Source of the DNA: an uncultured Nitrososphaerota archaeon
Lineage (GTDB): Archaea; Thermoproteota; Nitrososphaeria; Nitrososphaerales; Gagatemarchaeaceae
DNA: 64,000 nucleotides
Direction: 5' to 3'
Assembly: GCA_963718895.1 (NCBI GenBank)
Contig: CAVRAG010000008.1
Coordinates: forward strand, 1,440,001-1,504,000
Both the position numbers and the translations under genes were made by a program. This document shows positions 1 through 64,000 of this stretch, in pieces. Position 1 is the stretch's first letter; each line of letters starts with the position of its first letter. A model generated the notes under the pieces. It searched no databases and had not been told where the DNA came from. It was given only the letters and a program-made list of their open reading frames with translations.

Positions 1-219
1 CGTTCATCGCAACCAGCGCCACAACGACCGGAACATGCGTCTGGCTGCTCGAAGCCATCCGCCCCCCTTCTCAATTTCTTGAGTTAAAAGAGCAAAGGGT
101 TCGCGAGCCTCTCCGGGCGAAGGACCTCCGGCACGCCTGGCTCATCTAGAATCCGTGCTACGTCCAGAGCACGGGCGCCCTCGCACCACATTTAATAGAG
201 TGATTGAGAAAATCACTCC

Positions 220-486
220 ATGGCAAAAGACCATGCGGACGAACTCAAGGGGAAGATAACCGAGCTGCGAGACATCCTGGATGGTTTCGGAGACGCTAGA
301 CGCGATCTGAACCAGGTACTGAAGTTCATCCATCAGCCGGGATGGACGACCCCCGCAGAATTCGCTCTGGTGGAAGCGGTGCTCAGCGCGGAGAAGAAAT
401 ACGCTCTCGCGACGCTCCAGCTCAACAGGGCCTTCGTCTCGGCCGCCTCGAAGGTAGAACTGAACCCGCAGCCCCTGCCCCCCTAG
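220..486 (+). CDS. Small hypothetical protein ending in LNPQPLPP
   Basis: 88-aa ORF; TTTAATA box about 25 nt upstream; IHQPGWTTPAE motif. Confidence 0.75.
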   Translation: MAKDHADELKGKITELRDILDGFGDARRDLNQVLKFIHQPGWTTPAEFALVEAVLSAEKKYALATLQLNRAFVSAASKVELNPQPLPP

Positions 487-811
487 AACAGCATCCACGT
501 GGATGAGCGGATCATCTCCGCAGAGCGGACTTCGTTCCACTCATTCACCTCCTCCAACGACGTGAAGAACGACGGCAGGCTAGTTGGCGGTCAGGGTCCA
601 ATACGCAGGAGCTAGGAAGTCGGGTTCCTGTTAGGGTCGCGCAAACCCGAGTCGGGTTCCACGGTCTGGAACAGCTTGTCCGTCATGTACGGCTGCGTTC
701 ATATTGCTAAGTCTCATTGGTCCTGACAAGGGCGCATCCCGTCCTCATATCTGACTGGAACCTAGGCCTGCTAGCCAAACGAATATGTAGGAGGGTGTGG
801 CATCGGAGGGC

Positions 812-1699
812 ATGTCCGAGGGGCGGGGAATCGTCCAGGAACTGAGCCTCGGCGACGTCATCTCAAAGACCTTCGAATACTATCGGCGCGACTTCACCAA
901 ATATGTGATGCTCTTCGCGGTGGTGGAGGCGATCATAGGGGTCCTCAGCACGCTGGTACGGCGCTCTATCGTTCTGCCAGCCATTCCCCAGAATGCGGTA
1001 GCCCAACAGTACGTGAACTGGGCGCCCGGGTTCTTCGGAGCCTTGGCCGAACTGATCGCCCTGACAGCGATCATAACCTTGGTCTTCTATCCTGTCGCCT
1101 ACGGAAGCGCAATCAAGATGGCATCTGAGGCGATCCAGAGTGGCCAGACGGCCGTCGGCGCGTCGGTCCGGTTTACCGTATCAAGGCTGGTCTGGTTCTG
1201 GTTGGTGGGAATCGTCGTCGGCATCATCGTATTCATAGGGTTCATCGCGCTCATAGTCCCGGGGATAATCCTGGCCATAATGTTCACCCTGGTGCTTCCG
1301 GCCATCGTGATCGAGAATCCCGGCTTCGACAGCCTGGGAAGGAGCCGCAAACTCGTCAGCAAGAGGTGGCTGAAGACTTTCGCCCTCATCATCGTCCTTG
1401 CGATAATGGTCGGGATAGGGAGCGTCATCGTAGGCGTGATCAGCTCGCCCTTCGGCGTCGGAAGCACGGTAGTGAGCAGCATCCTCTCGGCCTTCTACCT
1501 TCCTCTGGTCCCGATAGCGCTGGCGGTCTACTACTACTCGAACGTCGCGAGAATCACCCCACTCGAGGCGAGCACTTCTCCGATGATCTCCGGAACCACG
1601 GTGCAACCAGCGATGATGAAGTTCTGTCCCAGTTGTGGGGCGCAGCTGCCCTCGACCGCGATGTTCTGCCCCAACTGTGGGGCAAAGCAGCCCGTCTGA
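812..1699 (+). CDS. Multi-pass membrane protein with C-terminal zinc ribbon
   Basis: About 6 hydrophobic helices; CPSCG...CPNCG at C-terminus. Confidence 0.85.
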   Translation: MSEGRGIVQELSLGDVISKTFEYYRRDFTKYVMLFAVVEAIIGVLSTLVRRSIVLPAIPQNAVAQQYVNWAPGFFGALAELIALTAIITLVFYPVAYGSAIKMASEAIQSGQTAVGASVRFTVSRLVWFWLVGIVVGIIVFIGFIALIVPGIILAIMFTLVLPAIVIENPGFDSLGRSRKLVSKRWLKTFALIIVLAIMVGIGSVIVGVISSPFGVGSTVVSSILSAFYLPLVPIALAVYYYSNVARITPLEASTSPMISGTTVQPAMMKFCPSCGAQLPSTAMFCPNCGAKQPV

Positions 1700-1758
1700 A
1701 CTGACTTCCCTTCAGGTCGTTCTCATCGAGAGTATCCTCTTGACAGGTCGCGCAAGGA

Positions 1759-1780
1759 GGTTCGTTGCGCCTCCGCCGGG
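1759..1780 (+). repeat. Cassette repeat copy (core only)
   Basis: GGTTCGTTGCGCCTCCGCCGGG. Confidence 0.85.
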
Positions 1781-1798
1781 TTTGCTACCTCGGGCGGT

Positions 1799-2680
1799 CT
1801 ACCCTTCGCCGAGCGCCTCGATCTGCTTCCTCATCGAGGCAGTCGTGGCCGAGAGCTGGTCCAAGGCGAGTCTGGCCGCACCCGCCCGCAACCCGGGAGA
1901 GACCTTGGCGACCGCGTCGACCAGTTCGAGGGTTGCGATGAGCTCGCCCACCCACTCAGGTCCAGGGTCCGGTCCGTGTCCCCACCACGATACTATCCAC
2001 CACCACGGGTTGTAGATGCTCGGGACGGTCGGTGGCTTGACTGTGACGTGAGACTCCTGGTAGATGGCGACGGCCATGCCGAGGGTCCCCTGTGGGACGT
2101 TCAGCGCCGTGTCGCCCGTCAACATGAAGGCTCCGTTCAGGACCCATTTTGAGAACGGTTCGGGGGTCGAGACGACCGACGTGCTGGCGACCAGAGTCTC
2201 GGCCGCTGTCGTAGGTACGACTCCGACCACGTTTGCGTTACCGGTCAGGCTGGGGTCACTGGTCACGGTGACGAAGGTGTCGTCGATGAACCGTCCCAGG
2301 TTCGCCGAGAAGGCGTCGTCGATGATTTCAGGTCCGCCTCCGCCGGTACCCGGTCCGCTCGTGGGGAAGTACCAGGCCGTGATCGTCAAGGGTGAAGTAC
2401 CCACGGTCTGGGTGAACGCCACCGGCGGCAGCACCTGTCCGTTCGTGCCGTCGGTCACGCTCCAGAACATGAGGTTAGCCATGCCACTGCCGCTCATGAT
2501 GGTGTACGGTAGTTGAGGGAAGAAGGGCGGAGTGGTGACGCCGCCTGCCGGCACATCGCCTCCGGCCATCGGCGCCAGAGCCAGATCGATGGAGGTGTTC
2601 CGCGGCTGTCGGTGATGACCTCCGGGGAGAAACATCTTGTAGTATACGGCTACGTTCGTCAAATTTCGAGCCGACATCAT
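1799..2680 (-). CDS. Hypothetical beta-rich protein
   Basis: Long ORF; start moved to ATG 2680, downstream of TATA box at ~2694-2701. Confidence 0.75.
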   Translation of the reverse strand: MMSARNLTNVAVYYKMFLPGGHHRQPRNTSIDLALAPMAGGDVPAGGVTTPPFFPQLPYTIMSGSGMANLMFWSVTDGTNGQVLPPVAFTQTVGTSPLTITAWYFPTSGPGTGGGGPEIIDDAFSANLGRFIDDTFVTVTSDPSLTGNANVVGVVPTTAAETLVASTSVVSTPEPFSKWVLNGAFMLTGDTALNVPQGTLGMAVAIYQESHVTVKPPTVPSIYNPWWWIVSWWGHGPDPGPEWVGELIATLELVDAVAKVSPGLRAGAARLALDQLSATTASMRKQIEALGEG

Positions 2681-2764
2681 GTTATCACCATTGTTATATA
2701 AGCCTAACGAGGTTGTTAATGCAAAATCTGAAAACGTGCGCTCTTTGCCATCGATCCCAGGCAC

Positions 2765-2806
2765 TTGTTGGGCCTCAGCCGGTCCACCCAATCCACGAGT
2801 TGGGCT
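2765..2806 (+). repeat. Cassette repeat copy (degenerate, right arm kept)
   Basis: TTGTTGGGCCTCAGCCGGTCCACCCAATCCACGAGTTGGGCT. Confidence 0.65.
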
Positions 2807-2861
2807 GTGGCTGGAGCTCCCGGAGCGGCCTGTCTTGGTGCAGTAGCAAATCTCTTTTTAC

Positions 2862-3098
2862 TTAGCGCACCTCGACCGGTAGAACGGACATCATCCGCGA
2901 GTACAGGAACCAGCTGACCACGACCAGCATGAAGCTGAAGACGAAGACCGCGATGTCGGTCCCGAGGGCCTCCGGGGTCTGCGGCAGGTTCCCGATGAGC
3001 ACCAGCGAACCAATGGAGAGCGCGAGACCGAAGACGATGTCAGAGAGGCCTTCTATCCTAACCTTGATCCGCGGGATGCCGACCGGCTCCTCGGGCAA
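2862..3098 (-). pseudogene. Truncated TMEM175/DUF1211-like K+ channel fragment
   Basis: RIEGLSDIVFGLALSI resembles the TMEM175 RxxxFSD helix; only 2 TM helices, 78 aa. Confidence 0.55.
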
Positions 3099-3191
3099 GC
3101 GCGAGAAAGCAGCGGGGTGATTTTTTATCCTAGGAGAGGGCAGATACCCAAGGGGAATTGTTAAAATCTCTGCGCTGAACTCTCAACACTG

Positions 3192-3725
3192 TTGCTTTCC
3201 CTAGGCGCTTCGGCTCCCAAGTTCGAGCATCTTCTGTCGGCGGACGGGAGGAGGTACTCGCTTGATTCGTTCAGAGAGAAGCCGGTCCTTGTGGTGGTCT
3301 TCTCCTGCAACCACTGCCCTTACGTCAAGGACTATGAGGGAAGGATGGTCGAGATTCAGGCCGAGTACGCCTCCAGGGGAGTCCAGGTGGTCGCGATAAA
3401 TTCGAACGACGACAAGGCCTACCCCCAGGACAGCTACCCCGAGATGGTCAAGCGGGCGAGAGAGAAAGGGTTCAACTTCGTCTATCTTCGAGACGCCGAC
3501 CAGAGCACCGTGGATGCCTACGGGGCGGTCTGCACGCCGCACGTCTTCCTTTTCGACGCGAAGAGGATCCTTCGCTACAGGGGTCGGATAGACGACTCGA
3601 GGGACGCGTCGAGGGTCAAGAGCCCCGACCTGAGAAACGCCATCGAGGAAGTGATTCGGGGAGTCCCCGTGGCGAACCCTGACACGAGGCCTTTCGGCTG
3701 CAGTATCAAGTTCTTCCAGGGTTAG
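3192..3725 (+). CDS. Thioredoxin-fold AhpC/TSA (redoxin) family protein
   Basis: CNHCPYV, YRGRIDD and GCSIK motifs. Confidence 0.92.
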   Translation: MLSLGASAPKFEHLLSADGRRYSLDSFREKPVLVVVFSCNHCPYVKDYEGRMVEIQAEYASRGVQVVAINSNDDKAYPQDSYPEMVKRAREKGFNFVYLRDADQSTVDAYGAVCTPHVFLFDAKRILRYRGRIDDSRDASRVKSPDLRNAIEEVIRGVPVANPDTRPFGCSIKFFQG

Positions 3726-3758
3726 CTCCAGTCTCGTTAGAGAAGCGGCGGAACACTA

Positions 3759-4889
3759 ATGAATCGGCGCGTGTCATCGCGCTTGGGAAGAGCTTTGGTA
3801 GCTCGACGAATTCTCTTTTCGCGGGAGCTGACTAGCACAGATGTTCACGAGAACCTGAGGGACGCCATCCTGGCCGAGAATCAGGGATATGACTGTCTTT
3901 GGATTCCCGACCACCTGACTGACATACCTCCGCCGACCGTGGTGCTGGACGCCTGGACTGCTCTCAGCTACGTCGGGTCGCACACCAAGAGGATCAGGGT
4001 GGCCTCGGGCGTCACGGATACCCAGAGGATACACCCGGCCAAGACGGCGAACATCGTCGCGACGCTGGACCACATCACGAACGGGCGCGCGGTCCTCGGG
4101 ATCGGCGCCGGCGAGGTGATGAACACCAAGCCCTACGGAATCCAATGGGAATCGAGCGAGGTGCGGATAAAGCGAGTGGAAGAGGCGATAAGGATGATAA
4201 GGCTCCTCTGGTCCTCGTCGTACAGCAAGCCCGTGAGCTTCGATGGGGACTACTATCGACTTGACAAGGCCCATCTCGACCTGCCGCCAGTCCAGAAGCC
4301 CTCCCCTCCCATCTATGTGGGAGCCTACTCATCCTCAAAGATGCTCGCGATTGCCGGAGAGCTCGCAGACGGCTGGTATCCCGCATTCTACTATACCGTC
4401 GGCAGCTATCGAGAGAAACTGAAGGTCATCAGAGACGCAGCGGCGAGGGCGGGCAGGAGCTTCGACTCCATAGACAGAATGGCATACGTGCCAATCGTGA
4501 TTGGTGAGAAGTCTCCATCCTTGATGAGGGACCTCAAAAAGTACCTGAAGAGGCAGATGATCATGAACAGGTACCTGTTCAAGATACTCGGGGTGGAGGA
4601 CGCGCTCGACTCCGTCCCCAAGGAGCTGAACTATCAGCTCATCGCCCCGACCCTGGGCTATTCCAAGATGATAGACAGGGTTGTGAGCAAACTCCAAATC
4701 CCGGACGAGGCTCTCGAGAAAGGATTGGACGAGATGTTGGCCATCGGGACACCCGACCAGTGCATACAGTCGCTCGAAAGGTTCGTGAAGGCGGGCGCGA
4801 CACACATCTGCGTGAACCTCCCGCTCGGTGGGAGGGAAGACTACCGCTCGATCGCGAGCGAGATAATCCCCCGGTTCAGAGAGCCCTGA
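3759..4889 (+). CDS. LLM-class (luciferase-like, probably F420-dependent) oxidoreductase
   Basis: WIPDH, GRAVLGIGAGE and AGELADGW motifs; start uncertain. Confidence 0.9.
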   Translation: MNRRVSSRLGRALVARRILFSRELTSTDVHENLRDAILAENQGYDCLWIPDHLTDIPPPTVVLDAWTALSYVGSHTKRIRVASGVTDTQRIHPAKTANIVATLDHITNGRAVLGIGAGEVMNTKPYGIQWESSEVRIKRVEEAIRMIRLLWSSSYSKPVSFDGDYYRLDKAHLDLPPVQKPSPPIYVGAYSSSKMLAIAGELADGWYPAFYYTVGSYREKLKVIRDAAARAGRSFDSIDRMAYVPIVIGEKSPSLMRDLKKYLKRQMIMNRYLFKILGVEDALDSVPKELNYQLIAPTLGYSKMIDRVVSKLQIPDEALEKGLDEMLAIGTPDQCIQSLERFVKAGATHICVNLPLGGREDYRSIASEIIPRFREP

Positions 4890-4894
4890 GGAGA

Positions 4895-5230
4895 CTATTT
4901 CTCGATCTTCTTGCCGCCCAGCATTACCAGCGTGTTGCCGTCTCCTACCTTTGCCCAGCCATCGATGACTTTCTTGAAGCCCTCGCTCTGTGTCGTCTTT
5001 ATCCACTCCCCGAAGTCCTTCACGTCGATGATCTCGAAGACCTGAAAGGGATGGTTCTTCTTCGCGGACACGCCGCTGCCCTGGACATGGTCCGTCACTT
5101 CGAAGACCTCGAACTTCTCGACCACCTTCTGTTTCGGCGTGATGTTCTGGTCGATTTCCCTTGAGAACCTCCTGTACTGCGCGATGGTAGCCCCCGGCTT
5201 CAGCTTGTAGATGACGACGACTTTTGGCAT
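4895..5230 (-). CDS. REDY/HapK-like dimeric alpha-beta barrel protein
   Basis: VVIYKLKPG...YRRFSREID pattern. Confidence 0.6.
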   Translation of the reverse strand: MPKVVVIYKLKPGATIAQYRRFSREIDQNITPKQKVVEKFEVFEVTDHVQGSGVSAKKNHPFQVFEIIDVKDFGEWIKTTQSEGFKKVIDGWAKVGDGNTLVMLGGKKIEK

Positions 5231-5363
5231 GATATAATTATCTCCGGCGAGACCTATTCAGTCTTCTGAACTGGTGTGCAGAGTCTCCGTTGCTTGCCAT
5301 GAAACCTCATCCTGAAGGTTTCCAGCCCGGCTGAGACTCTCCAATCGAGGCCAGCCTTTAGAC

Positions 5364-6530
5364 TCAGGACTTCCCGAGCCTCCTGAAGAGGAGAACGCCC
5401 ACCGAAAGAATCACCAGGCTGCTTGCAGAAACCACCGCGAGGTCGGTAAGCACGGATTGGCTGGTCGCCGCTGCGCCCCTGGTGAAGAGGGATGTGAGAG
5501 CGTCTGTGACGTAGTAGGCGGGGACGAACCGGCCCGCAGCCTGTGCCGTCGACGAGAGTGCCGTACCCACGAACGTGCCGAGGAAGAGCTGCGGCATCAG
5601 GAAGACGAACGATATGCCCGTGGCCGCGCCCGCCGTCTTCGATATGGCGGCAGTGATCAGTCCGAAACCGATGTTGCACATGGCGAATATCGTCACGATG
5701 AGGAACCCCACGACCAGGCCGGAGAGGTCCGCGACGGGGTGGTAACCCAACGCATAGACGCAGAGGAACACCAGCAGGGCTTGCACCAGGCCGATGACGA
5801 GGTACGACAGCACGGAGCCTGCAATCAGGTCTGCGCTGGTAGCCGGGGTCACGGCTATCCTGCTCAGGAGGCCGCTCTCCCTCTCTCCGGTGTACGACTG
5901 GGCCACCATCATGATCATGTAGATCGAGGCGAAGGCGAAGAGCCCCGGCGCGAACGTAGCGAACATCGACGACGCCTGGACCTTTACCATCGATGGGCTC
6001 GATACGTCGACCGGCACCGCGGGGGCAGGAGAAGACATGCCGAGAACCCCGTCCTTTAGAGCCTGGTCCACGATTGAGGGGATGACCTGGGCCGAGAGCA
6101 GGGAGCCTCTGTCCAGGTAGAGGGGAACGGTGCAGTTGACCCATCTGCTGGGCGAACCAGGGGAGGCCCTGAACGAGCTGACGCTAGCGTCGAACTGAGA
6201 AGGGAGCGAGAGGACCCCCTGTACCTTCCCCTGGCTCAGGGCCGACTGCGCAGTCTGATTGTCCGAGTAGTACTGGACCCTGATCACGCCGGTCGCCTCG
6301 AGGGCCTGGGCGAACTGATGCGAAGGTGTCGAGTTGCCGCCGACCCCGAGGTCGACGACCGCGAGGTTGTATGTCGTCGATTGCGAGCCACCGCCGACGG
6401 CTCCGAACGAGGTTCCGAACGCTATCGTCAGAATCACCGGGAAGAGGATGATCATGAACAGGAACGCGGGTTCCCTGAACATCCTCTTCCATTCCTTGTT
6501 GGAGAGCGCCAGGGCGCGGCGGAGCCTCAT
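5364..6530 (-). CDS. ABC-2 type transporter permease
   Basis: Start MRLRRA at 6530; N-terminal TM, soluble loop, 5 C-terminal TMs; ERESG motif. Confidence 0.92.
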   Translation of the reverse strand: MRLRRALALSNKEWKRMFREPAFLFMIILFPVILTIAFGTSFGAVGGGSQSTTYNLAVVDLGVGGNSTPSHQFAQALEATGVIRVQYYSDNQTAQSALSQGKVQGVLSLPSQFDASVSSFRASPGSPSRWVNCTVPLYLDRGSLLSAQVIPSIVDQALKDGVLGMSSPAPAVPVDVSSPSMVKVQASSMFATFAPGLFAFASIYMIMMVAQSYTGERESGLLSRIAVTPATSADLIAGSVLSYLVIGLVQALLVFLCVYALGYHPVADLSGLVVGFLIVTIFAMCNIGFGLITAAISKTAGAATGISFVFLMPQLFLGTFVGTALSSTAQAAGRFVPAYYVTDALTSLFTRGAAATSQSVLTDLAVVSASSLVILSVGVLLFRRLGKS

Positions 6531-6532
6531 CT

Positions 6533-7297
6533 CTATGACCCCTCCCTGATTCTTCTCCCTGTTAGCTGGATGAAGACGTCCTCGAGGTCTCTTGCCCCGT
6601 TTCTCGACCTGAGCTCGGCCGGGGATCCCAGAGCGATCAGCTTCCCATGGTCGATTATCCCGACCCTGTCGCACAGCTCCTCGGCCTCCTCCATGTAGTG
6701 CGTCGAGAGAAGGACCGTCCTGCCCTGGTCTCTCAGCTCCGCTATGAAGTCCCAAATCGCCCGGCGAGACTGCGGGTCCATCCCGACGGTGGGCTCGTCC
6801 AGCAGGATGATCTTGGGGTCGTGGACGAGTGCCATGGCGATGCTCACCCTGCGCTTCATCCCGCCGCTATACTTGCTCGTCCTCCTGCCGCCCTCGTCCA
6901 GCAGGCCAACCTTCTCCATCATCCTGTCGACCCGGGCGTCCAGCGTCTCCTTCGGGACGGAGCAGAGCTCCCCGAAGAGCTTCACGTTCTCCCTCCCGGT
7001 CAGGTACGGATAGACAGCCGTCTCCTGCGGGGAGACTCCCATGATTCCCCTAGCCTTGACACCGTCGGTCCCGACGTCGAACTGACCCACCCTGACCGAC
7101 CCCGCGGTCGGCTTCAGGAGGCCCGTGAGGCACTTCATGGTCGTGGTCTTCCCTGAGCCATTCGGCCCGAGCAGCCCGAAGACCTCGGCTTCGTGGATTG
7201 AGATTGAAAGGTCGTCGACGGCCGTGACGTCTGCGAACATCTTCGTCAGGTTCTCTATCACCACGGCATCTCTTACCACAGCGGTCTCCCTTTGCAT
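6533..7297 (-). CDS. ABC transporter ATP-binding protein
   Basis: GPNGSGKTT, YSGGMKRR, LLDEPT. Confidence 0.96.
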   Translation of the reverse strand: MQRETAVVRDAVVIENLTKMFADVTAVDDLSISIHEAEVFGLLGPNGSGKTTTMKCLTGLLKPTAGSVRVGQFDVGTDGVKARGIMGVSPQETAVYPYLTGRENVKLFGELCSVPKETLDARVDRMMEKVGLLDEGGRRTSKYSGGMKRRVSIAMALVHDPKIILLDEPTVGMDPQSRRAIWDFIAELRDQGRTVLLSTHYMEEAEELCDRVGIIDHGKLIALGSPAELRSRNGARDLEDVFIQLTGRRIREGS

Positions 7298-7428
7298 GGC
7301 ACCGCCGTCTGTCTCTCGGTTGTTATTTTCACGTCAATGGGACGGGAGAAGAACCGGACAGAACCCTTCGCTCAGAAGGGCGATCCTTCAACCGCGTGGT
7401 TGATATCTCGGAACACGGGTGAAGAGGG

Positions 7429-8343
7429 TCAGCCGACGGCCGGGGTCGCTCTTTCGTCCTCGAGACTGAGCTTGTCCACCCACGTGTCGAATATGTAGCC
7501 GATCTGCAGGACGTTCACCATGACAGACTCGACGCCCCTGGCCTTGCCCATTTCTTCCCTCAGGTCATCCATCTGCCTCATCGAGTTAGTCCACAGAAAC
7601 AGGGTTAGCTCGTTGGGGAGGTTGCTGAACATGACTTCGATCAGCACGTTCTGCGAGAAGCTCTGCCTGAAGGTTGACAGGACCTCCGCCCTGCTGGCGC
7701 CCCGTGCGATCTTGACGTGGCCGACGGCGATGATGTCGTTCGAGGCGTCGGGGTACCATTCCAGCGAGAAGTCCACCAGATGGTTCTCGACCATCCTCTC
7801 CAGGCGTCTGTGGACGGTCTTCGTCGAGGCCCGGACCTCGGCCGCGACGTCGCTTAGCGGCTTGCGCGAATCCTTGTGGAGAGACGCCAGAATCCGGTAG
7901 TCGAGCTGATACAGCCTCGGGCTTGGGAGCGGACCGGTCGACTGCGACATTACCCCCACCGTGGGCTCGTCTATCTCGCCCTCCTTCCTGACGAAGGAGA
8001 CGTACGAGTCCAGTTGGGAAAGGTCCCTGAGGTATCCCCCCACGTAGAGGTAGCCGCCTCCCGAGTTGGCCACCCAGTAGGTCGAGTCGTTGTCCCTGAG
8101 CCTGAGGTGAGCCTTGCTGGGAAGGTCTGCCCCGGACCTCCCGAAGACCCATACGGTGGTCGCCTTGAGAGAGCTCAGACTCACCCGCGCAGTGAAGGTG
8201 CGTATTATGCCAATCTCGATCAGCGCCTTGATCCTTTTGTGAACTGCGTTGATGGACAGCCCCAGCCGGCCAGCGAGCTCGTGGTATGGAGCCCTGGAGT
8301 CGGACAACAGGAACAGGCACAGCTTGATGTCGGTGCTGTCCAT
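7429..8343 (-). CDS. Tandem Lrp/AsnC-family transcriptional regulator
   Basis: Two AsnC HTH repeats (DSRAPYHELA, DSRKPLSDVA). Confidence 0.88.
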   Translation of the reverse strand: MDSTDIKLCLFLLSDSRAPYHELAGRLGLSINAVHKRIKALIEIGIIRTFTARVSLSSLKATTVWVFGRSGADLPSKAHLRLRDNDSTYWVANSGGGYLYVGGYLRDLSQLDSYVSFVRKEGEIDEPTVGVMSQSTGPLPSPRLYQLDYRILASLHKDSRKPLSDVAAEVRASTKTVHRRLERMVENHLVDFSLEWYPDASNDIIAVGHVKIARGASRAEVLSTFRQSFSQNVLIEVMFSNLPNELTLFLWTNSMRQMDDLREEMGKARGVESVMVNVLQIGYIFDTWVDKLSLEDERATPAVG

Positions 8344-8470
8344 CTTGCTTCGAGAAGCGGCGCGAATGCACCTTGGGTAAAGGTCTTTCGAGCACCACGA
8401 CGAGGTTCTCCTCCCCGCCTGGGCTTGGCCGCAGGGAAATCTTACTTAGGGCGAAGTCCATGGCCGTGTG

Positions 8471-9004
8471 ATGCTCAATCCGACTGCGAGAAAGAACCTG
8501 CTTTCGAAGGCCGAGCGCTGGGTCCAAAAGGCGGAGAAAGAGCAAGACCAGTTCGACAAGTACGTGTCGTATTTCATCTCATTCAAGATTCTCTATGACA
8601 GCTATGCGAAGGAGATGAACGCGAGCGCCGACCTCAGCCTCGGAGACAGCAGGAGGGCGGTAGAGATCATGGACCTTGTCCCAGACAAGGAGGCGCTACT
8701 CAAGAATCTGAGGGACCCGTTGCGGGACTGCCTGGCGATTATTCCGGCGTTCAGGGAGGAGTATTGGGGACGACCTCACCCGGTGCCCATCGCCAGCCGG
8801 CTCAGGGAGGCGTTCTACAGCGACAACGCACCGGATACGGTCGAGTATCTCTTGAAGTGGCTGTACAAGGTGAGATGCAACGTCGTCCACGGGGGGGAGA
8901 ACTACGACGAGAAACTGGACAGGAAGATTCTCGGCTACAGCAACACTCTAATCGCGGAAATTCTGTCGGTCGTCCTCCCGGAATACAGACGAAGATTCAC
9001 CTGA
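8471..9004 (+). CDS. HEPN-domain (Apea-like) protein
   Basis: LYKVRCNVVHG contains the RxxxxH motif; all-helical composition. Confidence 0.7.
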   Translation: MLNPTARKNLLSKAERWVQKAEKEQDQFDKYVSYFISFKILYDSYAKEMNASADLSLGDSRRAVEIMDLVPDKEALLKNLRDPLRDCLAIIPAFREEYWGRPHPVPIASRLREAFYSDNAPDTVEYLLKWLYKVRCNVVHGGENYDEKLDRKILGYSNTLIAEILSVVLPEYRRRFT

Positions 9005-9010
9005 AAAAGC

Positions 9011-9036
9011 GGATTTCGTCGCGCCTCCACCAGGGC
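9011..9036 (+). repeat. Cassette repeat copy (degenerate)
   Basis: GGATTTCGTCGCGCCTCCACCAGGGC. Confidence 0.55.
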
Positions 9037-9224
9037 GTATCAGAGTCGGGCGCAGGCAACCCTGGATCGCTCTTGAGTCTCGAAGGTCAAATCCCGCTCA
9101 GAAGAGGAACCTCAGATCTTCTTTGTCATAAGAGATCGAGCCCGGCCGACGGCATCTCTGCGAAGGCTCTCTCAGGTACGCTTAGGTACCGGGAGCTCTA
9201 TGACGGCCCGAGTTGGCGCCCGCC

Positions 9225-9572
9225 ATGGAACGGGTCAAGGATGAGAAGTTCATCTATCTTACCACGAAGGGCAGGAAGACCGGAAGGCCTCACACCGTGG
9301 AACTCTGGTTCGCTCTCGCCGAAGAAAGAGTCTTCTTGTCTCACGAGGGGGAGCGCACCGACTGGATGAAGAACCTTGCGAAAGAGGACGCCGTCAGCAT
9401 CAGGATAGGTGGAATCGCATCTGCTGCGAACGCACGGGTCGCTGAAGGGAGCGCGAGGGAACTCGGCAAGAAGATGCTGTACGAGAAGTACTACGGCAGA
9501 GCGAGCAAGGAGGTCATAGACGATTGGTTCGACCTCTCGATCGTCCTGGAGTTGACTCCTTTCACGCCCTAG
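9225..9572 (+). CDS. Deazaflavin (F420)-dependent nitroreductase family protein
   Basis: LTTKGRKTGRPHTVELWF...DWMKNL. Confidence 0.88.
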   Translation: MERVKDEKFIYLTTKGRKTGRPHTVELWFALAEERVFLSHEGERTDWMKNLAKEDAVSIRIGGIASAANARVAEGSARELGKKMLYEKYYGRASKEVIDDWFDLSIVLELTPFTP

Positions 9573-9617
9573 CGTATCTCCTTCTGCGACTTCGAAGAGG
9601 TACCGGGCAAGGCGTAA

Positions 9618-9642
9618 GGATCCATTGCGCCTCTGCCAGTCC
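9618..9642 (+). repeat. Cassette repeat copy (degenerate)
   Basis: GGATCCATTGCGCCTCTGCCAGTCC. Confidence 0.65.
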
Positions 9643-9653
9643 CGTTTGGTGGT

Positions 9654-10007
9654 TCAGACGATGATCTGGTGTCGGTTGAACGAGTCAAGTCCTGCCTCTT
9701 CAGGGTTCACCTTCTCTAGGCTCTCTCGTGCTTTTCTCGCAGCGAACGCAATCGCTTCGTCCTCCGAATGGTCGTTGCACGCCACCACCCAGCTGCCGCC
9801 CAGCTCATTCAGATCGGCGTGATAATAGTTGGACCCGTTGTTGGTCTTTCCACAAATCTCGCACGCGAGCAGCTCGTCGTCATCTGAGACTCGAGTCAAT
9901 GTGGTTCTCAGAGTGCGTTCGTACTGAACCGTGTCTCTTAAGGATGGTGGTACTTTTGGCCCATAATCTTGTCTTATTCGCGTTCCTGGGTTGATTTTTT
10001 TGGGCAT
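9654..10007 (-). CDS. Hypothetical protein with possible Zn ligands
   Basis: CEICG...CNDH; stop lies next to a repeat. Confidence 0.55.
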   Translation of the reverse strand: MPKKINPGTRIRQDYGPKVPPSLRDTVQYERTLRTTLTRVSDDDELLACEICGKTNNGSNYYHADLNELGGSWVVACNDHSEDEAIAFAARKARESLEKVNPEEAGLDSFNRHQIIV

Positions 10008-10043
10008 CCGAGATAGTCGTCCAGCGACTGAATCCCAGGAGCT

Positions 10044-11012
10044 CTAGCTGCTCCCTTCCGCCCTCCGCAGGACTCGGAGCGCGTTGAGGGTGATCCATTT
10101 GCTGGGCTTGCCAGGTTCCTCAAGTGCGAAGGCCTTCGGCTTCTTCCGAAGGTCGTAGTCGGCTCCCGCGCCGACGTCGGGGTGGACCTTCTCGAGGAGC
10201 CAGGTTCCATCAGCCCGGCGCTTCTCTTTCAGGATGTCGAGGGCCGGCCGGAGCCGTCTGTCACCTCCATACCCGAGGCTTGTCACGACGTCGAGTCCTA
10301 CCAGGAGGTCGTAGTAGTAGTGATTCGGGTAGTGGAAGCGGAACCAGGGAAGGTACTTCTCCCCGCCGTCGTCGAACAACCGTCTCTCCAGATAGAACTC
10401 CGCGCCCTTCTCGATCGAGTTCCTGACCCTTCTCGTCCGTCTCGATTCCGGGAGAGCCGAATATGCCGCGAGCGCCTCCCAGCAGTCGAGCGTGCCCCTG
10501 TCAGACTTGAAGCAGTGCCAGCCCCCATCCTCTTTTTGGTCCTCAATCAGCCGGTCGAAGAGCTTCCTCACCCTCGGGTCGTCTCCGTACCCGAAACGGG
10601 TCATGTAGCGAGCGGTGTTCCCGACTATGCAGACCTCGTCCTTGAAGATGTTCTCCTTCTTGTCGTCCATCCACTCCCTGAAGAACAACTCTGCGGTCTT
10701 CGCTATTCTGGGGTCATCCTTCGTCAGACCGAGGTCGGAGAGAACGAGCGCCATCCAGTTCGTCGCGGTGTACTTCGGGCCGTAGAGGGACCCGTTCGAC
10801 CTTGTCTGCCAGCGCCCGTCCGGCTTCTGTCTCCTAAGGATGTCGGAGGCCCAGCCCTTCTTCTGGATGTCCGAGTGTGCGGCGATTGCCTGTGGGTCGT
10901 TCCTTCGCCGCCCCATAAGGTCGGTGAGGGCGAAGTAGCGGACCGACGGCTGGTCGTCCTCCAACAGCCAGTCCATCACCCGGGACTCTGTTCTCTGGTC
11001 TGCTTCTTTCAA
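10044..11012 (-). CDS. Prenyltransferase/squalene-cyclase repeat protein
   Basis: QKPDGRW and QKEDGGW QW-type repeats; YYYDLL. Confidence 0.85.
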   Translation of the reverse strand: MKEADQRTESRVMDWLLEDDQPSVRYFALTDLMGRRRNDPQAIAAHSDIQKKGWASDILRRQKPDGRWQTRSNGSLYGPKYTATNWMALVLSDLGLTKDDPRIAKTAELFFREWMDDKKENIFKDEVCIVGNTARYMTRFGYGDDPRVRKLFDRLIEDQKEDGGWHCFKSDRGTLDCWEALAAYSALPESRRTRRVRNSIEKGAEFYLERRLFDDGGEKYLPWFRFHYPNHYYYDLLVGLDVVTSLGYGGDRRLRPALDILKEKRRADGTWLLEKVHPDVGAGADYDLRKKPKAFALEEPGKPSKWITLNALRVLRRAEGSS

Positions 11013-11241
11013 TCTGCCAGATTACGACGTGGCTGGATAATTAAGTAATTTCCGCCTTGAGCGGGGAGCTCGAGAACGTCGGGTGCATCACGCCGGCGCG
11101 CGCCCTTAACGGCCGTTGATTCCCTTTGTTATCAGGGGTATCTCGGTCAATTGACTGATGCGGAAGTCTGGATCTCCTTCTTTCGTTTCGTTCTCTGTCT
11201 GAATCAGGATTGACGTCATGCCGGCGGCCTTCGCTCCGTCC

Positions 11242-12636
11242 TCAATGACGGAACGCACCAGCCGACTCGGTATCGCGGACCGGCACGGCCTGCTTCTGCA
11301 GATGTGGGAGCTGGCGCTTCATGTCCGTAATCAGCATGTCCGCGAGGTCGTGGCTGAACCCTGCTCTTACGACGACGCGCAGCACGGCCAGGTCCGTGCG
11401 GTTCTTCGGGAACGTATAGGCGGGCAGAGTCCAGCCGCGCTCGCGGAGCGCGCTTGACACGTCGAACACGGTGTAGTTCTTGACACTCTCCTTCAGCTTG
11501 AATGCGAACACGGGCAGCTCGTCGCCCCTTGTGACGAGCTCGAACATGCCCAGCTTCTCGATCTCTCCCGAGAGATACGTGGCCACGTCCCGGGCGTATT
11601 GCTGGACCCTTGTGTAGCCTCCGAAACCGAGACGGAGGAAGTTGTAGTACTGCAAGACGATCTGCGATCCCGGCCGCGAGAAGTTGAGCGCGAAGGTCGG
11701 CATGTTGCCCCCAAGGTAGTTGACCTTGAAGATGAGGTCCTCTGGTAGCGCCTCAGCGTCCCGCCACAGGATCCACCCGACCCCAGGATACACGAGGCCG
11801 TACTTGTGTCCGGACGTGTTGATGGAAGCCACGCGCGGGAGGCGGAAGTCCCACTCGAGCTCTCTGTCCAGAAAGGGGGCGATCATGCCGCCCGACGCGG
11901 CATCGACGTGCACCGGAACATCGATCCCGGTCCTTGCCTGGAACCCGTCGAGAGCCTTGCAGATCTCCTTGATCGGCTCGTATGACCCGTCATACGTCGA
12001 ACCCATTATGGCGACGACGCCGATGGTGTCCTCATCGCAGAGCTTGACGGCCTCTTTGGCATCGAGGTGGAAGCGGTCGCCCTCCATGGGCACCAGGCGC
12101 ATCTCGACGTCCCAGTAGTTGCAGAACTTCTCCCAGCAGACCTGCACGTTGATGCCCATCACCATGTTGGGTCTGTCGGCGGGCTTTCCCTGGGCCCTTC
12201 TCTTGTGCTGCCAGCGACGCTTGAGCGCCAGACCCCCGAGCATCGCCGCCTCGCTCGAACCGGTCGTGGAGCACCCGGTGGCTCTGGTCACGTCAGGAGA
12301 GTGAAACAGGTGGGCGAGCATGTTGACGCAGCGCATCTCGAGCTCTGCGGTCTGGGGATACTCGTCCTTGTCGATCATGTTCTTGTCGTATGTCTCCGCG
12401 TAGAGCTTCTGGGCCTGCGGTTCCATCCAGGTGCCGACAAAGGTCGCCAGATTCAGTCTGGCATCACCGTCTAGCAGCAGCTCGTCATGAACTATCTGAT
12501 ATGCTATGTTGGGATCCATGCTATCGGCCGGCATCTCGTTTCTCGGGACCGGCTTCAATCCCTCCCCAACGAATACAGGGTCCAGCGACAGGTTCCGCTT
12601 TCCGGTTCGGGGATTCTTCGGGTGCATGAGAGGCAT
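11242..12636 (-). CDS. gadB: Glutamate decarboxylase (PLP-dependent)
   Basis: NLATFV, NMIDKDEYP, HVDAASGG, SGHKYGLVYPG. Confidence 0.96.
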   Translation of the reverse strand: MPLMHPKNPRTGKRNLSLDPVFVGEGLKPVPRNEMPADSMDPNIAYQIVHDELLLDGDARLNLATFVGTWMEPQAQKLYAETYDKNMIDKDEYPQTAELEMRCVNMLAHLFHSPDVTRATGCSTTGSSEAAMLGGLALKRRWQHKRRAQGKPADRPNMVMGINVQVCWEKFCNYWDVEMRLVPMEGDRFHLDAKEAVKLCDEDTIGVVAIMGSTYDGSYEPIKEICKALDGFQARTGIDVPVHVDAASGGMIAPFLDRELEWDFRLPRVASINTSGHKYGLVYPGVGWILWRDAEALPEDLIFKVNYLGGNMPTFALNFSRPGSQIVLQYYNFLRLGFGGYTRVQQYARDVATYLSGEIEKLGMFELVTRGDELPVFAFKLKESVKNYTVFDVSSALRERGWTLPAYTFPKNRTDLAVLRVVVRAGFSHDLADMLITDMKRQLPHLQKQAVPVRDTESAGAFRH

Positions 12637-12708
12637 TAGTACGCCTCCTCAGCTGTGGGGAGCTGGGCAAAAAAGTTACTTGGTCTACAACTCTGAAGGG
12701 GTTGTTTT

Positions 12709-12744
12709 GCCATGCGTGAGGGTTCATTGCGCCTCGCCGGGAAT
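12709..12744 (+). repeat. Cassette repeat copy (left arm + core)
   Basis: GCCATGCGTGAGGGTTCATTGCGCCTCGCCGGGAAT. Confidence 0.9.
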
Positions 12745-12791
12745 CCCGAAATGCAAAGGGTAAAAGCGCAGGCCGGCGCTGATGCCGGTCG

Positions 12792-14492
12792 ATGGGGAAG
12801 CTAGAGTCGGGCGCGCTCGGACTCCTGGCGGCGGACTACTGGCAGCAGAGGTTGGCGGACGAGCCGCTCATGGCGACAGCTCTCGGGGACAGGAGATATG
12901 ACGGCAGGCTCCCCGACATCTCGCCGGAAGGCCGCGCCGCGATCAGGGAGCGGTACGAGGCGGTCGTCCGGAGGTGCGAGGACATCGGGGAGGACGCGCT
13001 GGCTCCGTCCGAGCGGCTAACGAGGACGGCCCTCCTGGTCGACGCCCGCTCGCAGATCGACTACAGCCTTTGCGACCTCGACGACTGGACGGTTGACCCG
13101 CTGCAGGGCCCGCAGGTCCTTCTGATGAACGTCGAGTCCTTCCAGCCGGTTAGGACCACGGAGGAGGGGAGGGCGATGGTCATGCGGTGGCGGGCCATCG
13201 GGCCGTACATGGAGCGGCACCTGGCGAACCTCGAGGCCGGGGCGGCCTCCGGGAAGTTCGCGGTGAGGGCGGGGGTCGAGAAGGTCCTCGACGAGCTCCA
13301 GGACCTGCTGGCGAGGCCTGATCCGGAGTGGGCCCTTCTGAGGCCGCTGCGGGACGGCCATCCGGACTGGCCTGAAGAGGAAAGGCGAGCGTTCAGAGAG
13401 GGGCTGACCGGGGCCGTGAGGGAGACCGCGCGCCCCGTCTTCGCACGGTATCTGGAGTTCCTGAAGTCCGTCGTGCTTCCCCGGGCGCGGCCGCAGGAGC
13501 GCCCAGGGATATCCGACATACCCGGCGGCAGGGAGGACTACGCCAGGCTTATCAGGGTCCACACGTCCCTCGACCTGACCCCCGAGGAGCTGCACCAGAC
13601 AGGACTGAACGAGGTGGCGAGGATCAACGGGGAGATGGAGGCGCTCGGGGAGAAGGTGTTCGGGACCGGGGACAGGAAAGAGATACTGAACCGGCTCAGG
13701 ACCGACCGCTTACTGTACTTCTCGGATGGTGGAGAGGTGGAGGCCAAGGCCAGAGCGGCGCTCGCCAGGGCGAGCGCGGCCATCGGTGCGTGGTTCGGCA
13801 GGCTCCCGAAGACCCCCTGCGAGGTCGTGAGGATGGAGGCGCACGAGGAGAAGCACTCCACCATCGCGTACTACCGCCCCCCGGCCGCGGACGGTTCAAG
13901 GCCGGGAAGGTACTACATCAACACGTCCGCGCCCGACACCAGGCCGAGATACGAGGCGGAGGCTCTGGCCTATCACGAGTCCGTGCCGGGGCACCACCTG
14001 CAGATAGCGATAGCCCAGGAGCTGGAGGGGATACCGGAGTTCAGGAAGAACGGCGGGGTGACCGCATTTGTCGAGGGGTGGGGGCTCTACTCGGAGCGCC
14101 TCGCCGACGAGATGGGCCTGTACTCGTCCGACCTGGACAGGATTGGGATACTCTCGTACGACGCGTGGCGGGCCTGCCGGCTGGTGGTCGACACCGGGAT
14201 GCACGCCCTCGACTGGTCCAGGAGCCAGGCCATCGACTACATGACGCAGAACACCGCCCTGGCCGCGAACAACATCGCCAACGAGGTGGACAGGTACATC
14301 ACCTGGCCCGGCCAGGCGCTGGCCTATAAGACGGGACAGCTCGAGATGATGAGGCTCCGCCGCGAGGCCGCAGGCAGCCTCGGGGACAGGTTCGACATCC
14401 GCTCCTTCCATGACGCCCTGCTGGACAGCGGGGCCGTACCGCTGACGGCTCTCCGGCAGATTATCAGAGGATACGCGGGCTCCAGCAGGTAG
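12792..14492 (+). CDS. DUF885 family protein (metallopeptidase-like)
   Basis: HESVPGHHLQ, EGWGLYSE, RLVVDTGMH, PGQALAYK. Confidence 0.95.
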   Translation: MGKLESGALGLLAADYWQQRLADEPLMATALGDRRYDGRLPDISPEGRAAIRERYEAVVRRCEDIGEDALAPSERLTRTALLVDARSQIDYSLCDLDDWTVDPLQGPQVLLMNVESFQPVRTTEEGRAMVMRWRAIGPYMERHLANLEAGAASGKFAVRAGVEKVLDELQDLLARPDPEWALLRPLRDGHPDWPEEERRAFREGLTGAVRETARPVFARYLEFLKSVVLPRARPQERPGISDIPGGREDYARLIRVHTSLDLTPEELHQTGLNEVARINGEMEALGEKVFGTGDRKEILNRLRTDRLLYFSDGGEVEAKARAALARASAAIGAWFGRLPKTPCEVVRMEAHEEKHSTIAYYRPPAADGSRPGRYYINTSAPDTRPRYEAEALAYHESVPGHHLQIAIAQELEGIPEFRKNGGVTAFVEGWGLYSERLADEMGLYSSDLDRIGILSYDAWRACRLVVDTGMHALDWSRSQAIDYMTQNTALAANNIANEVDRYITWPGQALAYKTGQLEMMRLRREAAGSLGDRFDIRSFHDALLDSGAVPLTALRQIIRGYAGSSR

Positions 14493-14719
14493 AGACTTCC
14501 TGGGGTTGGGCCAATTGCGCCCCCTTTGGAATCCAGGTCGCTGACCCATAGCCATGGCGCGTCAATCGCGGGGCTTCTACTGTTCAGCCTACCAATCAGA
14601 AGTGATGCACTGACAGGTGTGGGCTCTCGAGGGACTACGCTTCTAGATTCCTCTAGCAGAAAGCCCGCGGACAAAGATAGACTAGGTCTATGTCTCCCGA
14701 GAGGATACATGCTTCGGCA

Positions 14720-15193
14720 ATGAAACTGGGAAGGAAGCGGGCGCCTGCGGTTGCCGGCATTGCCTCAGTCGCACTCGTCGCAATCTTATTGACATTTCTT
14801 CCCCAGACCGGAGGCCTTTCTAACGGACAGTGCAAAGGTCTTCCCGGTTGCCCCTTCTCCGTCGAAGGCGACATCTTCATCGCAACCGCCGTGGGCGGGG
14901 GCATGATCACCCTTACTGTCACAAACTACTCGAACTACCCCCTTTCAAACATCACGTTCTCGGGGATCACGCCCAACGTCGACGGCCTGACAGTCTTCAC
15001 GCCGTTCGCCTGCAACGGCAGAGTGGTCAGTTCTGCGAACCTCCTGCAGTTCGGAGGAAACTCCACGGGGTACTACTCCTTCACCTGGGGTGGGAGCGTC
15101 TCTACGACCTACACGCTGGTCGTGACGGCCACCATGACAAACGGCCAGGTCGTGACCTGGCAGGCCAGCGCCGTCTCCTACTCATGGTCTTAG
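14720..15193 (+). CDS. Secreted or membrane-anchored beta-rich hypothetical protein
   Basis: Basic N-terminus followed by hydrophobic helix; Thr/Ser/Gly-rich. Confidence 0.7.
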   Translation: MKLGRKRAPAVAGIASVALVAILLTFLPQTGGLSNGQCKGLPGCPFSVEGDIFIATAVGGGMITLTVTNYSNYPLSNITFSGITPNVDGLTVFTPFACNGRVVSSANLLQFGGNSTGYYSFTWGGSVSTTYTLVVTATMTNGQVVTWQASAVSYSWS

Positions 15194-15388
15194 TCGCTCC
15201 TCGTAGGAGGGGAGGCTCTCTCGGTCAGGAGTTCGCCTTCGACCTGACCAAATGCTCCGCGGCCGAAGAGGGCATGCTGCTCCGGTTACCCCTGCTTTGA
15301 TGGCGTCGTCGTCCGTGCTCCAAATCACAGCGGCGGTCTTCTCGAGACGAGGAGTAAGCGTATTAGCCAGTGATGGGGAGAACGGGCC

Positions 15389-15619
15389 ATGAAGAAGGCG
15401 TTCGTCTTGGTCAACGTGGAGTTGGGCTCGGATGACGAAGTGGAATCCAAACTGAAGGAGATCCAGCCCGGCTTGGGAGTCTATCAGGTCTACGGCGTGT
15501 ACGACCTCGTGGTCGAGGTCCATGCCGAATCGGACAAGGAACTCAAGGACGTCATATTCTCGATGATCCGCTCCCTGAATCACGTGAAGTCGACGCTTAC
15601 GCTCTCTGTGGTCGAATGA
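15389..15619 (+). CDS. Stand-alone Lrp/AsnC ligand-binding (RAM) domain protein
   Basis: AFVLVNVELG...VYGVYDLVV...STLTL. Confidence 0.92.
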   Translation: MKKAFVLVNVELGSDDEVESKLKEIQPGLGVYQVYGVYDLVVEVHAESDKELKDVIFSMIRSLNHVKSTLTLSVVE

Positions 15620-15677
15620 CGGGGCATCACTGTCATCTTACCAATGTTTTTTACGTTCCACTGACCCCAGCGAAGGG

Positions 15678-16220
15678 ATGACTCACCAGGGGCCGCCCCC
15701 GACCCGGGACGAGAAGGTGGTGAACCTCATGACGAACTACACAATGCTCTTCGCGAGCATGTTCGAGGATGTCTTTGCCGACCTAGTGGCCAAGATGGCT
15801 GAGGTGACCGTGGGGATGGGCGACGCAATTGCGGGTGCGATGTCGGAAGGTCTCTCCGGCGGCTCTCACGAGGGTGCGGTAGCAAAGAAATCGGAGGAGA
15901 AAGTCCAGCCGGAAATCGGGGCCCAGGCCTCGGAGGAGATCAAGAAGATGTTCTCAGGACTCAGGGATCAGGTGTCCTCGAAGATGCACGAGAACAGTCC
16001 CGAGTTCAAGGCCTACCTCACGAATCCGGCCTTCGACCAGGGCATCGCGATAGTGGAGAAGTATGACTTCGGCCGGCTGAGGATCACGGAGAAACTGGGC
16101 GACGGGGACCTGGCCTCTTACCTCCTCCTTCTCAAGTCGGGCGACGAAACGTTGGGGAAGATGTTCCAGGAGCTGGGTCAGTGGCAAGAAGGTCTTCCCA
16201 AACCCCCGGTCAGAGACTGA
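15678..16220 (+). CDS. Hypothetical helical protein
   Basis: 180-aa ORF with typical codon usage. Confidence 0.7.
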   Translation: MTHQGPPPTRDEKVVNLMTNYTMLFASMFEDVFADLVAKMAEVTVGMGDAIAGAMSEGLSGGSHEGAVAKKSEEKVQPEIGAQASEEIKKMFSGLRDQVSSKMHENSPEFKAYLTNPAFDQGIAIVEKYDFGRLRITEKLGDGDLASYLLLLKSGDETLGKMFQELGQWQEGLPKPPVRD

Positions 16221-16243
16221 GCAACTCGGAATTCTGTCGAGAC

Positions 16244-16290
16244 GATGCGTTGGGCTGATTGCGCCTCCGCCGGGGCATTCATGCAAAGGT
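16244..16290 (+). repeat. Cassette repeat copy
   Basis: GATGCGTTGGGCTGATTGCGCCTCCGCCGGGGCATTCATGC. Confidence 0.85.
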
Positions 16291-16325
16291 CGGACAGTTG
16301 CTGCCAGACGGTGATTCACGCTTGA

Positions 16326-18260
16326 CTAGGCCTGGGCCCGAATCGTCCTTTCCAACTTTTCCATCAGTCTGGCGTATCGCGGATCCGCCTTTGACTTGGC
16401 GAAGAGAGGGCAATACATGACGTATCCGTACTGCAGGACGTGCTGGTCGGTTGCCTTATTCATGTAGACGAAGTAGGAATCGAGGTCGCCCAGGGCGTAG
16501 TGGATGTACCCGATGTCGCTGAGGTTGGTGGCGCCAATCCAGTTCTCCTCAATCTTCTTGATGGCCTGGAGCGCGCCGTCCCTGTCCCCCGTCTGCGCAG
16601 CTATGAAACCGCCCATCCAGGTCACCCAACGATGTGTGGGCTCGAACTTCCCTGCCATAGCGAAATACTCCTTCGCCTTCGCGATGTCTCCGTTGTAGAG
16701 GTAGTACTCTGTCATTGCCCTGTACGTCCCCGCCGGTGCCACCTGGGCGGTCCTCTCCCAGAACGAAAGCGCTTCGCTCTCTCTTCCCAGGTAGAAGTAG
16801 AAGCGTCCGACCCGCTCGACGTAGCGGGGGGTCACCGGGTCCAAGCGGTAGCAGGCCTCGGCCAGCCTTAGTCCCTCGTCTCTGTCGCCTTTCAAGAGGA
16901 CTATGTTGGACAGTATGTTGTACGTCTCCGCGATGTTTGGGTTTAGCTCCACGGCCCGCTTCGCTTCGGCTTCGCTGCCTGGGACATCGTCCTCCTGGAA
17001 GTAGATCCGCGCAAGACCTGCGTGGGCTTCGGCGAGCTCGGGGTCCAGCTGGATCGCCTTCGTCAAAGCGAGCTCGGCCTTCGGAATCACCCGCTCATAG
17101 GAGTCGTGGCCATAGGTCAAGAGCAGCAGGAAGCACTCCGCCAGCCCGACGTAGGCCTTCGCAAAGGAAGGGTCGAGCGCCGCCGCTTTCTCAAAGAGCC
17201 CCACGGCCTGGGTGAGGGAGTGCTGGGTACCCTCCCGGACCAGCTCTCTTCCCCGCAGGTAGTATGTGTAGGCCTCGGTGTTCTCAGTCGCCTTCTTCTC
17301 GATGACTCGCTTCTCCGAGTCGACGAGCCTGATCTTGAGCTCCCCGGCCACCTTCTCTGCGATCTCCGACTGGATGGCGAAGATGTCCTCCAGCTGCCTG
17401 TCGTAGTTCTGGGCCCAGAGGTGCCCCTCGGTCGCAGCGTCGATGAGCTGCGCGGTGATCCTCACCCTGCTTCCCGCCTTCCTCACGCTTCCCTCTATCA
17501 GGCTCCCGGCGTTCAGCTCCTTCCCCACCTCCGATGCGCCTTTGGGAGAGCCCTTGTACTTCATCACCGAGGTCCTCGCGATGACGGTCAGCTGCCTCAC
17601 GCTCGAGAGGGACGTGATGAGCTCTTCTGTCATGCCGTCCGCGAAGTATCCTTCTTCGGGGTCGGAGCTCAGGTTGGCGAAGGGGAGGACTGCGATGCGC
17701 TTCTTATCCAGGCCGGTTCCAGGTGCCTCCTGCCTCTCCCAGGGAAAGACGATGCGGAAGACCTCGACGGCCTCCCCGACGTTCTTCAGCTCCTTCCTGC
17801 CGATGCTGACGAGCTGGAAGTCGGACTTGTTCCTTATCTGGTCGTGGACCTGCTCGGTGACGCACACGCCTCCAGGAAGGGCGAGAGGCTCGATCCTCGA
17901 GGCCAGGTTGACGGCGTCGCCGTAGACGTCCCCCTGACTGTGGATGACGTCTCCCAGGTGGACGCCTATGCGAAGCATGAACTTGGTCTCGACCGACCGG
18001 CCGGAGTTCGCCTCGTGCAGAGACTGTTGAATATCGAAGGCGCACCTGACCGCCTCGAGGGCGCTGCCGAACTCCACCAGAAACGCATCTCCGATGGTCT
18101 TGACTTCTTTTCCGTTGTGCCTGGGGAAGAACGGTCTGACAAGGCGGCGCTGCTCCTCGAGGAGCTCCATGGCGAGCGCCTCGTCCTTCTGTGTGAGGGA
18201 GGTGTAGCCCACGATGTCGGTGAACATTATTGCAGCGAGTTTTCGCTCGCCTTCTGGCAT
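16326..18260 (-). CDS. Class III adenylate/guanylate cyclase with TolB-like domain and TPR repeats
   Basis: LAAIMFTDIVGY, GDAVNLASR, IAVLPFANLS, TPR C-terminus. Confidence 0.93.
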   Translation of the reverse strand: MPEGERKLAAIMFTDIVGYTSLTQKDEALAMELLEEQRRLVRPFFPRHNGKEVKTIGDAFLVEFGSALEAVRCAFDIQQSLHEANSGRSVETKFMLRIGVHLGDVIHSQGDVYGDAVNLASRIEPLALPGGVCVTEQVHDQIRNKSDFQLVSIGRKELKNVGEAVEVFRIVFPWERQEAPGTGLDKKRIAVLPFANLSSDPEEGYFADGMTEELITSLSSVRQLTVIARTSVMKYKGSPKGASEVGKELNAGSLIEGSVRKAGSRVRITAQLIDAATEGHLWAQNYDRQLEDIFAIQSEIAEKVAGELKIRLVDSEKRVIEKKATENTEAYTYYLRGRELVREGTQHSLTQAVGLFEKAAALDPSFAKAYVGLAECFLLLLTYGHDSYERVIPKAELALTKAIQLDPELAEAHAGLARIYFQEDDVPGSEAEAKRAVELNPNIAETYNILSNIVLLKGDRDEGLRLAEACYRLDPVTPRYVERVGRFYFYLGRESEALSFWERTAQVAPAGTYRAMTEYYLYNGDIAKAKEYFAMAGKFEPTHRWVTWMGGFIAAQTGDRDGALQAIKKIEENWIGATNLSDIGYIHYALGDLDSYFVYMNKATDQHVLQYGYVMYCPLFAKSKADPRYARLMEKLERTIRAQA

Positions 18261-18367
18261 TCAGACCGCAACTGGCTCGTACCGTGTAAAAGCTTTTCGC
18301 GCCTGGCGGAGAACGTAGAGGGTCTCCGGACGCTGCTTGGTTCGCAGTTCCGAGGAATGTCATCACT

Positions 18368-18396
18368 GTATGGGGTTCATTGCTCTCCGCCAGGAC
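18368..18396 (+). repeat. Cassette repeat copy
   Basis: GTATGGGGTTCATTGCTCTCCGCCAGGAC. Confidence 0.8.
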
Positions 18397-18487
18397 GGAT
18401 TCTCAGCCCACTGTGAGTTTGATGTCCCCCAAATGACGAATGGTGACTTGGCAAAAGATTAACTATTATGGCTTCGCTGAGTATTCA

Positions 18488-18976
18488 ATGGACGTTACAC
18501 GAGTCTCCAAGACGATCAATGCGCCATTGCGCTACGTATACAACTGGTGCACCGACTTCCGTGAAGACGACCCCAAGATCACAGGCTCCAAGAGCCAGAG
18601 GAAGATTGTTGAGAAGACACGAAGGAGGGTAATCTACGTCCAGATCTACGTCGGAGCAGACGCCACCCAGAAGATGGAGGTTGACATTGTCACACTGAAG
18701 CCTCCGACTTCATGGCATCTTGACGCCTTCGGGGAGGAGGAAGACGAAACGGGCGAGTACCGCCTCAAGAGTCTGGGGAAGAACAAGACCAGAATCGACA
18801 TGGTCTTCAAGGACAAGTGGAAGAACATCGCGAGGGTCCCATTAGCAGAGGAGAGCGTGAAGCGCACGAACGAAGTGTGGGACAAGTATGTGGCCTCGCT
18901 CGAGAAGGAATACAACTCGAAGGGCAAGTTACGGACGCACAATCATTCGTTCATGTTGACTGGGCCTCTGTCATAG
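18488..18976 (+). CDS. SRPBCC/START-like hypothetical protein
   Basis: INAPLRYVYNWCTDF N-terminus and C-terminal helix. Confidence 0.65.
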   Translation: MDVTRVSKTINAPLRYVYNWCTDFREDDPKITGSKSQRKIVEKTRRRVIYVQIYVGADATQKMEVDIVTLKPPTSWHLDAFGEEEDETGEYRLKSLGKNKTRIDMVFKDKWKNIARVPLAEESVKRTNEVWDKYVASLEKEYNSKGKLRTHNHSFMLTGPLS

Positions 18977-19000
18977 AGTTCGTGGCGCCTCCACCAGTGC
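18976..19000 (+). repeat. Cassette repeat copy (degenerate)
   Basis: GAGTTCGTGGCGCCTCCACCAGTGC. Confidence 0.5.
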
Positions 19001-19200
19001 GTTCAGCTCGGGCCTATCTGCGTGTCCCATCGCCGCACGGACAACGGAGATGTTGAGCCGACCGAACAATAGAACCGGGACGCCTGACAGGCGGCGGAAT
19101 CTTGATGCGGCAAAGGCATCTCTTCGTGAACGATTGAGACAGGTGGGTGGCTTCGCAGGCTTAAATAACGAGCGTGGCAATTCGCCGCGATTCTCCAGTC

Positions 19201-20307
19201 ATGAGACCTCTTCTCATAGGACTGAACTCGGCGTCAGAACAATACACCCCCCTGGACCTGATCAAACGCGGTCTCGGCGCTCATCAATCTGGTTTTGACT
19301 CCTTTTGGATTTCGGACCACTTCCATCCCTGGTTCCACACCGGGGCGCACAGCAGCTTTGCCTGGGAGGTAATCGCTGCAATGACCGCCAGGAGCGACAG
19401 GCTCGTCATGGGCACGAGCGTCACTGCGCCGCTGTTCAGATACAATCCTGCGATAGTGGCCCAGGCGTTCTCCACCCTCTCCTACCTGGCCCCCGGGAGG
19501 ATCTGGCTCGGCATGGCAACGGGAGAGGGGTTGAACGAGGTGCCCTGCGGGTACCAGTGGCCTAGCTCGCACGCGGAGAGGATCAGGAGGCTGAGGGAGG
19601 CGACGATCATCGTAAGACTCCTCTGGACGAAGGAGTTCATCACGTTCAAGGGAGAGCATTACAGCCTGCACAAGGCCAATCTTTACGACAAACCGCAGAT
19701 ACCGATTCCGATACACCTCTCCGGGTTCGGTCCCCACTCTGCGGAACTCGCGGGGGAGCTGGGCGATGGCCTCATGACGGTCGGGCCCGTAGACCCGACG
19801 AGAGCCAGAGAAGTCCTGTTTCCGGCGGTCGAGAGGGGGGCAAGGCTGAGCGGCCGCAAGCTGGACGACATCGAGAAATCGATGGTGCTCGGACTCGGCT
19901 TTCATACAGACCGGGAGAAAGCCATAGACGCGCTGCTCCCGTGGCGGGGGTCGATGCTCCCTGTATTCGCCGATTCGGAGGTTCATGATCCGCGAGTCAT
20001 CGAGGAGAACGGGAATCGCGTCGGAAGAGATACGATAGAGAAACACATGGTCATCGCGACCTCTCCAGAGGACGTGATCTCCGCGGTCGAGCGGCATGTC
20101 AAGCTGGGGTTCGACCATATAGGTCTGGCCATCTCCGGAGACCTGCCAGCCTTTCTCGACGCCGCGAAGCGGAAGATCCTGCCATACTTCCGCGAGGAAT
20201 ACAAAGACAGAAGGTTCAACGGCGAGTATCGCGGCCGATATGATTGGGAAAATCTGAAGAGGATTCTGGACGCAAAGGACCTTGGTCACAAGGTCAGGTT
20301 GCCGTGA
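19201..20307 (+). CDS. F420-dependent LLM oxidoreductase (G6PDH/Fgd-like)
   Basis: SDHFHPW, TSVTAP, GEGLNE. Confidence 0.92.
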   Translation: MRPLLIGLNSASEQYTPLDLIKRGLGAHQSGFDSFWISDHFHPWFHTGAHSSFAWEVIAAMTARSDRLVMGTSVTAPLFRYNPAIVAQAFSTLSYLAPGRIWLGMATGEGLNEVPCGYQWPSSHAERIRRLREATIIVRLLWTKEFITFKGEHYSLHKANLYDKPQIPIPIHLSGFGPHSAELAGELGDGLMTVGPVDPTRAREVLFPAVERGARLSGRKLDDIEKSMVLGLGFHTDREKAIDALLPWRGSMLPVFADSEVHDPRVIEENGNRVGRDTIEKHMVIATSPEDVISAVERHVKLGFDHIGLAISGDLPAFLDAAKRKILPYFREEYKDRRFNGEYRGRYDWENLKRILDAKDLGHKVRLP

Positions 20308-20432
20308 CCATTTTCCCGAGTCGTCCTGCTCCTCAATCTCATCGAGACTGACTTGGCTGTGGGTCGACACATCTCTAGATTAGGTTGGAGCCTCTTGACA
20401 ATGCTTGGCTTCATCAGAGATTTCGGGCTGTC

Positions 20433-20457
20433 CTAGGGCTCATTGCGCCTCAGGGGC
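20433..20457 (+). repeat. Cassette repeat copy (overlaps GNAT stop codon)
   Basis: CTAGGGCTCATTGCGCCTCAGGGGC. Confidence 0.7.
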
Positions 20458-21007
20458 GTTGCGTGGCATAGGTGGATAAATCGAGCCGCCAGTCATTGCA
20501 GCGCATGTGATGGCCGGGCGGGTACTCGAGGTCGAGCTCGCCGAGGAGTTCAAAGCCCAACTTTCTGCAGACGCCGTTGGAGGGGGCGTTGTCCACCGAC
20601 GGGGACGCGTGCACGAACCTGTTCCGCCCCTGTGAGCAAGCCTTCTCCATCGCCAACGAGGCACCTTTCGTGGCCACCCCCCGCCGCTGAAACTCCGGGA
20701 GCACGCTCCAGCCGACCTCCCAGACGGTCTCGTCCTTCAGCGGTCTCTCCCAGTACACGACCGAGCCCGCGGGAGCTGCTTCGCTCCCCAGCGTGACCAC
20801 GAAGACATGGGTCGTATCGGAGCCTGCGGCCTGAAGGTAACGGGCATGCCGCTTGCGAAGCTGCTCTGGTGTCTCCGGACCGCCGAGGTGTGTCATCATG
20901 GCCGGGTCGCCAAGCAGGCGCTCGAGCAACCAGAAGTCGCGTTCTGAGTAAGGTCTCAGAGCGACCTGCACCGGACCACCGAGATCCGCCGGACGGGACG
21001 CGACCAC
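20450..21007 (-). CDS. GNAT (RimJ/RimL-like) N-acetyltransferase
   Basis: EVGWSVLPEFQRRGVA, NAPSNGVCRKLGF; start uncertain (GTG). Confidence 0.9.
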   Translation of the reverse strand: MVASRPADLGGPVQVALRPYSERDFWLLERLLGDPAMMTHLGGPETPEQLRKRHARYLQAAGSDTTHVFVVTLGSEAAPAGSVVYWERPLKDETVWEVGWSVLPEFQRRGVATKGASLAMEKACSQGRNRFVHASPSVDNAPSNGVCRKLGFELLGELDLEYPPGHHMRCNDWRLDLSTYATQRP

Positions 21008-21053
21008 ACCCGATAAAGAGAGTTTGCCGGTATTAAATTGGCCGCAGCGCCCT

Positions 21054-21080
21054 GGGTTCATAGCGCCTCCGCCGGGGATT
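21054..21080 (+). repeat. Cassette repeat copy
   Basis: GGGTTCATAGCGCCTCCGCCGGGGATT. Confidence 0.88.
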
Positions 21081-21089
21081 ACGGGCAGC

Positions 21090-21479
21090 CTAGATTTGGA
21101 AATGCTTCACGCGTATTTCTGTGACCTTCGTCAGAGCTTCGTCGGTGGTCAGAAGAGTCGCACCGAGCCTCTCTGTCAGAGCTGCGGCAAGGGCATCCGC
21201 CAATGATAGGTGGCTGTACCTGCATTTGTTCAATCCAGCAGACTCCGCCAGCTCCCCTTCTGCAACGACTTCCTCCAGAATGGTCTGCGTCTGATGAAAG
21301 CGGACCATGGCCGTCTCCCGGCCGAACTTCTGGCAGACCTTGTAGTAGAACTCCGCCAGGTTCGTCGAGGCGACATAGCCGTGGGCTCCGCCATCCTGAA
21401 TCTTTGCGAAGAACGGTTTGATTCGCTCGTCTCCCGCGTAGAACAGGGAGAGAGCGCCTGTGTCAATCACATACTTCAT
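21090..21479 (-). CDS. vapC: VapC PIN-domain toxin
   Basis: YVIDTG, NLAEFYY, SLADA, LLTTD. Confidence 0.92.
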   Translation of the reverse strand: MKYVIDTGALSLFYAGDERIKPFFAKIQDGGAHGYVASTNLAEFYYKVCQKFGRETAMVRFHQTQTILEEVVAEGELAESAGLNKCRYSHLSLADALAAALTERLGATLLTTDEALTKVTEIRVKHFQI

Positions 21480-21724
21480 GGCTCGCGCGCCTCTCGCCTG
21501 TGTTCCTCCTTGAGCTCCCGGACGGCTTCCCTGAGGGCCTGGCTGCGTTCTCTGTCGATTCCGAACAGGGCGTCGATGGCGGGCACAGGAACCAGGACGA
21601 TCTCGGAGTCCTTCTCGATGAAGACTATCTTGCTGCCTGGCTTAATCCTGTAACGGGCCCTGAGGCGGGCCGGGATGTTTACCATGCTCTTGCTGGTCAC
21701 GGTAGCTGTTTCAGGCATAACCAT
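21476..21724 (-). CDS. AbrB/MazE-type antitoxin
   Basis: VTSKSMVNIPARLR; ATGA overlap with vapC. Confidence 0.9.
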   Translation of the reverse strand: MVMPETATVTSKSMVNIPARLRARYRIKPGSKIVFIEKDSEIVLVPVPAIDALFGIDRERSQALREAVRELKEEHRREAREP

Positions 21725-21752
21725 GCGAATTCACGAAAACCATGTATTAAAG

Positions 21753-21804
21753 CATACACATGGTTCAGTCCCTTCGCCGGTCCATTTCATACACAAGTCG
21801 GACC
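21753..21804 (+). repeat. Cassette repeat copy (degenerate core, right arm kept)
   Basis: CATACACATGGTTCAGTCCCTTCGCCGGTCCATTTCATACACAAGTCGGACC. Confidence 0.7.
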
Positions 21805-21872
21805 ACCCGGTGCGACGTACGGTGGTGGCCTGCCAAGAAAGTCTAAAAGTCTGAGCGTCAGATTCGCGTCTC

Positions 21873-22808
21873 ATGAGACAGCTTGACGCCCTCAAGTCGC
21901 CGCGGTTCACCCAGATCTCGACTTTTGCGAGACTCCCGCACACTCAGAATCTGAGGGGGGTGAGAGCGTGCTTCGTCGGGGTGCCCTTTGACGATGCTGT
22001 GACCTACAGGACGGGCGCGAGGTTCGGTCCCAGTTCGATCAGGCAGGCCTCGAGACTGTTGAGGCCGTACAACCCGTTTCTCGACGTATACCCGTTCGAT
22101 GAACTGAACGCCTGCGACTATGGCGACGTCAACATCATTCCAGGGTACACCGAAGACACGATGAAACTGGTCCAAGAGGAACTTACTACTCTTGCGAGGA
22201 AGACAGTTCCGTTCATAGCTGGAGGCGACCACTCGATAACGCTGCCGGTGCTTCGGACGATGCGCGCGATCCATGGAAAGGTCAACCTCGTCCACCTCGA
22301 CTCTCACTACGACTTTTGGAACAGCTACTGGGGGAAGAAGTACACGCACGGGACATGGCTCAGGAGAGCTTTGGAGGAGGGTCTGCTGAAAGAGGTCTTC
22401 CAGGTCGGGATCAGGGCCTCGCTCTTCTCGAAGGAAGACGTCAGAGATTCGGAGAGACTGAAAATCCACAGCTTCAACATCCGTGAAACGAAGCACAATC
22501 AGGCTAGAATCATCAGGGACATCAACGCCCTGAAGGGGAAGACCTACGTGTCGTTGGACATCGATGTCACGGACCCTGCCTTCGCGCCGGGGACAGGCAC
22601 TCCGGAAGTGGGGGGCCTCTCCAGCTTTGAACTGGTCGAGTTCGTGAGGTCCATGAAGCTCGATCTCGTCGGTTTCGACGTGGTCGAGGTCTCTCCACCG
22701 TACGATCTCAGCGAACTGACAAGCATGCTCGCCGCAAACCTGCTGTATGAGGGGATGAGCCTGCTGGCCAAGAACTCGGCCCGGAAAGGGCCGCGAAGCA
22801 AGAGTTAG
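21873..22808 (+). CDS. speB: Agmatinase (ureohydrolase family)
   Basis: GGDHSIT, DSHYD, SLDIDVTDPAFAPGTGTP. Confidence 0.93.
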   Translation: MRQLDALKSPRFTQISTFARLPHTQNLRGVRACFVGVPFDDAVTYRTGARFGPSSIRQASRLLRPYNPFLDVYPFDELNACDYGDVNIIPGYTEDTMKLVQEELTTLARKTVPFIAGGDHSITLPVLRTMRAIHGKVNLVHLDSHYDFWNSYWGKKYTHGTWLRRALEEGLLKEVFQVGIRASLFSKEDVRDSERLKIHSFNIRETKHNQARIIRDINALKGKTYVSLDIDVTDPAFAPGTGTPEVGGLSSFELVEFVRSMKLDLVGFDVVEVSPPYDLSELTSMLAANLLYEGMSLLAKNSARKGPRSKS

Positions 22809-22940
22809 CCAATCATCTCAAGGTGAAGGACTCGACAAGGGGAACTTGTGTGCTCCCGGGGGGGGTCAACCAGAGGGACGGATGTTCGACCAATCGAGTC
22901 GGCGACCTGCAAGGAGCCCTTCAGATTCAGGGAGACCTTT

Positions 22941-22968
22941 GCCACGCGTAGGCTTCATTGCGCTTCTG
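22941..22968 (+). repeat. Cassette repeat copy (left arm + part of core)
   Basis: GCCACGCGTAGGCTTCATTGCGCTTCTG. Confidence 0.8.
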
Positions 22969-23127
22969 AGCATCTCGATGAGAGCTCCTCAAGGTGGCCC
23001 TAAGACCTGACGAACATGAAGTCCATCTCGAACAATGGCAAGGGTCTGCACTCCAAAAACGACTGGTGAGCGGTATCTGGACAGACGGACGACTAGGATT
23101 GTGGTGGTGTCCCCGATCGGTGGCCGC

Positions 23128-23496
23128 TCAGGCGGAACCCTTCGCAACGAACTTGAGAGATATCGAATTGGCACAGTGCCTGGTGTTCTTTGCTGTGAAA
23201 CCCTCGTCAAGGAAGACGTGGCCCAGATGAGCACCACAGTTGGCGCACTCGATCTCCGTCCTGTCTCCGTCGGCGTCGGTAACTCTCTTGACCGAGCCCG
23301 GTATCTCGTCATCGAAGGCCGGCCACCCGCACCTCGCGTCGAACTTGTCTTCCGACCGATACAGGGGTGTCTCGCATCTCCTGCAGACATATGTCCCTGG
23401 CTTGAAGTTGTGCTCGTATTCGCCAGAGAAGGGCATCTCTGTTCCTTTGTGAACTATCACTTCTTCCTCTTCCGGAGATAGTTTGTTCATCTTCAA
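23128..23496 (-). CDS. msrB: Methionine-R-sulfoxide reductase
   Basis: GTEMPFSG, CGWPAF, HLGHVF, RHCANS. Confidence 0.96.
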   Translation of the reverse strand: MKMNKLSPEEEEVIVHKGTEMPFSGEYEHNFKPGTYVCRRCETPLYRSEDKFDARCGWPAFDDEIPGSVKRVTDADGDRTEIECANCGAHLGHVFLDEGFTAKNTRHCANSISLKFVAKGSA

Positions 23497-23589
23497 TGGT
23501 CTCGCTTTCAGCTTTTCTGCGGCTCACTCTCTATTAAACGCACGTCGTGCAGCGCGGTTCTCGGAGGATGGGCAGGGATGGGCGGGTGC

Positions 23590-23610
23590 AGGGTTCATCG
23601 CGTCCCCGCC
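23590..23610 (+). repeat. Cassette repeat copy (core)
   Basis: AGGGTTCATCGCGTCCCCGCC. Confidence 0.65.
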
Positions 23611-23619
23611 TCACGTGGT

Positions 23620-23928
23620 CTAGGTCGTCGCGTCGGTATACCACCCGTCCGGGGAGCCGGCAAAGTTCTCCGGGCACGTGGTCGTTCGGCCGAGCCTGAA
23701 CTCGAGCCAGACCTTGTCTGTCCTCCGTGTGATCTTGACCACCTCGCCCTCCCAGGACTTCTCGGGAGTCCTCATCTCCTTGTCCACCTTGACGAAGACC
23801 GCCGGAGTATGGTCTGCCAGCCTCTCGGGGTTCATCACTGCGCCGCGGAGCATCGTGTATGGAAACGAGGAGACGTAGCCTACCCTGTCCCAGTGGTTCG
23901 GCCGGCTGGTGATCAAGACGTATCTCAA
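23620..23928 (-). CDS. Hypothetical protein
   Basis: 102-aa ORF ending 10 nt from a repeat. Confidence 0.55.
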   Translation of the reverse strand: MRYVLITSRPNHWDRVGYVSSFPYTMLRGAVMNPERLADHTPAVFVKVDKEMRTPEKSWEGEVVKITRRTDKVWLEFRLGRTTTCPENFAGSPDGWYTDATT

Positions 23929-24129
23929 GGCGGGAGTCGCCCTCGCGGCAGGCCGGGTAGATAATGCTTCGAGGCGCTTCCAATTTCAAGGCGCGCCAGC
24001 TCCGCTGGGTTGGCAAAGATGTGGGCTTGACAATACACAGCGTTCATTGTCGGCCGGTGCAACTGGCCCGATAGGGTGCGAAAGACACCCGTCTTGGCTC
24101 AACCGGACGAACAACGGACGACTTCGGCA

Positions 24130-25758
24130 TCAGATCTGTTTCCCTATTCTTCGAAGCGCGGCTATCGAGCAGAACAGCAAGATTACTCCGACCTGGACGG
24201 CCACGAGCAGCAAGTACGAGGTAGGGAGAGATGTACTGGATGCTCCTATCGAGCTTGAGCTGGCAGACGACCCGGTTGAGGTGACGACAGAGGCGGACGA
24301 GGAGGCGGAGCTGGTCGGAGACGAGGTGGTGCTGGAGCTGGTTGTCGTGGATGTGACTGAGCTGGTGGTCGTGGATGTGGTCGACCCCGTCTTCGAACTC
24401 GTTGTTGTACTCGTTGTCTGTGCTCCAATGAGAGGCAGCGTATAGGATCCTGACTCCCGCCCCAGGTAGACATAGTTGGGGGTGCCCACTGATATGTTTG
24501 AGAACCCGTTGCCTGCATATGAGACCTGGAGGTTGTCGGCCGTCTCCCCTGTGTTTCCTCCGAAGCTGTAGTCGGACGGATATGCCGTCTGTGCGTCCGT
24601 GGTCGAGTTACCGTAGAAGAGACCTAGGGAAGCGCTGAGCTGCGTGAACTGGGTGGACTCCCCGTTCCCCTCCCCGCCGAAGACCAGCTCCGATTCGTAG
24701 AAGAGGCCGTCGGGGACTGTGGCGTTCCCTGAGACCTCGAAATAGGCGCTCTGAACGGAGGGATCGTGTATCGTTGCGTTGTCGAACCAGTTGATCGCTT
24801 GCACCGGCGCCGGCCCGTTATGAATCACCTGGACGCCGATCTGCAGCGTGACTCCCACACCCGGCACGGCAATCTCGCTCATGATCAGTGCCAGCTGTAG
24901 GGGTAGCGCGTAAGTGGTGTTCGAGGACTGGAAGGAATAGTAGTATCCAGGGTTCGCGGGGTAGGCGTACCCCCCATCCGCCGAGGTGATGGTCTTGTTG
25001 CTCAGGAACCCAGAGACGCTCCCGTTCCAGACATTGTCGGCCCATGAGACCTTCGAGGCTGCGGTGACGAAGTCGGGCGTGTTCTGAACCCAGTAGTTCT
25101 GTTGTTGACCTCCCTTCTCATTGACCACGAGGATCGAGTTCAGTTGGAGAGTCGCGCCAGAGACCGTGTCGTTATAGGATGGGGCCGACGCGTTGTAGGC
25201 TTGCAACGACGCAACGTCGGCAACGCCCACCACGTCGCTGCTCTCTACCGCGTATGGGGTTACCTTCCCAGAGTCATTGTAGAGCCCGAAGGCCGCGACG
25301 CCCGAGGGCTCGGGCGGGGTAAGCGGGTAGGCGAAGTACGGGCTGATGGGGAAGGTCTGAACGTCATAGCTCACGTTCGCGCTCCGTCCATAGGCGACGA
25401 AGAGGAGGTAGTACAGACCCTCCGAGACCTTCAAGGAGTGTTGGACAGTGGTGCCGTTCTGGAGAAATAGCGAGGCCGAGATATCGCTCACGCCGTTGTT
25501 GAAAGATGTGTACTGTGAGTTTGTCATGAGCGCGGTCGAGAGGCTCGTGTTGCTGCTCACAGCGAAGGAGATTGTCGTGAGAGTCGACGGTGCGGCGACC
25601 TCAATGGGCTGGTAGTAACCGGAGGGCAGGACCAATTGGTAGGGGAGGGGCGCGGTGGAGTGGGTAAAAGCTGCGACAGAGGCGACTGAGAATACGGGGG
25701 AGAGAAGAAGGAAGGCGAACGCTATTGACAGCCCGCCTGGTGCACGGCGCCTTTCCAT
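24130..25758 (-). CDS. Thermopsin-family (peptidase A5) surface protease with Ser/Thr stalk and C-terminal TM
   Basis: PSGVAAFGL, LQLN, YWVQN, ELVFGGEGNG, TGETADN. Confidence 0.88.
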   Translation of the reverse strand: MERRRAPGGLSIAFAFLLLSPVFSVASVAAFTHSTAPLPYQLVLPSGYYQPIEVAAPSTLTTISFAVSSNTSLSTALMTNSQYTSFNNGVSDISASLFLQNGTTVQHSLKVSEGLYYLLFVAYGRSANVSYDVQTFPISPYFAYPLTPPEPSGVAAFGLYNDSGKVTPYAVESSDVVGVADVASLQAYNASAPSYNDTVSGATLQLNSILVVNEKGGQQQNYWVQNTPDFVTAASKVSWADNVWNGSVSGFLSNKTITSADGGYAYPANPGYYYSFQSSNTTYALPLQLALIMSEIAVPGVGVTLQIGVQVIHNGPAPVQAINWFDNATIHDPSVQSAYFEVSGNATVPDGLFYESELVFGGEGNGESTQFTQLSASLGLFYGNSTTDAQTAYPSDYSFGGNTGETADNLQVSYAGNGFSNISVGTPNYVYLGRESGSYTLPLIGAQTTSTTTSSKTGSTTSTTTSSVTSTTTSSSTTSSPTSSASSSASVVTSTGSSASSSSIGASSTSLPTSYLLLVAVQVGVILLFCSIAALRRIGKQI

Positions 25759-25910
25759 TGTTGTAGCTCAACCCTCAATGTATATACACACTTGGAATCG
25801 TCATCCCTCTGGCCGTTAAACGACCCTCTTCATGATGGATGCTCAGCCTGGCAGTCCTGAGCATATCGTGCTCTGTAACTTCGCTTAGCTATCGAATCTT
25901 ATCAATCGAT

Positions 25911-26765
25911 TCAGAACGCCGAGCCCGTCATGCGGTCGCTCAATTCCCACAGTTTCGTCGCTGCCGCTTCGTCGTATGACTGTTCGGACGACCTCTTTGG
26001 CTTGCACTTCTCGTAGTACTTCCCCGTGACGCCCTCGACCTCGGGCGACGATGCGAGGTAGACCGAAGTCTTCGCCCCTTCATCGGGGCTGAGCATGAAC
26101 AGAGCCGCCAGCCTCGTAAAGGGACTGAACACTCCCGCGTGAGACCAGATGTCCGTCCTGACCGCGCCCGGATGGAGGCAGTTCGCGGTGACCCCACTCC
26201 CCTGGAGCCGGCGCGCGAGTTCGTAGGTGAAGAGGATGAGGGCCAACTTCGACCTCCGGTAGGCACCGAGGCCGCCCGGTCCCATCTTCCCCCTGCCGTT
26301 GATGTTCTCGAAATCGAGTGATGCCCCATAGTGCCCACCGGAGGAGACGTTCACCACCCTCGACGGCGCACTCTTCCTGAGGGTGCTGACCAGAAGGTTC
26401 GTGAGGAGGAACTGCGAGAAGTAGTTCAGCGCCATCGTCCGCTCTATCCCGTCGTCGGTCTCCTTGTAGTCGATGAAGTCGGAACCCGCGTTGTTCAGCA
26501 GGACGTCGAGCCGGGAGCGCGTCGAGATGAACTCGGATGCGGCCCTCCGCACCTCCCTCTGGACGAGCATGTCAGCTATGATCAAATCCACGGCTCTGCC
26601 GGAGGAGGATGCGATCTCGGCGCGGGCCTTCTCGGCCTTCTCTCGGTTCCTGCAGAGCAGGGTCAGGTCGGCTCCCATCTTCGCCAACGACACCGCTGAG
26701 GCCTTGCCTATCCCAGAGTTCCCTCCGGTGATCAGGACGACCTTCCCTTCCATGGGCGAGGTCAT
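25911..26765 (-). CDS. Short-chain dehydrogenase (retinol-DH-like)
   Basis: TGGNSGIG, NNAG, YRRSK, HPGAVRT. Confidence 0.93.
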   Translation of the reverse strand: MTSPMEGKVVLITGGNSGIGKASAVSLAKMGADLTLLCRNREKAEKARAEIASSSGRAVDLIIADMLVQREVRRAASEFISTRSRLDVLLNNAGSDFIDYKETDDGIERTMALNYFSQFLLTNLLVSTLRKSAPSRVVNVSSGGHYGASLDFENINGRGKMGPGGLGAYRRSKLALILFTYELARRLQGSGVTANCLHPGAVRTDIWSHAGVFSPFTRLAALFMLSPDEGAKTSVYLASSPEVEGVTGKYYEKCKPKRSSEQSYDEAAATKLWELSDRMTGSAF

Positions 26766-26906
26766 TGATGTTGTTGAGGTCCGGCCGATGATAAAGGTTG
26801 AGCGAGGCCGCAATGATTCGTGACCTCCGCCCGCTTGTTTTGGCCGAGATGACGAAAGAAAGGCATGCCATGTATGAGGTTTGTTCCGCCTCCGCCACGC
26901 TCCTAA

Positions 26907-27533
26907 CTACGGTATTTTGGTGTCTCGGAGCCGCCGACCCCGCGGAGATTGCAGGCCCTGTATCAGGGAGCTTAATCCATCCCTCCACACCTTCTTCGCC
27001 TCTGCCTTCTCGAGGCCCTGAAGGACGCTCACGATGACTCCATGGCGAAGCGCGACGACCACGCGGGCGACTGCGGTCGAATCGACCTCGCTAGAAATCT
27101 CCCCTTGCTCCTTGAGCCCGTCGATGAATCTTGAGATGATCTCCACATACCTGTCGTAGGTCTCTCCGACCATCTTCTGCAGGGTGGGGTTCCTCGGTGC
27201 CTCCGCGAGCGCCTCGAACATCAGGGCCCTCTCGCGCGTGTGCCTCTCCAGCTCGGCGTCCATGTGTTCCTCAGCCACCTTATGGAAGGCTCCGTCCGTA
27301 AAGCCTGACCTGAGGGCCTCCTCGAGTTCCCCGGCGTTGACGAGGCAGAGCTCCTGGAAGAGCTTCTCCTTGCTCTCGAAGTACTGGTAGACCGCGCCCT
27401 TGCTGACGCCTATGGCGCTCGCTATATCGTCCATGGTCGCCTCGTGGTATCCCTTCCGGGCGAAGACCTCGGCTGCGGTCGTGAGAATCCTCTTCTTCGC
27501 CTGCTCCTTGTACTCCGGAATCACCCTCGGCAT
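26907..27533 (-). CDS. TetR/AcrR family regulator
   Basis: FARKGYHEATMDDIA...KGAVYQYF. Confidence 0.94.
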   Translation of the reverse strand: MPRVIPEYKEQAKKRILTTAAEVFARKGYHEATMDDIASAIGVSKGAVYQYFESKEKLFQELCLVNAGELEEALRSGFTDGAFHKVAEEHMDAELERHTRERALMFEALAEAPRNPTLQKMVGETYDRYVEIISRFIDGLKEQGEISSEVDSTAVARVVVALRHGVIVSVLQGLEKAEAKKVWRDGLSSLIQGLQSPRGRRLRDTKIP

Positions 27534-27638
27534 ATGTCCGCCGACGGGATTGGCGTTTATTTAAGTCTGATTCCCATGGTCGGAAAATATGCGTAAGGTA
27601 TTAATAGTTACTCTATAGTCGCTTTTGGAAGAGCGAGT

Positions 27639-29120
27639 TTGGAGACAGTCACGACGCTGAAGTCCCCTGAACTAGGCGCCAAGGGAACGTCCAACCACCA
27701 ACTCCGCACGCTTCTAGCGATGGCCAGCGTCGCGCTTCTGCTCAACTACGTCGAGACCATGGTCATCCCTGGGGTGCCCACCATCCAGAAGGATTTCTCC
27801 ACGACGTCGAGCTTGGTCTCTTGGATTACCTCGGGCTTCCTCATCGTCGGCAGTGCGGTCTCCCCGCTGATGGGGAAGCTGGGTGACAGCTACGGGAAGA
27901 AGCGGATGTTCCTCGTCGCACTCGTCTTCTACACGGCTGGTGTGGGCCTCGCCGGCTTCTCGCCCTCGATTTACTTCCTGATCGCGGCCAGGGCTGTGCA
28001 GGGCATAGGGTTCGCGGTCATCCCGCTGGCGCTGGCGATAATCTCCGAGGTCTTCCCCAAGGAGAGGATAGCCATGGCGCAGGGCATAATTAGCGCGACG
28101 TTTGCTATCGGCGCGGCCGCTGGCCTCGTGCTGGGCGCGTACATCGTCCAGGACATCGGGTGGCAGTGGGCCTTCCATTCGGCCTTCGTCGTCAGCGTCG
28201 CCCTCTTCTTTGTCATGGCCAGGGTGATACCCATTGGCTCTCAGGGTACAGGGCGGAAGGTCGACTACAGCACCATCGGCATGCTGATGGCGGGCGTCTC
28301 CCTGGCGCTGCTCTACCTGACAGAGGGACCCTACCAAGGATGGTACTCGTGGTACGACCTGGTGGCGCTTGCGACCGGGCTGGCACTGACCGTCGGCTTC
28401 TTCGTGGCGGAGGGCAGGAGGGAGAACCCCCTGATTCCGCCCAAGCTGCTGGCGATCAGGAACGTCCAGGTCGCCAACGGGGTCGGCGTCATCTCGGGGA
28501 TATCCATGTTCCTGCTCTTCTTCGCCGTGACCTACTATACACAGCTACCCAAGGCGTTCGGAGGCCTCGGACTGAGCGTCATCTCCTCCGGGCTGACCGT
28601 GGCGCCCGCGACGGTCCTGATGCTCGTCGCCGGGCCGGTGATGGGCAGGATGGTCTCGAAGGTCGGCCCCAAGCCCATAATCATCCTGGGAGCCCTGATA
28701 GGCATCGCAGGGAGCCTCCTCTTCGTCTTCAACCGGGGCACCTCCCTGGATGTGACGATAGACGCGGCTGTCTCGCTGGTCGGGGCCGTCTCCGTAATCA
28801 TACCCATCGTGAACATGGTCACCATCTCACTCCCCCGGGAGAGCGTGGCGACCGGACTCGGGCTCAACACGATGCTCAGGAACATCGGAGGCGCCCTGGG
28901 CCCAGTCCTGGCGACGACGATAATGAGCACCTACACGCTGAACGTCCCCAAGGGGCTGGCGCCGCCCGGGCTCTCCCTGCCCTCGGCCGCAGCCTTCGAC
29001 TACATCTTCTACTTGGGTGCCGCTGCCCTGGTCGTGGCAATACTGCTCTCACTGGCGGCGAAGAACTACACCTTCCCGACGCCTGAGAAGCCTGCGCTTC
29101 ACACAGAAGAAAAGCCATGA
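27639..29120 (+). CDS. MFS (DHA2-like, 14-TM) efflux transporter
   Basis: GKLGDSYGKK motif A; divergent from TetR. Confidence 0.93.
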   Translation: METVTTLKSPELGAKGTSNHQLRTLLAMASVALLLNYVETMVIPGVPTIQKDFSTTSSLVSWITSGFLIVGSAVSPLMGKLGDSYGKKRMFLVALVFYTAGVGLAGFSPSIYFLIAARAVQGIGFAVIPLALAIISEVFPKERIAMAQGIISATFAIGAAAGLVLGAYIVQDIGWQWAFHSAFVVSVALFFVMARVIPIGSQGTGRKVDYSTIGMLMAGVSLALLYLTEGPYQGWYSWYDLVALATGLALTVGFFVAEGRRENPLIPPKLLAIRNVQVANGVGVISGISMFLLFFAVTYYTQLPKAFGGLGLSVISSGLTVAPATVLMLVAGPVMGRMVSKVGPKPIIILGALIGIAGSLLFVFNRGTSLDVTIDAAVSLVGAVSVIIPIVNMVTISLPRESVATGLGLNTMLRNIGGALGPVLATTIMSTYTLNVPKGLAPPGLSLPSAAAFDYIFYLGAAALVVAILLSLAAKNYTFPTPEKPALHTEEKP

Positions 29121-29174
29121 TTTGTAATCGGCAGTTTTGTCCTCAAGAGAATTCGTCGATCAAGAGGAGGGGAA

Positions 29175-29202
29175 GTCATACATGAGGTTCATTGCGCTTG
29201 CC
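29175..29202 (+). repeat. Cassette repeat copy (inside 3' end of DUF1801 gene)
   Basis: GTCATACATGAGGTTCATTGCGCTTGCC. Confidence 0.7.
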
Positions 29203-29559
29203 ATGTCGACTCCTAGGCGTTCTTCCAGCCGTGAGCTTTCCTGCTTCCTTGAGAATCCGGATCACCTCGGTCTCATCGATATCGGCCGAAGGCTCGACGG
29301 ACACGTGGCGCATGCCCCTTCCGGTTCCTTCCAAGAGAGTGGAAGAAATTTGCGCGCCATACATCAGGTACAGGTTGACGTGCCTACTGTATTCTGCTAT
29401 GGACGCCACCCCGACTCCGTTGAACGTATAGTAGGGGACGTTCCACTTTATCGCCTCAGGGACCCCCGGCAAGGCCTTCTTCACCAATGAGCGGAGCTCC
29501 TCGAACTGGCTCCTCAGCTTCGGATCGACCTTGGAGATGTAGGCGTCAACGTCAGACAT
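29176..29559 (-). CDS. DUF1801 (YdhG-like) protein
   Basis: VDAYI, EAIKWNVPYY, LLEGTGRGMRHV. Confidence 0.9.
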   Translation of the reverse strand: MSDVDAYISKVDPKLRSQFEELRSLVKKALPGVPEAIKWNVPYYTFNGVGVASIAEYSRHVNLYLMYGAQISSTLLEGTGRGMRHVSVEPSADIDETEVIRILKEAGKLTAGRTPRSRHGKRNEPHV

Positions 29560-29648
29560 GGAGGTTCGATGCGCCTGCGTGATACTTTAGGATTCGGAAT
29601 CAGCCGGGCCCTCATGTCCCCTGCGACTGCTGTGGGTCAGGGACGGCA

Positions 29649-29693
29649 GCCACGTGTGGGATTCACTGCGCCTCCGCCGGTCCGTCTCATCCA
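29649..29693 (+). repeat. Cassette repeat copy
   Basis: GCCACGTGTGGGATTCACTGCGCCTCCGCCGGTCCGTCTCATCCA. Confidence 0.88.
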
Positions 29694-29783
29694 GGTTTCC
29701 TGTCCATCTCTCAGAGGTTTCAACGACATGGAACGGCGGCGATGCGATAGTTATTTATGAGGCGGGGGTCACATTAGGAACTG

Positions 29784-30200
29784 ATGCGTTCCTGTCCCTA
29801 CTGCGGCGCCGTCGTCGAGTCTGCACCCAGCGCAGGCACAGCCTCAATCGAGGAAGGCGGCAAGGTCGCAACGAGAGCGATGGAGCACTATGCTTGCCAG
29901 GCGTGCGGCCGCAAGTTCGGAGTAATCAAGGGAAGAACTGAGAGTGTGTTGATCCCGGCGAAGGTCGTGGAAGAGATGCGGACCCGCCTGGAACGGGCCC
30001 TCGCAAACAACGAATCGCTGCGGAAGAAGGCCAGCCAGCTCGCAAACGAGACCAGGAGCCTCAAGGCCTCATTGAAGACAGCTCGCGAGACGGCCTACTC
30101 CAAGTCTCTTCGGAGCAGAATGACGGAACTCGAGCGCCATGTCGAATCCCTGAGAAAAGAAAAGGGACGGCTGGAAGAGCAGCTCGCGCTGATGGGGTAA
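29784..30200 (+). CDS. Zn-finger plus coiled-coil hypothetical protein
   Basis: CPYC...CQAC followed by heptad-rich helix. Confidence 0.7.
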   Translation: MRSCPYCGAVVESAPSAGTASIEEGGKVATRAMEHYACQACGRKFGVIKGRTESVLIPAKVVEEMRTRLERALANNESLRKKASQLANETRSLKASLKTARETAYSKSLRSRMTELERHVESLRKEKGRLEEQLALMG

Positions 30201-30207
30201 GCCCCTA

Positions 30208-30462
30208 TCAGTTGGACTGCGGCGAGGAGAGCTCTGCGTCCGAGGACAGACGCACAACCCGATCTTCCAGCGCGGTCTTCTCTATCCTGAGTGACTGGAC
30301 CTGGCTCTCGAGCGAGGATGCGTTCCGCTCAAGTGTCTTGATAGTGATTGTCTCGTTCAGGGATTCGATGTCTCCTTGCAGTGCCGACCGTTGTTCTTCG
30401 AGATGCCTTATCCGGTCCTCGAGCTGGCTCTTGGTGTCTACGAATGGCGTTATGGTCTCCAT
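30208..30462 (-). CDS. Small coiled-coil protein
   Basis: Leu heptads; start ATG 30462. Confidence 0.65.
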   Translation of the reverse strand: METITPFVDTKSQLEDRIRHLEEQRSALQGDIESLNETITIKTLERNASSLESQVQSLRIEKTALEDRVVRLSSDAELSSPQSN

Positions 30463-30663
30463 ATTTCCTCGGATGATGCTGGAATGACGTATGTAATACC
30501 AAGTAGGCTCGGAAAGTCTTGATTCAGTGGTGAAGTAGTGTGCAGCAACCTTTCGGAGCGGGGCTGACAAGTCCTGAACGGAGCCAGGTTGACCAATGTT
30601 GAGCTCTTGGGGCCGGCGTGTTGACCGCCTCGATTAATCCGTGACAGGCGCGGAGCTGCCAAC

Positions 30664-31011
30664 GTGCGCGAACAAGATCCGGCGATGATGCGGATGTTCA
30701 TAGACTCCGCCAAGAGAATCTCGCTGGACTACGCTCGGGTCTCTCAGGCTCTCGACTCCAGGGAGACTGCTCGAAGCCTGAGCGCCCTCACTCACCCTGT
30801 GTCGCTCAATGGTGCGATCAGGACCGCGGGCGTGGCGCTGGCCCTTGCGCCGGAACCGTTCACCACGGCTGCCGGGCTCGCGATGATTGCTGGTTCGTGC
30901 CTTATGAAGAGTCGGGAGCCCGCCAGCCTGGCAGGCCTCGAACGGGAAGCCGCGTCGGTACTGGGAGACCTCTCTTCGCTGTCCCTCGCGGACCTGTCGA
31001 TCTCGCTGTAA
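30664..31011 (+). CDS. Hypothetical protein
   Basis: 115-aa ORF with a hydrophobic hairpin around LAPEPFT. Confidence 0.55.
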   Translation: MREQDPAMMRMFIDSAKRISLDYARVSQALDSRETARSLSALTHPVSLNGAIRTAGVALALAPEPFTTAAGLAMIAGSCLMKSREPASLAGLEREAASVLGDLSSLSLADLSISL

Positions 31012-31122
31012 CTTGCCGGTCTTCACATCAAGGCGGACTGATGACGCCTCACGTCGTGGGACCGGAGGAACTTGGTCCACGTGGTGCCGTGGCCTTTGAA
31101 GGCGGTGTTCCGCCGCAAAAAC

Positions 31123-31138
31123 GGTTCATTGCGCCTCC
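31123..31138 (+). repeat. Cassette repeat copy (core)
   Basis: GGTTCATTGCGCCTCC exact. Confidence 0.75.
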
Positions 31139-31823
31139 TTGAGTTGTAGGCAGATACTACACAGCAGCAAGCAGCAAAGGCTCGGCCGTGTCCCGGGCAT
31201 CGGACTGCTGTGGGAATCGTCCGAATCCTCCTGCCTGGGGTCTTCACCGTCGAGGAATCGAAGCTGCACGATTGAGGGCTTATGTCTGGGGACAGGTGCA
31301 TTGTCCTATGCCCTGCCGGCAGTCCATGCAATATGCAAGATCTCCCTCGAATGCCGCAGATCCGCCACAGGCCCCGCAAGTTGCCCCACGTGCTATCTCG
31401 CGACTCAAGAGAATGGATTCAATGTGTCCAAGCTTGGGGTTATAATAGAAGAAGGAACAATCTTCTGTTCGAGGCCTATTTTCCGGGCGAGAGTCAAATG
31501 TCTTGACTCAAGGCGCCCGTAGCCTCGGCCGCTTGGCGATGCCGAACGAAGGGCAGCCATGCAAGGGGTTATGATGCTACGAAATCTCTGGTGGTCCAGA
31601 TGTCGGGGCAGAATCGAGATCAGTGATGAGATTCGCGCCGGGTTGAACTGCAGGGCCACTTCGATGAAGTCGGAGGGCTTCGCTTCTCGAGCTATCAATG
31701 ACTTGGCTGCGATGAAAGATGAATCTGACCAAAAATGCCTGGTGGCCTGAGCCTGTGCTGCCCTCCATCAGGTCAGATACGCCTTCGCCGAGACTTCTCG
31801 CTCGCTCGAATCGGCGTCCAGTC

Positions 31824-32174
31824 CTACTGTTTCGGCGGGACGAAGGCACTTGGGTCGAAGATGGTCTGGATGGAGACGATCTTCCCGGCCCTGATCTGGT
31901 ACCACGAACACATGAACACGGTGGGTCCAGTCGTCTTCAGGTCGTATATCACGCACACGTCGTCTCCGTCAGCGAAGGCCTTCTTGATGTCATACTTCCC
32001 CCGATACTTCCTCAGCATATCGATGAAGTCGAGCGGCTTGCCGAAGGCCTCCCCGCCCGGGCCGCGAATCCGGACCTTGTCGTGCAGGTGCTCGAGCGCC
32101 GCGTCGTAGCGCTGATTGTCGAGAGCCTGGATGTATGACAGCACTACCTCTCGCGGACCGGTCCCGGTCGACAT
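31824..32174 (-). CDS. SnoaL/NTF2-like protein
   Basis: VVLSYIQAL...FADGDDVCVIYD...GKIVSIQTIFD. Confidence 0.85.
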   Translation of the reverse strand: MSTGTGPREVVLSYIQALDNQRYDAALEHLHDKVRIRGPGGEAFGKPLDFIDMLRKYRGKYDIKKAFADGDDVCVIYDLKTTGPTVFMCSWYQIRAGKIVSIQTIFDPSAFVPPKQ

Positions 32175-32219
32175 GTTGGTTCTACGGTCGCACAGGAGCG
32201 CAAAAACATTGCGGTGAAT

Positions 32220-32243
32220 GGTTCATTGCGCCTCCGCCTGGGC
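32220..32243 (+). repeat. Cassette repeat copy (core)
   Basis: GGTTCATTGCGCCTCCGCCTGGGC. Confidence 0.88.
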
Positions 32244-32253
32244 GCGACGGGCA

Positions 32254-32976
32254 TCAGACGGCCACAATCAGAGCTATCCCGAGTGCCGTCAGAAGGCCGA
32301 AGACGAGCAGCGGCAGACCAAGCACGTATCCCAGCGTCCTGTTCCTGAGCAGAGAGACACCGGACAGAATGAAGGCTGGGAGATACAGTCCCATGTCCAG
32401 TACGTGAATCGGGTTGACCGGCAGCCCGGCCTGAGTCACGCTTGATGGCACTGTCCCGTTGAGGAGCGCGGGTATGTCTTCGCTCAACCAGAGGAAGTAG
32501 AAAGAGACGCCGAGGAGTACGAGAACCAGACCCAACGCAATCCTGGACCTGGTCCCAATCGTGGACCTCTCCCTCACCCTCTCAAAGTCGACGCGGACGA
32601 CCCCGCCCAGGAAGGTGTACACGAGCAGGCCCAGCGCCGCCACGTAGAGCAAGAAGAGGTCGTTGAAGGATGAGGCGAAGGCGTAGATGACGAAAGCGTA
32701 GATGAGGAAGAGCAGCACTCCAGCCCATACTTGAAAGCCTCTCACGGACCTTCTGACCGTGAGATACGCTGCAACGAGGAGGATGACGACGGCAACGACG
32801 TTCGCCACGTCCTGTGCCCGGGCCTGCATCGCCCAGTTGGACGTGTCTCTGGCATAGGTGCTGGCCACGAAAATCCCCGAGGCGCTGGACACCAAGGTCA
32901 GAATCGAAATCAGGACCGTGGACCACAGGTAGATCTCTGGCACGGCGAACCCATCGCTTTGAGCTTCGGCCTTCAT
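32254..32976 (-). CDS. Multi-pass membrane protein
   Basis: About 7 TM helices; QARAQD and HVLDMG motifs. Confidence 0.85.
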   Translation of the reverse strand: MKAEAQSDGFAVPEIYLWSTVLISILTLVSSASGIFVASTYARDTSNWAMQARAQDVANVVAVVILLVAAYLTVRRSVRGFQVWAGVLLFLIYAFVIYAFASSFNDLFLLYVAALGLLVYTFLGGVVRVDFERVRERSTIGTRSRIALGLVLVLLGVSFYFLWLSEDIPALLNGTVPSSVTQAGLPVNPIHVLDMGLYLPAFILSGVSLLRNRTLGYVLGLPLLVFGLLTALGIALIVAV

Positions 32977-33474
32977 CTCGGTAGGCGGCCGAGAGTGGTG
33001 TGCTATAAGTCCGGACAGGGTCATTCTTCCCCTCAGAGGCACTCGGGCCAAGATCGAAGATATTCCTTGGTTGACGATGGTGTTTATGGCTAAACATCGC
33101 TGTGTAAGCTCCAACCTGAGACCGGAAAGATGTCGAACCTTCAGAATGCATGGGAATCGCAATCCGGATTACTGCGAATCACCCGGACGCGCCCTGTTGG
33201 CGCGATCTTGGTAGGATGAAACCAGGCGCCCGGTCCAGCTGGGAACCGAGGCGACCAGATAGGCGGTCGACCTGAGCGTCCGATAGAATGGTCGGCCCCC
33301 GCTCACCACAGCATAGAGAAACGCTTCCGAAATAGGGGAGTATTGAGATCGCAAGCGCCGGAGCAGCTAGGATGCTGACGCCCACGTCGCTGGTTCTGAC
33401 CGACCTGGTCGTGATACTCGTCTTGGGCTCGGTTTGCTTCATTCCGTTCACGCCCTTTGTCCGGGGGTTCGGCG

Positions 33475-33501
33475 GGCATAGCGTTCATTGCGCCCTGCCG
33501 G
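33475..33501 (+). repeat. Cassette repeat copy (degenerate)
   Basis: GGCATAGCGTTCATTGCGCCCTGCCGG. Confidence 0.7.
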
Positions 33502-33564
33502 ATCGAGTCTGTGCTTCACGAACGACCGTGGAGCTCATTAACCTTCGACGTCCCTAGGACAGCC

Positions 33565-34344
33565 ATGCAGCAGAAGTACACGACCGACATGTACGAAGGG
33601 ATGCTGGCGGAGACCGTGACGATTCGCGGTCATGGAGACGAGACGATCAACGCTTACTTCGCGCGCCCTCTCGGCCCCGGGCCGTTCCCCGGCGTGGTGC
33701 TGATCCACCACGCGCCAGGATGGGATGAGTTGTACAGGGAATTCACACGTAGGTTCGCCCACCGTGGGTATCTTGCAATCTCTCCGAACATCTACTTCAG
33801 GGTGGGGCACGGCTCCCCCGAAGATGTGGCCGCGATGGTCCGCTCGGCCGGAGGGCTGCCGGACGACCAGGTCGTCGGGGACGCGGTGGGCGCTGCGGCC
33901 TATCTCAGGTCCCTGCCCCAGAGCAACGGGAAGGTCGGAGGGTTCGGGACCTGCTCTGGTGGACGGCACGTGTACCTGGTTGCCTGCAGGACGAAGGCAT
34001 TTGACGCAATCGTGGACTGCTGGGGCGGCAGAGTAGTGATGACACCACAGGAACTCAATCCCAAGATGCCGGTCGCGCCGATTGTGTACACCAAGGATTT
34101 GGCCTGCCCCGTCCTCGGACTCTTCGGGAAAGACGACCAGTCACCCAGCCCTGAGCAGGTGGCGAAACAGGAGGAGGAGCTGAAGAAGTACGGGAAGTCC
34201 TATGAGTTCCACATGTACGATGGGGCGGGTCACGGCTTCTTCTACTATGACAGGGCAGCCTACAGGCAGGAGCAAGCCGTCGACGGGTGGAAGAAGGTCT
34301 TCGCGTTCTTCGAGAAGAACCTCGGGGCGGCGGGCTCGCGTTAG
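33565..34344 (+). CDS. Dienelactone hydrolase family protein
   Basis: GTCSGG nucleophile, DDQSP, AGHGFF. Confidence 0.93.
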   Translation: MQQKYTTDMYEGMLAETVTIRGHGDETINAYFARPLGPGPFPGVVLIHHAPGWDELYREFTRRFAHRGYLAISPNIYFRVGHGSPEDVAAMVRSAGGLPDDQVVGDAVGAAAYLRSLPQSNGKVGGFGTCSGGRHVYLVACRTKAFDAIVDCWGGRVVMTPQELNPKMPVAPIVYTKDLACPVLGLFGKDDQSPSPEQVAKQEEELKKYGKSYEFHMYDGAGHGFFYYDRAAYRQEQAVDGWKKVFAFFEKNLGAAGSR

Positions 34345-34358
34345 GAGGGCGAGAGACC

Positions 34359-34649
34359 GTGTGTACAGGCAAAGTCGAGACGGCACAGGCATCGGGCAGC
34401 GGCAAGGGGACAGAGGGCTGGTTCAAGCTTGAGAAACTCAGCGTAACCTACGACTGCTCGTATCATACGTCCATGGCGCAAGCCATCAATGTTGAACTGT
34501 TCAGCGAGACTGAGGGACCCTCTGCACGGGTTGCCGTAGAGTTGGCCCCGACTTCGGCGATGGAGCTGGTCCGCGCCATCCTTGCTTCGCTTGCCAAGGC
34601 CGGTCTCGACCCCGGAGAGGTCGCCCTGGGGGCCACTGCTACCCCGTGA
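34359..34649 (+). CDS. DUF6295-like protein
   Basis: GTG start; GSGKGTEGWF...GPSARVAVEL. Confidence 0.75.
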   Translation: MCTGKVETAQASGSGKGTEGWFKLEKLSVTYDCSYHTSMAQAINVELFSETEGPSARVAVELAPTSAMELVRAILASLAKAGLDPGEVALGATATP

Positions 34650-34685
34650 GAGCGCAGCACGAGGTTCTGGGATGTGTTCTGAGCC

Positions 34686-34726
34686 GATTGCACATCCGCC
34701 GGTCCACTTCATCCACATGATTAGCT
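34686..34726 (+). repeat. Cassette repeat copy (right arm kept)
   Basis: GATTGCACATCCGCCGGTCCACTTCATCCACATGATTAGCT. Confidence 0.8.
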
Positions 34727-34801
34727 AACGGAGAGCGTTCACCGACGCGGTGCGATAGGTGAATCGGCATGACCATGATTTTACGCCTGCTGCCTCCGCT
34801 G

Positions 34802-35647
34802 CTAGTCGACGTTGAAGTACCAGAATACCGCGCCGTTGTTCGATGACCCGTGGGCATTACCCCCGCGGGCGGCGTGTACCGACACGATTACCGGGACCGC
34901 CGCGGTCCAGGAGTAGCCCACGGTGCCCTGCTGACCGCTGCAGGTTATCTGCACGACCGAGGACTGGGGGTTTGGCGCCTCGAAGGCGAGTGTGAGATTG
35001 TGAGATTGGGCGTCGACGGTCGCGATCACTGTGTAGGTGTAGTTCACGGCCTGACTCCCCTTGCAGAGTCCCGTTATCGAGTACCCGATGGTCCCCTCCC
35101 CGGTCACGACGGCAGACCCTTTGCTGACGTCGGCGATGAACTTACCAGAACCTTGTATTGTGGTGGTCGATCCTGAGGAACTCGAGTTCTGGGTGTAGCC
35201 GAAAGTGACGTTGTAGACGCCGAATTGGCTCGTGCTCGACGTACTCGTGGAAGTCGGGGTGCCGGAGGATGACGACTGGGTCGAACTCGGGACTGTGAAG
35301 GTCAAGCTGGAGCTCGAGGTGCTCGTTGCCAGCGACGAAGACGACTGGGTGGCTGTCTGGGATGAAGACTGGGATGAAATCTGCGACGAGCTCTGGCCGC
35401 TCGAGGACGAACTTCCCTGGCTGCTCGTTCCGCTCCCGCCCACCGAGACGCATGGCAGAGTTGTGGTGGTGGTCGTCGAGCCCAACGGGATTGTAAGGAC
35501 GGTCGAGCATGTCGTCGTCTGGGACGAGTTCTGGGAGGCCGTCACGAAGAGGAAGTACGCTGCTGCCGCAGCTGCGATCAGGAGGATTGCGATGAGGGCA
35601 ATCGCTATTGCCGTTATCCCTCTCCTGCCCTCGACTAACAAAATCAC
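34802..35647 (-). CDS. Ser/Thr-rich surface protein with class III (pilin-like) signal peptide
   Basis: RRG/ITAIAIALIAILLIAAAAAAYF followed by low-complexity linker. Confidence 0.75.
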   Translation of the reverse strand: MILLVEGRRGITAIAIALIAILLIAAAAAAYFLFVTASQNSSQTTTCSTVLTIPLGSTTTTTTLPCVSVGGSGTSSQGSSSSSGQSSSQISSQSSSQTATQSSSSLATSTSSSSLTFTVPSSTQSSSSGTPTSTSTSSTSQFGVYNVTFGYTQNSSSSGSTTTIQGSGKFIADVSKGSAVVTGEGTIGYSITGLCKGSQAVNYTYTVIATVDAQSHNLTLAFEAPNPQSSVVQITCSGQQGTVGYSWTAAVPVIVSVHAARGGNAHGSSNNGAVFWYFNVD

Positions 35648-35998
35648 GTAGTCGGCATATCCAGCCCACTCCAGGGAAATAAGTCTTTGATTCCCGGCGT
35701 CGGTTTTTCAGGGGTGAACGGAACCCCAGGAGGCCTCCAGGAGGACGAGATGACTGTCTCCTTCGCCTCGATGAGCGGGTCGGCCTTCTCGAGATGGACC
35801 AGGATTCGTCTCTCATTGCCAGCCGTGCACCCTCTCGGTCCCCATGATTCGATCATGATCTCTGCTGTAGCATGTATCTCAGCCTTCTACGCGGTCCATG
35901 GTTTTGGGAGGAGTCGGCGGTGCAATCGAATCGGTCTGAACCCGGGAGGTCCAGAATCTTCAGCCGATTGTCGTCCTAAGATGCCGAAGAAGACAAGT

Positions 35999-36033
35999 GC
36001 CATGTTAGGCTTCATCGCGCCTCCGTCGGGGAA
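35999..36033 (+). repeat. Cassette repeat copy (supplies vapC stop codon)
   Basis: GCCATGTTAGGCTTCATCGCGCCTCCGTCGGGGAA. Confidence 0.85.
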
Positions 36034-36446
36034 TGATTCGGTACGGGAATGTACACGGCTTCCCGTCCTAAGGCGTTCTTGATGGTCGAGTCTGTCGTGA
36101 TGAGGATCGGTGCGGTGGCTTCTCTCGTGGCGAGGGCGAAGCAATCTGCGAGCGAAAGTTCTCTCTTCTTGACCTTCCAAAGGGCCGCCTGTCTTGTGAT
36201 CTGCACCTCGGGCGCGACGACCTTAATCCTGGAGCTGCGAACCTGAAGATACCAGACCTCGGCCGTTTCGACCCCCTTCTTCTCGGCAGTCTTGTAGTAG
36301 AACTCGGCGAGATTCACCTCAGAGACGAAACCGCGTGCCTTTCCTGAAAGGACCCTATCAAAGTAGGGCTTCACAGATGTCGCTCCAGCATAGTAAAGGG
36401 AAAGCGCCCCCGCGTCCAGCGCGTAGCTACGCGCGCTCAGACTCAA
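36012..36446 (-). CDS. vapC: VapC PIN-domain toxin
   Basis: YALDAG, NLAEFYY, SLADCF, LITTD; TTG start overlaps antitoxin. Confidence 0.9.
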   Translation of the reverse strand: MSLSARSYALDAGALSLYYAGATSVKPYFDRVLSGKARGFVSEVNLAEFYYKTAEKKGVETAEVWYLQVRSSRIKVVAPEVQITRQAALWKVKKRELSLADCFALATREATAPILITTDSTIKNALGREAVYIPVPNHSPTEAR

Positions 36447-36660
36447 CTTCCTTTCTCCGATCCCTCGATATTTCGAGCGCAACCTCCAGCATCTCGTCTC
36501 CTCCTGCCCCAAAACTCTCTTCCATCGAAAGAGAGGGCTCGAGAAGAATTCGTCCTCCTTCATCTCTGATTATCACGGCGCGGCCGATCTTGAACTTCCT
36601 TCTGAGATACGCGGGGATGACCACCTGTCCCTTGGAAGACACGGGAACGACCTTTTCCAT
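36427..36660 (-). CDS. AbrB/MazE-type antitoxin
   Basis: VSSKGQVVIPAYLR. Confidence 0.92.
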   Translation of the reverse strand: MEKVVPVSSKGQVVIPAYLRRKFKIGRAVIIRDEGGRILLEPSLSMEESFGAGGDEMLEVALEISRDRRKEVESERA

Positions 36661-36691
36661 GAAATCCGAGAAAGTAGGGCTTGTTTAAGTG

Positions 36692-36738
36692 TTTTACTTC
36701 CGTAGAGTTTTACTTCTAGAGCGATTTTACTTCCAGAG
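36692..36738. promoter_or_regulatory. Three direct repeats upstream of the AbrB-VapC operon (putative operator)
   Basis: TTTTACTTC(N1-3)AGAG at 36692, 36708 and 36725. Confidence 0.55.
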
Positions 36739-36749
36739 TCCGGTTCGAG

Positions 36750-36765
36750 AGGGTTCATTGCGCCT
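36750..36765 (+). repeat. Cassette repeat copy (core; supplies stop of Zn-ribbon gene)
   Basis: AGGGTTCATTGCGCCT. Confidence 0.75.
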
Positions 36766-37273
36766 GATGATCAGCTAAATTCTGAACTAACTCCCTGGAG
36801 AGCAAACATGTCTGCTCGAGCGTCAAACTCGATATGCTCTTGTCCAAGTCGGGAGACCCCTTCACAGCTGTCTGAAGTTCGAATCGGTCTCCCCCTGTTA
36901 TCACGCTCCAAGAGCTTTCTGGGTTCGAAATTCGTCCATACATGTTTGCGAGGGCGATGAACCTGTTTCTCACCGCACGCGAGTAGGTTTCGTTCTCCAT
37001 CAGCGCCAGGAGTCCGATGCCTGTCTGAGTTGATTCGCAGAGATACTTGAGAGCGGCAATCACGGCAAGGGGCTTCTCTCCCCTGAGGCCGAAACGTGCC
37101 TGCGACGACAGCATCTCGATGAAACGTCTGACATTATCTTCTGCAGCAGCAGGATCCATCCTGAGATCATTCGGACCTGCGCCCTGAACCCGTATCGTCG
37201 TGTTGCATCTGGGGCAGATGAGTTGGGCAGAATAAGCTTTCATTCGCGAGCCGCAGGACGGGCAGAAGTTCAA
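36755..37273 (-). CDS. Zn-ribbon hypothetical protein
   Basis: FCPSCG...ICPRC N-terminus. Confidence 0.7.
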   Translation of the reverse strand: MNFCPSCGSRMKAYSAQLICPRCNTTIRVQGAGPNDLRMDPAAAEDNVRRFIEMLSSQARFGLRGEKPLAVIAALKYLCESTQTGIGLLALMENETYSRAVRNRFIALANMYGRISNPESSWSVITGGDRFELQTAVKGSPDLDKSISSLTLEQTCLLSRELVQNLADHQAQ

Positions 37274-37381
37274 GGGCTTGAATCACTGTCTCCTGCCGTC
37301 CATAAATGATTTTTCTACATGCGCGCGAGACTCAGGGCCTCTAGCCATTTCTTGCTCTTGCACCTCCATAGAAGGTGTTGT

Positions 37382-37438
37382 GCCCTGCCAGGGTGTTCGT
37401 TGCGCCTCAGCCGCGACTCTTCATCAACGCGGGTTGGA
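37382..37438 (+). repeat. Cassette repeat copy (degenerate, full length)
   Basis: GGGTGTTCGTTGCGCCTCAGCCGCGACTCTTCATCAACGCGGGTTGG. Confidence 0.7.
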
Positions 37439-37443
37439 GATGG

Positions 37444-37863
37444 TCAGGCTCCGAGCCACACCGTTTCGGGAAGGGCCTTGAAATGCTCGTCACCCGTGAC
37501 GACTCTCGCCTTGTTCCTCTTTGCCGATGCAAGGACGATTCCATCAAAAAGACTGGGTTTTCTCAGGCCTGAAGAGGAAGCCCTCCTGTCGAGCTTGACG
37601 GTGGCCTTGGCCGCCTCTAGGGCTAGGTCGGCATCGATGCAAACGATCTCTGAAGTCTCGAGTATTGTGGCCAGCCGCTTCCGGACGGTCGACTCGGCTG
37701 CACCTTCGCGAACATACTTCCTCGCCACCTCGGCAAGGACGGTGCCAGGCGTCAGCACATTTTCGGCATCTTCGATGACTCTCTTGGCCCTCTGCCCTGT
37801 CTCACTGCCCAGGAAGACCTCTATCCAGGCATAGGCGTCAACTACGATCTTCGTCACGATCAT
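37444..37863 (-). CDS. vapC: VapC PIN-domain toxin
   Basis: VVDAYAWIE, VLAEV, SLFDG, VTGDEHF. Confidence 0.93.
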   Translation of the reverse strand: MIVTKIVVDAYAWIEVFLGSETGQRAKRVIEDAENVLTPGTVLAEVARKYVREGAAESTVRKRLATILETSEIVCIDADLALEAAKATVKLDRRASSSGLRKPSLFDGIVLASAKRNKARVVTGDEHFKALPETVWLGA

Positions 37864-38044
37864 CCTCTGTGAAGGGAGTCACCTTTCCGCTGTCCGCGCC
37901 GAACGCCTCCTCGAGGAGCGCCTTGCGGTGCCGCACGACCAGCATTCGTATGGTCTCCTCCAGGGTTCTGGCGTGTATACCCTTCTGCAGCGCTGCCAGC
38001 TCGCGAGCTGTGTCCTTAGAGACTTTTACGGTGGTCGCATCCAT
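37838..38044 (-). CDS. VapB-type (RHH-like) antitoxin
   Basis: TTVKVSKDT; overlaps vapC start. Confidence 0.85.
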   Translation of the reverse strand: MDATTVKVSKDTARELAALQKGIHARTLEETIRMLVVRHRKALLEEAFGADSGKVTPFTEDDRDEDRS

Positions 38045-38177
38045 GCTGAGTATACAGTATACTGGAATATTAAAGCATCCCTGGCTCAAGCGCGTAGGGA
38101 TTCACATAGCGTGTTCGGCGGACTTCCTGAGCAAATCCGTATTACATTTATATACATCTTGGCGTCATACAAATCCA

Positions 38178-38435
38178 ATGCCGGTGGTGACGGTTCGCGT
38201 ACCCGAGGCGCACAAGCGGAAGATGGACGAGCTAAGAGAAGTCAACTGGAGCGAGGTGATCCGGAGAGCGATAGAGGCGAAGATCGAGGAGGAAGAGACG
38301 TGGCACCGTATCGACGCCGCCAGGCTGAGGAAGGCAGGGACCTCGACCGACGAATTGAGGCGGAAGGTCGAAGGGTGGGATAGCCTCTCAGAGATAAGGA
38401 AGTGGCGCAGGTCTCATGGTGACAGTGGTAGCTGA
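38178..38435 (+). CDS. VapB-type (RHH/CopG) antitoxin
   Basis: MPVVTVRVPE...VNWSEVIRRAIE. Confidence 0.88.
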   Translation: MPVVTVRVPEAHKRKMDELREVNWSEVIRRAIEAKIEEEETWHRIDAARLRKAGTSTDELRRKVEGWDSLSEIRKWRRSHGDSGS

Positions 38436-38877
38436 CGCCTCGGTCATAGTGAAGTGGTTCGTCGAAGAAGACCACTCGGAGACCTCATTGCGGATGAGAG
38501 ACGACTATGTCGCCCAGAGGACCACGATCATCGTTCCCGCCGTCGCTCAGTTCGAGGTGCTGAACGCCCTTCGCTACTCTGGAGGTTTTGGTACGGATGA
38601 CCTGCTCGAAGTGGCCCGGACGCTCGACGGCTATCAGTTCATGGAGGTCATGCTGCACGGCGACTATTCGGGGAAGGCCGTCAAGATTGCCATGGACCTG
38701 GGCATAACGGTGTACGATGCATCCTACCTTGCGCTGGGAGAGGTACGCGGAATCGATGTGTTCACCGCCGACGAGGAACTCCTCAAAAAGGCCCGGAAGA
38801 AGCTAGCTTTCGTGCGGCATGTGAAAGATTACACCTTTCCTAAAACAGACGGCGAAGAGAACAGCACATCCCCATAG
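38416..38877 (+). CDS. vapC: VapC PIN-domain toxin
   Basis: VADASVIVKWF, EVLNAL, TVYDASY, FTADE. Confidence 0.93.
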   Translation: MVTVVADASVIVKWFVEEDHSETSLRMRDDYVAQRTTIIVPAVAQFEVLNALRYSGGFGTDDLLEVARTLDGYQFMEVMLHGDYSGKAVKIAMDLGITVYDASYLALGEVRGIDVFTADEELLKKARKKLAFVRHVKDYTFPKTDGEENSTSP

Positions 38878-38900
38878 AGTCGTCAGGATGATTTAATCCC

Positions 38901-38945
38901 TGGGGTTTATTGCGCCTCCGCCGGGAATCTCATCCAGCGGTTAGT
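38901..38945 (+). repeat. Cassette repeat copy
   Basis: TGGGGTTTATTGCGCCTCCGCCGGGAATCTCATCCAGCGGTTAGT. Confidence 0.85.
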
Positions 38946-39080
38946 GAGAGCGATACAAGTCGGTCTGACCGTATTCAGGTTGCGAACGGCGGACTACAGG
39001 AATCTCCGGCCCGAGCGGGGAAGCTCGGGTTCAGCTCGTCGGCGCTTCAACTCGCTCACTCGCCAATTGGGCTACCAGCG

Positions 39081-39563
39081 TCATTCTTGCCGTCTTTTGC
39101 GGGCGAACGCTCGAAGCATCGGGATGTCTTCCTGGAAGGCCTTCGCCAGCGTCTCCCTCAGCTTATCCGCGACCGCCTTCGGGGCACGCACGTAGACGTC
39201 GATTCCGGTCTTGTTCCCTTTGGGGGTGTAGAGGAAGACCATCTTCAAGCCTGCATAGGCTCCCTCGAACTCCTCGCTGATGCGGGCCAAGGGAGGAATG
39301 GTCGTGATCCGTGCTTTCATCTTCATCCATCGCCCTCCCCTCACCACTTCGCAGGTCGCCTCGTCGGTTATTTCGTTCACTTCCTTCCACTTCATGTTTC
39401 GCAGACTCCCGCGGTGGGCCCGAGGGTGGAACTCGTTGTCGTTCATGATGAAATCCCAGACGACGTCGATCGGGGCATCGTATACGCTTCCTTTGTCCTC
39501 GAAGTATACGAAGTCCGCGGAGTCCCCAGCCTTTGTGGAACGGGTAGGCATGGTTGGCATCAT
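39081..39563 (-). CDS. SRPBCC-like hypothetical protein
   Basis: YDAPIDVVWDF motif. Confidence 0.65.
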   Translation of the reverse strand: MMPTMPTRSTKAGDSADFVYFEDKGSVYDAPIDVVWDFIMNDNEFHPRAHRGSLRNMKWKEVNEITDEATCEVVRGGRWMKMKARITTIPPLARISEEFEGAYAGLKMVFLYTPKGNKTGIDVYVRAPKAVADKLRETLAKAFQEDIPMLRAFARKRRQE

Positions 39564-39612
39564 AATCGTGTACGACAAATAAAGGGTGTGACAGATTGGT
39601 CGGCAATCAGTT

Positions 39613-39668
39613 GCCGTGCATAGGGTTCGTTGTGTCTCCGCCGGGCCATTTCATCCACATGTTGGGCT
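39613..39668 (+). repeat. Cassette repeat copy (full length)
   Basis: GCCGTGCATAGGGTTCGTTGTGTCTCCGCCGGGCCATTTCATCCACATGTTGGGCT. Confidence 0.95.
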
Positions 39669-39694
39669 CAGTCAGTGGACTTGAAATGTCGTCT

Positions 39695-39958
39695 TCACGT
39701 CCGGTAGACGCGGTCATGGTGTTCATAGTCCTCGAGGACTATTGTCTTCCTCGCCTCGTCGATCGAAAAGAGTAAGACATAGCTGCCGATGTGGACCCTC
39801 CTCAGTCCAGCGAGCGGGAAGCGGAGCGGCTTGTACGCGTGTGGATCTTCGGCTATCTCCTGAACCTTCTTCGCGACCGCTTCCATCTGCCTAGAGTCTT
39901 TCTTGGTCAGCTTCCTGAACGCCTTATCGAGATGCTCCCTGATCTCGATGTCGTACAT
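39695..39958 (-). CDS. relE: RelE/ParE (YafQ-like) toxin
   Basis: YKPLRFPLAGLRRVHIGSYVLLF...HHDRVY. Confidence 0.9.
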   Translation of the reverse strand: MYDIEIREHLDKAFRKLTKKDSRQMEAVAKKVQEIAEDPHAYKPLRFPLAGLRRVHIGSYVLLFSIDEARKTIVLEDYEHHDRVYRT

Positions 39959-40201
39959 TCACTTCAGTCCGTATCTCTTCCGCAGGTCGGGGGCGCGTCC
40001 GAGCCTGATTATCGGCTCTTTCTGGACTTCCAGGAGCTTGCGGATGTATTCCGGTCTGAACTCGGATTCCAGGACGATCTCCCTGTACTCTTTGGCGAGC
40101 TTGTTGATGGCCTGTGACTTGTCTCTTAAGCCGTATTGGGCCTTTAGGATGTTGATGACCCTATTTGCCTCATCGTCGATGTCGACGATCGCCTTGACCA
40201 T
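39959..40201 (-). CDS. DUF2683-like antitoxin
   Basis: MVKAIVDIDDEANRVINILKAQYGLRDKSQAI; abuts toxin gene. Confidence 0.85.
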   Translation of the reverse strand: MVKAIVDIDDEANRVINILKAQYGLRDKSQAINKLAKEYREIVLESEFRPEYIRKLLEVQKEPIIRLGRAPDLRKRYGLK

Positions 40202-40272
40202 ATTAATATGGCATTAATACGCCATTATTTAGAGCTACCGTCAGGGAGAGACGCGCCATCCACCGGTCGACC

Positions 40273-40303
40273 GTCATGCTAAGGTTCACTGCGCCTCCGC
40301 TGG
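40273..40303 (+). repeat. Cassette repeat copy
   Basis: GTCATGCTAAGGTTCACTGCGCCTCCGCTGG. Confidence 0.85.
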
Positions 40304-40446
40304 AGGCTCCTCGATCTCTCCGGATAGAGTAAGGCAAATCGCAGAAGATTCTCGGGTTCGGAGGCCAGCCTGACAAATCTTCCTGATGTATTGCTGAAAT
40401 AATCTTAATCTCCTCCTATCAATATCGCGCTTTCATACTATGTCTC

Positions 40447-40716
40447 ATGGAATCTCGAAGCAGATTCGACGTTGTGACCGGAATCCTGCTCGCGACGAAG
40501 GATGGAGCCTCGAAGGCAAGGATAACCAGCGAGAGCTCCCTCGCGCCATCCTTGGTCGAGCAGTGCCTGTTCTTCCTGCGGCTTTCGGACCTCATCAAGA
40601 AGGAGGAGGGAAGCGAGCTGTTCAGGCCGACCGAGAAAGGCAGCAATCTGATCAGTGACTATGAGCGCATCGACCGGACGATGGAAGGACGGTTAGTCCA
40701 GCCGTTGACGAGCTGA
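40447..40716 (+). CDS. Archaeal winged-helix protein
   Basis: RSRFDVVTGIL...FRPTEKG. Confidence 0.8.
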   Translation: MESRSRFDVVTGILLATKDGASKARITSESSLAPSLVEQCLFFLRLSDLIKKEEGSELFRPTEKGSNLISDYERIDRTMEGRLVQPLTS

Positions 40717-40767
40717 GAAGAGACCGATTTCGCTGCGCAGGAGGACTCGTTGCGTCCGGCACAATCA

Positions 40768-40818
40768 GCCTGCAGAGTCCTTGCGCCTCCGCCCAGGTAT
40801 TTCATCCATATGTTGGCT
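40768..40818 (+). repeat. Cassette repeat copy (supplies stop of membrane gene)
   Basis: GCCTGCAGAGTCCTTGCGCCTCCGCCCAGGTATTTCATCCATATGTTGGCT. Confidence 0.85.
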
Positions 40819-41203
40819 GCTTGCGTCTCAGCTTGCCGACAATGATCACAGCCAGTCCGGCTATTGCTACCAAGAAACCTCCATAGAATGGAAAGTAGTA
40901 GCCAGTCAGATTGCAAACCTCCATGCATAGGGTTTGGGTCAGAACCAGGAACGATCCGAAGGATACCAACAGTCCAATCGACACCGTCGTCCATCCAGCA
41001 TCCACGAAGAGGTTGGAGCGCGCGTTTGGAGTCCTCCACCTCTGAAGAACGCCAACACAGGTAAAGAGCCCGCCTCCCAGAACTCCCAGCACCCCGAAAT
41101 TGGCCAGAGCCAGGTCTTCATTCAGCGGACTGGCGTAGTAGTACAGGACCAACGCGACCGCTCCGAGCGTGACGAGTACCAAGCCCAGCCGGGAGAAGTT
41201 CAT
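40802..41203 (-). CDS. 4-TM membrane protein
   Basis: Four hydrophobic segments. Confidence 0.7.
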   Translation of the reverse strand: MNFSRLGLVLVTLGAVALVLYYYASPLNEDLALANFGVLGVLGGGLFTCVGVLQRWRTPNARSNLFVDAGWTTVSIGLLVSFGSFLVLTQTLCMEVCNLTGYYFPFYGGFLVAIAGLAVIIVGKLRRKQPTYG

Positions 41204-41312
41204 CGTTCCAACCTCACAGAATCGAGAATCTTCTCATCCTAAATGCGTTTGTCCGAATGCAAATGACCGTAGCCTCCAGCCATTGGCTTCTAACCAATGG
41301 AAGAGATGTCTT

Positions 41313-41338
41313 GCCATGTATAGGGTTCATTGCGCCTC
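41313..41338 (+). repeat. Cassette repeat copy (left arm + core)
   Basis: GCCATGTATAGGGTTCATTGCGCCTC. Confidence 0.92.
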
Positions 41339-41364
41339 GTTGAGCACTCTTGTCATCAACTGCA

Positions 41365-41544
41365 TCATTCCTTCTTCTGCTTGCTTCCGATCTCAACCAT
41401 CTGGAACTGGCACTGGTACTTCTTTCCGTTGAGATCCAATTTTTGGGTAGCCCAGTAGCCGACTGATCCAGTGCTGAACTTCTTCTCGGGGAGACCGATG
41501 TCGGCGATCTTTTGCGATCCTTCATAGAGTTCGATGCGTGGCAT
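41365..41544 (-). CDS. Small hypothetical protein (59 aa)
   Basis: KKFSTGSVGYW...KKYQCQFQMVEIGSK; fills a ~270-bp unit. Confidence 0.65.
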   Translation of the reverse strand: MPRIELYEGSQKIADIGLPEKKFSTGSVGYWATQKLDLNGKKYQCQFQMVEIGSKQKKE

Positions 41545-41610
41545 GAGCGCCAACGCACCGTCAGGCGTAGTTAAGACTGCCCTCGGGGCCAACTGCATTC
41601 CCGATGAGCT

Positions 41611-41651
41611 GTTATTGCGCCTCCGCCGGTCCATTTCATCCATGCGTTGGA
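41611..41651 (+). repeat. Cassette repeat copy (core + right arm)
   Basis: GTTATTGCGCCTCCGCCGGTCCATTTCATCCATGCGTTGGA. Confidence 0.92.
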
Positions 41652-41760
41652 CAATTCTACACCGGCGATCGTTCTGCATACGGATGCGTCTGGCCGACTT
41701 ATGGGAATGCCGCGTTCAGAGCGAAGAGAGCGAGGAAGGGCGCGGACGTCGCCGCGCCCT

Positions 41761-43488
41761 TCAAGAGGTTCCCGCGGTCTTGCCGGCGACCCAGCCAAAG
41801 AACGTGGCGGGACCAACCGTTGCGCCGCCTCCTGGGTAGGCTGCTCCGAACGGAGAGGCCGAATCGTTCCCAGCCGCATAGAGCCCGGGGATTGGGTTGC
41901 CCAGCTTGTCGAGGACTTGGGCGCTGGAGTTGATTCTCGGACCTCCTGAGGTGCCTATTGTGCCTGGATCTATCTCCAGTCCATAATACGGTGGAGTTTG
42001 GATTGGCCCCAGGCATATGTTCTTCAGGTCGGTTCTCTTGGGATCGCCCGTAGTATTGAGGTCGAAGCTGAACACTCCGCGATTGAAGTCGGGGTCAACT
42101 CCGTTCGCCGCGTACTGGTTGAACTGCGTGACGGTTGCTTGAAGCCCACTTGGGTTGATGTTAAGAGCGGCAGCCAGGGCTTGGAGCGTGTTCGCTGAGG
42201 AAACGTAGCTTGGCTGTTTCGAACCGGGTAGGTATGTCACGAAACCGTAGTTGTTGACGCAAGTCTGATCCAAGATCGCGTAGGCAGGCATGTTCGGGTA
42301 GCCGTATGTTGCGTTGGACCATTCGTAGAAGGTCCTGTTGATTACTGGGTACGCTGACGATTCGTTCGTAAACCTCTCCCCGGCACTGTTGACGATTATC
42401 ACCCCGGGTTTTCCGCGGATGAGACCCCAGTCTGCAACGCCACCATTTGGAGTATTGTAGTGAGGGCAGCCCCATGCGTTGTTCATGTTGCGAATATCCG
42501 CTCCCGCAGCCATCGCCATTAGGATGCCGTCCCCGGTGTTCCCAAGGGCGGCGCTTGTGAAATGCACCGGTCCGCGCTGGTAGTTTGACATCATCTCAGC
42601 GTTTTGGTCGTATCCTCCCGCCGCAAGGATGACTCCCTTCTTGGCCGCGATGTTGATGGTTGACCCGCTGGAGGTGGCCTTCAAACCCAATATGCGTCCA
42701 GTCGCATCCATGTAGAGTGCCGTAGCGGGTGTTGAAGTCATGATCGTTCCGCCCTTGCTCTTCACCGCTGCGTTGAGAGTCTGAATGATCCCGGCCCCGG
42801 CGGCGCTGATCCCAGGGCCACCACCGGTTGGAGAAACCTGAAGCCCGGTTCCTTGCGCCCCGGGTACATTGTAGTAACAGACGAACGTGGTGGCCAAAAC
42901 GAACGTCATCCCGTATACCTGAATGAGGTGATCGACCCATCCAGGCGACCCCTGCAGGTAGGTTGTCAGGAGGTTCTGATCCAGCTCGCTTTCCCCGATC
43001 GCACTCAAGTATTGCTGAAGGTTCGACGACGAGATAGTTGCAGGCGAGGCCGCCACCGCCAGACTCGAGTTCGGAACCCACATCCCCCCGCCTGAGACGC
43101 CCGTCGTCCCACCTACCGCCGGTGCCTTCTCCAGCACTATGACGCTCGCTCCAGACTCCAGTGCGCCGACCGCGGCCGAGAGCCCTGCTCCGCCCGCACC
43201 CACCACGACCACGTCGGCCGTGTGATCCCAGGTCGAAGGGATGCTGAGTACGAGATTGGAGGGTATCGTCTGCGTTGCAGCCTGAGTCACGGTGCTCGTG
43301 ACAGCCGGTAGTGTGCTTGTCGAAGTCGAGACCGACGTCGTGGTTACAGTATTAGTCTTGGGGAACCCATATGCGCCAATCGCGGCCCCGGCTACAGCGC
43401 CGATGACCAACCCTCCGCCTACACCAGCTACGAACTTCCGCCTTGACATGGCATTTTTCTTGTCGTTATCAGAAGAACCTGTTGACAT
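41761..43488 (-). CDS. Tat-exported FAD-dependent oxidoreductase (fumarate reductase/KstD-like flavoprotein)
   Basis: SRRKFV signal; VVVGAGGAG; GERFTNE; GLYAAGN. Confidence 0.9.
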   Translation of the reverse strand: MSTGSSDNDKKNAMSRRKFVAGVGGGLVIGAVAGAAIGAYGFPKTNTVTTTSVSTSTSTLPAVTSTVTQAATQTIPSNLVLSIPSTWDHTADVVVVGAGGAGLSAAVGALESGASVIVLEKAPAVGGTTGVSGGGMWVPNSSLAVAASPATISSSNLQQYLSAIGESELDQNLLTTYLQGSPGWVDHLIQVYGMTFVLATTFVCYYNVPGAQGTGLQVSPTGGGPGISAAGAGIIQTLNAAVKSKGGTIMTSTPATALYMDATGRILGLKATSSGSTINIAAKKGVILAAGGYDQNAEMMSNYQRGPVHFTSAALGNTGDGILMAMAAGADIRNMNNAWGCPHYNTPNGGVADWGLIRGKPGVIIVNSAGERFTNESSAYPVINRTFYEWSNATYGYPNMPAYAILDQTCVNNYGFVTYLPGSKQPSYVSSANTLQALAAALNINPSGLQATVTQFNQYAANGVDPDFNRGVFSFDLNTTGDPKRTDLKNICLGPIQTPPYYGLEIDPGTIGTSGGPRINSSAQVLDKLGNPIPGLYAAGNDSASPFGAAYPGGGATVGPATFFGWVAGKTAGTS

Positions 43489-43721
43489 ACGATTCGATTG
43501 GTAAGGGTCAATCCAGGTATATACAGCGCCTAGACGATTCTCAGAATTGAGAAGTGTCGCAGAATGGCCGAGGAAACGACGAGGAATCCCCAGGCCCGTC
43601 GGTTTGTTCTTCACTCCACAATGACCTACGATCTTCTGAATCCCCTTTTGAATCTAGATTCGCTTGACGATTCTTCCCCAATGGGTATGGTCCGACTCTC
43701 GCGGTGGAGGCAGATCTGGGC

Positions 43722-44699
43722 TCAGAGAGGGGTGACCGTCGCGGGGGCAGGGCTCGGCCGAGCCCTGCGAGCCCTAACGAGTACCATGGCGACCGCCCCT
43801 GTGAAGGCGGCGACGCCTGCTGCGGCGACCCAGGTCACGGGTGACAGGTAGACTGGGGTCGGCTCGATGCTCAGCGAGTTCCCTGAAGCCACCGCGTAGC
43901 CGCGCGTCACGATCTCGGCGGATGGGTCTGACGTGACCTTGAGCGAGTATGTCTGCCCATCGTTGGTGTATGTCGTGGAGAGCGACGATGACCCGCTTAT
44001 CGTCTTCGAGAAGGTAGTTGTGTTCGTCAGCGAGTTGTACGACTTGGTCCAGGTCGTGAGCGGTGCGCTTAGGCTGGAGAAGTTCAGCGTCGGCATGTTC
44101 CATAGCCCATCGCCGCCGAACATACCCGTCACTGCCCCGAGTCCGTTGTCCCTGCCCACCATCGACCAGGCTATCGTCGAGCCGAGAAGGTTGATGTCGA
44201 CCGAGTGTCCCTGGAAGTCAAGATCGAGCGCGCCGTCGACGTGAAAGGCCCTCCATCCTAGGTCGGCTGTCACCGTCCCGTTGACGACCTTGAAGACGCC
44301 TTTGACCGTCGCGGTGATGTTGGTGTCTTTGTTTATGACGAGCGCAGTTGCGTTCGCCTTTGCGCTGTAGTTCGTGGAGACGGTCATGTTCTGTATGGAG
44401 ACCGACCTGCCCTCGTCGTCGTGCAGGTGGTTCACGAGATCAGAGATGCCCTGACTGCCGGCGTTGAACGTCCCGGAGGCGGTATCGGACTGCGAGAATC
44501 CCTTGAGATACTTGGAAAGAGTTGAATTAGCGGGATACGCGAGAACCACGTGAGTCGAGCTCACGCTGGTCATGGTTGCAGCCCCCGTCGAGGGGTCAAG
44601 GTCGACCTTCAGGGTCGAGGCTGCTGCCGCGGGCGCCAAAGAAAGGAGCGCGAGCGCGAGCACGCAGAGCGGTGCAGCACCTCTTGCGATCTTTTGCAT
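43722..44699 (-). CDS. Secreted protein with C-terminal TM anchor
   Basis: Signal peptide, beta-rich body, TM plus basic tail. Confidence 0.8.
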   Translation of the reverse strand: MQKIARGAAPLCVLALALLSLAPAAAASTLKVDLDPSTGAATMTSVSSTHVVLAYPANSTLSKYLKGFSQSDTASGTFNAGSQGISDLVNHLHDDEGRSVSIQNMTVSTNYSAKANATALVINKDTNITATVKGVFKVVNGTVTADLGWRAFHVDGALDLDFQGHSVDINLLGSTIAWSMVGRDNGLGAVTGMFGGDGLWNMPTLNFSSLSAPLTTWTKSYNSLTNTTTFSKTISGSSSLSTTYTNDGQTYSLKVTSDPSAEIVTRGYAVASGNSLSIEPTPVYLSPVTWVAAAGVAAFTGAVAMVLVRARRARPSPAPATVTPL

Positions 44700-44857
44700 G
44701 AAACAGATGAGGATTCGCTGGCACAATAAACTCACGCTTTTGAACGGACTTTCAATGTCATTTTTCCAGGTTCCAGTGGCTGGAACTGATAGTGTTTAGT
44801 CTAAACAGAACCACATCGTGAGACCAACTGCTCCACTTGCAGACCTTCAAAGGCATA

Positions 44858-44887
44858 CCATGCGTAGGGTTCATCGCGCCTCCGCCG
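44858..44887 (+). repeat. Cassette repeat copy
   Basis: CCATGCGTAGGGTTCATCGCGCCTCCGCCG. Confidence 0.92.
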
Positions 44888-44986
44888 ACCGTCGGAAGCT
44901 GGGGGACGCCCAAAGTGGGTCGCGAAGGCCCGGCGAGGGTCGGCCACGTGGAAAGCTTAACTCACATTTCCCTCATCATTCAGCAC

Positions 44987-45767
44987 ATGGAACTGCAGGG
45001 AAAGGTCGCGGTAGTGACAGGAGGATCGCGCGGTATCGGAAAAGCAATCGCCAAGACCTTCGCCCGTGAGGGAGCTCACGTGGTGGTGAACTATGTCCAG
45101 GCCTCGGCAGAGGCGAGCAGGGTCGTGGAAGAGATTAGGATGGCGGGAGGAAGTGCAATATCGGTCATGGCCGAGGTTTCGCAGAGGGTCCAAGCGCAGA
45201 AGCTTGTGGACGAGGCGGTCAAGACGTTCGGAAGGCTCGACGTCCTCGTTAACAATGCGGGAATCAGAAGCGAAGGGACGATACTCGACACGACCGAAGA
45301 GGACTGGGACAGAACGATGGATGTCAATCTCAAGGGTCCCTTCAACTGCATGCAGGCAGCAGGAAAGGTCATGGTCCAGCAGAGGTACGGCAAGATAGTG
45401 AACATTTCTTCGATATCTGGTCTCGGCGGTGCTCCGGGGGGAGAGTTGGCCTACAGCTGCTCGAAGGCGGGTCTAATCAGCATGACTCTGGTCGCTTCGC
45501 TTGATCTGGGTCAGTATGGAATCAACGTCAACTGCGTTGCACCTGGCTGGACGGTCACAGACATGGTTCTTCGGGCCGCGGGTAGCGAGAAGAGGCTGGA
45601 TGAGTTGAAGCAAATCAAGGCCCGCATGGCATCGATGGGGAGGGTCGGAGGATCCTCAGGACATAGCCAACGTAGCCCTGTTTCTGGCCTCAGACGCGTC
45701 GAGCTTCATCTCCGGACAGGTCATCGTGGCGGACGGCGGACGGAAGGACTTCATGAGTCACGCATGA
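44987..45767 (+). pseudogene. FabG-like SDR with +1 frameshift near 45650 (real or sequencing error)
   Basis: TGGSRGIG and YSCSK; C-terminal [30 protein letters not shown] lies in another frame. Confidence 0.85.
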
Positions 45768-45820
45768 TGGCGCGCGCCTTCCATTCCAGTCTACGCTATA
45801 TCACTATCAGGGATAATTGA

Positions 45821-45876
45821 GACATGTGTAGGTTCATTGCGCCTCCGCGGGTCCATTTCATCCACACGTTGGGCTA
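45821..45876 (+). repeat. Cassette repeat copy (full length)
   Basis: GACATGTGTAGGTTCATTGCGCCTCCGCGGGTCCATTTCATCCACACGTTGGGCTA. Confidence 0.95.
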
Positions 45877-46032
45877 GTGCTCAAGGTTCTTCCTGAGGCT
45901 GATAACGAGTTCGAGTGCTTCGAGCTCCTCGAACAGCGTTTCTGGACTCCTAAGGGGCGCCCTCACAACTCGTCTCTTGAGTCTTCTTTCAAGGGATACG
46001 AGCAGCTTTAGGAGCTCTTCGTCTTCTTCCAA
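45874..46032 (-). CDS. Small helical protein (52 aa); TAG stop overlaps repeat end
   Basis: TTG-EEDEELLKLLVSLERRLKRRVVRAPLRSPETLFEELEALELVISLRKNLEH-TAG. Confidence 0.5.
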   Translation of the reverse strand: MEEDEELLKLLVSLERRLKRRVVRAPLRSPETLFEELEALELVISLRKNLEH

Positions 46033-46193
46033 GTTCTATGACTGCTCCAGCCCTCTAGCGCTTTGTCTATGACTTCGTCCAGTGCTTTTGGATTAGCGAG
46101 AATGCTGTGAAGCTTCTTTCTTTCCGTTTCGCTCAGAGGCTCTTCCAGAGACAATCCGATCAACTCTTTGATGTTGCACGGGCTTATGAACAT
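46008..46193 (-). CDS. Small hypothetical protein
   Basis: 61-aa ORF overlapping the downstream small ORF. Confidence 0.4.
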   Translation of the reverse strand: MFISPCNIKELIGLSLEEPLSETERKKLHSILANPKALDEVIDKALEGWSSHRTWKKTKSS

Positions 46194-46207
46194 AGTGGAA
46201 GTTGTTA

Positions 46208-46263
46208 GCCATGCACAGGGTTCATTGTGCCTCCGCCGGGGCATTTCATCCACTAGTTGGGCT
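46208..46263 (+). repeat. Cassette repeat copy (full length)
   Basis: GCCATGCACAGGGTTCATTGTGCCTCCGCCGGGGCATTTCATCCACTAGTTGGGCT. Confidence 0.95.
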
Positions 46264-46340
46264 ATAGGTGCTAGAATGAGAGATGTGAACTCAAAGTCGA
46301 AGGCTACTAGCTAGGGGTTCCGCATTCGCGGGCCGAAAAG

Positions 46341-46853
46341 ATGAAATCTGATGCGCGTCCGGACCATCAAGACTTGGTAGACGCCACCGACCTCACGCTG
46401 ATAGCGACATTTGTGCAGACTTCCGTGATCACCTTGACACTGCTTGTCTTCATCTTCCAGTTCCGCAGCCAAGAGAAAGCGATTCGGGAATCATCATACC
46501 AAAACCTCCTCGGAAGGTACAACGAATACGTCATGTCAGGCTCGGGCACGGATGACCAACTCCTCGCGCGGCTCTTCTCGAACGAGGCCGAGAGGCCCTC
46601 CCTCGATGAGCTAGCCGTGGTTCGACGTCTCATGATAGCCTATGGGATCATCGAGGAAGCCTACGAGCTCTACGAGAAAGGGTGGATCGATGAAGAGACT
46701 TGGGAGCAGTGGGCTGCATGGCTAAGAGCCATCTCCAAGCATCCCCGGTTCCGAACTCTCCACGCCGGAGCCACCGGGATGTTCGACAAGGATTTCCAAG
46801 AGTACGTCACGCGGATAATCGAATCGAACGGCTCATCCGGGCCAAGAGAGTAG
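46341..46853 (+). CDS. Hypothetical protein with N-terminal TM
   Basis: TM helix, then EEAYELYEKGWIDEETW. Confidence 0.75.
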   Translation: MKSDARPDHQDLVDATDLTLIATFVQTSVITLTLLVFIFQFRSQEKAIRESSYQNLLGRYNEYVMSGSGTDDQLLARLFSNEAERPSLDELAVVRRLMIAYGIIEEAYELYEKGWIDEETWEQWAAWLRAISKHPRFRTLHAGATGMFDKDFQEYVTRIIESNGSSGPRE

Positions 46854-46937
46854 ACCGTTTCCCTGAGGCACGGCATGTGGATGAGGCATTAATCGCGAAT
46901 CTCCAGCATCGACTGCGGTTGTAAAGCTTGAGACGCG

Positions 46938-47261
46938 TTACGCTTGCACTAGCAGCACCTCACGAACCTCCACCGAACCGCCGTTCTCGAAGATCGGACA
47001 TGCCTTGAGCTTTGAAACGGCACTGTCGTAGTCGTCAGCTTCTATCACGATGTATCCTCCGACTAGCGAGCTACTGAACTCAACATCCGAGACCTTTTCG
47101 CCGTTTTTGCCGGAGATTATCTTGCCCTCCGGCCTAAGCCTGTTTCCAAGCCGCATGTCTTTTGAGACATCTTTGGCCCAATTGGCAAAGCGGCTTAGAT
47201 AATCATCAGTCAATTTCTCCCTTGGCAATCCACCACGGAACAGAACGACATAGGCGTTCAT
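46938..47261 (-). CDS. YCII-related protein
   Basis: YVVLFRGG, VGGYIVIEADDYDSA, CPIFENGGSVEVR. Confidence 0.88.
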   Translation of the reverse strand: MNAYVVLFRGGLPREKLTDDYLSRFANWAKDVSKDMRLGNRLRPEGKIISGKNGEKVSDVEFSSSLVGGYIVIEADDYDSAVSKLKACPIFENGGSVEVREVLLVQA

Positions 47262-47367
47262 CTGAAACCGGTATCCAAAGCTCATTCATCAACATGTTCA
47301 CCGTTAACCTAGAGCCAATGTATCCGAAAGCACCAGTCTTGACCGGGCTCTTTGCCTTCGCGGCCAG

Positions 47368-47993
47368 CTACTTGGCAATAACAGTGAGCGAGTTGGAGAC
47401 CTGAGGTCCTCCCGGAGTCGTCTGGTAGCTGAAAACCAGCGAATAGGTCCCTGGAGCCGGGAAATCGATGCTGCCCATCTCGTCGCCCGAGGGGCAGAAG
47501 ATAGCCCCGGGTGTGCAAATCTCGCTCTGCTCCAAAGGTACTATCTGCCATGGGCAGTTGCTGCCGGTGCACGACAACGTCGGGAGTGATATCACTCCGT
47601 TCCCAAAGAATGTGACCGCGACTTCGCTGTCCATGGGAACGGTCACCGAGTAGCTCTCGCCCTGAATGATCTGGAACTTACAGACCATGGGGACGGTGCT
47701 GTTGTCGATGCAGTCTATCCAAAAGCTGGGAGCCGCTGCACTCGTCGAGGTTGTCGCGATCTGCGAAGACAAAGCGCAGGCACTAGTCGAGTAGGTCGTG
47801 GAGGTCCCAGTCGAGGAGCCCCCGGGGTTCGGGGATAGCGTGGTCTGAGTTGTCTCGCCTGCTGATGTGGTAGGTAGTGGTTGCTGGGCCGACATAGAGC
47901 TGGAGAGTACGAACGCAACTGTCCCAAACAAGATTATGATGATGACTACTATGACTAGAGAGACGGTCCCAACCCCCTCCTTCGAGGAGCCAT
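47368..47993 (-). pseudogene. Ser/Thr/Cys-rich surface protein; class III signal peptide out of frame at a G5 run
   Basis: ATG 47993 gives MAPRRRG; adding one G restores VGTVSLVIVVIIIILFG and the 47931 ORF. Confidence 0.6.
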
Positions 47994-48099
47994 AGCAGTG
48001 CAGTCATGATGGCGGCTTTTGATTGATAGTTATGTCCGAATGATACTAAACGTAACCTCCAGCCATTGCTCTTGCTAAGATGCCGTAAAGAATGGCAGT

Positions 48100-48155
48100 G
48101 CCATGCATAAGGGTTCATTGCGCCTCCGCCGGGGATGATTACCCACACGTTCGGC
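48100..48155 (+). repeat. Cassette repeat copy (full length)
   Basis: GCCATGCATAAGGGTTCATTGCGCCTCCGCCGGGGATGATTACCCACACGTTCGGC. Confidence 0.93.
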
Positions 48156-48244
48156 ACTGTGATGGTGGTCATCGGAAGTCATGGAGTGGACTACGGCGAT
48201 GCTTATAGGCAACAGGTTGTCTCAGTCCCGCCCAGAACCAGCTG

Positions 48245-49597
48245 ATGAAACTCCGAGGTCGCGCCATCGTCCTGATCGTGCTTCTCGTCTTTGTTCCCTT
48301 GACCTCGATACTGACCGCCTCGCCGGCTCATGCCGGAGGACCTTACCCCGCTGCCTGTTACACAAGCGTGCCCCCCTATGGGCACATGTGCATCGTCCTA
48401 GGCCAGCCGGACTTCACCACCGTGACCGCGGGTCAACCCTCCAGTCCCACAACGATCGGCAACCCCACAGCGGTGGCCTTTGACTCCAAGGGAGACCTCT
48501 GGGTAGTCGACAGCAGCAACAATCGGGTCCTGGAGTACGAGCCTCCCTTCACGACCGGAGAAGCAGCCAGCCTGGTGATCGGCCAGACGAGCCTCACCGG
48601 TTCGGGAGACTCCTCGCCAGCAGGGAGCCTGTTCGGCCCCACGGGCATCGCGTTCGACCCGAGCGGCAACCTCTGGGTGGTCGACACCGGTAACAACAGG
48701 GTCCTTGAGTTCAAGACCCCGTTCTCCAACGGGGAATCTGCGTCGCTGGTCATCGGGCAGCCCACCTTCGGCGGCTACATCGGCCAGACGACATCAGGGG
48801 GCCTGAATGCCCCTTCCTACGTCGCCTTTGACCCGAGCGGGAACCTCTGGGTGACCGACCAGGGCAACAACAGGGTCCTCGAGTTCGCCGCCCCGTTCTC
48901 CATCGGCGAGAAAGCATCCGTGGTGATTGGTCACGCAAACTTTACTTCGTTCGCCCCCTCATCGACTGTAACTGCGAAGAGCCTGTTTGAGCCTATCGGA
49001 ATAGCATTCGACTCGAAGGGAGACTTGTGGGTGGCCGACAGTGGGGACGACCGGGTTCTTGAATACACCGCGCCATTCTCAATTGGTGACAGTGCTGCTA
49101 TTGCGGTCATTGGCCAGTCGAGCTTGACCGGAACCTCGACCGGGCTGCATGCCTATGCCATCGCATTCGACTCCGGCGGCAACCTGTGGGTCTCGGACGG
49201 GATCAGCGGAGTCGCGGAGTACGAGGGTCCCGTGTCCACCGGCGAAGCAGGCTATCAGGCGATAGGCCCGACTGTCAATGGCACCGGTACATCGCCTGGC
49301 GACAAGCTGCGCGACCCTCAGGGGATCGCTTTCGACGCGAACGACAACCTGTGGGTCGCGGACTACGACCACGGCAGGGTCGTGGTGTATGGCAGTGCAG
49401 TCATTCGCACGACATCCAGTTCCTCTTCTTCGTCGACCACGTCGACCACGACATCAGGGGGAGGAGTTCCGGAGTTCCCCTATCAATTGGCGGCGGCGGT
49501 TGCCTTCACCGTCCTCATTGCCGCCTCCTACCTATTGGTTCGACGCCGCATGAAGCCATGGACTGATGCAAGTCAAGCGAAGCCAGCACCTAGCTAG
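48245..49597 (+). CDS. NHL-repeat beta-propeller surface protein with PEF-CTERM-like tail
   Basis: Six AFDxxGxLWVxD repeats; VPEFP-TM-RRR. Confidence 0.92.
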   Translation: MKLRGRAIVLIVLLVFVPLTSILTASPAHAGGPYPAACYTSVPPYGHMCIVLGQPDFTTVTAGQPSSPTTIGNPTAVAFDSKGDLWVVDSSNNRVLEYEPPFTTGEAASLVIGQTSLTGSGDSSPAGSLFGPTGIAFDPSGNLWVVDTGNNRVLEFKTPFSNGESASLVIGQPTFGGYIGQTTSGGLNAPSYVAFDPSGNLWVTDQGNNRVLEFAAPFSIGEKASVVIGHANFTSFAPSSTVTAKSLFEPIGIAFDSKGDLWVADSGDDRVLEYTAPFSIGDSAAIAVIGQSSLTGTSTGLHAYAIAFDSGGNLWVSDGISGVAEYEGPVSTGEAGYQAIGPTVNGTGTSPGDKLRDPQGIAFDANDNLWVADYDHGRVVVYGSAVIRTTSSSSSSSTTSTTTSGGGVPEFPYQLAAAVAFTVLIAASYLLVRRRMKPWTDASQAKPAPS

Positions 49598-49613
49598 CTT
49601 TCTTTTGTGTTAC

Positions 49614-49668
49614 GCCGTGCATGGATTCATTGCGGTTCTGCCGGGGCATCTCACTCACACGTTGGGCT
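49614..49668 (+). repeat. Cassette repeat copy (full length)
   Basis: GCCGTGCATGGATTCATTGCGGTTCTGCCGGGGCATCTCACTCACACGTTGGGCT. Confidence 0.9.
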
Positions 49669-49689
49669 AGTTCGCGTTGCCCACCGCAT

Positions 49690-50097
49690 CTACGGCCTCT
49701 CTTTCCGTAGGATGCCCTTCACGTCGAAGTCGCTGTCGTGTGAGAATATCTCCTTGATCTTGCGTTGTTGCATGACCGTGAGGGTGACCGCGTCTGTGAA
49801 GCTCAGTTGCTCATACTTTCTGTAAGTCGACAACGCCTCCCTAAAGATGACTTCATCGACATACAACACGCTCACCCGGGAAGAGGTCATGATATTCCGT
49901 ATGGCCTCCTCAATGGACCCGGCGCTTCCGCCCCTCATCTTCAGGAGGGTCAGCGTCTCATCCAGGACAAAATCCGTGGTGATGGCTGAAGGGAGCTTGC
50001 CGCTGGCCAGCGCTTCCAAGACTGCAGCCCCGTCCTTGTGAAGAGAGTCGGAAGAGTCGATGCCCGACGCCCAGATGGTCGTGTCCACGAAAATCAA
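49690..50097 (-). CDS. vapC: VapC PIN-domain toxin
   Basis: IFVDTT, VLDETLT, SFTDA, FSHDSDF. Confidence 0.93.
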   Translation of the reverse strand: MIFVDTTIWASGIDSSDSLHKDGAAVLEALASGKLPSAITTDFVLDETLTLLKMRGGSAGSIEEAIRNIMTSSRVSVLYVDEVIFREALSTYRKYEQLSFTDAVTLTVMQQRKIKEIFSHDSDFDVKGILRKERP

Positions 50098-50348
50098 GGA
50101 TGCGCTTCCACCTCTTTGAGGTCGCGGAGCGCACTCCGCCTCTTGTCGGTTCTTATCGAACCGATGACTGCATTTAGAGAGTCTGGTCGCCCGCGAAGCT
50201 CGTTCTCGGAATCCCCATACTTCTGAATGTACAGTTTCAGCGCTTCCTCCCCCTCTGGCGTCAGTTCTATCTTCCCGCGGCGCTTGATTACTGTCTGCTT
50301 GAACTTCTTGAGCAGTTCTTCATCTACCACGAACTTGACCTGGGCCAT
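50094..50348 (-). CDS. Putative RHH antitoxin
   Basis: QVKFVVDEELLKKFK; TTGA overlap with vapC. Confidence 0.8.
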   Translation of the reverse strand: MAQVKFVVDEELLKKFKQTVIKRRGKIELTPEGEEALKLYIQKYGDSENELRGRPDSLNAVIGSIRTDKRRSALRDLKEVEAHP

Positions 50349-50390
50349 CCGTTATCAAGTACCGGGGTACTCCTGTACTATAAAGCATTT

Positions 50391-50426
50391 GCACGGGGTT
50401 CATCGCACCTCCGCCGGGGCATTTCA
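50391..50426 (+). repeat. Cassette repeat copy
   Basis: GCACGGGGTTCATCGCACCTCCGCCGGGGCATTTCA. Confidence 0.9.
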
Positions 50427-50520
50427 AACAACTCAGTGCCGACGGAATTGGATTCGCAGATAGCTACATGAGAAGCGCTCTACGCTGGTCCTTTTTAGTG
50501 GGAGTCACGTCGGAGGGTGT

Positions 50521-50913
50521 ATGTCCGCGTACAAGTTCCCAACCGTCGATGAGATAATCGACGTCAACAGACGAGTGCTGGTAGAGATACCGGTCAAGAG
50601 GGCGGACAGGTATCAGGTCTTGTCTCGCATGAAGTTGCAGCTCATCCTTGATGATGCAAAGAAGACGAACGGGGACGTCTACAATCCCGCGACGGAGCTC
50701 CTGTTCGGAATCGTGAAAGGACATCCTTTTGCAAGTGGCGTTAGGCGGACCGCGGTGACCGTTACGTCAGCATTCTTGAAGTTGAACGGCGCTGGGACGG
50801 AGGTGCCTCACGATCCTGATGTGCTAAAGGGAATCCGTGAGGGTTTTTATAGCAAGATCGAAATCAAAGAATGGCTGAAGGGTCATGGCATCAGAAAGCT
50901 CACAGGTGATTGA
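50521..50913 (+). CDS. Fic/Doc (death-on-curing) family protein
   Basis: HPFASGVRRTA variant of HPFxDGNKR. Confidence 0.85.
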   Translation: MSAYKFPTVDEIIDVNRRVLVEIPVKRADRYQVLSRMKLQLILDDAKKTNGDVYNPATELLFGIVKGHPFASGVRRTAVTVTSAFLKLNGAGTEVPHDPDVLKGIREGFYSKIEIKEWLKGHGIRKLTGD

Positions 50914-51040
50914 TTCCGAGTTCCTTCGCTACTGTGAAGAGTATATAGCGAAGAACCGGGTATTCCTTCAGCGCGTCGGCAGACTCTGAGCTCCGACGTC
51001 TCTCGTTAGCGGCTCGAGGGGAAGGATTCTTCTTGAAGTA

Positions 51041-51063
51041 TGGGGTCCATTGCGTCTCCGCCG
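51041..51063 (+). repeat. Cassette repeat copy (core)
   Basis: TGGGGTCCATTGCGTCTCCGCCG. Confidence 0.75.
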
Positions 51064-51174
51064 TGACCTGAAAGGACTCGCCGCTGATTAGATATTCATC
51101 TTTTTGCAAGCTTGCCTTCGAAGGCCCTCTTACGGTCTTGCGATATGGTTAGGGCCTCCACGGATAGGGACATA

Positions 51175-51714
51175 CTATTCCGGCGGCGCAACTTGCATCA
51201 CGGACTGGTCAAAGGTAGAAAGGAACGTCTGAAAGTCTTGAGGCCCCAGTATCACGTATGTGCCGCTCGTGAGCACCAAGACGAGGTTAGTGTCGTTCCT
51301 GCTGAGGACATCTGCTTTCACCCCGCTGGACAGTGTGAAGTATCCCGAGTGGAAAAGGCCGAGCGCAGACCCATCGGTCCTTGACGCGATGGTTATGTTC
51401 CAGCTGGACAGACTGACCACATAGGCCTTGGATATCTGGCTGGCTGAGACGTTGAGATTGAAGTACGCCGTCGAGACGAGGACAGATCCCTTGCTTACGG
51501 TTATCGAATTCTGATGAGACGGGCTTGTTAGGAAGAAGGCGCCTGCGCCGGCGATTAGCAGGACGATGCCGACCACGAGAATCTTCGTCCTTCTTTTCCT
51601 CGCTACGAGCGAAAAGATAGCGAGAACCGCCCCAACGATGATCAGTACCGCAACTACTCCCAGAACAAGGATGCCAAGGATGACCGGTGCATTGACCGGA
51701 AAGACGGTGACCAA
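51175..51714 (-). CDS. Membrane protein with bacterial PH-like domain
   Basis: 2 TM helices; RTDGSALGLFHSGYFTL. Confidence 0.75.
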   Translation of the reverse strand: MVTVFPVNAPVILGILVLGVVAVLIIVGAVLAIFSLVARKRRTKILVVGIVLLIAGAGAFFLTSPSHQNSITVSKGSVLVSTAYFNLNVSASQISKAYVVSLSSWNITIASRTDGSALGLFHSGYFTLSSGVKADVLSRNDTNLVLVLTSGTYVILGPQDFQTFLSTFDQSVMQVAPPE

Positions 51715-51750
51715 GAGCGCGTCAGGGAACGGAAGATATCCCTTTTAAAA

Positions 51751-51800
51751 GCCATAGAAATTGCGGGTCCCCGCCGAGGCATTTCATCCAGACGTTTGGC
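51751..51800 (+). repeat. Cassette repeat copy (degenerate left, right arm kept)
   Basis: GCCATAGAAATTGCGGGTCCCCGCCGAGGCATTTCATCCAGACGTTTGGC. Confidence 0.8.
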
Positions 51801-51834
51801 GACTGAAATCCAGTGCTGATAATCGAGTATTCTT

Positions 51835-52305
51835 TCAGCCAGGGTTGGCGCTGGTCCTTGACCTCTTCCGAGTCTCACTCCCCTTTTTCTCGGAGATGTC
51901 GTCGATAGCTTCCACCCAATGGACTCTCTTGAACGCTTGATCGTGCGTCGCTATCCTAACAACCCCAGAAGCCTGCATCGTCGCCAAGATCACACACTCT
52001 CGGCTTCCTAGACCTACAGACGCGTGTTCTGTAATCATCCCAAATGCGGCATCAGCAATCCGGCGGTCCAGATCAAAGATTCTGAGAGTGGCGAGGGTTT
52101 GAATCCTCTCCATCAAGTCTGAGAATTCTTGTTTCGGGAGCATCCTCAGATAATGAGCCACTTCGAATAACGTGACGTAATTTGTGGCGATTCCTTCTTT
52201 AATCGCCTTCCGCATGGTCCTGAGAACACGTTCGTGTTCGGGAAGCCTCGAGTCCAACCAGTAGATCCAGTAGTTAGAGTCGACGTATATCAAACTCGGG
52301 CCCAA
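51835..52305 (-). CDS. vapC: VapC PIN-domain toxin
   Basis: IYVDSN, TLFEV, IATHDQAF. Confidence 0.9.
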   Translation of the reverse strand: MGPSLIYVDSNYWIYWLDSRLPEHERVLRTMRKAIKEGIATNYVTLFEVAHYLRMLPKQEFSDLMERIQTLATLRIFDLDRRIADAAFGMITEHASVGLGSRECVILATMQASGVVRIATHDQAFKRVHWVEAIDDISEKKGSETRKRSRTSANPG

Positions 52306-52538
52306 ATCTCCTTTAGCCGCAGCGGGTCGGTCGCCCTCGCCTTGCTCCCTCTCTTCAGGATGCCTTCGGTTTGCTTGATGAAGGCTTCGGGTTCTAGGCT
52401 GGATTTCAACATGATGATGGAACCGCCTCTATCAGCGATGCTAACCCTGACCTTGCTGCCTTCCGCCAGTCCAAGCTCTTTCCGTACCTCGTCAGGAATC
52501 ACTACACGGCCTTTTGAGTCGACGACCGTCTCCGTCAA
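52290..52538 (-). CDS. AbrB/MazE-type antitoxin
   Basis: VDSKGRVVIPDEVRKELGL. Confidence 0.92.
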   Translation of the reverse strand: MTETVVDSKGRVVIPDEVRKELGLAEGSKVRVSIADRGGSIIMLKSSLEPEAFIKQTEGILKRGSKARATDPLRLKEIWARV

Positions 52539-52573
52539 CTGGTTCCCACTTTGATTCCCACTTTCGCTACTTA

Positions 52574-52620
52574 AGGGTTCGTCGCGCCCCCGCCGGGGCA
52601 GTTCATCCACACGTTGGGCT
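52574..52620 (+). repeat. Cassette repeat copy (core + right arm)
   Basis: AGGGTTCGTCGCGCCCCCGCCGGGGCAGTTCATCCACACGTTGGGCT. Confidence 0.92.
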
Positions 52621-52653
52621 ATAGTAAGTCGACGCTAAGAGAGGGCTGTGAGA

Positions 52654-52881
52654 CTAGCCGAGCAGTCTTAGGAATTCGTCTCTCGTCATCCCGGATTGCT
52701 CGATGATGGAGAGCAGCGTTCCTGTTGCGACGGTCTCGTGCCGCGGGACCGTGACCTTGTGCTTCCTCTCCGGCTCGGTCATGTAGATGTGGCTGCCTTT
52801 TTGATGAATCACATAGAAGCCCTTCTTTCCGAGGGCCTTGACAATCCGCCTCCAGCCTAGGCTCGGCAGGCGCTTCGACAA
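52654..52881 (-). CDS. hicA: HicA toxin
   Basis: QKGSH, VTVPRH, GTLLSII. Confidence 0.94.
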   Translation of the reverse strand: MSKRLPSLGWRRIVKALGKKGFYVIHQKGSHIYMTEPERKHKVTVPRHETVATGTLLSIIEQSGMTRDEFLRLLG

Positions 52882-52913
52882 CAGAATCCACGTTCTCTCG
52901 GTCTTGGGTTGGA

Positions 52914-53144
52914 TCAGATTGTGACCTGAAGGACCTCTTTCTTCAGATTCAAGCGAGCTTCTTCTTCAGGGAAGGCTTCCAGAAAACCCTGGATGGCCTC
53001 CCGGATGTTGTGCAGGGCTTCCTTCTTCGTATCTCCTTCGCTAATCGCGCCCGGGAGTTCGACACACCTGACTGAATAGCCATGTCCTTCCTCCTTTTGC
53101 AGGATGACCGTGAATGTGCCCTGCGGAACCTTTGCGGTCTTCAT
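52914..53144 (-). CDS. hicB: HicB antitoxin
   Basis: LPGAISEGDTKKEALHNIREAI. Confidence 0.94.
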   Translation of the reverse strand: MKTAKVPQGTFTVILQKEEGHGYSVRCVELPGAISEGDTKKEALHNIREAIQGFLEAFPEEEARLNLKKEVLQVTI

Positions 53145-53200
53145 TGTAAGTATGGAACCTGACGTTCCTTATTAGCGAATCTATCCTTGATCCCGGAATG

Positions 53201-53246
53201 AGGTTCGTTGCGCCTCCGCCGGGGCATTTCATCCACATGTTGGGCT
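53201..53246 (+). repeat. Cassette repeat copy (core + right arm)
   Basis: AGGTTCGTTGCGCCTCCGCCGGGGCATTTCATCCACATGTTGGGCT. Confidence 0.96.
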
Positions 53247-53323
53247 ATGGGTAAGGCGCCTGCTGAACTAGTCGCCGAGCAGCCCTGACAATCAAGAAAC
53301 CGATGAAGAAGACCGACCTCGGG

Positions 53324-53533
53324 TCAGCGCGAAACAGCTTCGGTCAGCTGCTTTAGGACGCCTTTCTTCTTCGCGGCCCAGACCTCTATCCCTATGACCT
53401 CTCCAGCATTATCCAGCTCGACCATCACGTTGTCCTCGACTTCTTTCACGCTTCCTGCTGGGCCGTCCCTGAAGTGAAAGTAGAGAATGTCGCCTTCTGC
53501 GTCGTAGTCGAGCTTCATTTCCTTTCGACCCAA
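53324..53533 (-). CDS. DUF2283 protein (putative antitoxin)
   Basis: YDAEGDILY...GEVIGIEVW. Confidence 0.9.
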   Translation of the reverse strand: MGRKEMKLDYDAEGDILYFHFRDGPAGSVKEVEDNVMVELDNAGEVIGIEVWAAKKKGVLKQLTEAVSR

Positions 53534-53793
53534 GCTCCTCTTCGAAGTTTCCTACTAATAAGGCTGCTAACGTCTGAAGCGTGATATACTGTGACGACCC
53601 AGTCGTCTGCCGCTTTCGTACTGAAGAAGACCACAAGGTATCTCTCTGCGAATCTCTTTACCGCGATGGTCGTACCAAATTCAATATCCAGGTATCGTGA
53701 TTCTGGAGATTGGATGGTGGCCGCGACCATCCTCTTGCTCACACGCCTGACCCTCATTCTAAAGGTAGCGTGTTCGGTGTACTTGATGGGCAA
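53515..53793 (-). CDS. DUF4258 protein (putative RelE-fold toxin)
   Basis: YTEHATFRMRVR...VVTVY. Confidence 0.85.
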   Translation of the reverse strand: MPIKYTEHATFRMRVRRVSKRMVAATIQSPESRYLDIEFGTTIAVKRFAERYLVVFFSTKAADDWVVTVYHASDVSSLISRKLRRGAWVERK

Positions 53794-53849
53794 GCCGAAA
53801 TGATGTATTTCTTTCGATGATAAAAGCAGCTCTGAAGGACCAGGACGTT

Positions 53850-53881
53850 GCCATGTATAGGGTTCATTGCGCCTCCGCTGG
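53850..53881 (+). repeat. Cassette repeat copy (left arm + core)
   Basis: GCCATGTATAGGGTTCATTGCGCCTCCGCTGG. Confidence 0.95.
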
Positions 53882-53883
53882 AC

Positions 53884-55116
53884 TCACGACCCGACTTCGA
53901 TGACCAGCCAGACGGCCTGCTCGTAGTGGAACTGGCATCCGTGAGAGGTGAGCAGGGCGGGGATGTTCTGGCCACCCGGGAACTCCGTGATACTGCATGG
54001 CTGAGATACCACTATGGAGAGGCCGTACCCGATGTAGTAGCCGAAGTGAGTGAAGTTGGGGTTGGTAAGGACGGACCAGTGGCCGGGAGCCGACTCTTGC
54101 AGGGTGCTCGCGTATTCGAACGGTAGTTGGGTGCCGGGCCACAGTGTCGTCTCGCCGATTTGGAGCGACGAACCCGGGAACGACCTGGCGAAGTCCTGTT
54201 GGAAGCCGTAGTTAGAGACGTTGTAGTTCGCGACCTGAGTGTTGAACCTAGTTTGGGCGAAGGCGTCCAGCGTCTGGTCCTCCACGAGCTTCGGTCCCGT
54301 CCTGTTCGCGTTGACCTCTTGGATGAAGGCGTTTACCCAGTCGGAAGTGAGTCCGCTGGCCGGCCATAGGCCCTGGAAGGATTGCTGGTAGATTATTGGG
54401 TCGGTGTAGATGTCGCCGTCGTAAGAGGTGGTGACCTCTACCCTGTACGAGAGCGATTGACCTGCGGTCAGAGAGTCGTTGTCATTGAAGGCTTCGTTCC
54501 AGACGCTGCAGCTCGAGCCAGGGGCAAGCGTCATCGCGCACCTACCCCCGGTCATGTAGTCGTCCCACACGATTCCTCCCTGGGTCCGGTTGTTGTAATC
54601 TCCCGGGTAGTCGAAGGACGCTAACACGGGAGCGAGCGTCCGCGTCCCTGTGTTCTTTATCGTCGCGGAGAAGTTCACCAATCCCAACGCGTCTCGCGCG
54701 ACAGAGACGTTCTGGATGGCCACTTCGCCCCGTGGGTTCAGGTCAAAAGCCGGGAAGGGGAAGTACTCTGCGCCGGTTATCTTCGCGTCTGTTGTGTAGA
54801 AGATTGCGGAGTTGTTACCCTCGACGATTCTGTAAGACCCGTTGAATGGCTGTATTCCAATCCCGAAGAGCGCGTAGGAGACTGAGGCGCGCCCGGTGAC
54901 GTTAGTTGCTGGGTAGTGATGCGTCAGGTAGCACACCGGTACTCCTCCAACCGTCTGGCCGGTGCATACTGGAGGCCCCTCGTACACGAACGGTATCTGG
55001 AGCGAGAGGTTGTATGGTACGATTGGGAACGCGAAGAGTAAGACCACTGCTATTGCTGCCGAGATTGCAAGAACCCCAGAGGTCCTTCGACGAAACTTCA
55101 TCTCGATGTTGGCCAT
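53884..55116 (-). CDS. Membrane-anchored protein with C-terminal CAP/SCP-like domain
   Basis: N-terminal TM; VNANR...APGHWSVLTNPNFTHFG. Confidence 0.75.
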   Translation of the reverse strand: MANIEMKFRRRTSGVLAISAAIAVVLLFAFPIVPYNLSLQIPFVYEGPPVCTGQTVGGVPVCYLTHHYPATNVTGRASVSYALFGIGIQPFNGSYRIVEGNNSAIFYTTDAKITGAEYFPFPAFDLNPRGEVAIQNVSVARDALGLVNFSATIKNTGTRTLAPVLASFDYPGDYNNRTQGGIVWDDYMTGGRCAMTLAPGSSCSVWNEAFNDNDSLTAGQSLSYRVEVTTSYDGDIYTDPIIYQQSFQGLWPASGLTSDWVNAFIQEVNANRTGPKLVEDQTLDAFAQTRFNTQVANYNVSNYGFQQDFARSFPGSSLQIGETTLWPGTQLPFEYASTLQESAPGHWSVLTNPNFTHFGYYIGYGLSIVVSQPCSITEFPGGQNIPALLTSHGCQFHYEQAVWLVIEVGS

Positions 55117-55256
55117 CTATGGTGTGTCGACAGACCTTGGGGGATCTGCCGGAGTCATATCTCGCGCCGAGCTCAGGCATTATTTACGAGTTTACTTGCT
55201 TCAGTTCCAGAGCCTCTAGGACCTGTCTGATTTGAGATGCCGTAGAGAAAGGCAGT

Positions 55257-55305
55257 GCCATGTATAGGGTTCGTTGCGCCTCCGCCGGGGTACTTTCATT
55301 CGCAC
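55257..55305 (+). repeat. Cassette repeat copy
   Basis: GCCATGTATAGGGTTCGTTGCGCCTCCGCCGGGGTACTTTCATTCGCAC. Confidence 0.93.
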
Positions 55306-55314
55306 GATAGGATT

Positions 55315-55704
55315 CTAGCTAACTACTACTACCTTAAGGCCAACTTTCCTTGCTACTCTAGCCTGCTTCTCATCGCAGGTCACCAACTCCTCCTTGGAAT
55401 GGATTGCAGCGGCGATGAAGAGGGCATCGTATACCGTAATCTGATGGTCGACCGAAATCTGAAATGAATCCCCAATCAAAGCCTCTTGGGTGACAAGCCT
55501 GACCATGGAAGCCACTTTTGATATCATCTGCTTCGCATCTTCGGCAGCGACATCCCCAGCGAGGGTCTTGGTTCTCAGCGCGTTGGCGACCTCCTTCAGG
55601 GCGAGGGGAACCGTAACAGGCCTGGTCAGATGTCTCTCCGCTTCCCTCCAGCCTTCTTCTCTCGAGAGGTACTTGACGAAGACTGACGAATCAATCATGG
55701 GCAT
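55315..55704 (-). CDS. vapC: VapC PIN-domain toxin
   Basis: IDSSVFVKY, EVANAL, TVYDALF, VTCDE. Confidence 0.93.
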   Translation of the reverse strand: MPMIDSSVFVKYLSREEGWREAERHLTRPVTVPLALKEVANALRTKTLAGDVAAEDAKQMISKVASMVRLVTQEALIGDSFQISVDHQITVYDALFIAAAIHSKEELVTCDEKQARVARKVGLKVVVVS

Positions 55705-55921
55705 CCCTGTCTCGTCTGATCAGCTTCGCCGATGACCCCTTGGCGGACGGCCTGACGCCCTTGTGGACTAGTTCGCGGAGCTCCGCGAGCGTGGACGCGG
55801 TCCGAGTCTCCCATGCCAGTTCTTCGAGGTATTCTCTGGTCTTGCCAGCGACGTCTATGCCTGCCTTCTCGAGGGTATCCTTCACCTCTTTTCGCACCCT
55901 GACGCTCACGACCTCGCTCAT
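55691..55921 (-). CDS. VapB-type antitoxin
   Basis: MSEVVSVRVRKE...IRRDRD. Confidence 0.88.
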   Translation of the reverse strand: MSEVVSVRVRKEVKDTLEKAGIDVAGKTREYLEELAWETRTASTLAELRELVHKGVRPSAKGSSAKLIRRDRDAHD

Positions 55922-55975
55922 GTTGTAAACTTGATTGTAAACAACCATATAAACACCACTGTCTCTTGGAGGGCA

Positions 55976-56008
55976 AGGGTTCATTGTATCTCCGCCGGGG
56001 CATTTCAC
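55976..56008 (+). repeat. Cassette repeat copy
   Basis: AGGGTTCATTGTATCTCCGCCGGGGCATTTCAC. Confidence 0.88.
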
Positions 56009-56023
56009 CAAAATGACTTCGGA

Positions 56024-57085
56024 TCATAGATAGTCTCGGTCACCAAGAGACTGGTACGTCTTGGTCTGTGCCATCCGCGGACGCAAGTCGTCTTCGTAAG
56101 GGAACACGACGTACCGCGCGCCCCATCGAATGGTTCGGAAGCCAGCACTCTTGAGGGCTGCAATAGAATTCCCAGTTGTTGAGGCTGAAATGGTCAGATA
56201 GGCTGCGCCTTCTTTGCGTGACCTCTCGATGGCCCAGTCTACGAGCGCTTCGTAGGTCTTCTGCTCGTCGTCTCTGGCGAGGAGCTCGTAAATCCTAGTG
56301 AACTTCGAACCTCTCTTCGTTGCCTCTCCCGTTACGATATAGCCGCAGGTCCGATCCTCCTTCATCAGGCTCATCGCCTGATAATCCCCCCAGCGTGCAT
56401 CGTAGCGCCACTTCAGGTATTTAGCTGTCCGCTCCAGGCCGACATCGAACCCGTCTCGGATGGAAGTCCAGATTGAACCGGCGTCTTCGGCGAATCCTCT
56501 CACGAGCTCAGGACGACTGGACGACCGTTCGTTGGAATGCCGCCGAAGGTTCGCTCCTGAGAGGGCGAGCTCGGTCCTTCGCAGGGTCCTTTGAACCAGA
56601 TTGCTCTGCCGAGATTTCAGGTATGATTCCCGGTCCAACACGAGGTGCATCTCCCCAGCCTCGCCCAGGTCGCGAGCACCCTGCCTGATTGTGAGTGGGT
56701 AGGAGAGGCGGTTGGGAAAGCCGAATGTCAGGCTTATTCCGTTCCTCTTTGCGTCCCGGAGCGAGGAACCCAAGAGTTGGGTGGCGATTCCCTGCTTCCT
56801 GAACCGTGGGTCAGTGGCCAAGTTAAGGCCCTGTGAAGCTACGACCGTCCTCCCGAAGCAGTGCATCGAATACCGAATCCTGCCGTAGTATCCCACTAGG
56901 CCTCCATCACTCCATTCTGCCACCCAAATGTCGCCCTCGGTGCCATGGAATCCGAGGGGCCCGTTCTTGTGCATCCAGGTCCATCTTCCTCTTCCCCCAT
57001 AGCCCGGGAAAGTTTTCGTGAGAAGCGCCACGATCTTCGTGTCATCCTCAGGCTCGTACCTCCTCAGCTTGAAGGATGGTGCCAC
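56024..57085 (-). CDS. Tandem GNAT family acetyltransferase
   Basis: TDPRFRKQGIA, FGFPN, YLKWRY. Confidence 0.88.
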   Translation of the reverse strand: MAPSFKLRRYEPEDDTKIVALLTKTFPGYGGRGRWTWMHKNGPLGFHGTEGDIWVAEWSDGGLVGYYGRIRYSMHCFGRTVVASQGLNLATDPRFRKQGIATQLLGSSLRDAKRNGISLTFGFPNRLSYPLTIRQGARDLGEAGEMHLVLDRESYLKSRQSNLVQRTLRRTELALSGANLRRHSNERSSSRPELVRGFAEDAGSIWTSIRDGFDVGLERTAKYLKWRYDARWGDYQAMSLMKEDRTCGYIVTGEATKRGSKFTRIYELLARDDEQKTYEALVDWAIERSRKEGAAYLTISASTTGNSIAALKSAGFRTIRWGARYVVFPYEDDLRPRMAQTKTYQSLGDRDYL

Positions 57086-57150
57086 GGCTTCTCAATGAAC
57101 GTCCCCTCCATATTAGGAGTGAATCAACCGACTTGTCTCCGTTCCCGTCA

Positions 57151-57183
57151 GTCCTGCAGGGTTCATTGCGCCTCCGCCGGGGA
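57151..57183 (+). repeat. Cassette repeat copy
   Basis: GTCCTGCAGGGTTCATTGCGCCTCCGCCGGGGA. Confidence 0.92.
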
Positions 57184-57201
57184 TGTCAAGTCCTGATCAG
57201 G

Positions 57202-57589
57202 TCATTTAATCATGATTGCTTCGTCCAGACCACGGAAGTGCTCGTCTCCGGTTATGACCTTCATCCCTCTAACTCTAGCCGTTGCCAGGACTACGGAGTC
57301 CACCAATCCCCAACCCCTTACCCGCGACCTTCGTTCAGCGCTGATCTTTCCGGCTATCTCCGCCGTCTCCTCGTCGAGCGGCGCGAGAGCAGAGGTCGCC
57401 TTCAGAAACTTGAGCCTTTCCCTGAAGTCAAGATTCTCTCTGGTGTACTTGTCGGTGAACTCGGCTATGACGATGGTGGGAGTGAAGGCTTCGCCGCTTT
57501 CGATGTAGGTCTTCGCATTCTCTCCCGCTGGGCTTCCGGCGAAGTATTCAATCCAAGAGAATGTATCCAGTATGTAGATAGCCGGTCAC
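57202..57589 (-). CDS. vapC: VapC PIN-domain toxin absent from ORF track (no in-frame canonical start)
   Basis: Manual translation IYILDTFSWIEYF...VIAEF...GLVDSVV...ITGDEHF; GTG at 57589 is 1 nt out of frame. Confidence 0.85.
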
Positions 57590-57786
57590 CTCTGGAATTC
57601 CTCATGCTCATGCTTTGAAAGATGGAGCGGTTTGGACCTGTCGACGCCGAACATGCTCTTGGGTAAGCGCTCTGCCTTCTCTATGAGAGCGTTAATCGTC
57701 TGGTCGAGGCTTTGCGTCCCCTCTTCTTTCATGATCCTCCTCAATCTATCGCGTGTTGACTCCTTGACCGCTATGGTCGTGGTCAT
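57586..57786 (-). CDS. VapB-type antitoxin
   Basis: MTTTIAVKESTRDRL...SMFGVD. Confidence 0.85.
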   Translation of the reverse strand: MTTTIAVKESTRDRLRRIMKEEGTQSLDQTINALIEKAERLPKSMFGVDRSKPLHLSKHEHEEFQR

Positions 57787-57832
57787 ATAGATATGCAATA
57801 TAGACTATAATATATATGCACCACGCTTTCTC

Positions 57833-57888
57833 GCCATGTGTAGGGTTCATTGCGCCTCCGCCGGGGCATTTCATCTGCGCGTTCGGCT
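57833..57888 (+). repeat. Cassette repeat copy (full length)
   Basis: GCCATGTGTAGGGTTCATTGCGCCTCCGCCGGGGCATTTCATCTGCGCGTTCGGCT. Confidence 0.96.
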
Positions 57889-57937
57889 CAGGCGCTGGTG
57901 AGGGAATCCGGCCCACAATTCGGCCATCATTCGCCGC

Positions 57938-58354
57938 TTACTCTTTGTCGAGCAGTTCCTTCCATCCGATGACATCATGCCCAGTGATTGAGCCCGCGAG
58001 CTTTCTATCCTCAGTGGCGAGTGGAAGGTCTAGAGACTCTGCGGCAACGACATAGCAGGCATCGTAGTACGCAATCCCCTTCTTCACGGCCAAGTCCATT
58101 GCTTTGTCATGGTCCAGATCCTCTCCTCGTACTATGGAGGTCCGAGATAGGAGTGCGACGAGAGCATTGTGAGTCGCGTGCGCGTCCTTCTCAGTGATCA
58201 GCTTCAGGAGTCGGGTCTGCTTCCAGATCCCGTTTCCTGCCTCATAGGTCGCCAGGTCCAGCGTCGTAAGGTCTGTGGCCAGGTCTGCCAGCTTTGTAGC
58301 ATTGGCGTGTTTCACGAGGAGAAGAAGCGCGCTTGCGTCCACAAGAGCCTTCAT
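57938..58354 (-). CDS. vapC: VapC PIN-domain toxin
   Basis: LVDASA, YEAGN, YYDACY, LATEDR. Confidence 0.93.
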   Translation of the reverse strand: MKALVDASALLLLVKHANATKLADLATDLTTLDLATYEAGNGIWKQTRLLKLITEKDAHATHNALVALLSRTSIVRGEDLDHDKAMDLAVKKGIAYYDACYVVAAESLDLPLATEDRKLAGSITGHDVIGWKELLDKE

Positions 58355-58575
58355 CGGTCTTCCCTTGTTTCCCTGACTGCCTTGATGATTTCATTGTCGG
58401 ACACTTTTGATAGAGCCTTCTTCGCCCGTCCCAATGCTGAAATCAGTTCTCTCCTTTCTCTCTTCTGTACTTCGTCCCTGAGCGCCGACCGGACTAGCTC
58501 GCTGATGTTCACGTTGTAGGCCTTGGCCTTCTTCTTGAGCTCTTCATCGACCCTCACAACCACAGTTCCTGTCAT
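58351..58575 (-). CDS. CcdA/VapB-type RHH antitoxin
   Basis: VRVDEELKKKAKAYNVNISELVR; ATGA overlap. Confidence 0.9.
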   Translation of the reverse strand: MTGTVVVRVDEELKKKAKAYNVNISELVRSALRDEVQKRERRELISALGRAKKALSKVSDNEIIKAVRETREDR

Positions 58576-58624
58576 ACAGATTATGTATATACGTCCTTGT
58601 ATTTAACCATGCTACCGTCAACCG

Positions 58625-58641
58625 AGGTTCATCGCGCATCC
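58625..58641 (+). repeat. Cassette repeat copy (degenerate core)
   Basis: AGGTTCATCGCGCATCC. Confidence 0.5.
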
Positions 58642-58821
58642 TCATGTTAGAAACACATGCATGATGACAGTTGAAGGAGAATGATACAATCATGGTCGCG
58701 GGTGAACGCGTTCTTTCGATGTAGCCATCTTTCCGAGGTCTGGACATCTCCTGGGTGATAGTCCGACAACCAATTGCCACTATTGTTTACAAAGGAATGA
58801 GGCAGACCGGCTTGGCGGCGT

Positions 58822-59679
58822 GTGATCATGACCCTGGCAAAAGTCAAAGCGGTTTCCGACCTGGTCAAGATCGAGCTTCCTGCCGCGGCGGGGATTTGCG
58901 TCGTAGCAGGTGAGGTGATGGCCCTGGGTCGCCTTCCCTCGGCCACCACCGTCATCCTGGGCTTTCTGCTTGGCTTCTTCGTCTCTGCTGCGGCCATGAT
59001 CTCGAACGACTATTTCGACCGCGAAGTGGACCGGGTCAACCATCCCGAGAGGCCGTTGCCCTCGGGTCGCATCACGACCGGCGAGCTGCTGATCATCGAG
59101 GCCTGTTTCTCTCTGGCGGGTCTTGCAATCGCGGCCTTCCTGGGCGTGGTTGTTTTGGTCGGAGCCTCAGCTCTCTGGATCATCGGATTCCTGTACAACT
59201 GGAGATACAAAGAGTCCGGCCTAGTCGGGAACATGATGGTCAGTGCTTCTGTAGCTTCCACCTTCGTGGTCGGTGGCATAGCCTCGGCCGGGCCCGTAAA
59301 CGGCCTCGTGTGGACGTTCGGCACTCTGGCATTCATGTTCGATCTTGCAGAGGAGATAGCAGGGGGCGCAATGGATGTTGTCGGCGACGCGAAACGAAAC
59401 GTGAGGTCCCTGGGGAGGGTGCTCGGAAAGATCTGCGCGCTTCGGGTCTCTGTGATCCTTTACACTCTCGTGATAGTAGGGACCTTCGTCCCGGTCGTGA
59501 GGGGATGGTTGGGGGCCCCTTATCTCGCGATCGCAGCGGTCACCGACCTCCTGTTGATCTACTTCTCGGCCCGGCTCTACAGAAGCAGGACTCCCGAGGA
59601 GGGAAGACGTGAGATTCGCCACTTGTACCTGACGGCTGCAGGACTTGTAGCCGCCTTCTTACTCGGTAGCGCCTTCTAG
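58822..59679 (+). CDS. UbiA-family prenyltransferase (DGGGP synthase-like)
   Basis: NDYFDREVDRVNHPERPLPSG; second motif DVVGD. Confidence 0.9.
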   Translation: MIMTLAKVKAVSDLVKIELPAAAGICVVAGEVMALGRLPSATTVILGFLLGFFVSAAAMISNDYFDREVDRVNHPERPLPSGRITTGELLIIEACFSLAGLAIAAFLGVVVLVGASALWIIGFLYNWRYKESGLVGNMMVSASVASTFVVGGIASAGPVNGLVWTFGTLAFMFDLAEEIAGGAMDVVGDAKRNVRSLGRVLGKICALRVSVILYTLVIVGTFVPVVRGWLGAPYLAIAAVTDLLLIYFSARLYRSRTPEEGRREIRHLYLTAAGLVAAFLLGSAF

Positions 59680-59698
59680 GCCGGACGAAGATGCTGGA

Positions 59699-59728
59699 GC
59701 CATGCTAGGGTTCATTGCACCTCTGCCC
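59699..59728 (+). repeat. Cassette repeat copy
   Basis: GCCATGCTAGGGTTCATTGCACCTCTGCCC. Confidence 0.88.
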
Positions 59729-59761
59729 GAATCACTGAGAAGGAGGTAGCCGAAGTCACGT

Positions 59762-61045
59762 TCATGCCAGTGGCATGTTAGGCGACCGGGACGAAGATGT
59801 GTGACGCCGGACCAGAAGATAGGATGCCGCCAAGAGAACGGTGAAGAAGGCGGCCACCAGGAACTGGTAGGGGAACACCGGCACTCCCCCTCCCCCGCCT
59901 GTCGAGCTTGTTGCGGAGGTCTGTGCCGTCGTAGAACTCGAGCCCGTGATGCTGTTGGCCGTGGAGGGAGAAGACGAAACGACCGTGGTGGTCGACGTGG
60001 AGCTCAGTGTGGTGGATGTGGTCGAGCTACCCGAGGTCGTTGACGACAGGGCGGCGTCGGGTACCACGGAGATGGTGGAACCGCCACTGTCGGCCACGAA
60101 CACCTCGCCCTTTCCCGAGTCGTAGGCTACGTCGTAGGGTGAGGTCCCTACCGTGACGTTCGCGACGATCTTGTCACTGCTGTCGGACACCGCTGAAATC
60201 GTGTTTGACATGTAGTTCCCTGCGACTACATCGCCCTTGGCAGAGTCGTAGACTACTTCTCCGACGCTGCCTCCTGCAGGTAAGATCACGGTCGCGACGA
60301 CCGCGTTGCTTGCGTCGGATATCACCGAGAACCCGTCGCCAAAATTGTCCGCGAACACTTCATCCTTTGCGGGGTCGTAGACCAGGCCCGTGGGGGAACC
60401 ATAGAGGACCACGTTGGCGACAACTTTGTTCGTGGAGTCGGAGACCACGGAGACATTGTCAGCTCCGTTATCCGCAACGAACACCTCGCCCTTGGCGGAA
60501 TCATAAGCCAGGCCCTCGGGGGAGCTTCCGGAGGGAAGGGTTACAGTCGCGACGACCGTGTTTGTGCCGTCGGAGATGACGGAGAGGGTGTCATCGAGAC
60601 CATTCGCCACGAACACTTCGCCCTTTGCAGAGTCATATGCCAAGCCGTCGGGAGTACCTCCAACATTCACGTTCGCCACGACCTTGTTCGTGGAGTCTGA
60701 TATCACGGAAACGGCGGCGTTGCCGCTGTCGGCGACGAAGATCTCGCCCTTTCCTGAGTCGTAGACGGCGCCCAGGGGAGAGCTTCCAGCGGGTAGGCTG
60801 AAGTTCGCGACGACGATGTCGGTGGTGTCGGATATCACAGAGCCCCTTGGGCCCAGATCCGCAACGAATATCTCGCCCTTGCCTGAGTCGTAGGCCAAGC
60901 TCTGGGGGGTACCCGTTACGGTTATGGTCGTCACAGCGGCCCCGGCCCTGGCGAAAGGAACGGCGACGGCCGAACCTAGGACCAAGAGGACCAGGAGAAT
61001 CATAGCAGACGTCATGCGGATGAACCCGTGACGCGAAGCCGACAC
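59762..61045 (-). CDS. YVTN/YncE beta-propeller surface protein with PEF-CTERM-like tail
   Basis: Seven YDSxKGEVFVA repeats; VPVFP-TM-RRH. Confidence 0.92.
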   Translation of the reverse strand: MSASRHGFIRMTSAMILLVLLVLGSAVAVPFARAGAAVTTITVTGTPQSLAYDSGKGEIFVADLGPRGSVISDTTDIVVANFSLPAGSSPLGAVYDSGKGEIFVADSGNAAVSVISDSTNKVVANVNVGGTPDGLAYDSAKGEVFVANGLDDTLSVISDGTNTVVATVTLPSGSSPEGLAYDSAKGEVFVADNGADNVSVVSDSTNKVVANVVLYGSPTGLVYDPAKDEVFADNFGDGFSVISDASNAVVATVILPAGGSVGEVVYDSAKGDVVAGNYMSNTISAVSDSSDKIVANVTVGTSPYDVAYDSGKGEVFVADSGGSTISVVPDAALSSTTSGSSTTSTTLSSTSTTTVVSSSPSTANSITGSSSTTAQTSATSSTGGGGGVPVFPYQFLVAAFFTVLLAASYLLVRRHTSSSRSPNMPLA

Positions 61046-61120
61046 GCTCTCGACTACGTTGCCGGTAGGCGCTCGATTTAAGACTTCGGAACTGCAATTC
61101 CAGAAGAATAATCCTCTTCG

Positions 61121-61170
61121 CGCATGGGTTCGTTGCGCTTCCGACGGTCCTTTCATCCACATGTTGGCTA
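61121..61170 (+). repeat. Cassette repeat copy
   Basis: CGCATGGGTTCGTTGCGCTTCCGACGGTCCTTTCATCCACATGTTGGCTA. Confidence 0.9.
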
Positions 61171-61173
61171 CGG

Positions 61174-61617
61174 CTACGGCTTCAATTTGTCAAGGTCCAC
61201 CGCAGGAAGCCCTAACCGACGATATGCGCCCTCGCTGGAAAGCAAGGTGATCCCAAGCCTCTTGGAGGCCGCCGCGTGCAGCGAGTCGAAGAAGGTCAGG
61301 CCTGGTTCGTCCTGACGCAGCCTCTCTGCCACTATCACGTCGCCGATGTCCACGGGTAACGCGTCGTCGATGCCATATTCTGCCAGGAGTGCGGCCATCA
61401 ACGTGAACGTCTCTTCGATATCCTTGCTCTGCACGCCCCTGGAATACAGCACGGTCCTCACCTCGAGCACGGCCGAGGAGAGAGGGGTTATCCTCAGTCT
61501 TCCGTCCCTGTGCATCTCGAGCGCGGTGATGACACTGGAGTGCCTCGCGTCCGACTTTCTCAGCCCGAAGAGAAAATCAGACTCTACGATCACTTGCTGT
61601 CGGGATTCAGAAGCCAT
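61174..61617 (-). CDS. vapC: VapC PIN-domain toxin
   Basis: IVESDFL, AVLEV, TFFDSLHAA, LLSSE. Confidence 0.88.
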   Translation of the reverse strand: MASESRQQVIVESDFLFGLRKSDARHSSVITALEMHRDGRLRITPLSSAVLEVRTVLYSRGVQSKDIEETFTLMAALLAEYGIDDALPVDIGDVIVAERLRQDEPGLTFFDSLHAAASKRLGITLLSSEGAYRRLGLPAVDLDKLKP

Positions 61618-61835
61618 TCTTCAGCCCTTCTTCGCGTGCTCCTGTCGAACGGAAAGTCACCCATGGTTCTGTCCAGCCTCTCAGCGGGGTCTGCGGGAAC
61701 CGGCTTCATCAGGATGTCTTTGCCATACGGAACTAGATAGAACTTTTGGCCCGTGACCACCTTGAAGGCAGCCCTCACTCCTTTGGGGATTGTGATCCTG
61801 TATCGCTCATCCACCTCTGCCAGCTCTATACCCAT
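61590..61835 (-). CDS. AbrB/MazE-type antitoxin
   Basis: VDERYRITIPKGVR. Confidence 0.9.
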   Translation of the reverse strand: MGIELAEVDERYRITIPKGVRAAFKVVTGQKFYLVPYGKDILMKPVPADPAERLDRTMGDFPFDRSTRRRAEEWLLNPDSK

Positions 61836-61869
61836 GATTTGGGATTATGACCCGTATATTTAATTATTT

Positions 61870-61925
61870 GCCCGTAAATGGTTCATTGCGTCTCCGCCTG
61901 GGAGAGTATCATCCACACGCTGGCC
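61870..61925 (+). repeat. Cassette repeat copy
   Basis: GCCCGTAAATGGTTCATTGCGTCTCCGCCTGGGAGAGTATCATCCACACGCTGGCC. Confidence 0.88.
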
Positions 61926-62288
61926 ATGGTCTTTGGCTTACTGGCGTCACGGAAAGAAGTTCGCCGCGGTCACGGCAAGCCCGCCAGGTCTTAGCCCTGG
62001 TGCCTTGGCCGCCCCACAATCCGCGACCGCTGATTTTGGACGACGCCGGTACCGTTGCACTTTGGGCAAGGCGCGCTCTGGCCTGTGCTTACTTTGATTG
62101 TGCCAGTTCCTTTACAGTTCGGACAGGGTCCCGTTCTTACTGACATCGCGCGTTTGTGGCGTTCGGTCTCTTCTTACGTGTTCTGCCGTCGGCACCCGGC
62201 GAGTTGACAGGGAGGCTGCTAGCGACAGTCGAGTTACCAAAACCGATTATTGACTCGGTGGAGTTTACATTCCATTGAAGGAACTTGG

Positions 62289-62344
62289 GTCATGCATGTG
62301 GGTTCTTTGCGCCTGCGCCGGGGCATTTCATCCATGTGTTGGGG
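62289..62344 (+). repeat. Cassette repeat copy (full length)
   Basis: GTCATGCATGTGGGTTCTTTGCGCCTGCGCCGGGGCATTTCATCCATGTGTTGGGG. Confidence 0.93.
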
Positions 62345-62565
62345 TAAGTTAGACCCGGGACTACCAAGCCACCCTCTTCTTCTGATATTGCGAGAATACC
62401 CTATCCCCGAATAGCTATCTCGAGGTAGGCTGTTCCGGTTTGCAGCCACGGAAGATTTTTGATGCCTGAACCATTTGTGCCGGCAACTCATAGGTTCGCT
62501 TTCAATCTGTTCATCACGCGGCTTGCGATTATCAATCAAGGTGCCCATTTGTAATTGTTCTTCCG

Positions 62566-62594
62566 ATGCGTGGGGTTCATTGTCACATTCCGGG
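62566..62594 (+). repeat. Cassette repeat copy (degenerate)
   Basis: ATGCGTGGGGTTCATTGTCACATTCCGGG. Confidence 0.55.
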
Positions 62595-62614
62595 AAAAGA
62601 ATCTAGGTGCGAGT

Positions 62615-63863
62615 TCACTGGCTGGCCGGTACGAGCTCGTAGACTCCCACCGTCGGTGTTATGTTCTTCAGCTTGCGAGTCCCGAGATAACGCATCGAGG
62701 ACTTCAGCTTGTTCGATATCTGCTCGTAGACTTGCTTCGAGACGCAGACACCACCAGGTCTCGCGTATGCCTGCAATCTCGAAGCGATGTTGACGGCGTC
62801 ACCGAAGATGTCTCCGTCCTTGTGAATCACATCGCCAACGTGAACCCCTATCCTGAGACTGTTGCCTCTTCTGATGCGCTGCATCCGGCTCTGGACTGCG
62901 ATGGCACACTCCGCGGCTGCGAGCACGCTCCCGAACTCGACCATGAATCCGTCGCCTGTCCCCTTAATCACGCTCCCTTCGTATCTGGGGATGATGGACA
63001 GGATGGCTCCCTCCTGTGTGTCAAGCAGTTTCATCGCTTCCCGCTCGTCCTTCCTCATCAACCCGCTGTAGCCGACCATGTCAGTCACCATCACGGCCGC
63101 CAGATGTCTCGTTCCTTGTGACCCTCTCCGCGCGCCTACCACCACCTCCCCCCGCGGCCGGAGGCTGAGCGTCCTCCACCCCGAATCGACCGGTCCTCCA
63201 TGGAACGCCCTCGCCCGGACATTGTGTTCCAGTCTGCCTGCCTTCTCCTTGGTCACCATGTCGAAGATGCCGTCGTACAGAGCCTCATTCTTCCTGTAGA
63301 ACGCTTCCGAGGCAACGCCCTTCACGAAACCATTGATGGTAATCAGCTCGCGCGCCCTCGCCCATGGTATGAAGATAGTCCGCCAGCCGTTGAACATCGT
63401 CTCCTCGTCGTTGAATTGGAGGAGAAGCGAGGTGTTGTCGTCTATGTGGAGCCACCGCATGTCCCGCTCTTCGAAACCTTCGGAGATTTGCTTCTTGATC
63501 ACTTTCCCCCACTCTCTCAGGTCGGGAGCTTTCATGGCAAGGAAGCCGACCTTCCCGGCTGGCGCCTTCATCGATCTCTTCGGTCGTTGGGGTATAACTG
63601 TCTATGAGCCTGAGCATGCCCCTCTTCGTCTCTTTATCGACGGAAACCCCCAATTCTTCGAGGGCCTCCTTGACATCGACTATGTTCCGGTGGAAGGAGT
63701 GGTACTCGGTCTTCAGACCACGCTGCACGGCACGAGCGGCAACGGTTACCGAAGCCTCATACCAAGGGGAGTCTGGCTCGAACTCTACCAGATAGTTCCC
63801 TCCCACGCGTAGTCCGTCCGGCACCATGGCCTCAAAGAACGGGACCACGACCCTGACGGGCAT
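62615..63863 (-). pseudogene. KaiC/RecA-like (degenerate ATPase) domain fused to class III cyclase; frameshift near 63580
   Basis: The 63863 ORF (VPDGL..NYLVEF..RLIDSY) continues in the 63571 frame (IDD, YDGIFDM, then LAAVMVTDMVGY, GDAVNIASR). Confidence 0.75.
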
Positions 63864-63970
63864 TACTTGGAATTCACCGACTGGAACTATAAGCGTTTAC
63901 CCCTTTGTCTGGACGGCTCTTGCTTCGCATATATGAAAACTGGGGGCTTGTGATTCAGAAGGGACCCTGA

Positions 63971-64000
63971 GCCATGCTAGGGTTCATTGCGCCTCCGCCG
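63971..64000 (+). repeat. Cassette repeat copy (truncated by window edge)
   Basis: GCCATGCTAGGGTTCATTGCGCCTCCGCCG. Confidence 0.95.

What the first reader, a model, noticed from the sequence alone, without database searches (positions are those of the whole stretch)
39613..39668. Repeat is an imperfect hairpin with only half of the attC signature
Seen: full copies end in GTTGGGC, which matches the GTTRRRY core. Read on the cargo (minus) strand this is GCCCAAC (RYYYAAC) just downstream of stop codons, where R'' lies in attC. The arms can pair: CATGT/ACATG, GGGT/ATCC and an inner TGC(G)CCT/GGGGCA, with bulged bases. The far end is CATGGC rather than GTTRRRY. Inference: it may be a folded single-strand substrate like attC but for a divergent recombinase, or a double-stranded site with arms GGGTTCATTGC / GCATTTCATCC around a 12-bp spacer.
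Basis: partly seen in the sequence, partly recalled or inferred. Interest (0 to 1): 0.8.

Follow-up and report, generated by a model that had tools for sequence, protein, structure and literature searches.

The report
Archaeal cassette array anchored at 23S
The repeat is not an integron hairpin but a copy of the tail of the 23S ribosomal RNA gene and its processing stem, repeated about 75 times between small gene cassettes directly behind the ribosomal RNA operon of a soil archaeon, which looks like an integron-like gene-capture system I could not find described in the papers I searched.

Summary
The repeat is real: 74 same-strand copies lie over 126 kb, 39 of them in the window. The hairpin/attC reading fails. 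Folds are no better than shuffles, there is no covariation, and only one attC-like end is present.

The sequence is the 3' strand of the archaeal 23S pre-rRNA processing helix. Its right half is the reverse complement of the last roughly 20 nt of 23S; GTTGGGC is that conserved rRNA end. Its core, GGGTTCATTGCGCCTCCGCCGGGG, pairs with the 5' flank of 23S in a bulge-helix-bulge-like stem.

The last copy is the native 23S flank, so the array starts at the rRNA operon. The same holds in 5 of 5 relatives examined. The organism is a Nitrososphaerota archaeon (Gagatemarchaeaceae-like).

Cassettes carry 1-3 genes, many of them toxin-antitoxin pairs. They are duplicated, shuffled and shared between species, with breakpoints inside the repeat.

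No recombinase adjoins the main arrays. In five other genomes, small arrays of the same repeat end next to a zinc-ribbon tyrosine recombinase gene.

Best reading (about 0.5): the repeat is a double-stranded recombination site of an IntI-independent, integron-like system whose primary site is the 23S 3' flank. The enzyme and the chemistry are inferred, not shown.

The parts
39613..39622 (+). Left flank of this repeat copy (GCCGTGCATA; consensus GCCATGTATA). It is the complement of the outer helix of the 23S processing stem.
   Evidence: It is present in 28 or more of 169 copies.
39623..39646 (+). Core of the repeat (consensus GGGTTCATTGCGCCTCCGCCGGGG; this copy has 3 mismatches in the first 20 nt). 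It is the complement of the bulge-helix-bulge-like part of the 3' strand of the 23S processing stem. It is the only part shared by nearly all copies.
39647..39669 (+). Right half of the repeat (CATTTCATCCACATGTTGGGCTC).
   Evidence: It is present in 23 of 74 copies of this array.
1758..64000 (+). The part of the cassette array that lies in the window: 39 core copies, all on the + strand. The array runs on to window-equivalent position 127973, where the last copy is the native 3' flank of the 23S rRNA gene.
39695..40201 (-). Cassette to the right of the repeat: a ParE-family toxin (39695-39958) and a DUF2683 small protein (39959-40201). This is a likely toxin-antitoxin pair.
39081..39578 (-). 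Cassette to the left of the repeat: a 165-aa ORF with no Pfam family.
57833..57889 (+). Example of a full copy, with left flank, perfect 20-nt core and right half.
41313..41338 (+). Example of a copy with the left flank and the core only. Similarity ends after GCGCCTC.
48021..48110 (+). Example of the roughly 90-nt extra module to the left of some copies (..tagttatgtccgaa..cctccagcc..gatgccgtaaagaa..). It is related to the 3' trailer of the rRNA operon. By my reading of the printed flanks, about 17 of the 78 copies carry it.

Best explanation
The repeat is the recombination site of an integron-like gene-cassette array. The primary site of that array is the 3' flank of the 23S rRNA gene.

Each copy is a duplicate of part of the 3' strand of the pre-23S processing helix: the 23S 3' end, a bulge-helix-bulge-like core, and the outer helix.

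Cassettes of 1-3 genes are inserted, excised, duplicated and exchanged between species by recombination within a 16-24 bp core, GGGTTCATTGCGCCTC(CGCCGGGG). The site acts as double-stranded DNA, not as a hairpin.

The most likely enzyme is a tyrosine recombinase with a C-terminal zinc ribbon, acting in trans on the rRNA-anchored arrays.

Shown: the identity of the repeat with the rRNA flank, the anchoring at 23S, the cassette structure, the shuffling, and the breakpoints inside the repeat.

Inferred: site-specific (rather than homologous) recombination, the enzyme, and the direction of growth.
For: 1. The repeat is the rRNA flank.
- The last copy abuts the only LSU rRNA gene in the genome.
- The 5' flank plus the 23S 5' end cofolds with the 23S 3' end plus the repeat at -91 kcal/mol.

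2. The anchoring is conserved.
- In 5 of 5 relatives examined (G007, G009, G010, G018, G021), the array starts at the 23S 3' end.
- 19 of 22 genomes of the genus and 1 of 1 of a sister genus hold the repeat. 0 of 1 genome of a third genus of the same family and 0 of 16 other families of the order do.

3. The content is cassette-like.
- Among 150 predicted proteins, 16 carry a PIN domain and 10 a MazE/AbrB antitoxin domain; the rest are varied enzymes.
- Of 155 predicted genes, 102 are on the minus strand and 53 on the plus strand.

4. Cassettes move as units bounded by repeats.
- Duplicates within the array are 90-97% identical and end in repeats.
- One repeat is a hybrid: its left side matches one copy and its right side another.
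- Cassettes are shared with G007 at 90-96% amino-acid identity in different positions.

5. Similarity breakpoints cluster.
- The left boundary lies at core position -1 to +2 in 101 of 169 copies. The right boundary lies at positions 15-25 in 99 of 169.
- 51 of 74 copies keep the core without the right half. Only 6 of 29 right halves lack the core.
- The central 9-mer TTGCGCCTC occurs 42 times on the + strand and 0 times on the - strand of the array.

6. Right halves carry 23S-end variants of other species.
- One G010 copy has 1 mismatch to the G021 type and 8 to its own type.
- 11 of 19 G000 copies are nearer the G010/G007 type.
- 6 of 11 G007 copies are nearer the G000 type.

7. A candidate recombinase adjoins small arrays of the same repeat.
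- A tyrosine recombinase gene lies 0.6-2.6 kb beyond the last repeat of small arrays in G012, G017, G020, G001 and locus L042. It has the same orientation as 23S has to the main array. The zinc ribbon was seen by Pfam in the G012 and G001 genes; the gene in L042 is cut at the contig end.
- G012, G017 and G020 share the repeat-DnaJ-recombinase block at 91-96% nucleotide identity. Between the conserved flanks they hold 4, 1 and 2 cassettes.

8. Core mismatches fall toward the rRNA (Spearman rho -0.34, p 0.0035). This fits older cassettes lying distally.
Against: - No recombinase gene lies in or next to any rRNA-anchored array examined.
- The zinc-ribbon recombinase family was found in only 11 of 22 genomes of the genus. 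It was not found in G018 (87% complete) or G010 (77% complete), both of which have arrays.
- In G000 its only member is 100 kb from the array, with no repeat within 2 kb.
- Homologues at 30-36% identity occur in genomes that lack such arrays.
- The core shows no clear dyad symmetry of the kind usual for tyrosine-recombinase core sites (read from the sequence).
- The right halves vary in length: most reach up to about 80 nt from the core start, and one copy reaches 119 nt. Homologous recombination or unequal duplication would give this as readily.
- No circular cassette or empty site was observed.
- The core counts depend on a threshold of 4 mismatches or fewer, so copies cut short before position 15 are invisible.
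Confidence: 0.5

Rival explanations
1. There is no dedicated recombinase. The copies are passive duplicates of the rRNA 3' flank. Cassettes are gained, lost, duplicated and exchanged by homologous recombination or unequal crossing-over between these copies. Cassette circles released in one cell re-enter at any copy in another cell, helped by the genus-wide conservation of the rRNA flank.
For: - There is no recombinase at the main arrays.
- Arrays exist in genomes where no zinc-ribbon recombinase was found.
- Copies share variable lengths of homology with 23S, up to 119 nt from the core start.
- Duplicated cassettes and the hybrid repeat are what unequal crossing-over gives.
Against: - 51 of 74 copies keep only the 16-24 nt core, and the flanks show no similarity. 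Random decay of passive copies should not spare the core: only 6 of 29 right halves lack it.
- The left boundary is sharp to within 2 nt in 101 of 169 copies.
- Such short cores are poor substrates for homologous recombination (established knowledge, not tested here).
- Small arrays end at a recombinase gene in five genomes.
Confidence: 0.2
2. The copies are kept for an RNA function. In minus-strand transcripts (read-through from the rRNA promoter, or cassette mRNAs), each copy is the 3' half of a bulge-helix-bulge site. It pairs with the single 5' strand upstream of 23S, or acts as a processing or termination signal between cassettes. This could coexist with a DNA recombination role.
For: - The most conserved part is exactly the helix-bulge-helix part of the 3' strand.
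- The two most variable core positions (A to G at core position 7 in 9 of 91 copies, T to C at position 9 in 10 of 91) fall in the 3-nt bulge AAU of the RNA.
- The array lies downstream of the rRNA operon on the strand that carries 102 of 155 genes.
- Some copies are followed by a T-rich trailer-like module.
Against: - The genome holds only one copy of the partner 5' strand.
- 53 of 155 genes are on the other strand.
- Both variable positions create CpG, so a mutational bias could explain them (read from the sequence).
- An RNA function does not explain how cassettes with copies arise, or why small arrays end at a recombinase gene.
- No RNA data were on hand.
Confidence: 0.1
3. The copies are target-site duplications left by serial insertion by a transposase- or casposase-like enzyme, as CRISPR repeats are duplicated by Cas1.
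For: - Same-strand direct repeats of one target segment separate inserted DNA, and the array begins at a fixed 'leader' (the rRNA gene).
- Casposons with target-site duplications are known in Thaumarchaeota (PMC6563490, passages read).
Against: - Cas1 was found in 1 of 5 genomes, resolvase in 1 of 5, Y1 transposase in 0 of 5 and Y2 in 0 of 5 (the Y2 control was silent).
- No terminal inverted repeats were seen next to the copies.
- Copies differ in extent, and right halves carry the rRNA variants of other species. These travel with the cassette and are not made at the target.
Confidence: 0.05
4. It is an ordinary integron, or a cluster of attC sites lacking an integrase (CALIN), with divergent attC hairpins recombined by IntI.
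For: - The array has same-orientation repeats between small cassettes rich in toxin-antitoxin pairs.
- One end matches GTTRRRY.
- Integrons have been reported in archaeal MAGs (PMC9668308, passages read).
Against: - There is no second core site, no hairpin and no covariation.
- The tyrosine recombinases near such repeats score 24-42 bits on the integron-integrase model, against a cut-off of 265.
- The repeat is the rRNA flank.
Confidence: 0.02

Closest known systems
Sedentary chromosomal integrons and CALINs (attC arrays; for example the Vibrio superintegron; archaeal integrons in PMC9668308)
   Same: - A long array of small, mostly promoter-poor cassettes is separated by one lineage-specific repeat in a single orientation.
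- Many cassettes are toxin-antitoxin pairs.
- Cassettes are duplicated and shared between species.
- Most arrays lack an adjacent integrase, as CALINs do.
- Small arrays end at a tyrosine recombinase gene.
   Different: - The repeat is not a hairpin and has no R''/R' pair.
- It is a copy of a host RNA gene flank.
- The primary site is the 23S 3' flank, not an attI next to intI.
- The candidate recombinase is not IntI.
- The conserved part of the site sits at the upstream end of each cassette in the direction of most genes.
Tandem integration of mobile elements at the 3' ends of tRNA, tmRNA or protein genes by tyrosine integrases (archaeal integrated elements; PMC6563490, PMC8371274)
   Same: - Direct repeats reproduce the 3' part of the target gene, so the gene stays intact.
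- Arrays form by repeated use of one site.
- The candidate enzyme is a tyrosine recombinase.
   Different: - The target is a 23S rRNA gene and its processing stem. The word 'rRNA' does not occur in the main text of either paper (supplements not seen).
- The array holds about 75 units of 0.3-5 kb without integrases of their own, rather than a few self-sufficient elements.
Archaeal pre-rRNA processing stems with bulge-helix-bulge motifs, cut by the splicing endonuclease and ligated into circular pre-rRNA (PMC7038931, PMC7714728, 10.64898/2026.03.23.713588; search listing and starts of abstracts only)
   Same: The rRNA-proximal copy is the 3' strand of such a stem. It has a long helix with the 5' flank, a 4-bp GCGC helix, and a 3-nt bulge AAU on the 3' strand.
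   Different: About 73 further copies of the 3' strand alone lie between protein-coding cassettes, while only one 5' strand exists in the genome.

Membership tests
Integron attC site | Inverted core sites R'' (RYYYAAC) and R' (GTTRRRY) at the two ends | tested here: not met
   Only GTTGGGC is present. The other end is GCCATG.., with no RYYYAAC on the same strand.
Integron attC site | Imperfect hairpin of one strand with extrahelical bases, conserved in structure rather than in sequence | tested here: not met
   Fold z-scores are -0.23 to +1.87. The proposed pairs are 75.2% paired against 75.9% in shuffles, with no excess covariation. The RNAalifold consensus has 3 pairs at -1.5 kcal/mol. Conservation is in sequence: core columns are 89-100% identical.
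Integron attC site | Hit to the attC covariance model of IntegronFinder | not testable with these tools
   That model is not in Rfam. Rfam at gathering thresholds gave 0 hits on the window.
Integron (IntI platform) | An IntI-type integrase gene next to the array | tested here: not met
   No PF00589 hit lies in or next to the main arrays. The recombinases next to the small arrays score 24-42 bits on TIGR02249, against a cut-off of 265.
Archaeal 23S pre-rRNA processing stem (3' strand) | Lies directly 3' of the 23S gene and is complementary to the 5' flank | tested here: met
   This holds for the proximal copy: LSU 3' end at L004:4000, cofold -91 kcal/mol. The same flanks occur in five relatives. 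The other copies are duplicates of it, not stems themselves; there is only one 5' strand.
Archaeal 23S pre-rRNA processing stem (3' strand) | Canonical bulge-helix-bulge (3-nt bulge, 4-bp helix, 3-nt bulge) cut by the splicing endonuclease | tested here: inconclusive
   A GCGC/GCGC helix with an AAU bulge on the 3' strand is visible. The other side is a 5-nt by 1-nt loop in the minimum-energy fold. Cleavage is not testable here.
Attachment-site array of a tyrosine-recombinase element | Direct repeats identical to the 3' part of the target gene, in one orientation, bounding inserted DNA | tested here: met
Attachment-site array of a tyrosine-recombinase element | A cognate recombinase, and excision or integration products | tested here: inconclusive
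   A recombinase adjoins five small arrays but no rRNA-anchored array. No circles or empty sites were seen in the data on hand.

The most novel reading that the evidence does not exclude
A whole archaeal genus carries a non-homologous analogue of the integron. It is a 50-130 kb cassette store that uses a copy of the 23S pre-rRNA processing stem (its bulge-helix-bulge 3' strand) as both chromosomal anchor and cassette recombination site. It is served in trans by a zinc-ribbon tyrosine recombinase unrelated to IntI. Cassette transcription or processing may be coupled to the rRNA operon and the splicing endonuclease.
Probability: 0.4. Interest if true: 0.9.

Novelty: new variant of a known kind. 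Interest (0 to 1): 0.8.

Why it matters
Integrons are the textbook system for capturing and stockpiling genes, and they are defined by IntI and folded attC sites.

This finding would be an independent invention of the same strategy in Archaea, built on a different site and probably a different enzyme. The site is an essential and therefore stable rRNA flank.

It would explain about 4% of this genome: 126 kb of 3.13 Mb. It would also explain a hypervariable region present across a genus of abundant acid-soil and peat archaea.

The array gives a natural marker of gene flow between species, because each cassette carries the donor's rRNA-end variant.

It also offers a defined 16-24 bp site and a candidate recombinase for experimental test.

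Tried and rejected
- **Rfam**, gathering thresholds: 0 hits on the window.
- **Start-codon idea.** On the minus strand the core reads GGAGG..ATG. Frames from that ATG are mostly 3-40 codons and ATG is often ACG, so it is not a conserved gene start.
- **Second copies of the 5' strand** of the stem: none; there is 1 copy in the genome.
- **Filled versus empty cassette sites** among stored loci: the 4 candidates were all intron polymorphisms inside 23S, not cassettes.
- **Other enzymes**, each searched in 5 genomes: resolvase 1 of 5, Cas1 1 of 5, Y1 0 of 5, Y2 0 of 5 (the Y2 control rang nowhere, so that result is uninformative).
- **The cassette next to 23S in G007:** an AAA ATPase, no recombinase.
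- **Large genes interrupting the G000 array:** no recombinase.
- **Viral contigs:** 0 exact core matches.
- **Public sequencing runs:** no RNA holder was listed. Four DNA runs were laid as short Logan contigs. Contigs with 0 or 1 differences bridge single repeats with both flanks at 41323, 49623 and 57159, which supports the assembly there. All 6 joints have sides of 21-32 nt and lie in repeats, so they say nothing about excision.
- **The tyrosine recombinase near the repeat copy at C8:1189536:** unrelated to the zinc-ribbon family (E 0.12) and next to a tRNA gene. I do not count it as support.
- **The only tyrosine recombinase of G018:** sits at a glutamine synthetase gene with no repeat nearby.
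- **Supplementary tables** of PMC9668308 and PMC6563490 could not be seen. They might list Nitrososphaeria integrons or rRNA targets.

Full report
**Observation**

The stretch 39613-39669 (+) reads GCCGTGCATA GGGTTCGTTGTGTCTCCGCCGGGC CATTTCATCCACATGTTGGGCTC. It belongs to a large repeat family.
- The 11-mer GGGTTCATTGC with up to 2 mismatches occurs 64 times in the window, against 16.7 expected. None of 100 shuffles reaches 64.
- The window lies at C8:1440001-1504000 of a 3.13-Mb, 11-contig genome.
- The 20-nt core GGGTTCATTGCGCCTCCGCC with up to 4 mismatches occurs 78 times on the + strand of C8 and once on the - strand. A second cluster lies on contig C4, with 10 copies on + and 8 on -.
- 74 of the C8 copies form one array from window position 1758 to window-equivalent position 127973. 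Median spacing is 1097 bp, with a range of 285-18773 bp. 39 copies are in the window.

**The hairpin**

I folded five copies on both strands as DNA. The z-scores against 200 shuffles each run from -0.23 to +1.87, so none folds better than chance.

- 75.2% of cells are paired, against 75.9% after shuffling the 3' partners. 492 of 500 shuffles are at least as high.
- The covariation score is 0.099 against 0.105 in shuffles.
- The outer helix is only 43% paired.
- RNAalifold finds 3 pairs at -1.5 kcal/mol, none covarying.
- Conservation is in sequence, not structure. Core columns are 89-100% identical and the left ten columns 31-76%. The related loci were fetched by an exact core match, so their core identity is inflated.

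**What the sequence is**

Rfam places an archaeal 23S gene at L004:4000-8001 (-) and a 16S gene at 8203-9702 (-). L004 is C8:1564001-1584000. This is the only LSU gene in the genome.

The last repeat copy has its core at L004:3973, so it runs into the 3' end of 23S.
- Read on the rRNA strand, the right half of the repeat is the last roughly 20 nt of 23S (...GCCCAACGUGUGGAUGAA).
- The core plus left flank is the sequence that follows (AUGCCCCGGCGGAGGCGCAAUGAACCCUACACAUGGC).
- The 5' flank of 23S reads GCCAUGCAUAGGGUUCGCGCAAGCAUCCGCCGGGGAU.
- The two sides cofold at -91 kcal/mol into one long helix.

This is the archaeal pre-23S processing stem. Its centre has a GCGC/GCGC helix with a 3-nt bulge AAU on the 3' strand and a 5-by-1 loop on the other side. 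That makes it bulge-helix-bulge-like. It is an inference from the fold; cleavage was not tested. Such motifs in 16S/23S processing stems are described in papers of which I saw only the search listing and the starts of abstracts (PMC7038931, PMC7714728, 10.64898/2026.03.23.713588).

The GTTGGGC that looked like half an attC is the complement of a conserved 23S 3' motif. Three other Nitrososphaerales genomes also end their 23S with ..CCCAACGC.. or ..ACCAACGC...

**Organism and distribution**

Exact core matches in the species-representative genome collection fall almost only in MAGs titled Nitrososphaerota, Nitrososphaerales or Thaumarchaeota, including Candidatus Gagatemarchaeum stordalenia. 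Two short contigs are binned as Acidobacteria and Acidimicrobiales.

Among 40 relatives, the 161-nt query matched in:
- 19 of 22 genomes of the genus
- 1 of 1 genome of a sister genus
- 0 of 1 genome of a third genus
- 0 of 16 other families of the order

In all five relatives with long contigs that I examined (G007, G009, G010, G018, G021), the array starts at the 3' end of the 23S gene. In G007 the printed LSU coordinates stop short of the true end because of an insert in the gene. The sequence shows that the proximal copy is continuous with 23S.

Three complete genomes of other families do not repeat their own 23S flank within 20 kb downstream. The same procedure finds the copies in G000.

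**Cassettes**

A codon-usage gene call gives 155 genes between the copies, 102 on the minus strand (the rRNA strand) and 53 on the plus strand. There are usually 1-3 genes per interval.

Of 150 proteins scanned, 16 have a PIN domain and 10 a MazE/AbrB antitoxin domain. The rest are varied enzymes, transporters and NHL-repeat proteins.

The cassette to the right of the finding encodes a ParE toxin and a DUF2683 protein. The one to the left encodes a 165-aa protein of no family.

Cassettes are duplicated within the array at 90-97% identity, with the homology ending in the repeats. At 89107-89141 one repeat is a hybrid: its left side matches the copy at 67008 and its right side the copy at 51756.

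G007 shares cassettes with G000 at 90-96% amino-acid identity, in partly different order and among many unshared ones.

Core mismatches fall toward the rRNA (rho -0.34, p 0.0035). The distal quarter has sparse, degenerate copies: mean 2.9 mismatches, none perfect, median spacing 2.75 kb.

**Anatomy of the copies**

I compared 169 array copies in six genomes with each genome's own rRNA-proximal copy.
- Similarity ends on the left within 2 nt of the core start in 101 copies, and about 10 nt further out in 28.
- Similarity ends on the right at core positions 15-25 in 99 copies.
- The remaining copies run on into the 23S end. Most reach 26-81 nt from the core start, and one copy reaches 119 nt.

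In the G000 array, 23 of 74 cores are followed by the 23S-end half and 51 are not. Of 29 23S-end halves, 23 have the core. Six do not by the ±2-nt test, and one of those carries the core displaced by 4 nt.

Copies with only the right half share sequence from core position 8-9 onward. The piece common to all classes is therefore TTGCGCCTC, which occurs 42 times on the + strand and 0 times on the - strand of the array.

The right halves carry species-specific rRNA-end variants, and not always the host's own.
- One G010 copy has 1 mismatch to the G021 type and 8 to its own.
- 11 of 19 G000 copies are nearer the G010/G007 type.
- 6 of 11 G007 copies are nearer the G000 type.

This fits cassettes travelling between species with their repeat. 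Retained ancestral variants cannot be excluded.

**Recombinase**

No PF00589 hit lies in or beside any rRNA-anchored array. Other candidate enzymes are rare: resolvase 1 of 5 genomes, Cas1 1 of 5, Y1 0 of 5, Y2 0 of 5 with a silent control.

G000 and G007 share a 412-444-aa tyrosine recombinase (84% identical) with SAM-like, catalytic and C-terminal zinc-ribbon domains. This family is patchy, found in 11 of 22 genomes of the genus, and sometimes multicopy.

In G012, G017 and G020, a member about 50% identical to the G007 protein lies 0.6-0.7 kb to the right of the last copy of a small + strand array. It is on the minus strand, in the same position and orientation that 23S has at the main array.
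- The block repeat-DnaJ gene-recombinase is 91-96% identical between the three species.
- The sequence to the left of that repeat differs between them.
- Between this block and a conserved left flank lie 4, 1 and 2 cassettes.

The same layout occurs in G001, at 2.6 kb, and in locus L042 of a named Gagatemarchaeum MAG, at 0.6 kb.

Of eight loci of this recombinase family that I fetched on purpose, four adjoin repeats. Of 114 8-kb windows around exact cores, two hold such a gene.

These proteins are not XerA equivalogs (48-96 bits; cut-off 220) and not integron integrases (24-42 bits; cut-off 265).

**Reading**

The shown facts are:
- an rRNA-flank-derived repeat
- an array anchored at 23S across a genus
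- cassette units bounded by the repeat
- breakpoints inside a 16-24-bp core
- rRNA-end variants of other species within arrays
- a recombinase at the end of small arrays

From these I infer an integron-like system that recombines a double-stranded core site, with the 23S 3' flank as primary site (confidence about 0.5).

Homologous recombination alone (0.2) explains the shuffling. It does not explain the survival of 51 core-only copies or the sharp left boundary.

An RNA role for the copies as half bulge-helix-bulge sites (0.1) is suggested by where the conservation lies. It could coexist with the DNA role, but there is only one partner strand and no RNA data.

Target-site duplication (0.05) and a true integron (0.02) are poorly supported.

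**Literature**

- The archaeal integron paper (PMC9668308, passages read) reports 75 MAGs of nine phyla with canonical attCs. It does not mention rRNA, Thaumarchaeota or Nitrososphaeria in its main text.
- The Gagatemarchaeaceae genomics paper (PMC10640624) contains none of the words integron, cassette, repeat, integrase or mobile in its main text.
- The survey of thaumarchaeal integrated elements (PMC6563490, passages read) lists tRNA genes, intergenic regions and 3' ends of protein genes as targets, and never rRNA.
- The review of archaeal tyrosine recombinases (PMC8371274, passages read) has neither 'rRNA' nor 'zinc'.
- Searches for bulge-helix-bulge with gene cassettes, and for Thaumarchaeota with integron or cassette array, found nothing relevant.
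- Supplements were closed.

I therefore found no description of this system, within those searches.

Noticed in passing
L004:4000-8001 (C8:1568000-1572001); L078:4874-5789; L023:4421-5129; L048:1723-2401; L132:19180-20000: The 23S genes of this genus hold large, species-variable inserts. LSU gene spans run from 3.7 to 6.2 kb against a 2987-nt model. Inserts of 678-917 nt are present in some species and absent from others at the same 23S positions. These are probably rRNA introns, some carrying an ORF.
   Followed up: partly
window 48021-48110; also left of the copies at 55267, 70124, 72388, 74505, 88327, 95634, 98758, 121861 and 127973 (window-equivalent positions): By my reading of the printed flanks, about 17 of 78 copies carry a further conserved module of about 90 nt to their left (..attaatagttttgtccgaa..cctctagcc..gatgccgtaaagaaagg..). 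It is related to the 3' trailer of the rRNA operon. On the rRNA strand it has a small hairpin with a U-rich loop, followed by an AT-rich box. It may act as a terminator plus promoter between cassettes, or as a small RNA. No Rfam family matched.
   Followed up: partly
G000 contig C4:263567-302702, plus isolated copies at C4:80399, 354433 and 385306: A second cluster of the same repeat lies on another contig, with copies in both orientations (10 on +, 8 on -). One of its cassettes is shared with the G007 rRNA array (C4:300176-300926). What anchors this cluster was not examined.
   Followed up: no
L005:4536-8692 (C8:1189536-1193692): A repeat copy with the trailer-like module lies 1.4 kb from a 461-aa tyrosine recombinase gene. 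That gene abuts an intron-containing tRNA gene (141 nt) and a second recombinase-like ORF, so this is probably an integrated element. A group II intron domain lies at L005:18494-18592.
   Followed up: partly
window 5364-8396 and window-equivalent 84412-87446: A 3-kb, three-gene segment is duplicated within the array at 82% identity.
   Followed up: no
window 48245-49597 (+) and 59762-61162 (-): Two cassettes encode NHL-repeat beta-propeller proteins. Their internal 126-174-nt DNA repeats account for several of the direct-repeat families in the window.
   Followed up: partly
core positions 7 and 9 of the repeat (for example window 39629): The two commonest variants of the core are CAT to CGT and TTG to TCG. 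Both fall in the 3-nt bulge of the RNA stem, and both create CpG. Selection on RNA structure and mutational bias were not separated.
   Followed up: no
L151:3931-5401 (G018:C3): In G018 the glutamine synthetase gene reads as two overlapping ORFs next to a 431-aa tyrosine recombinase gene. This is either an element integrated at glnA or a frameshift in the assembly.
   Followed up: no
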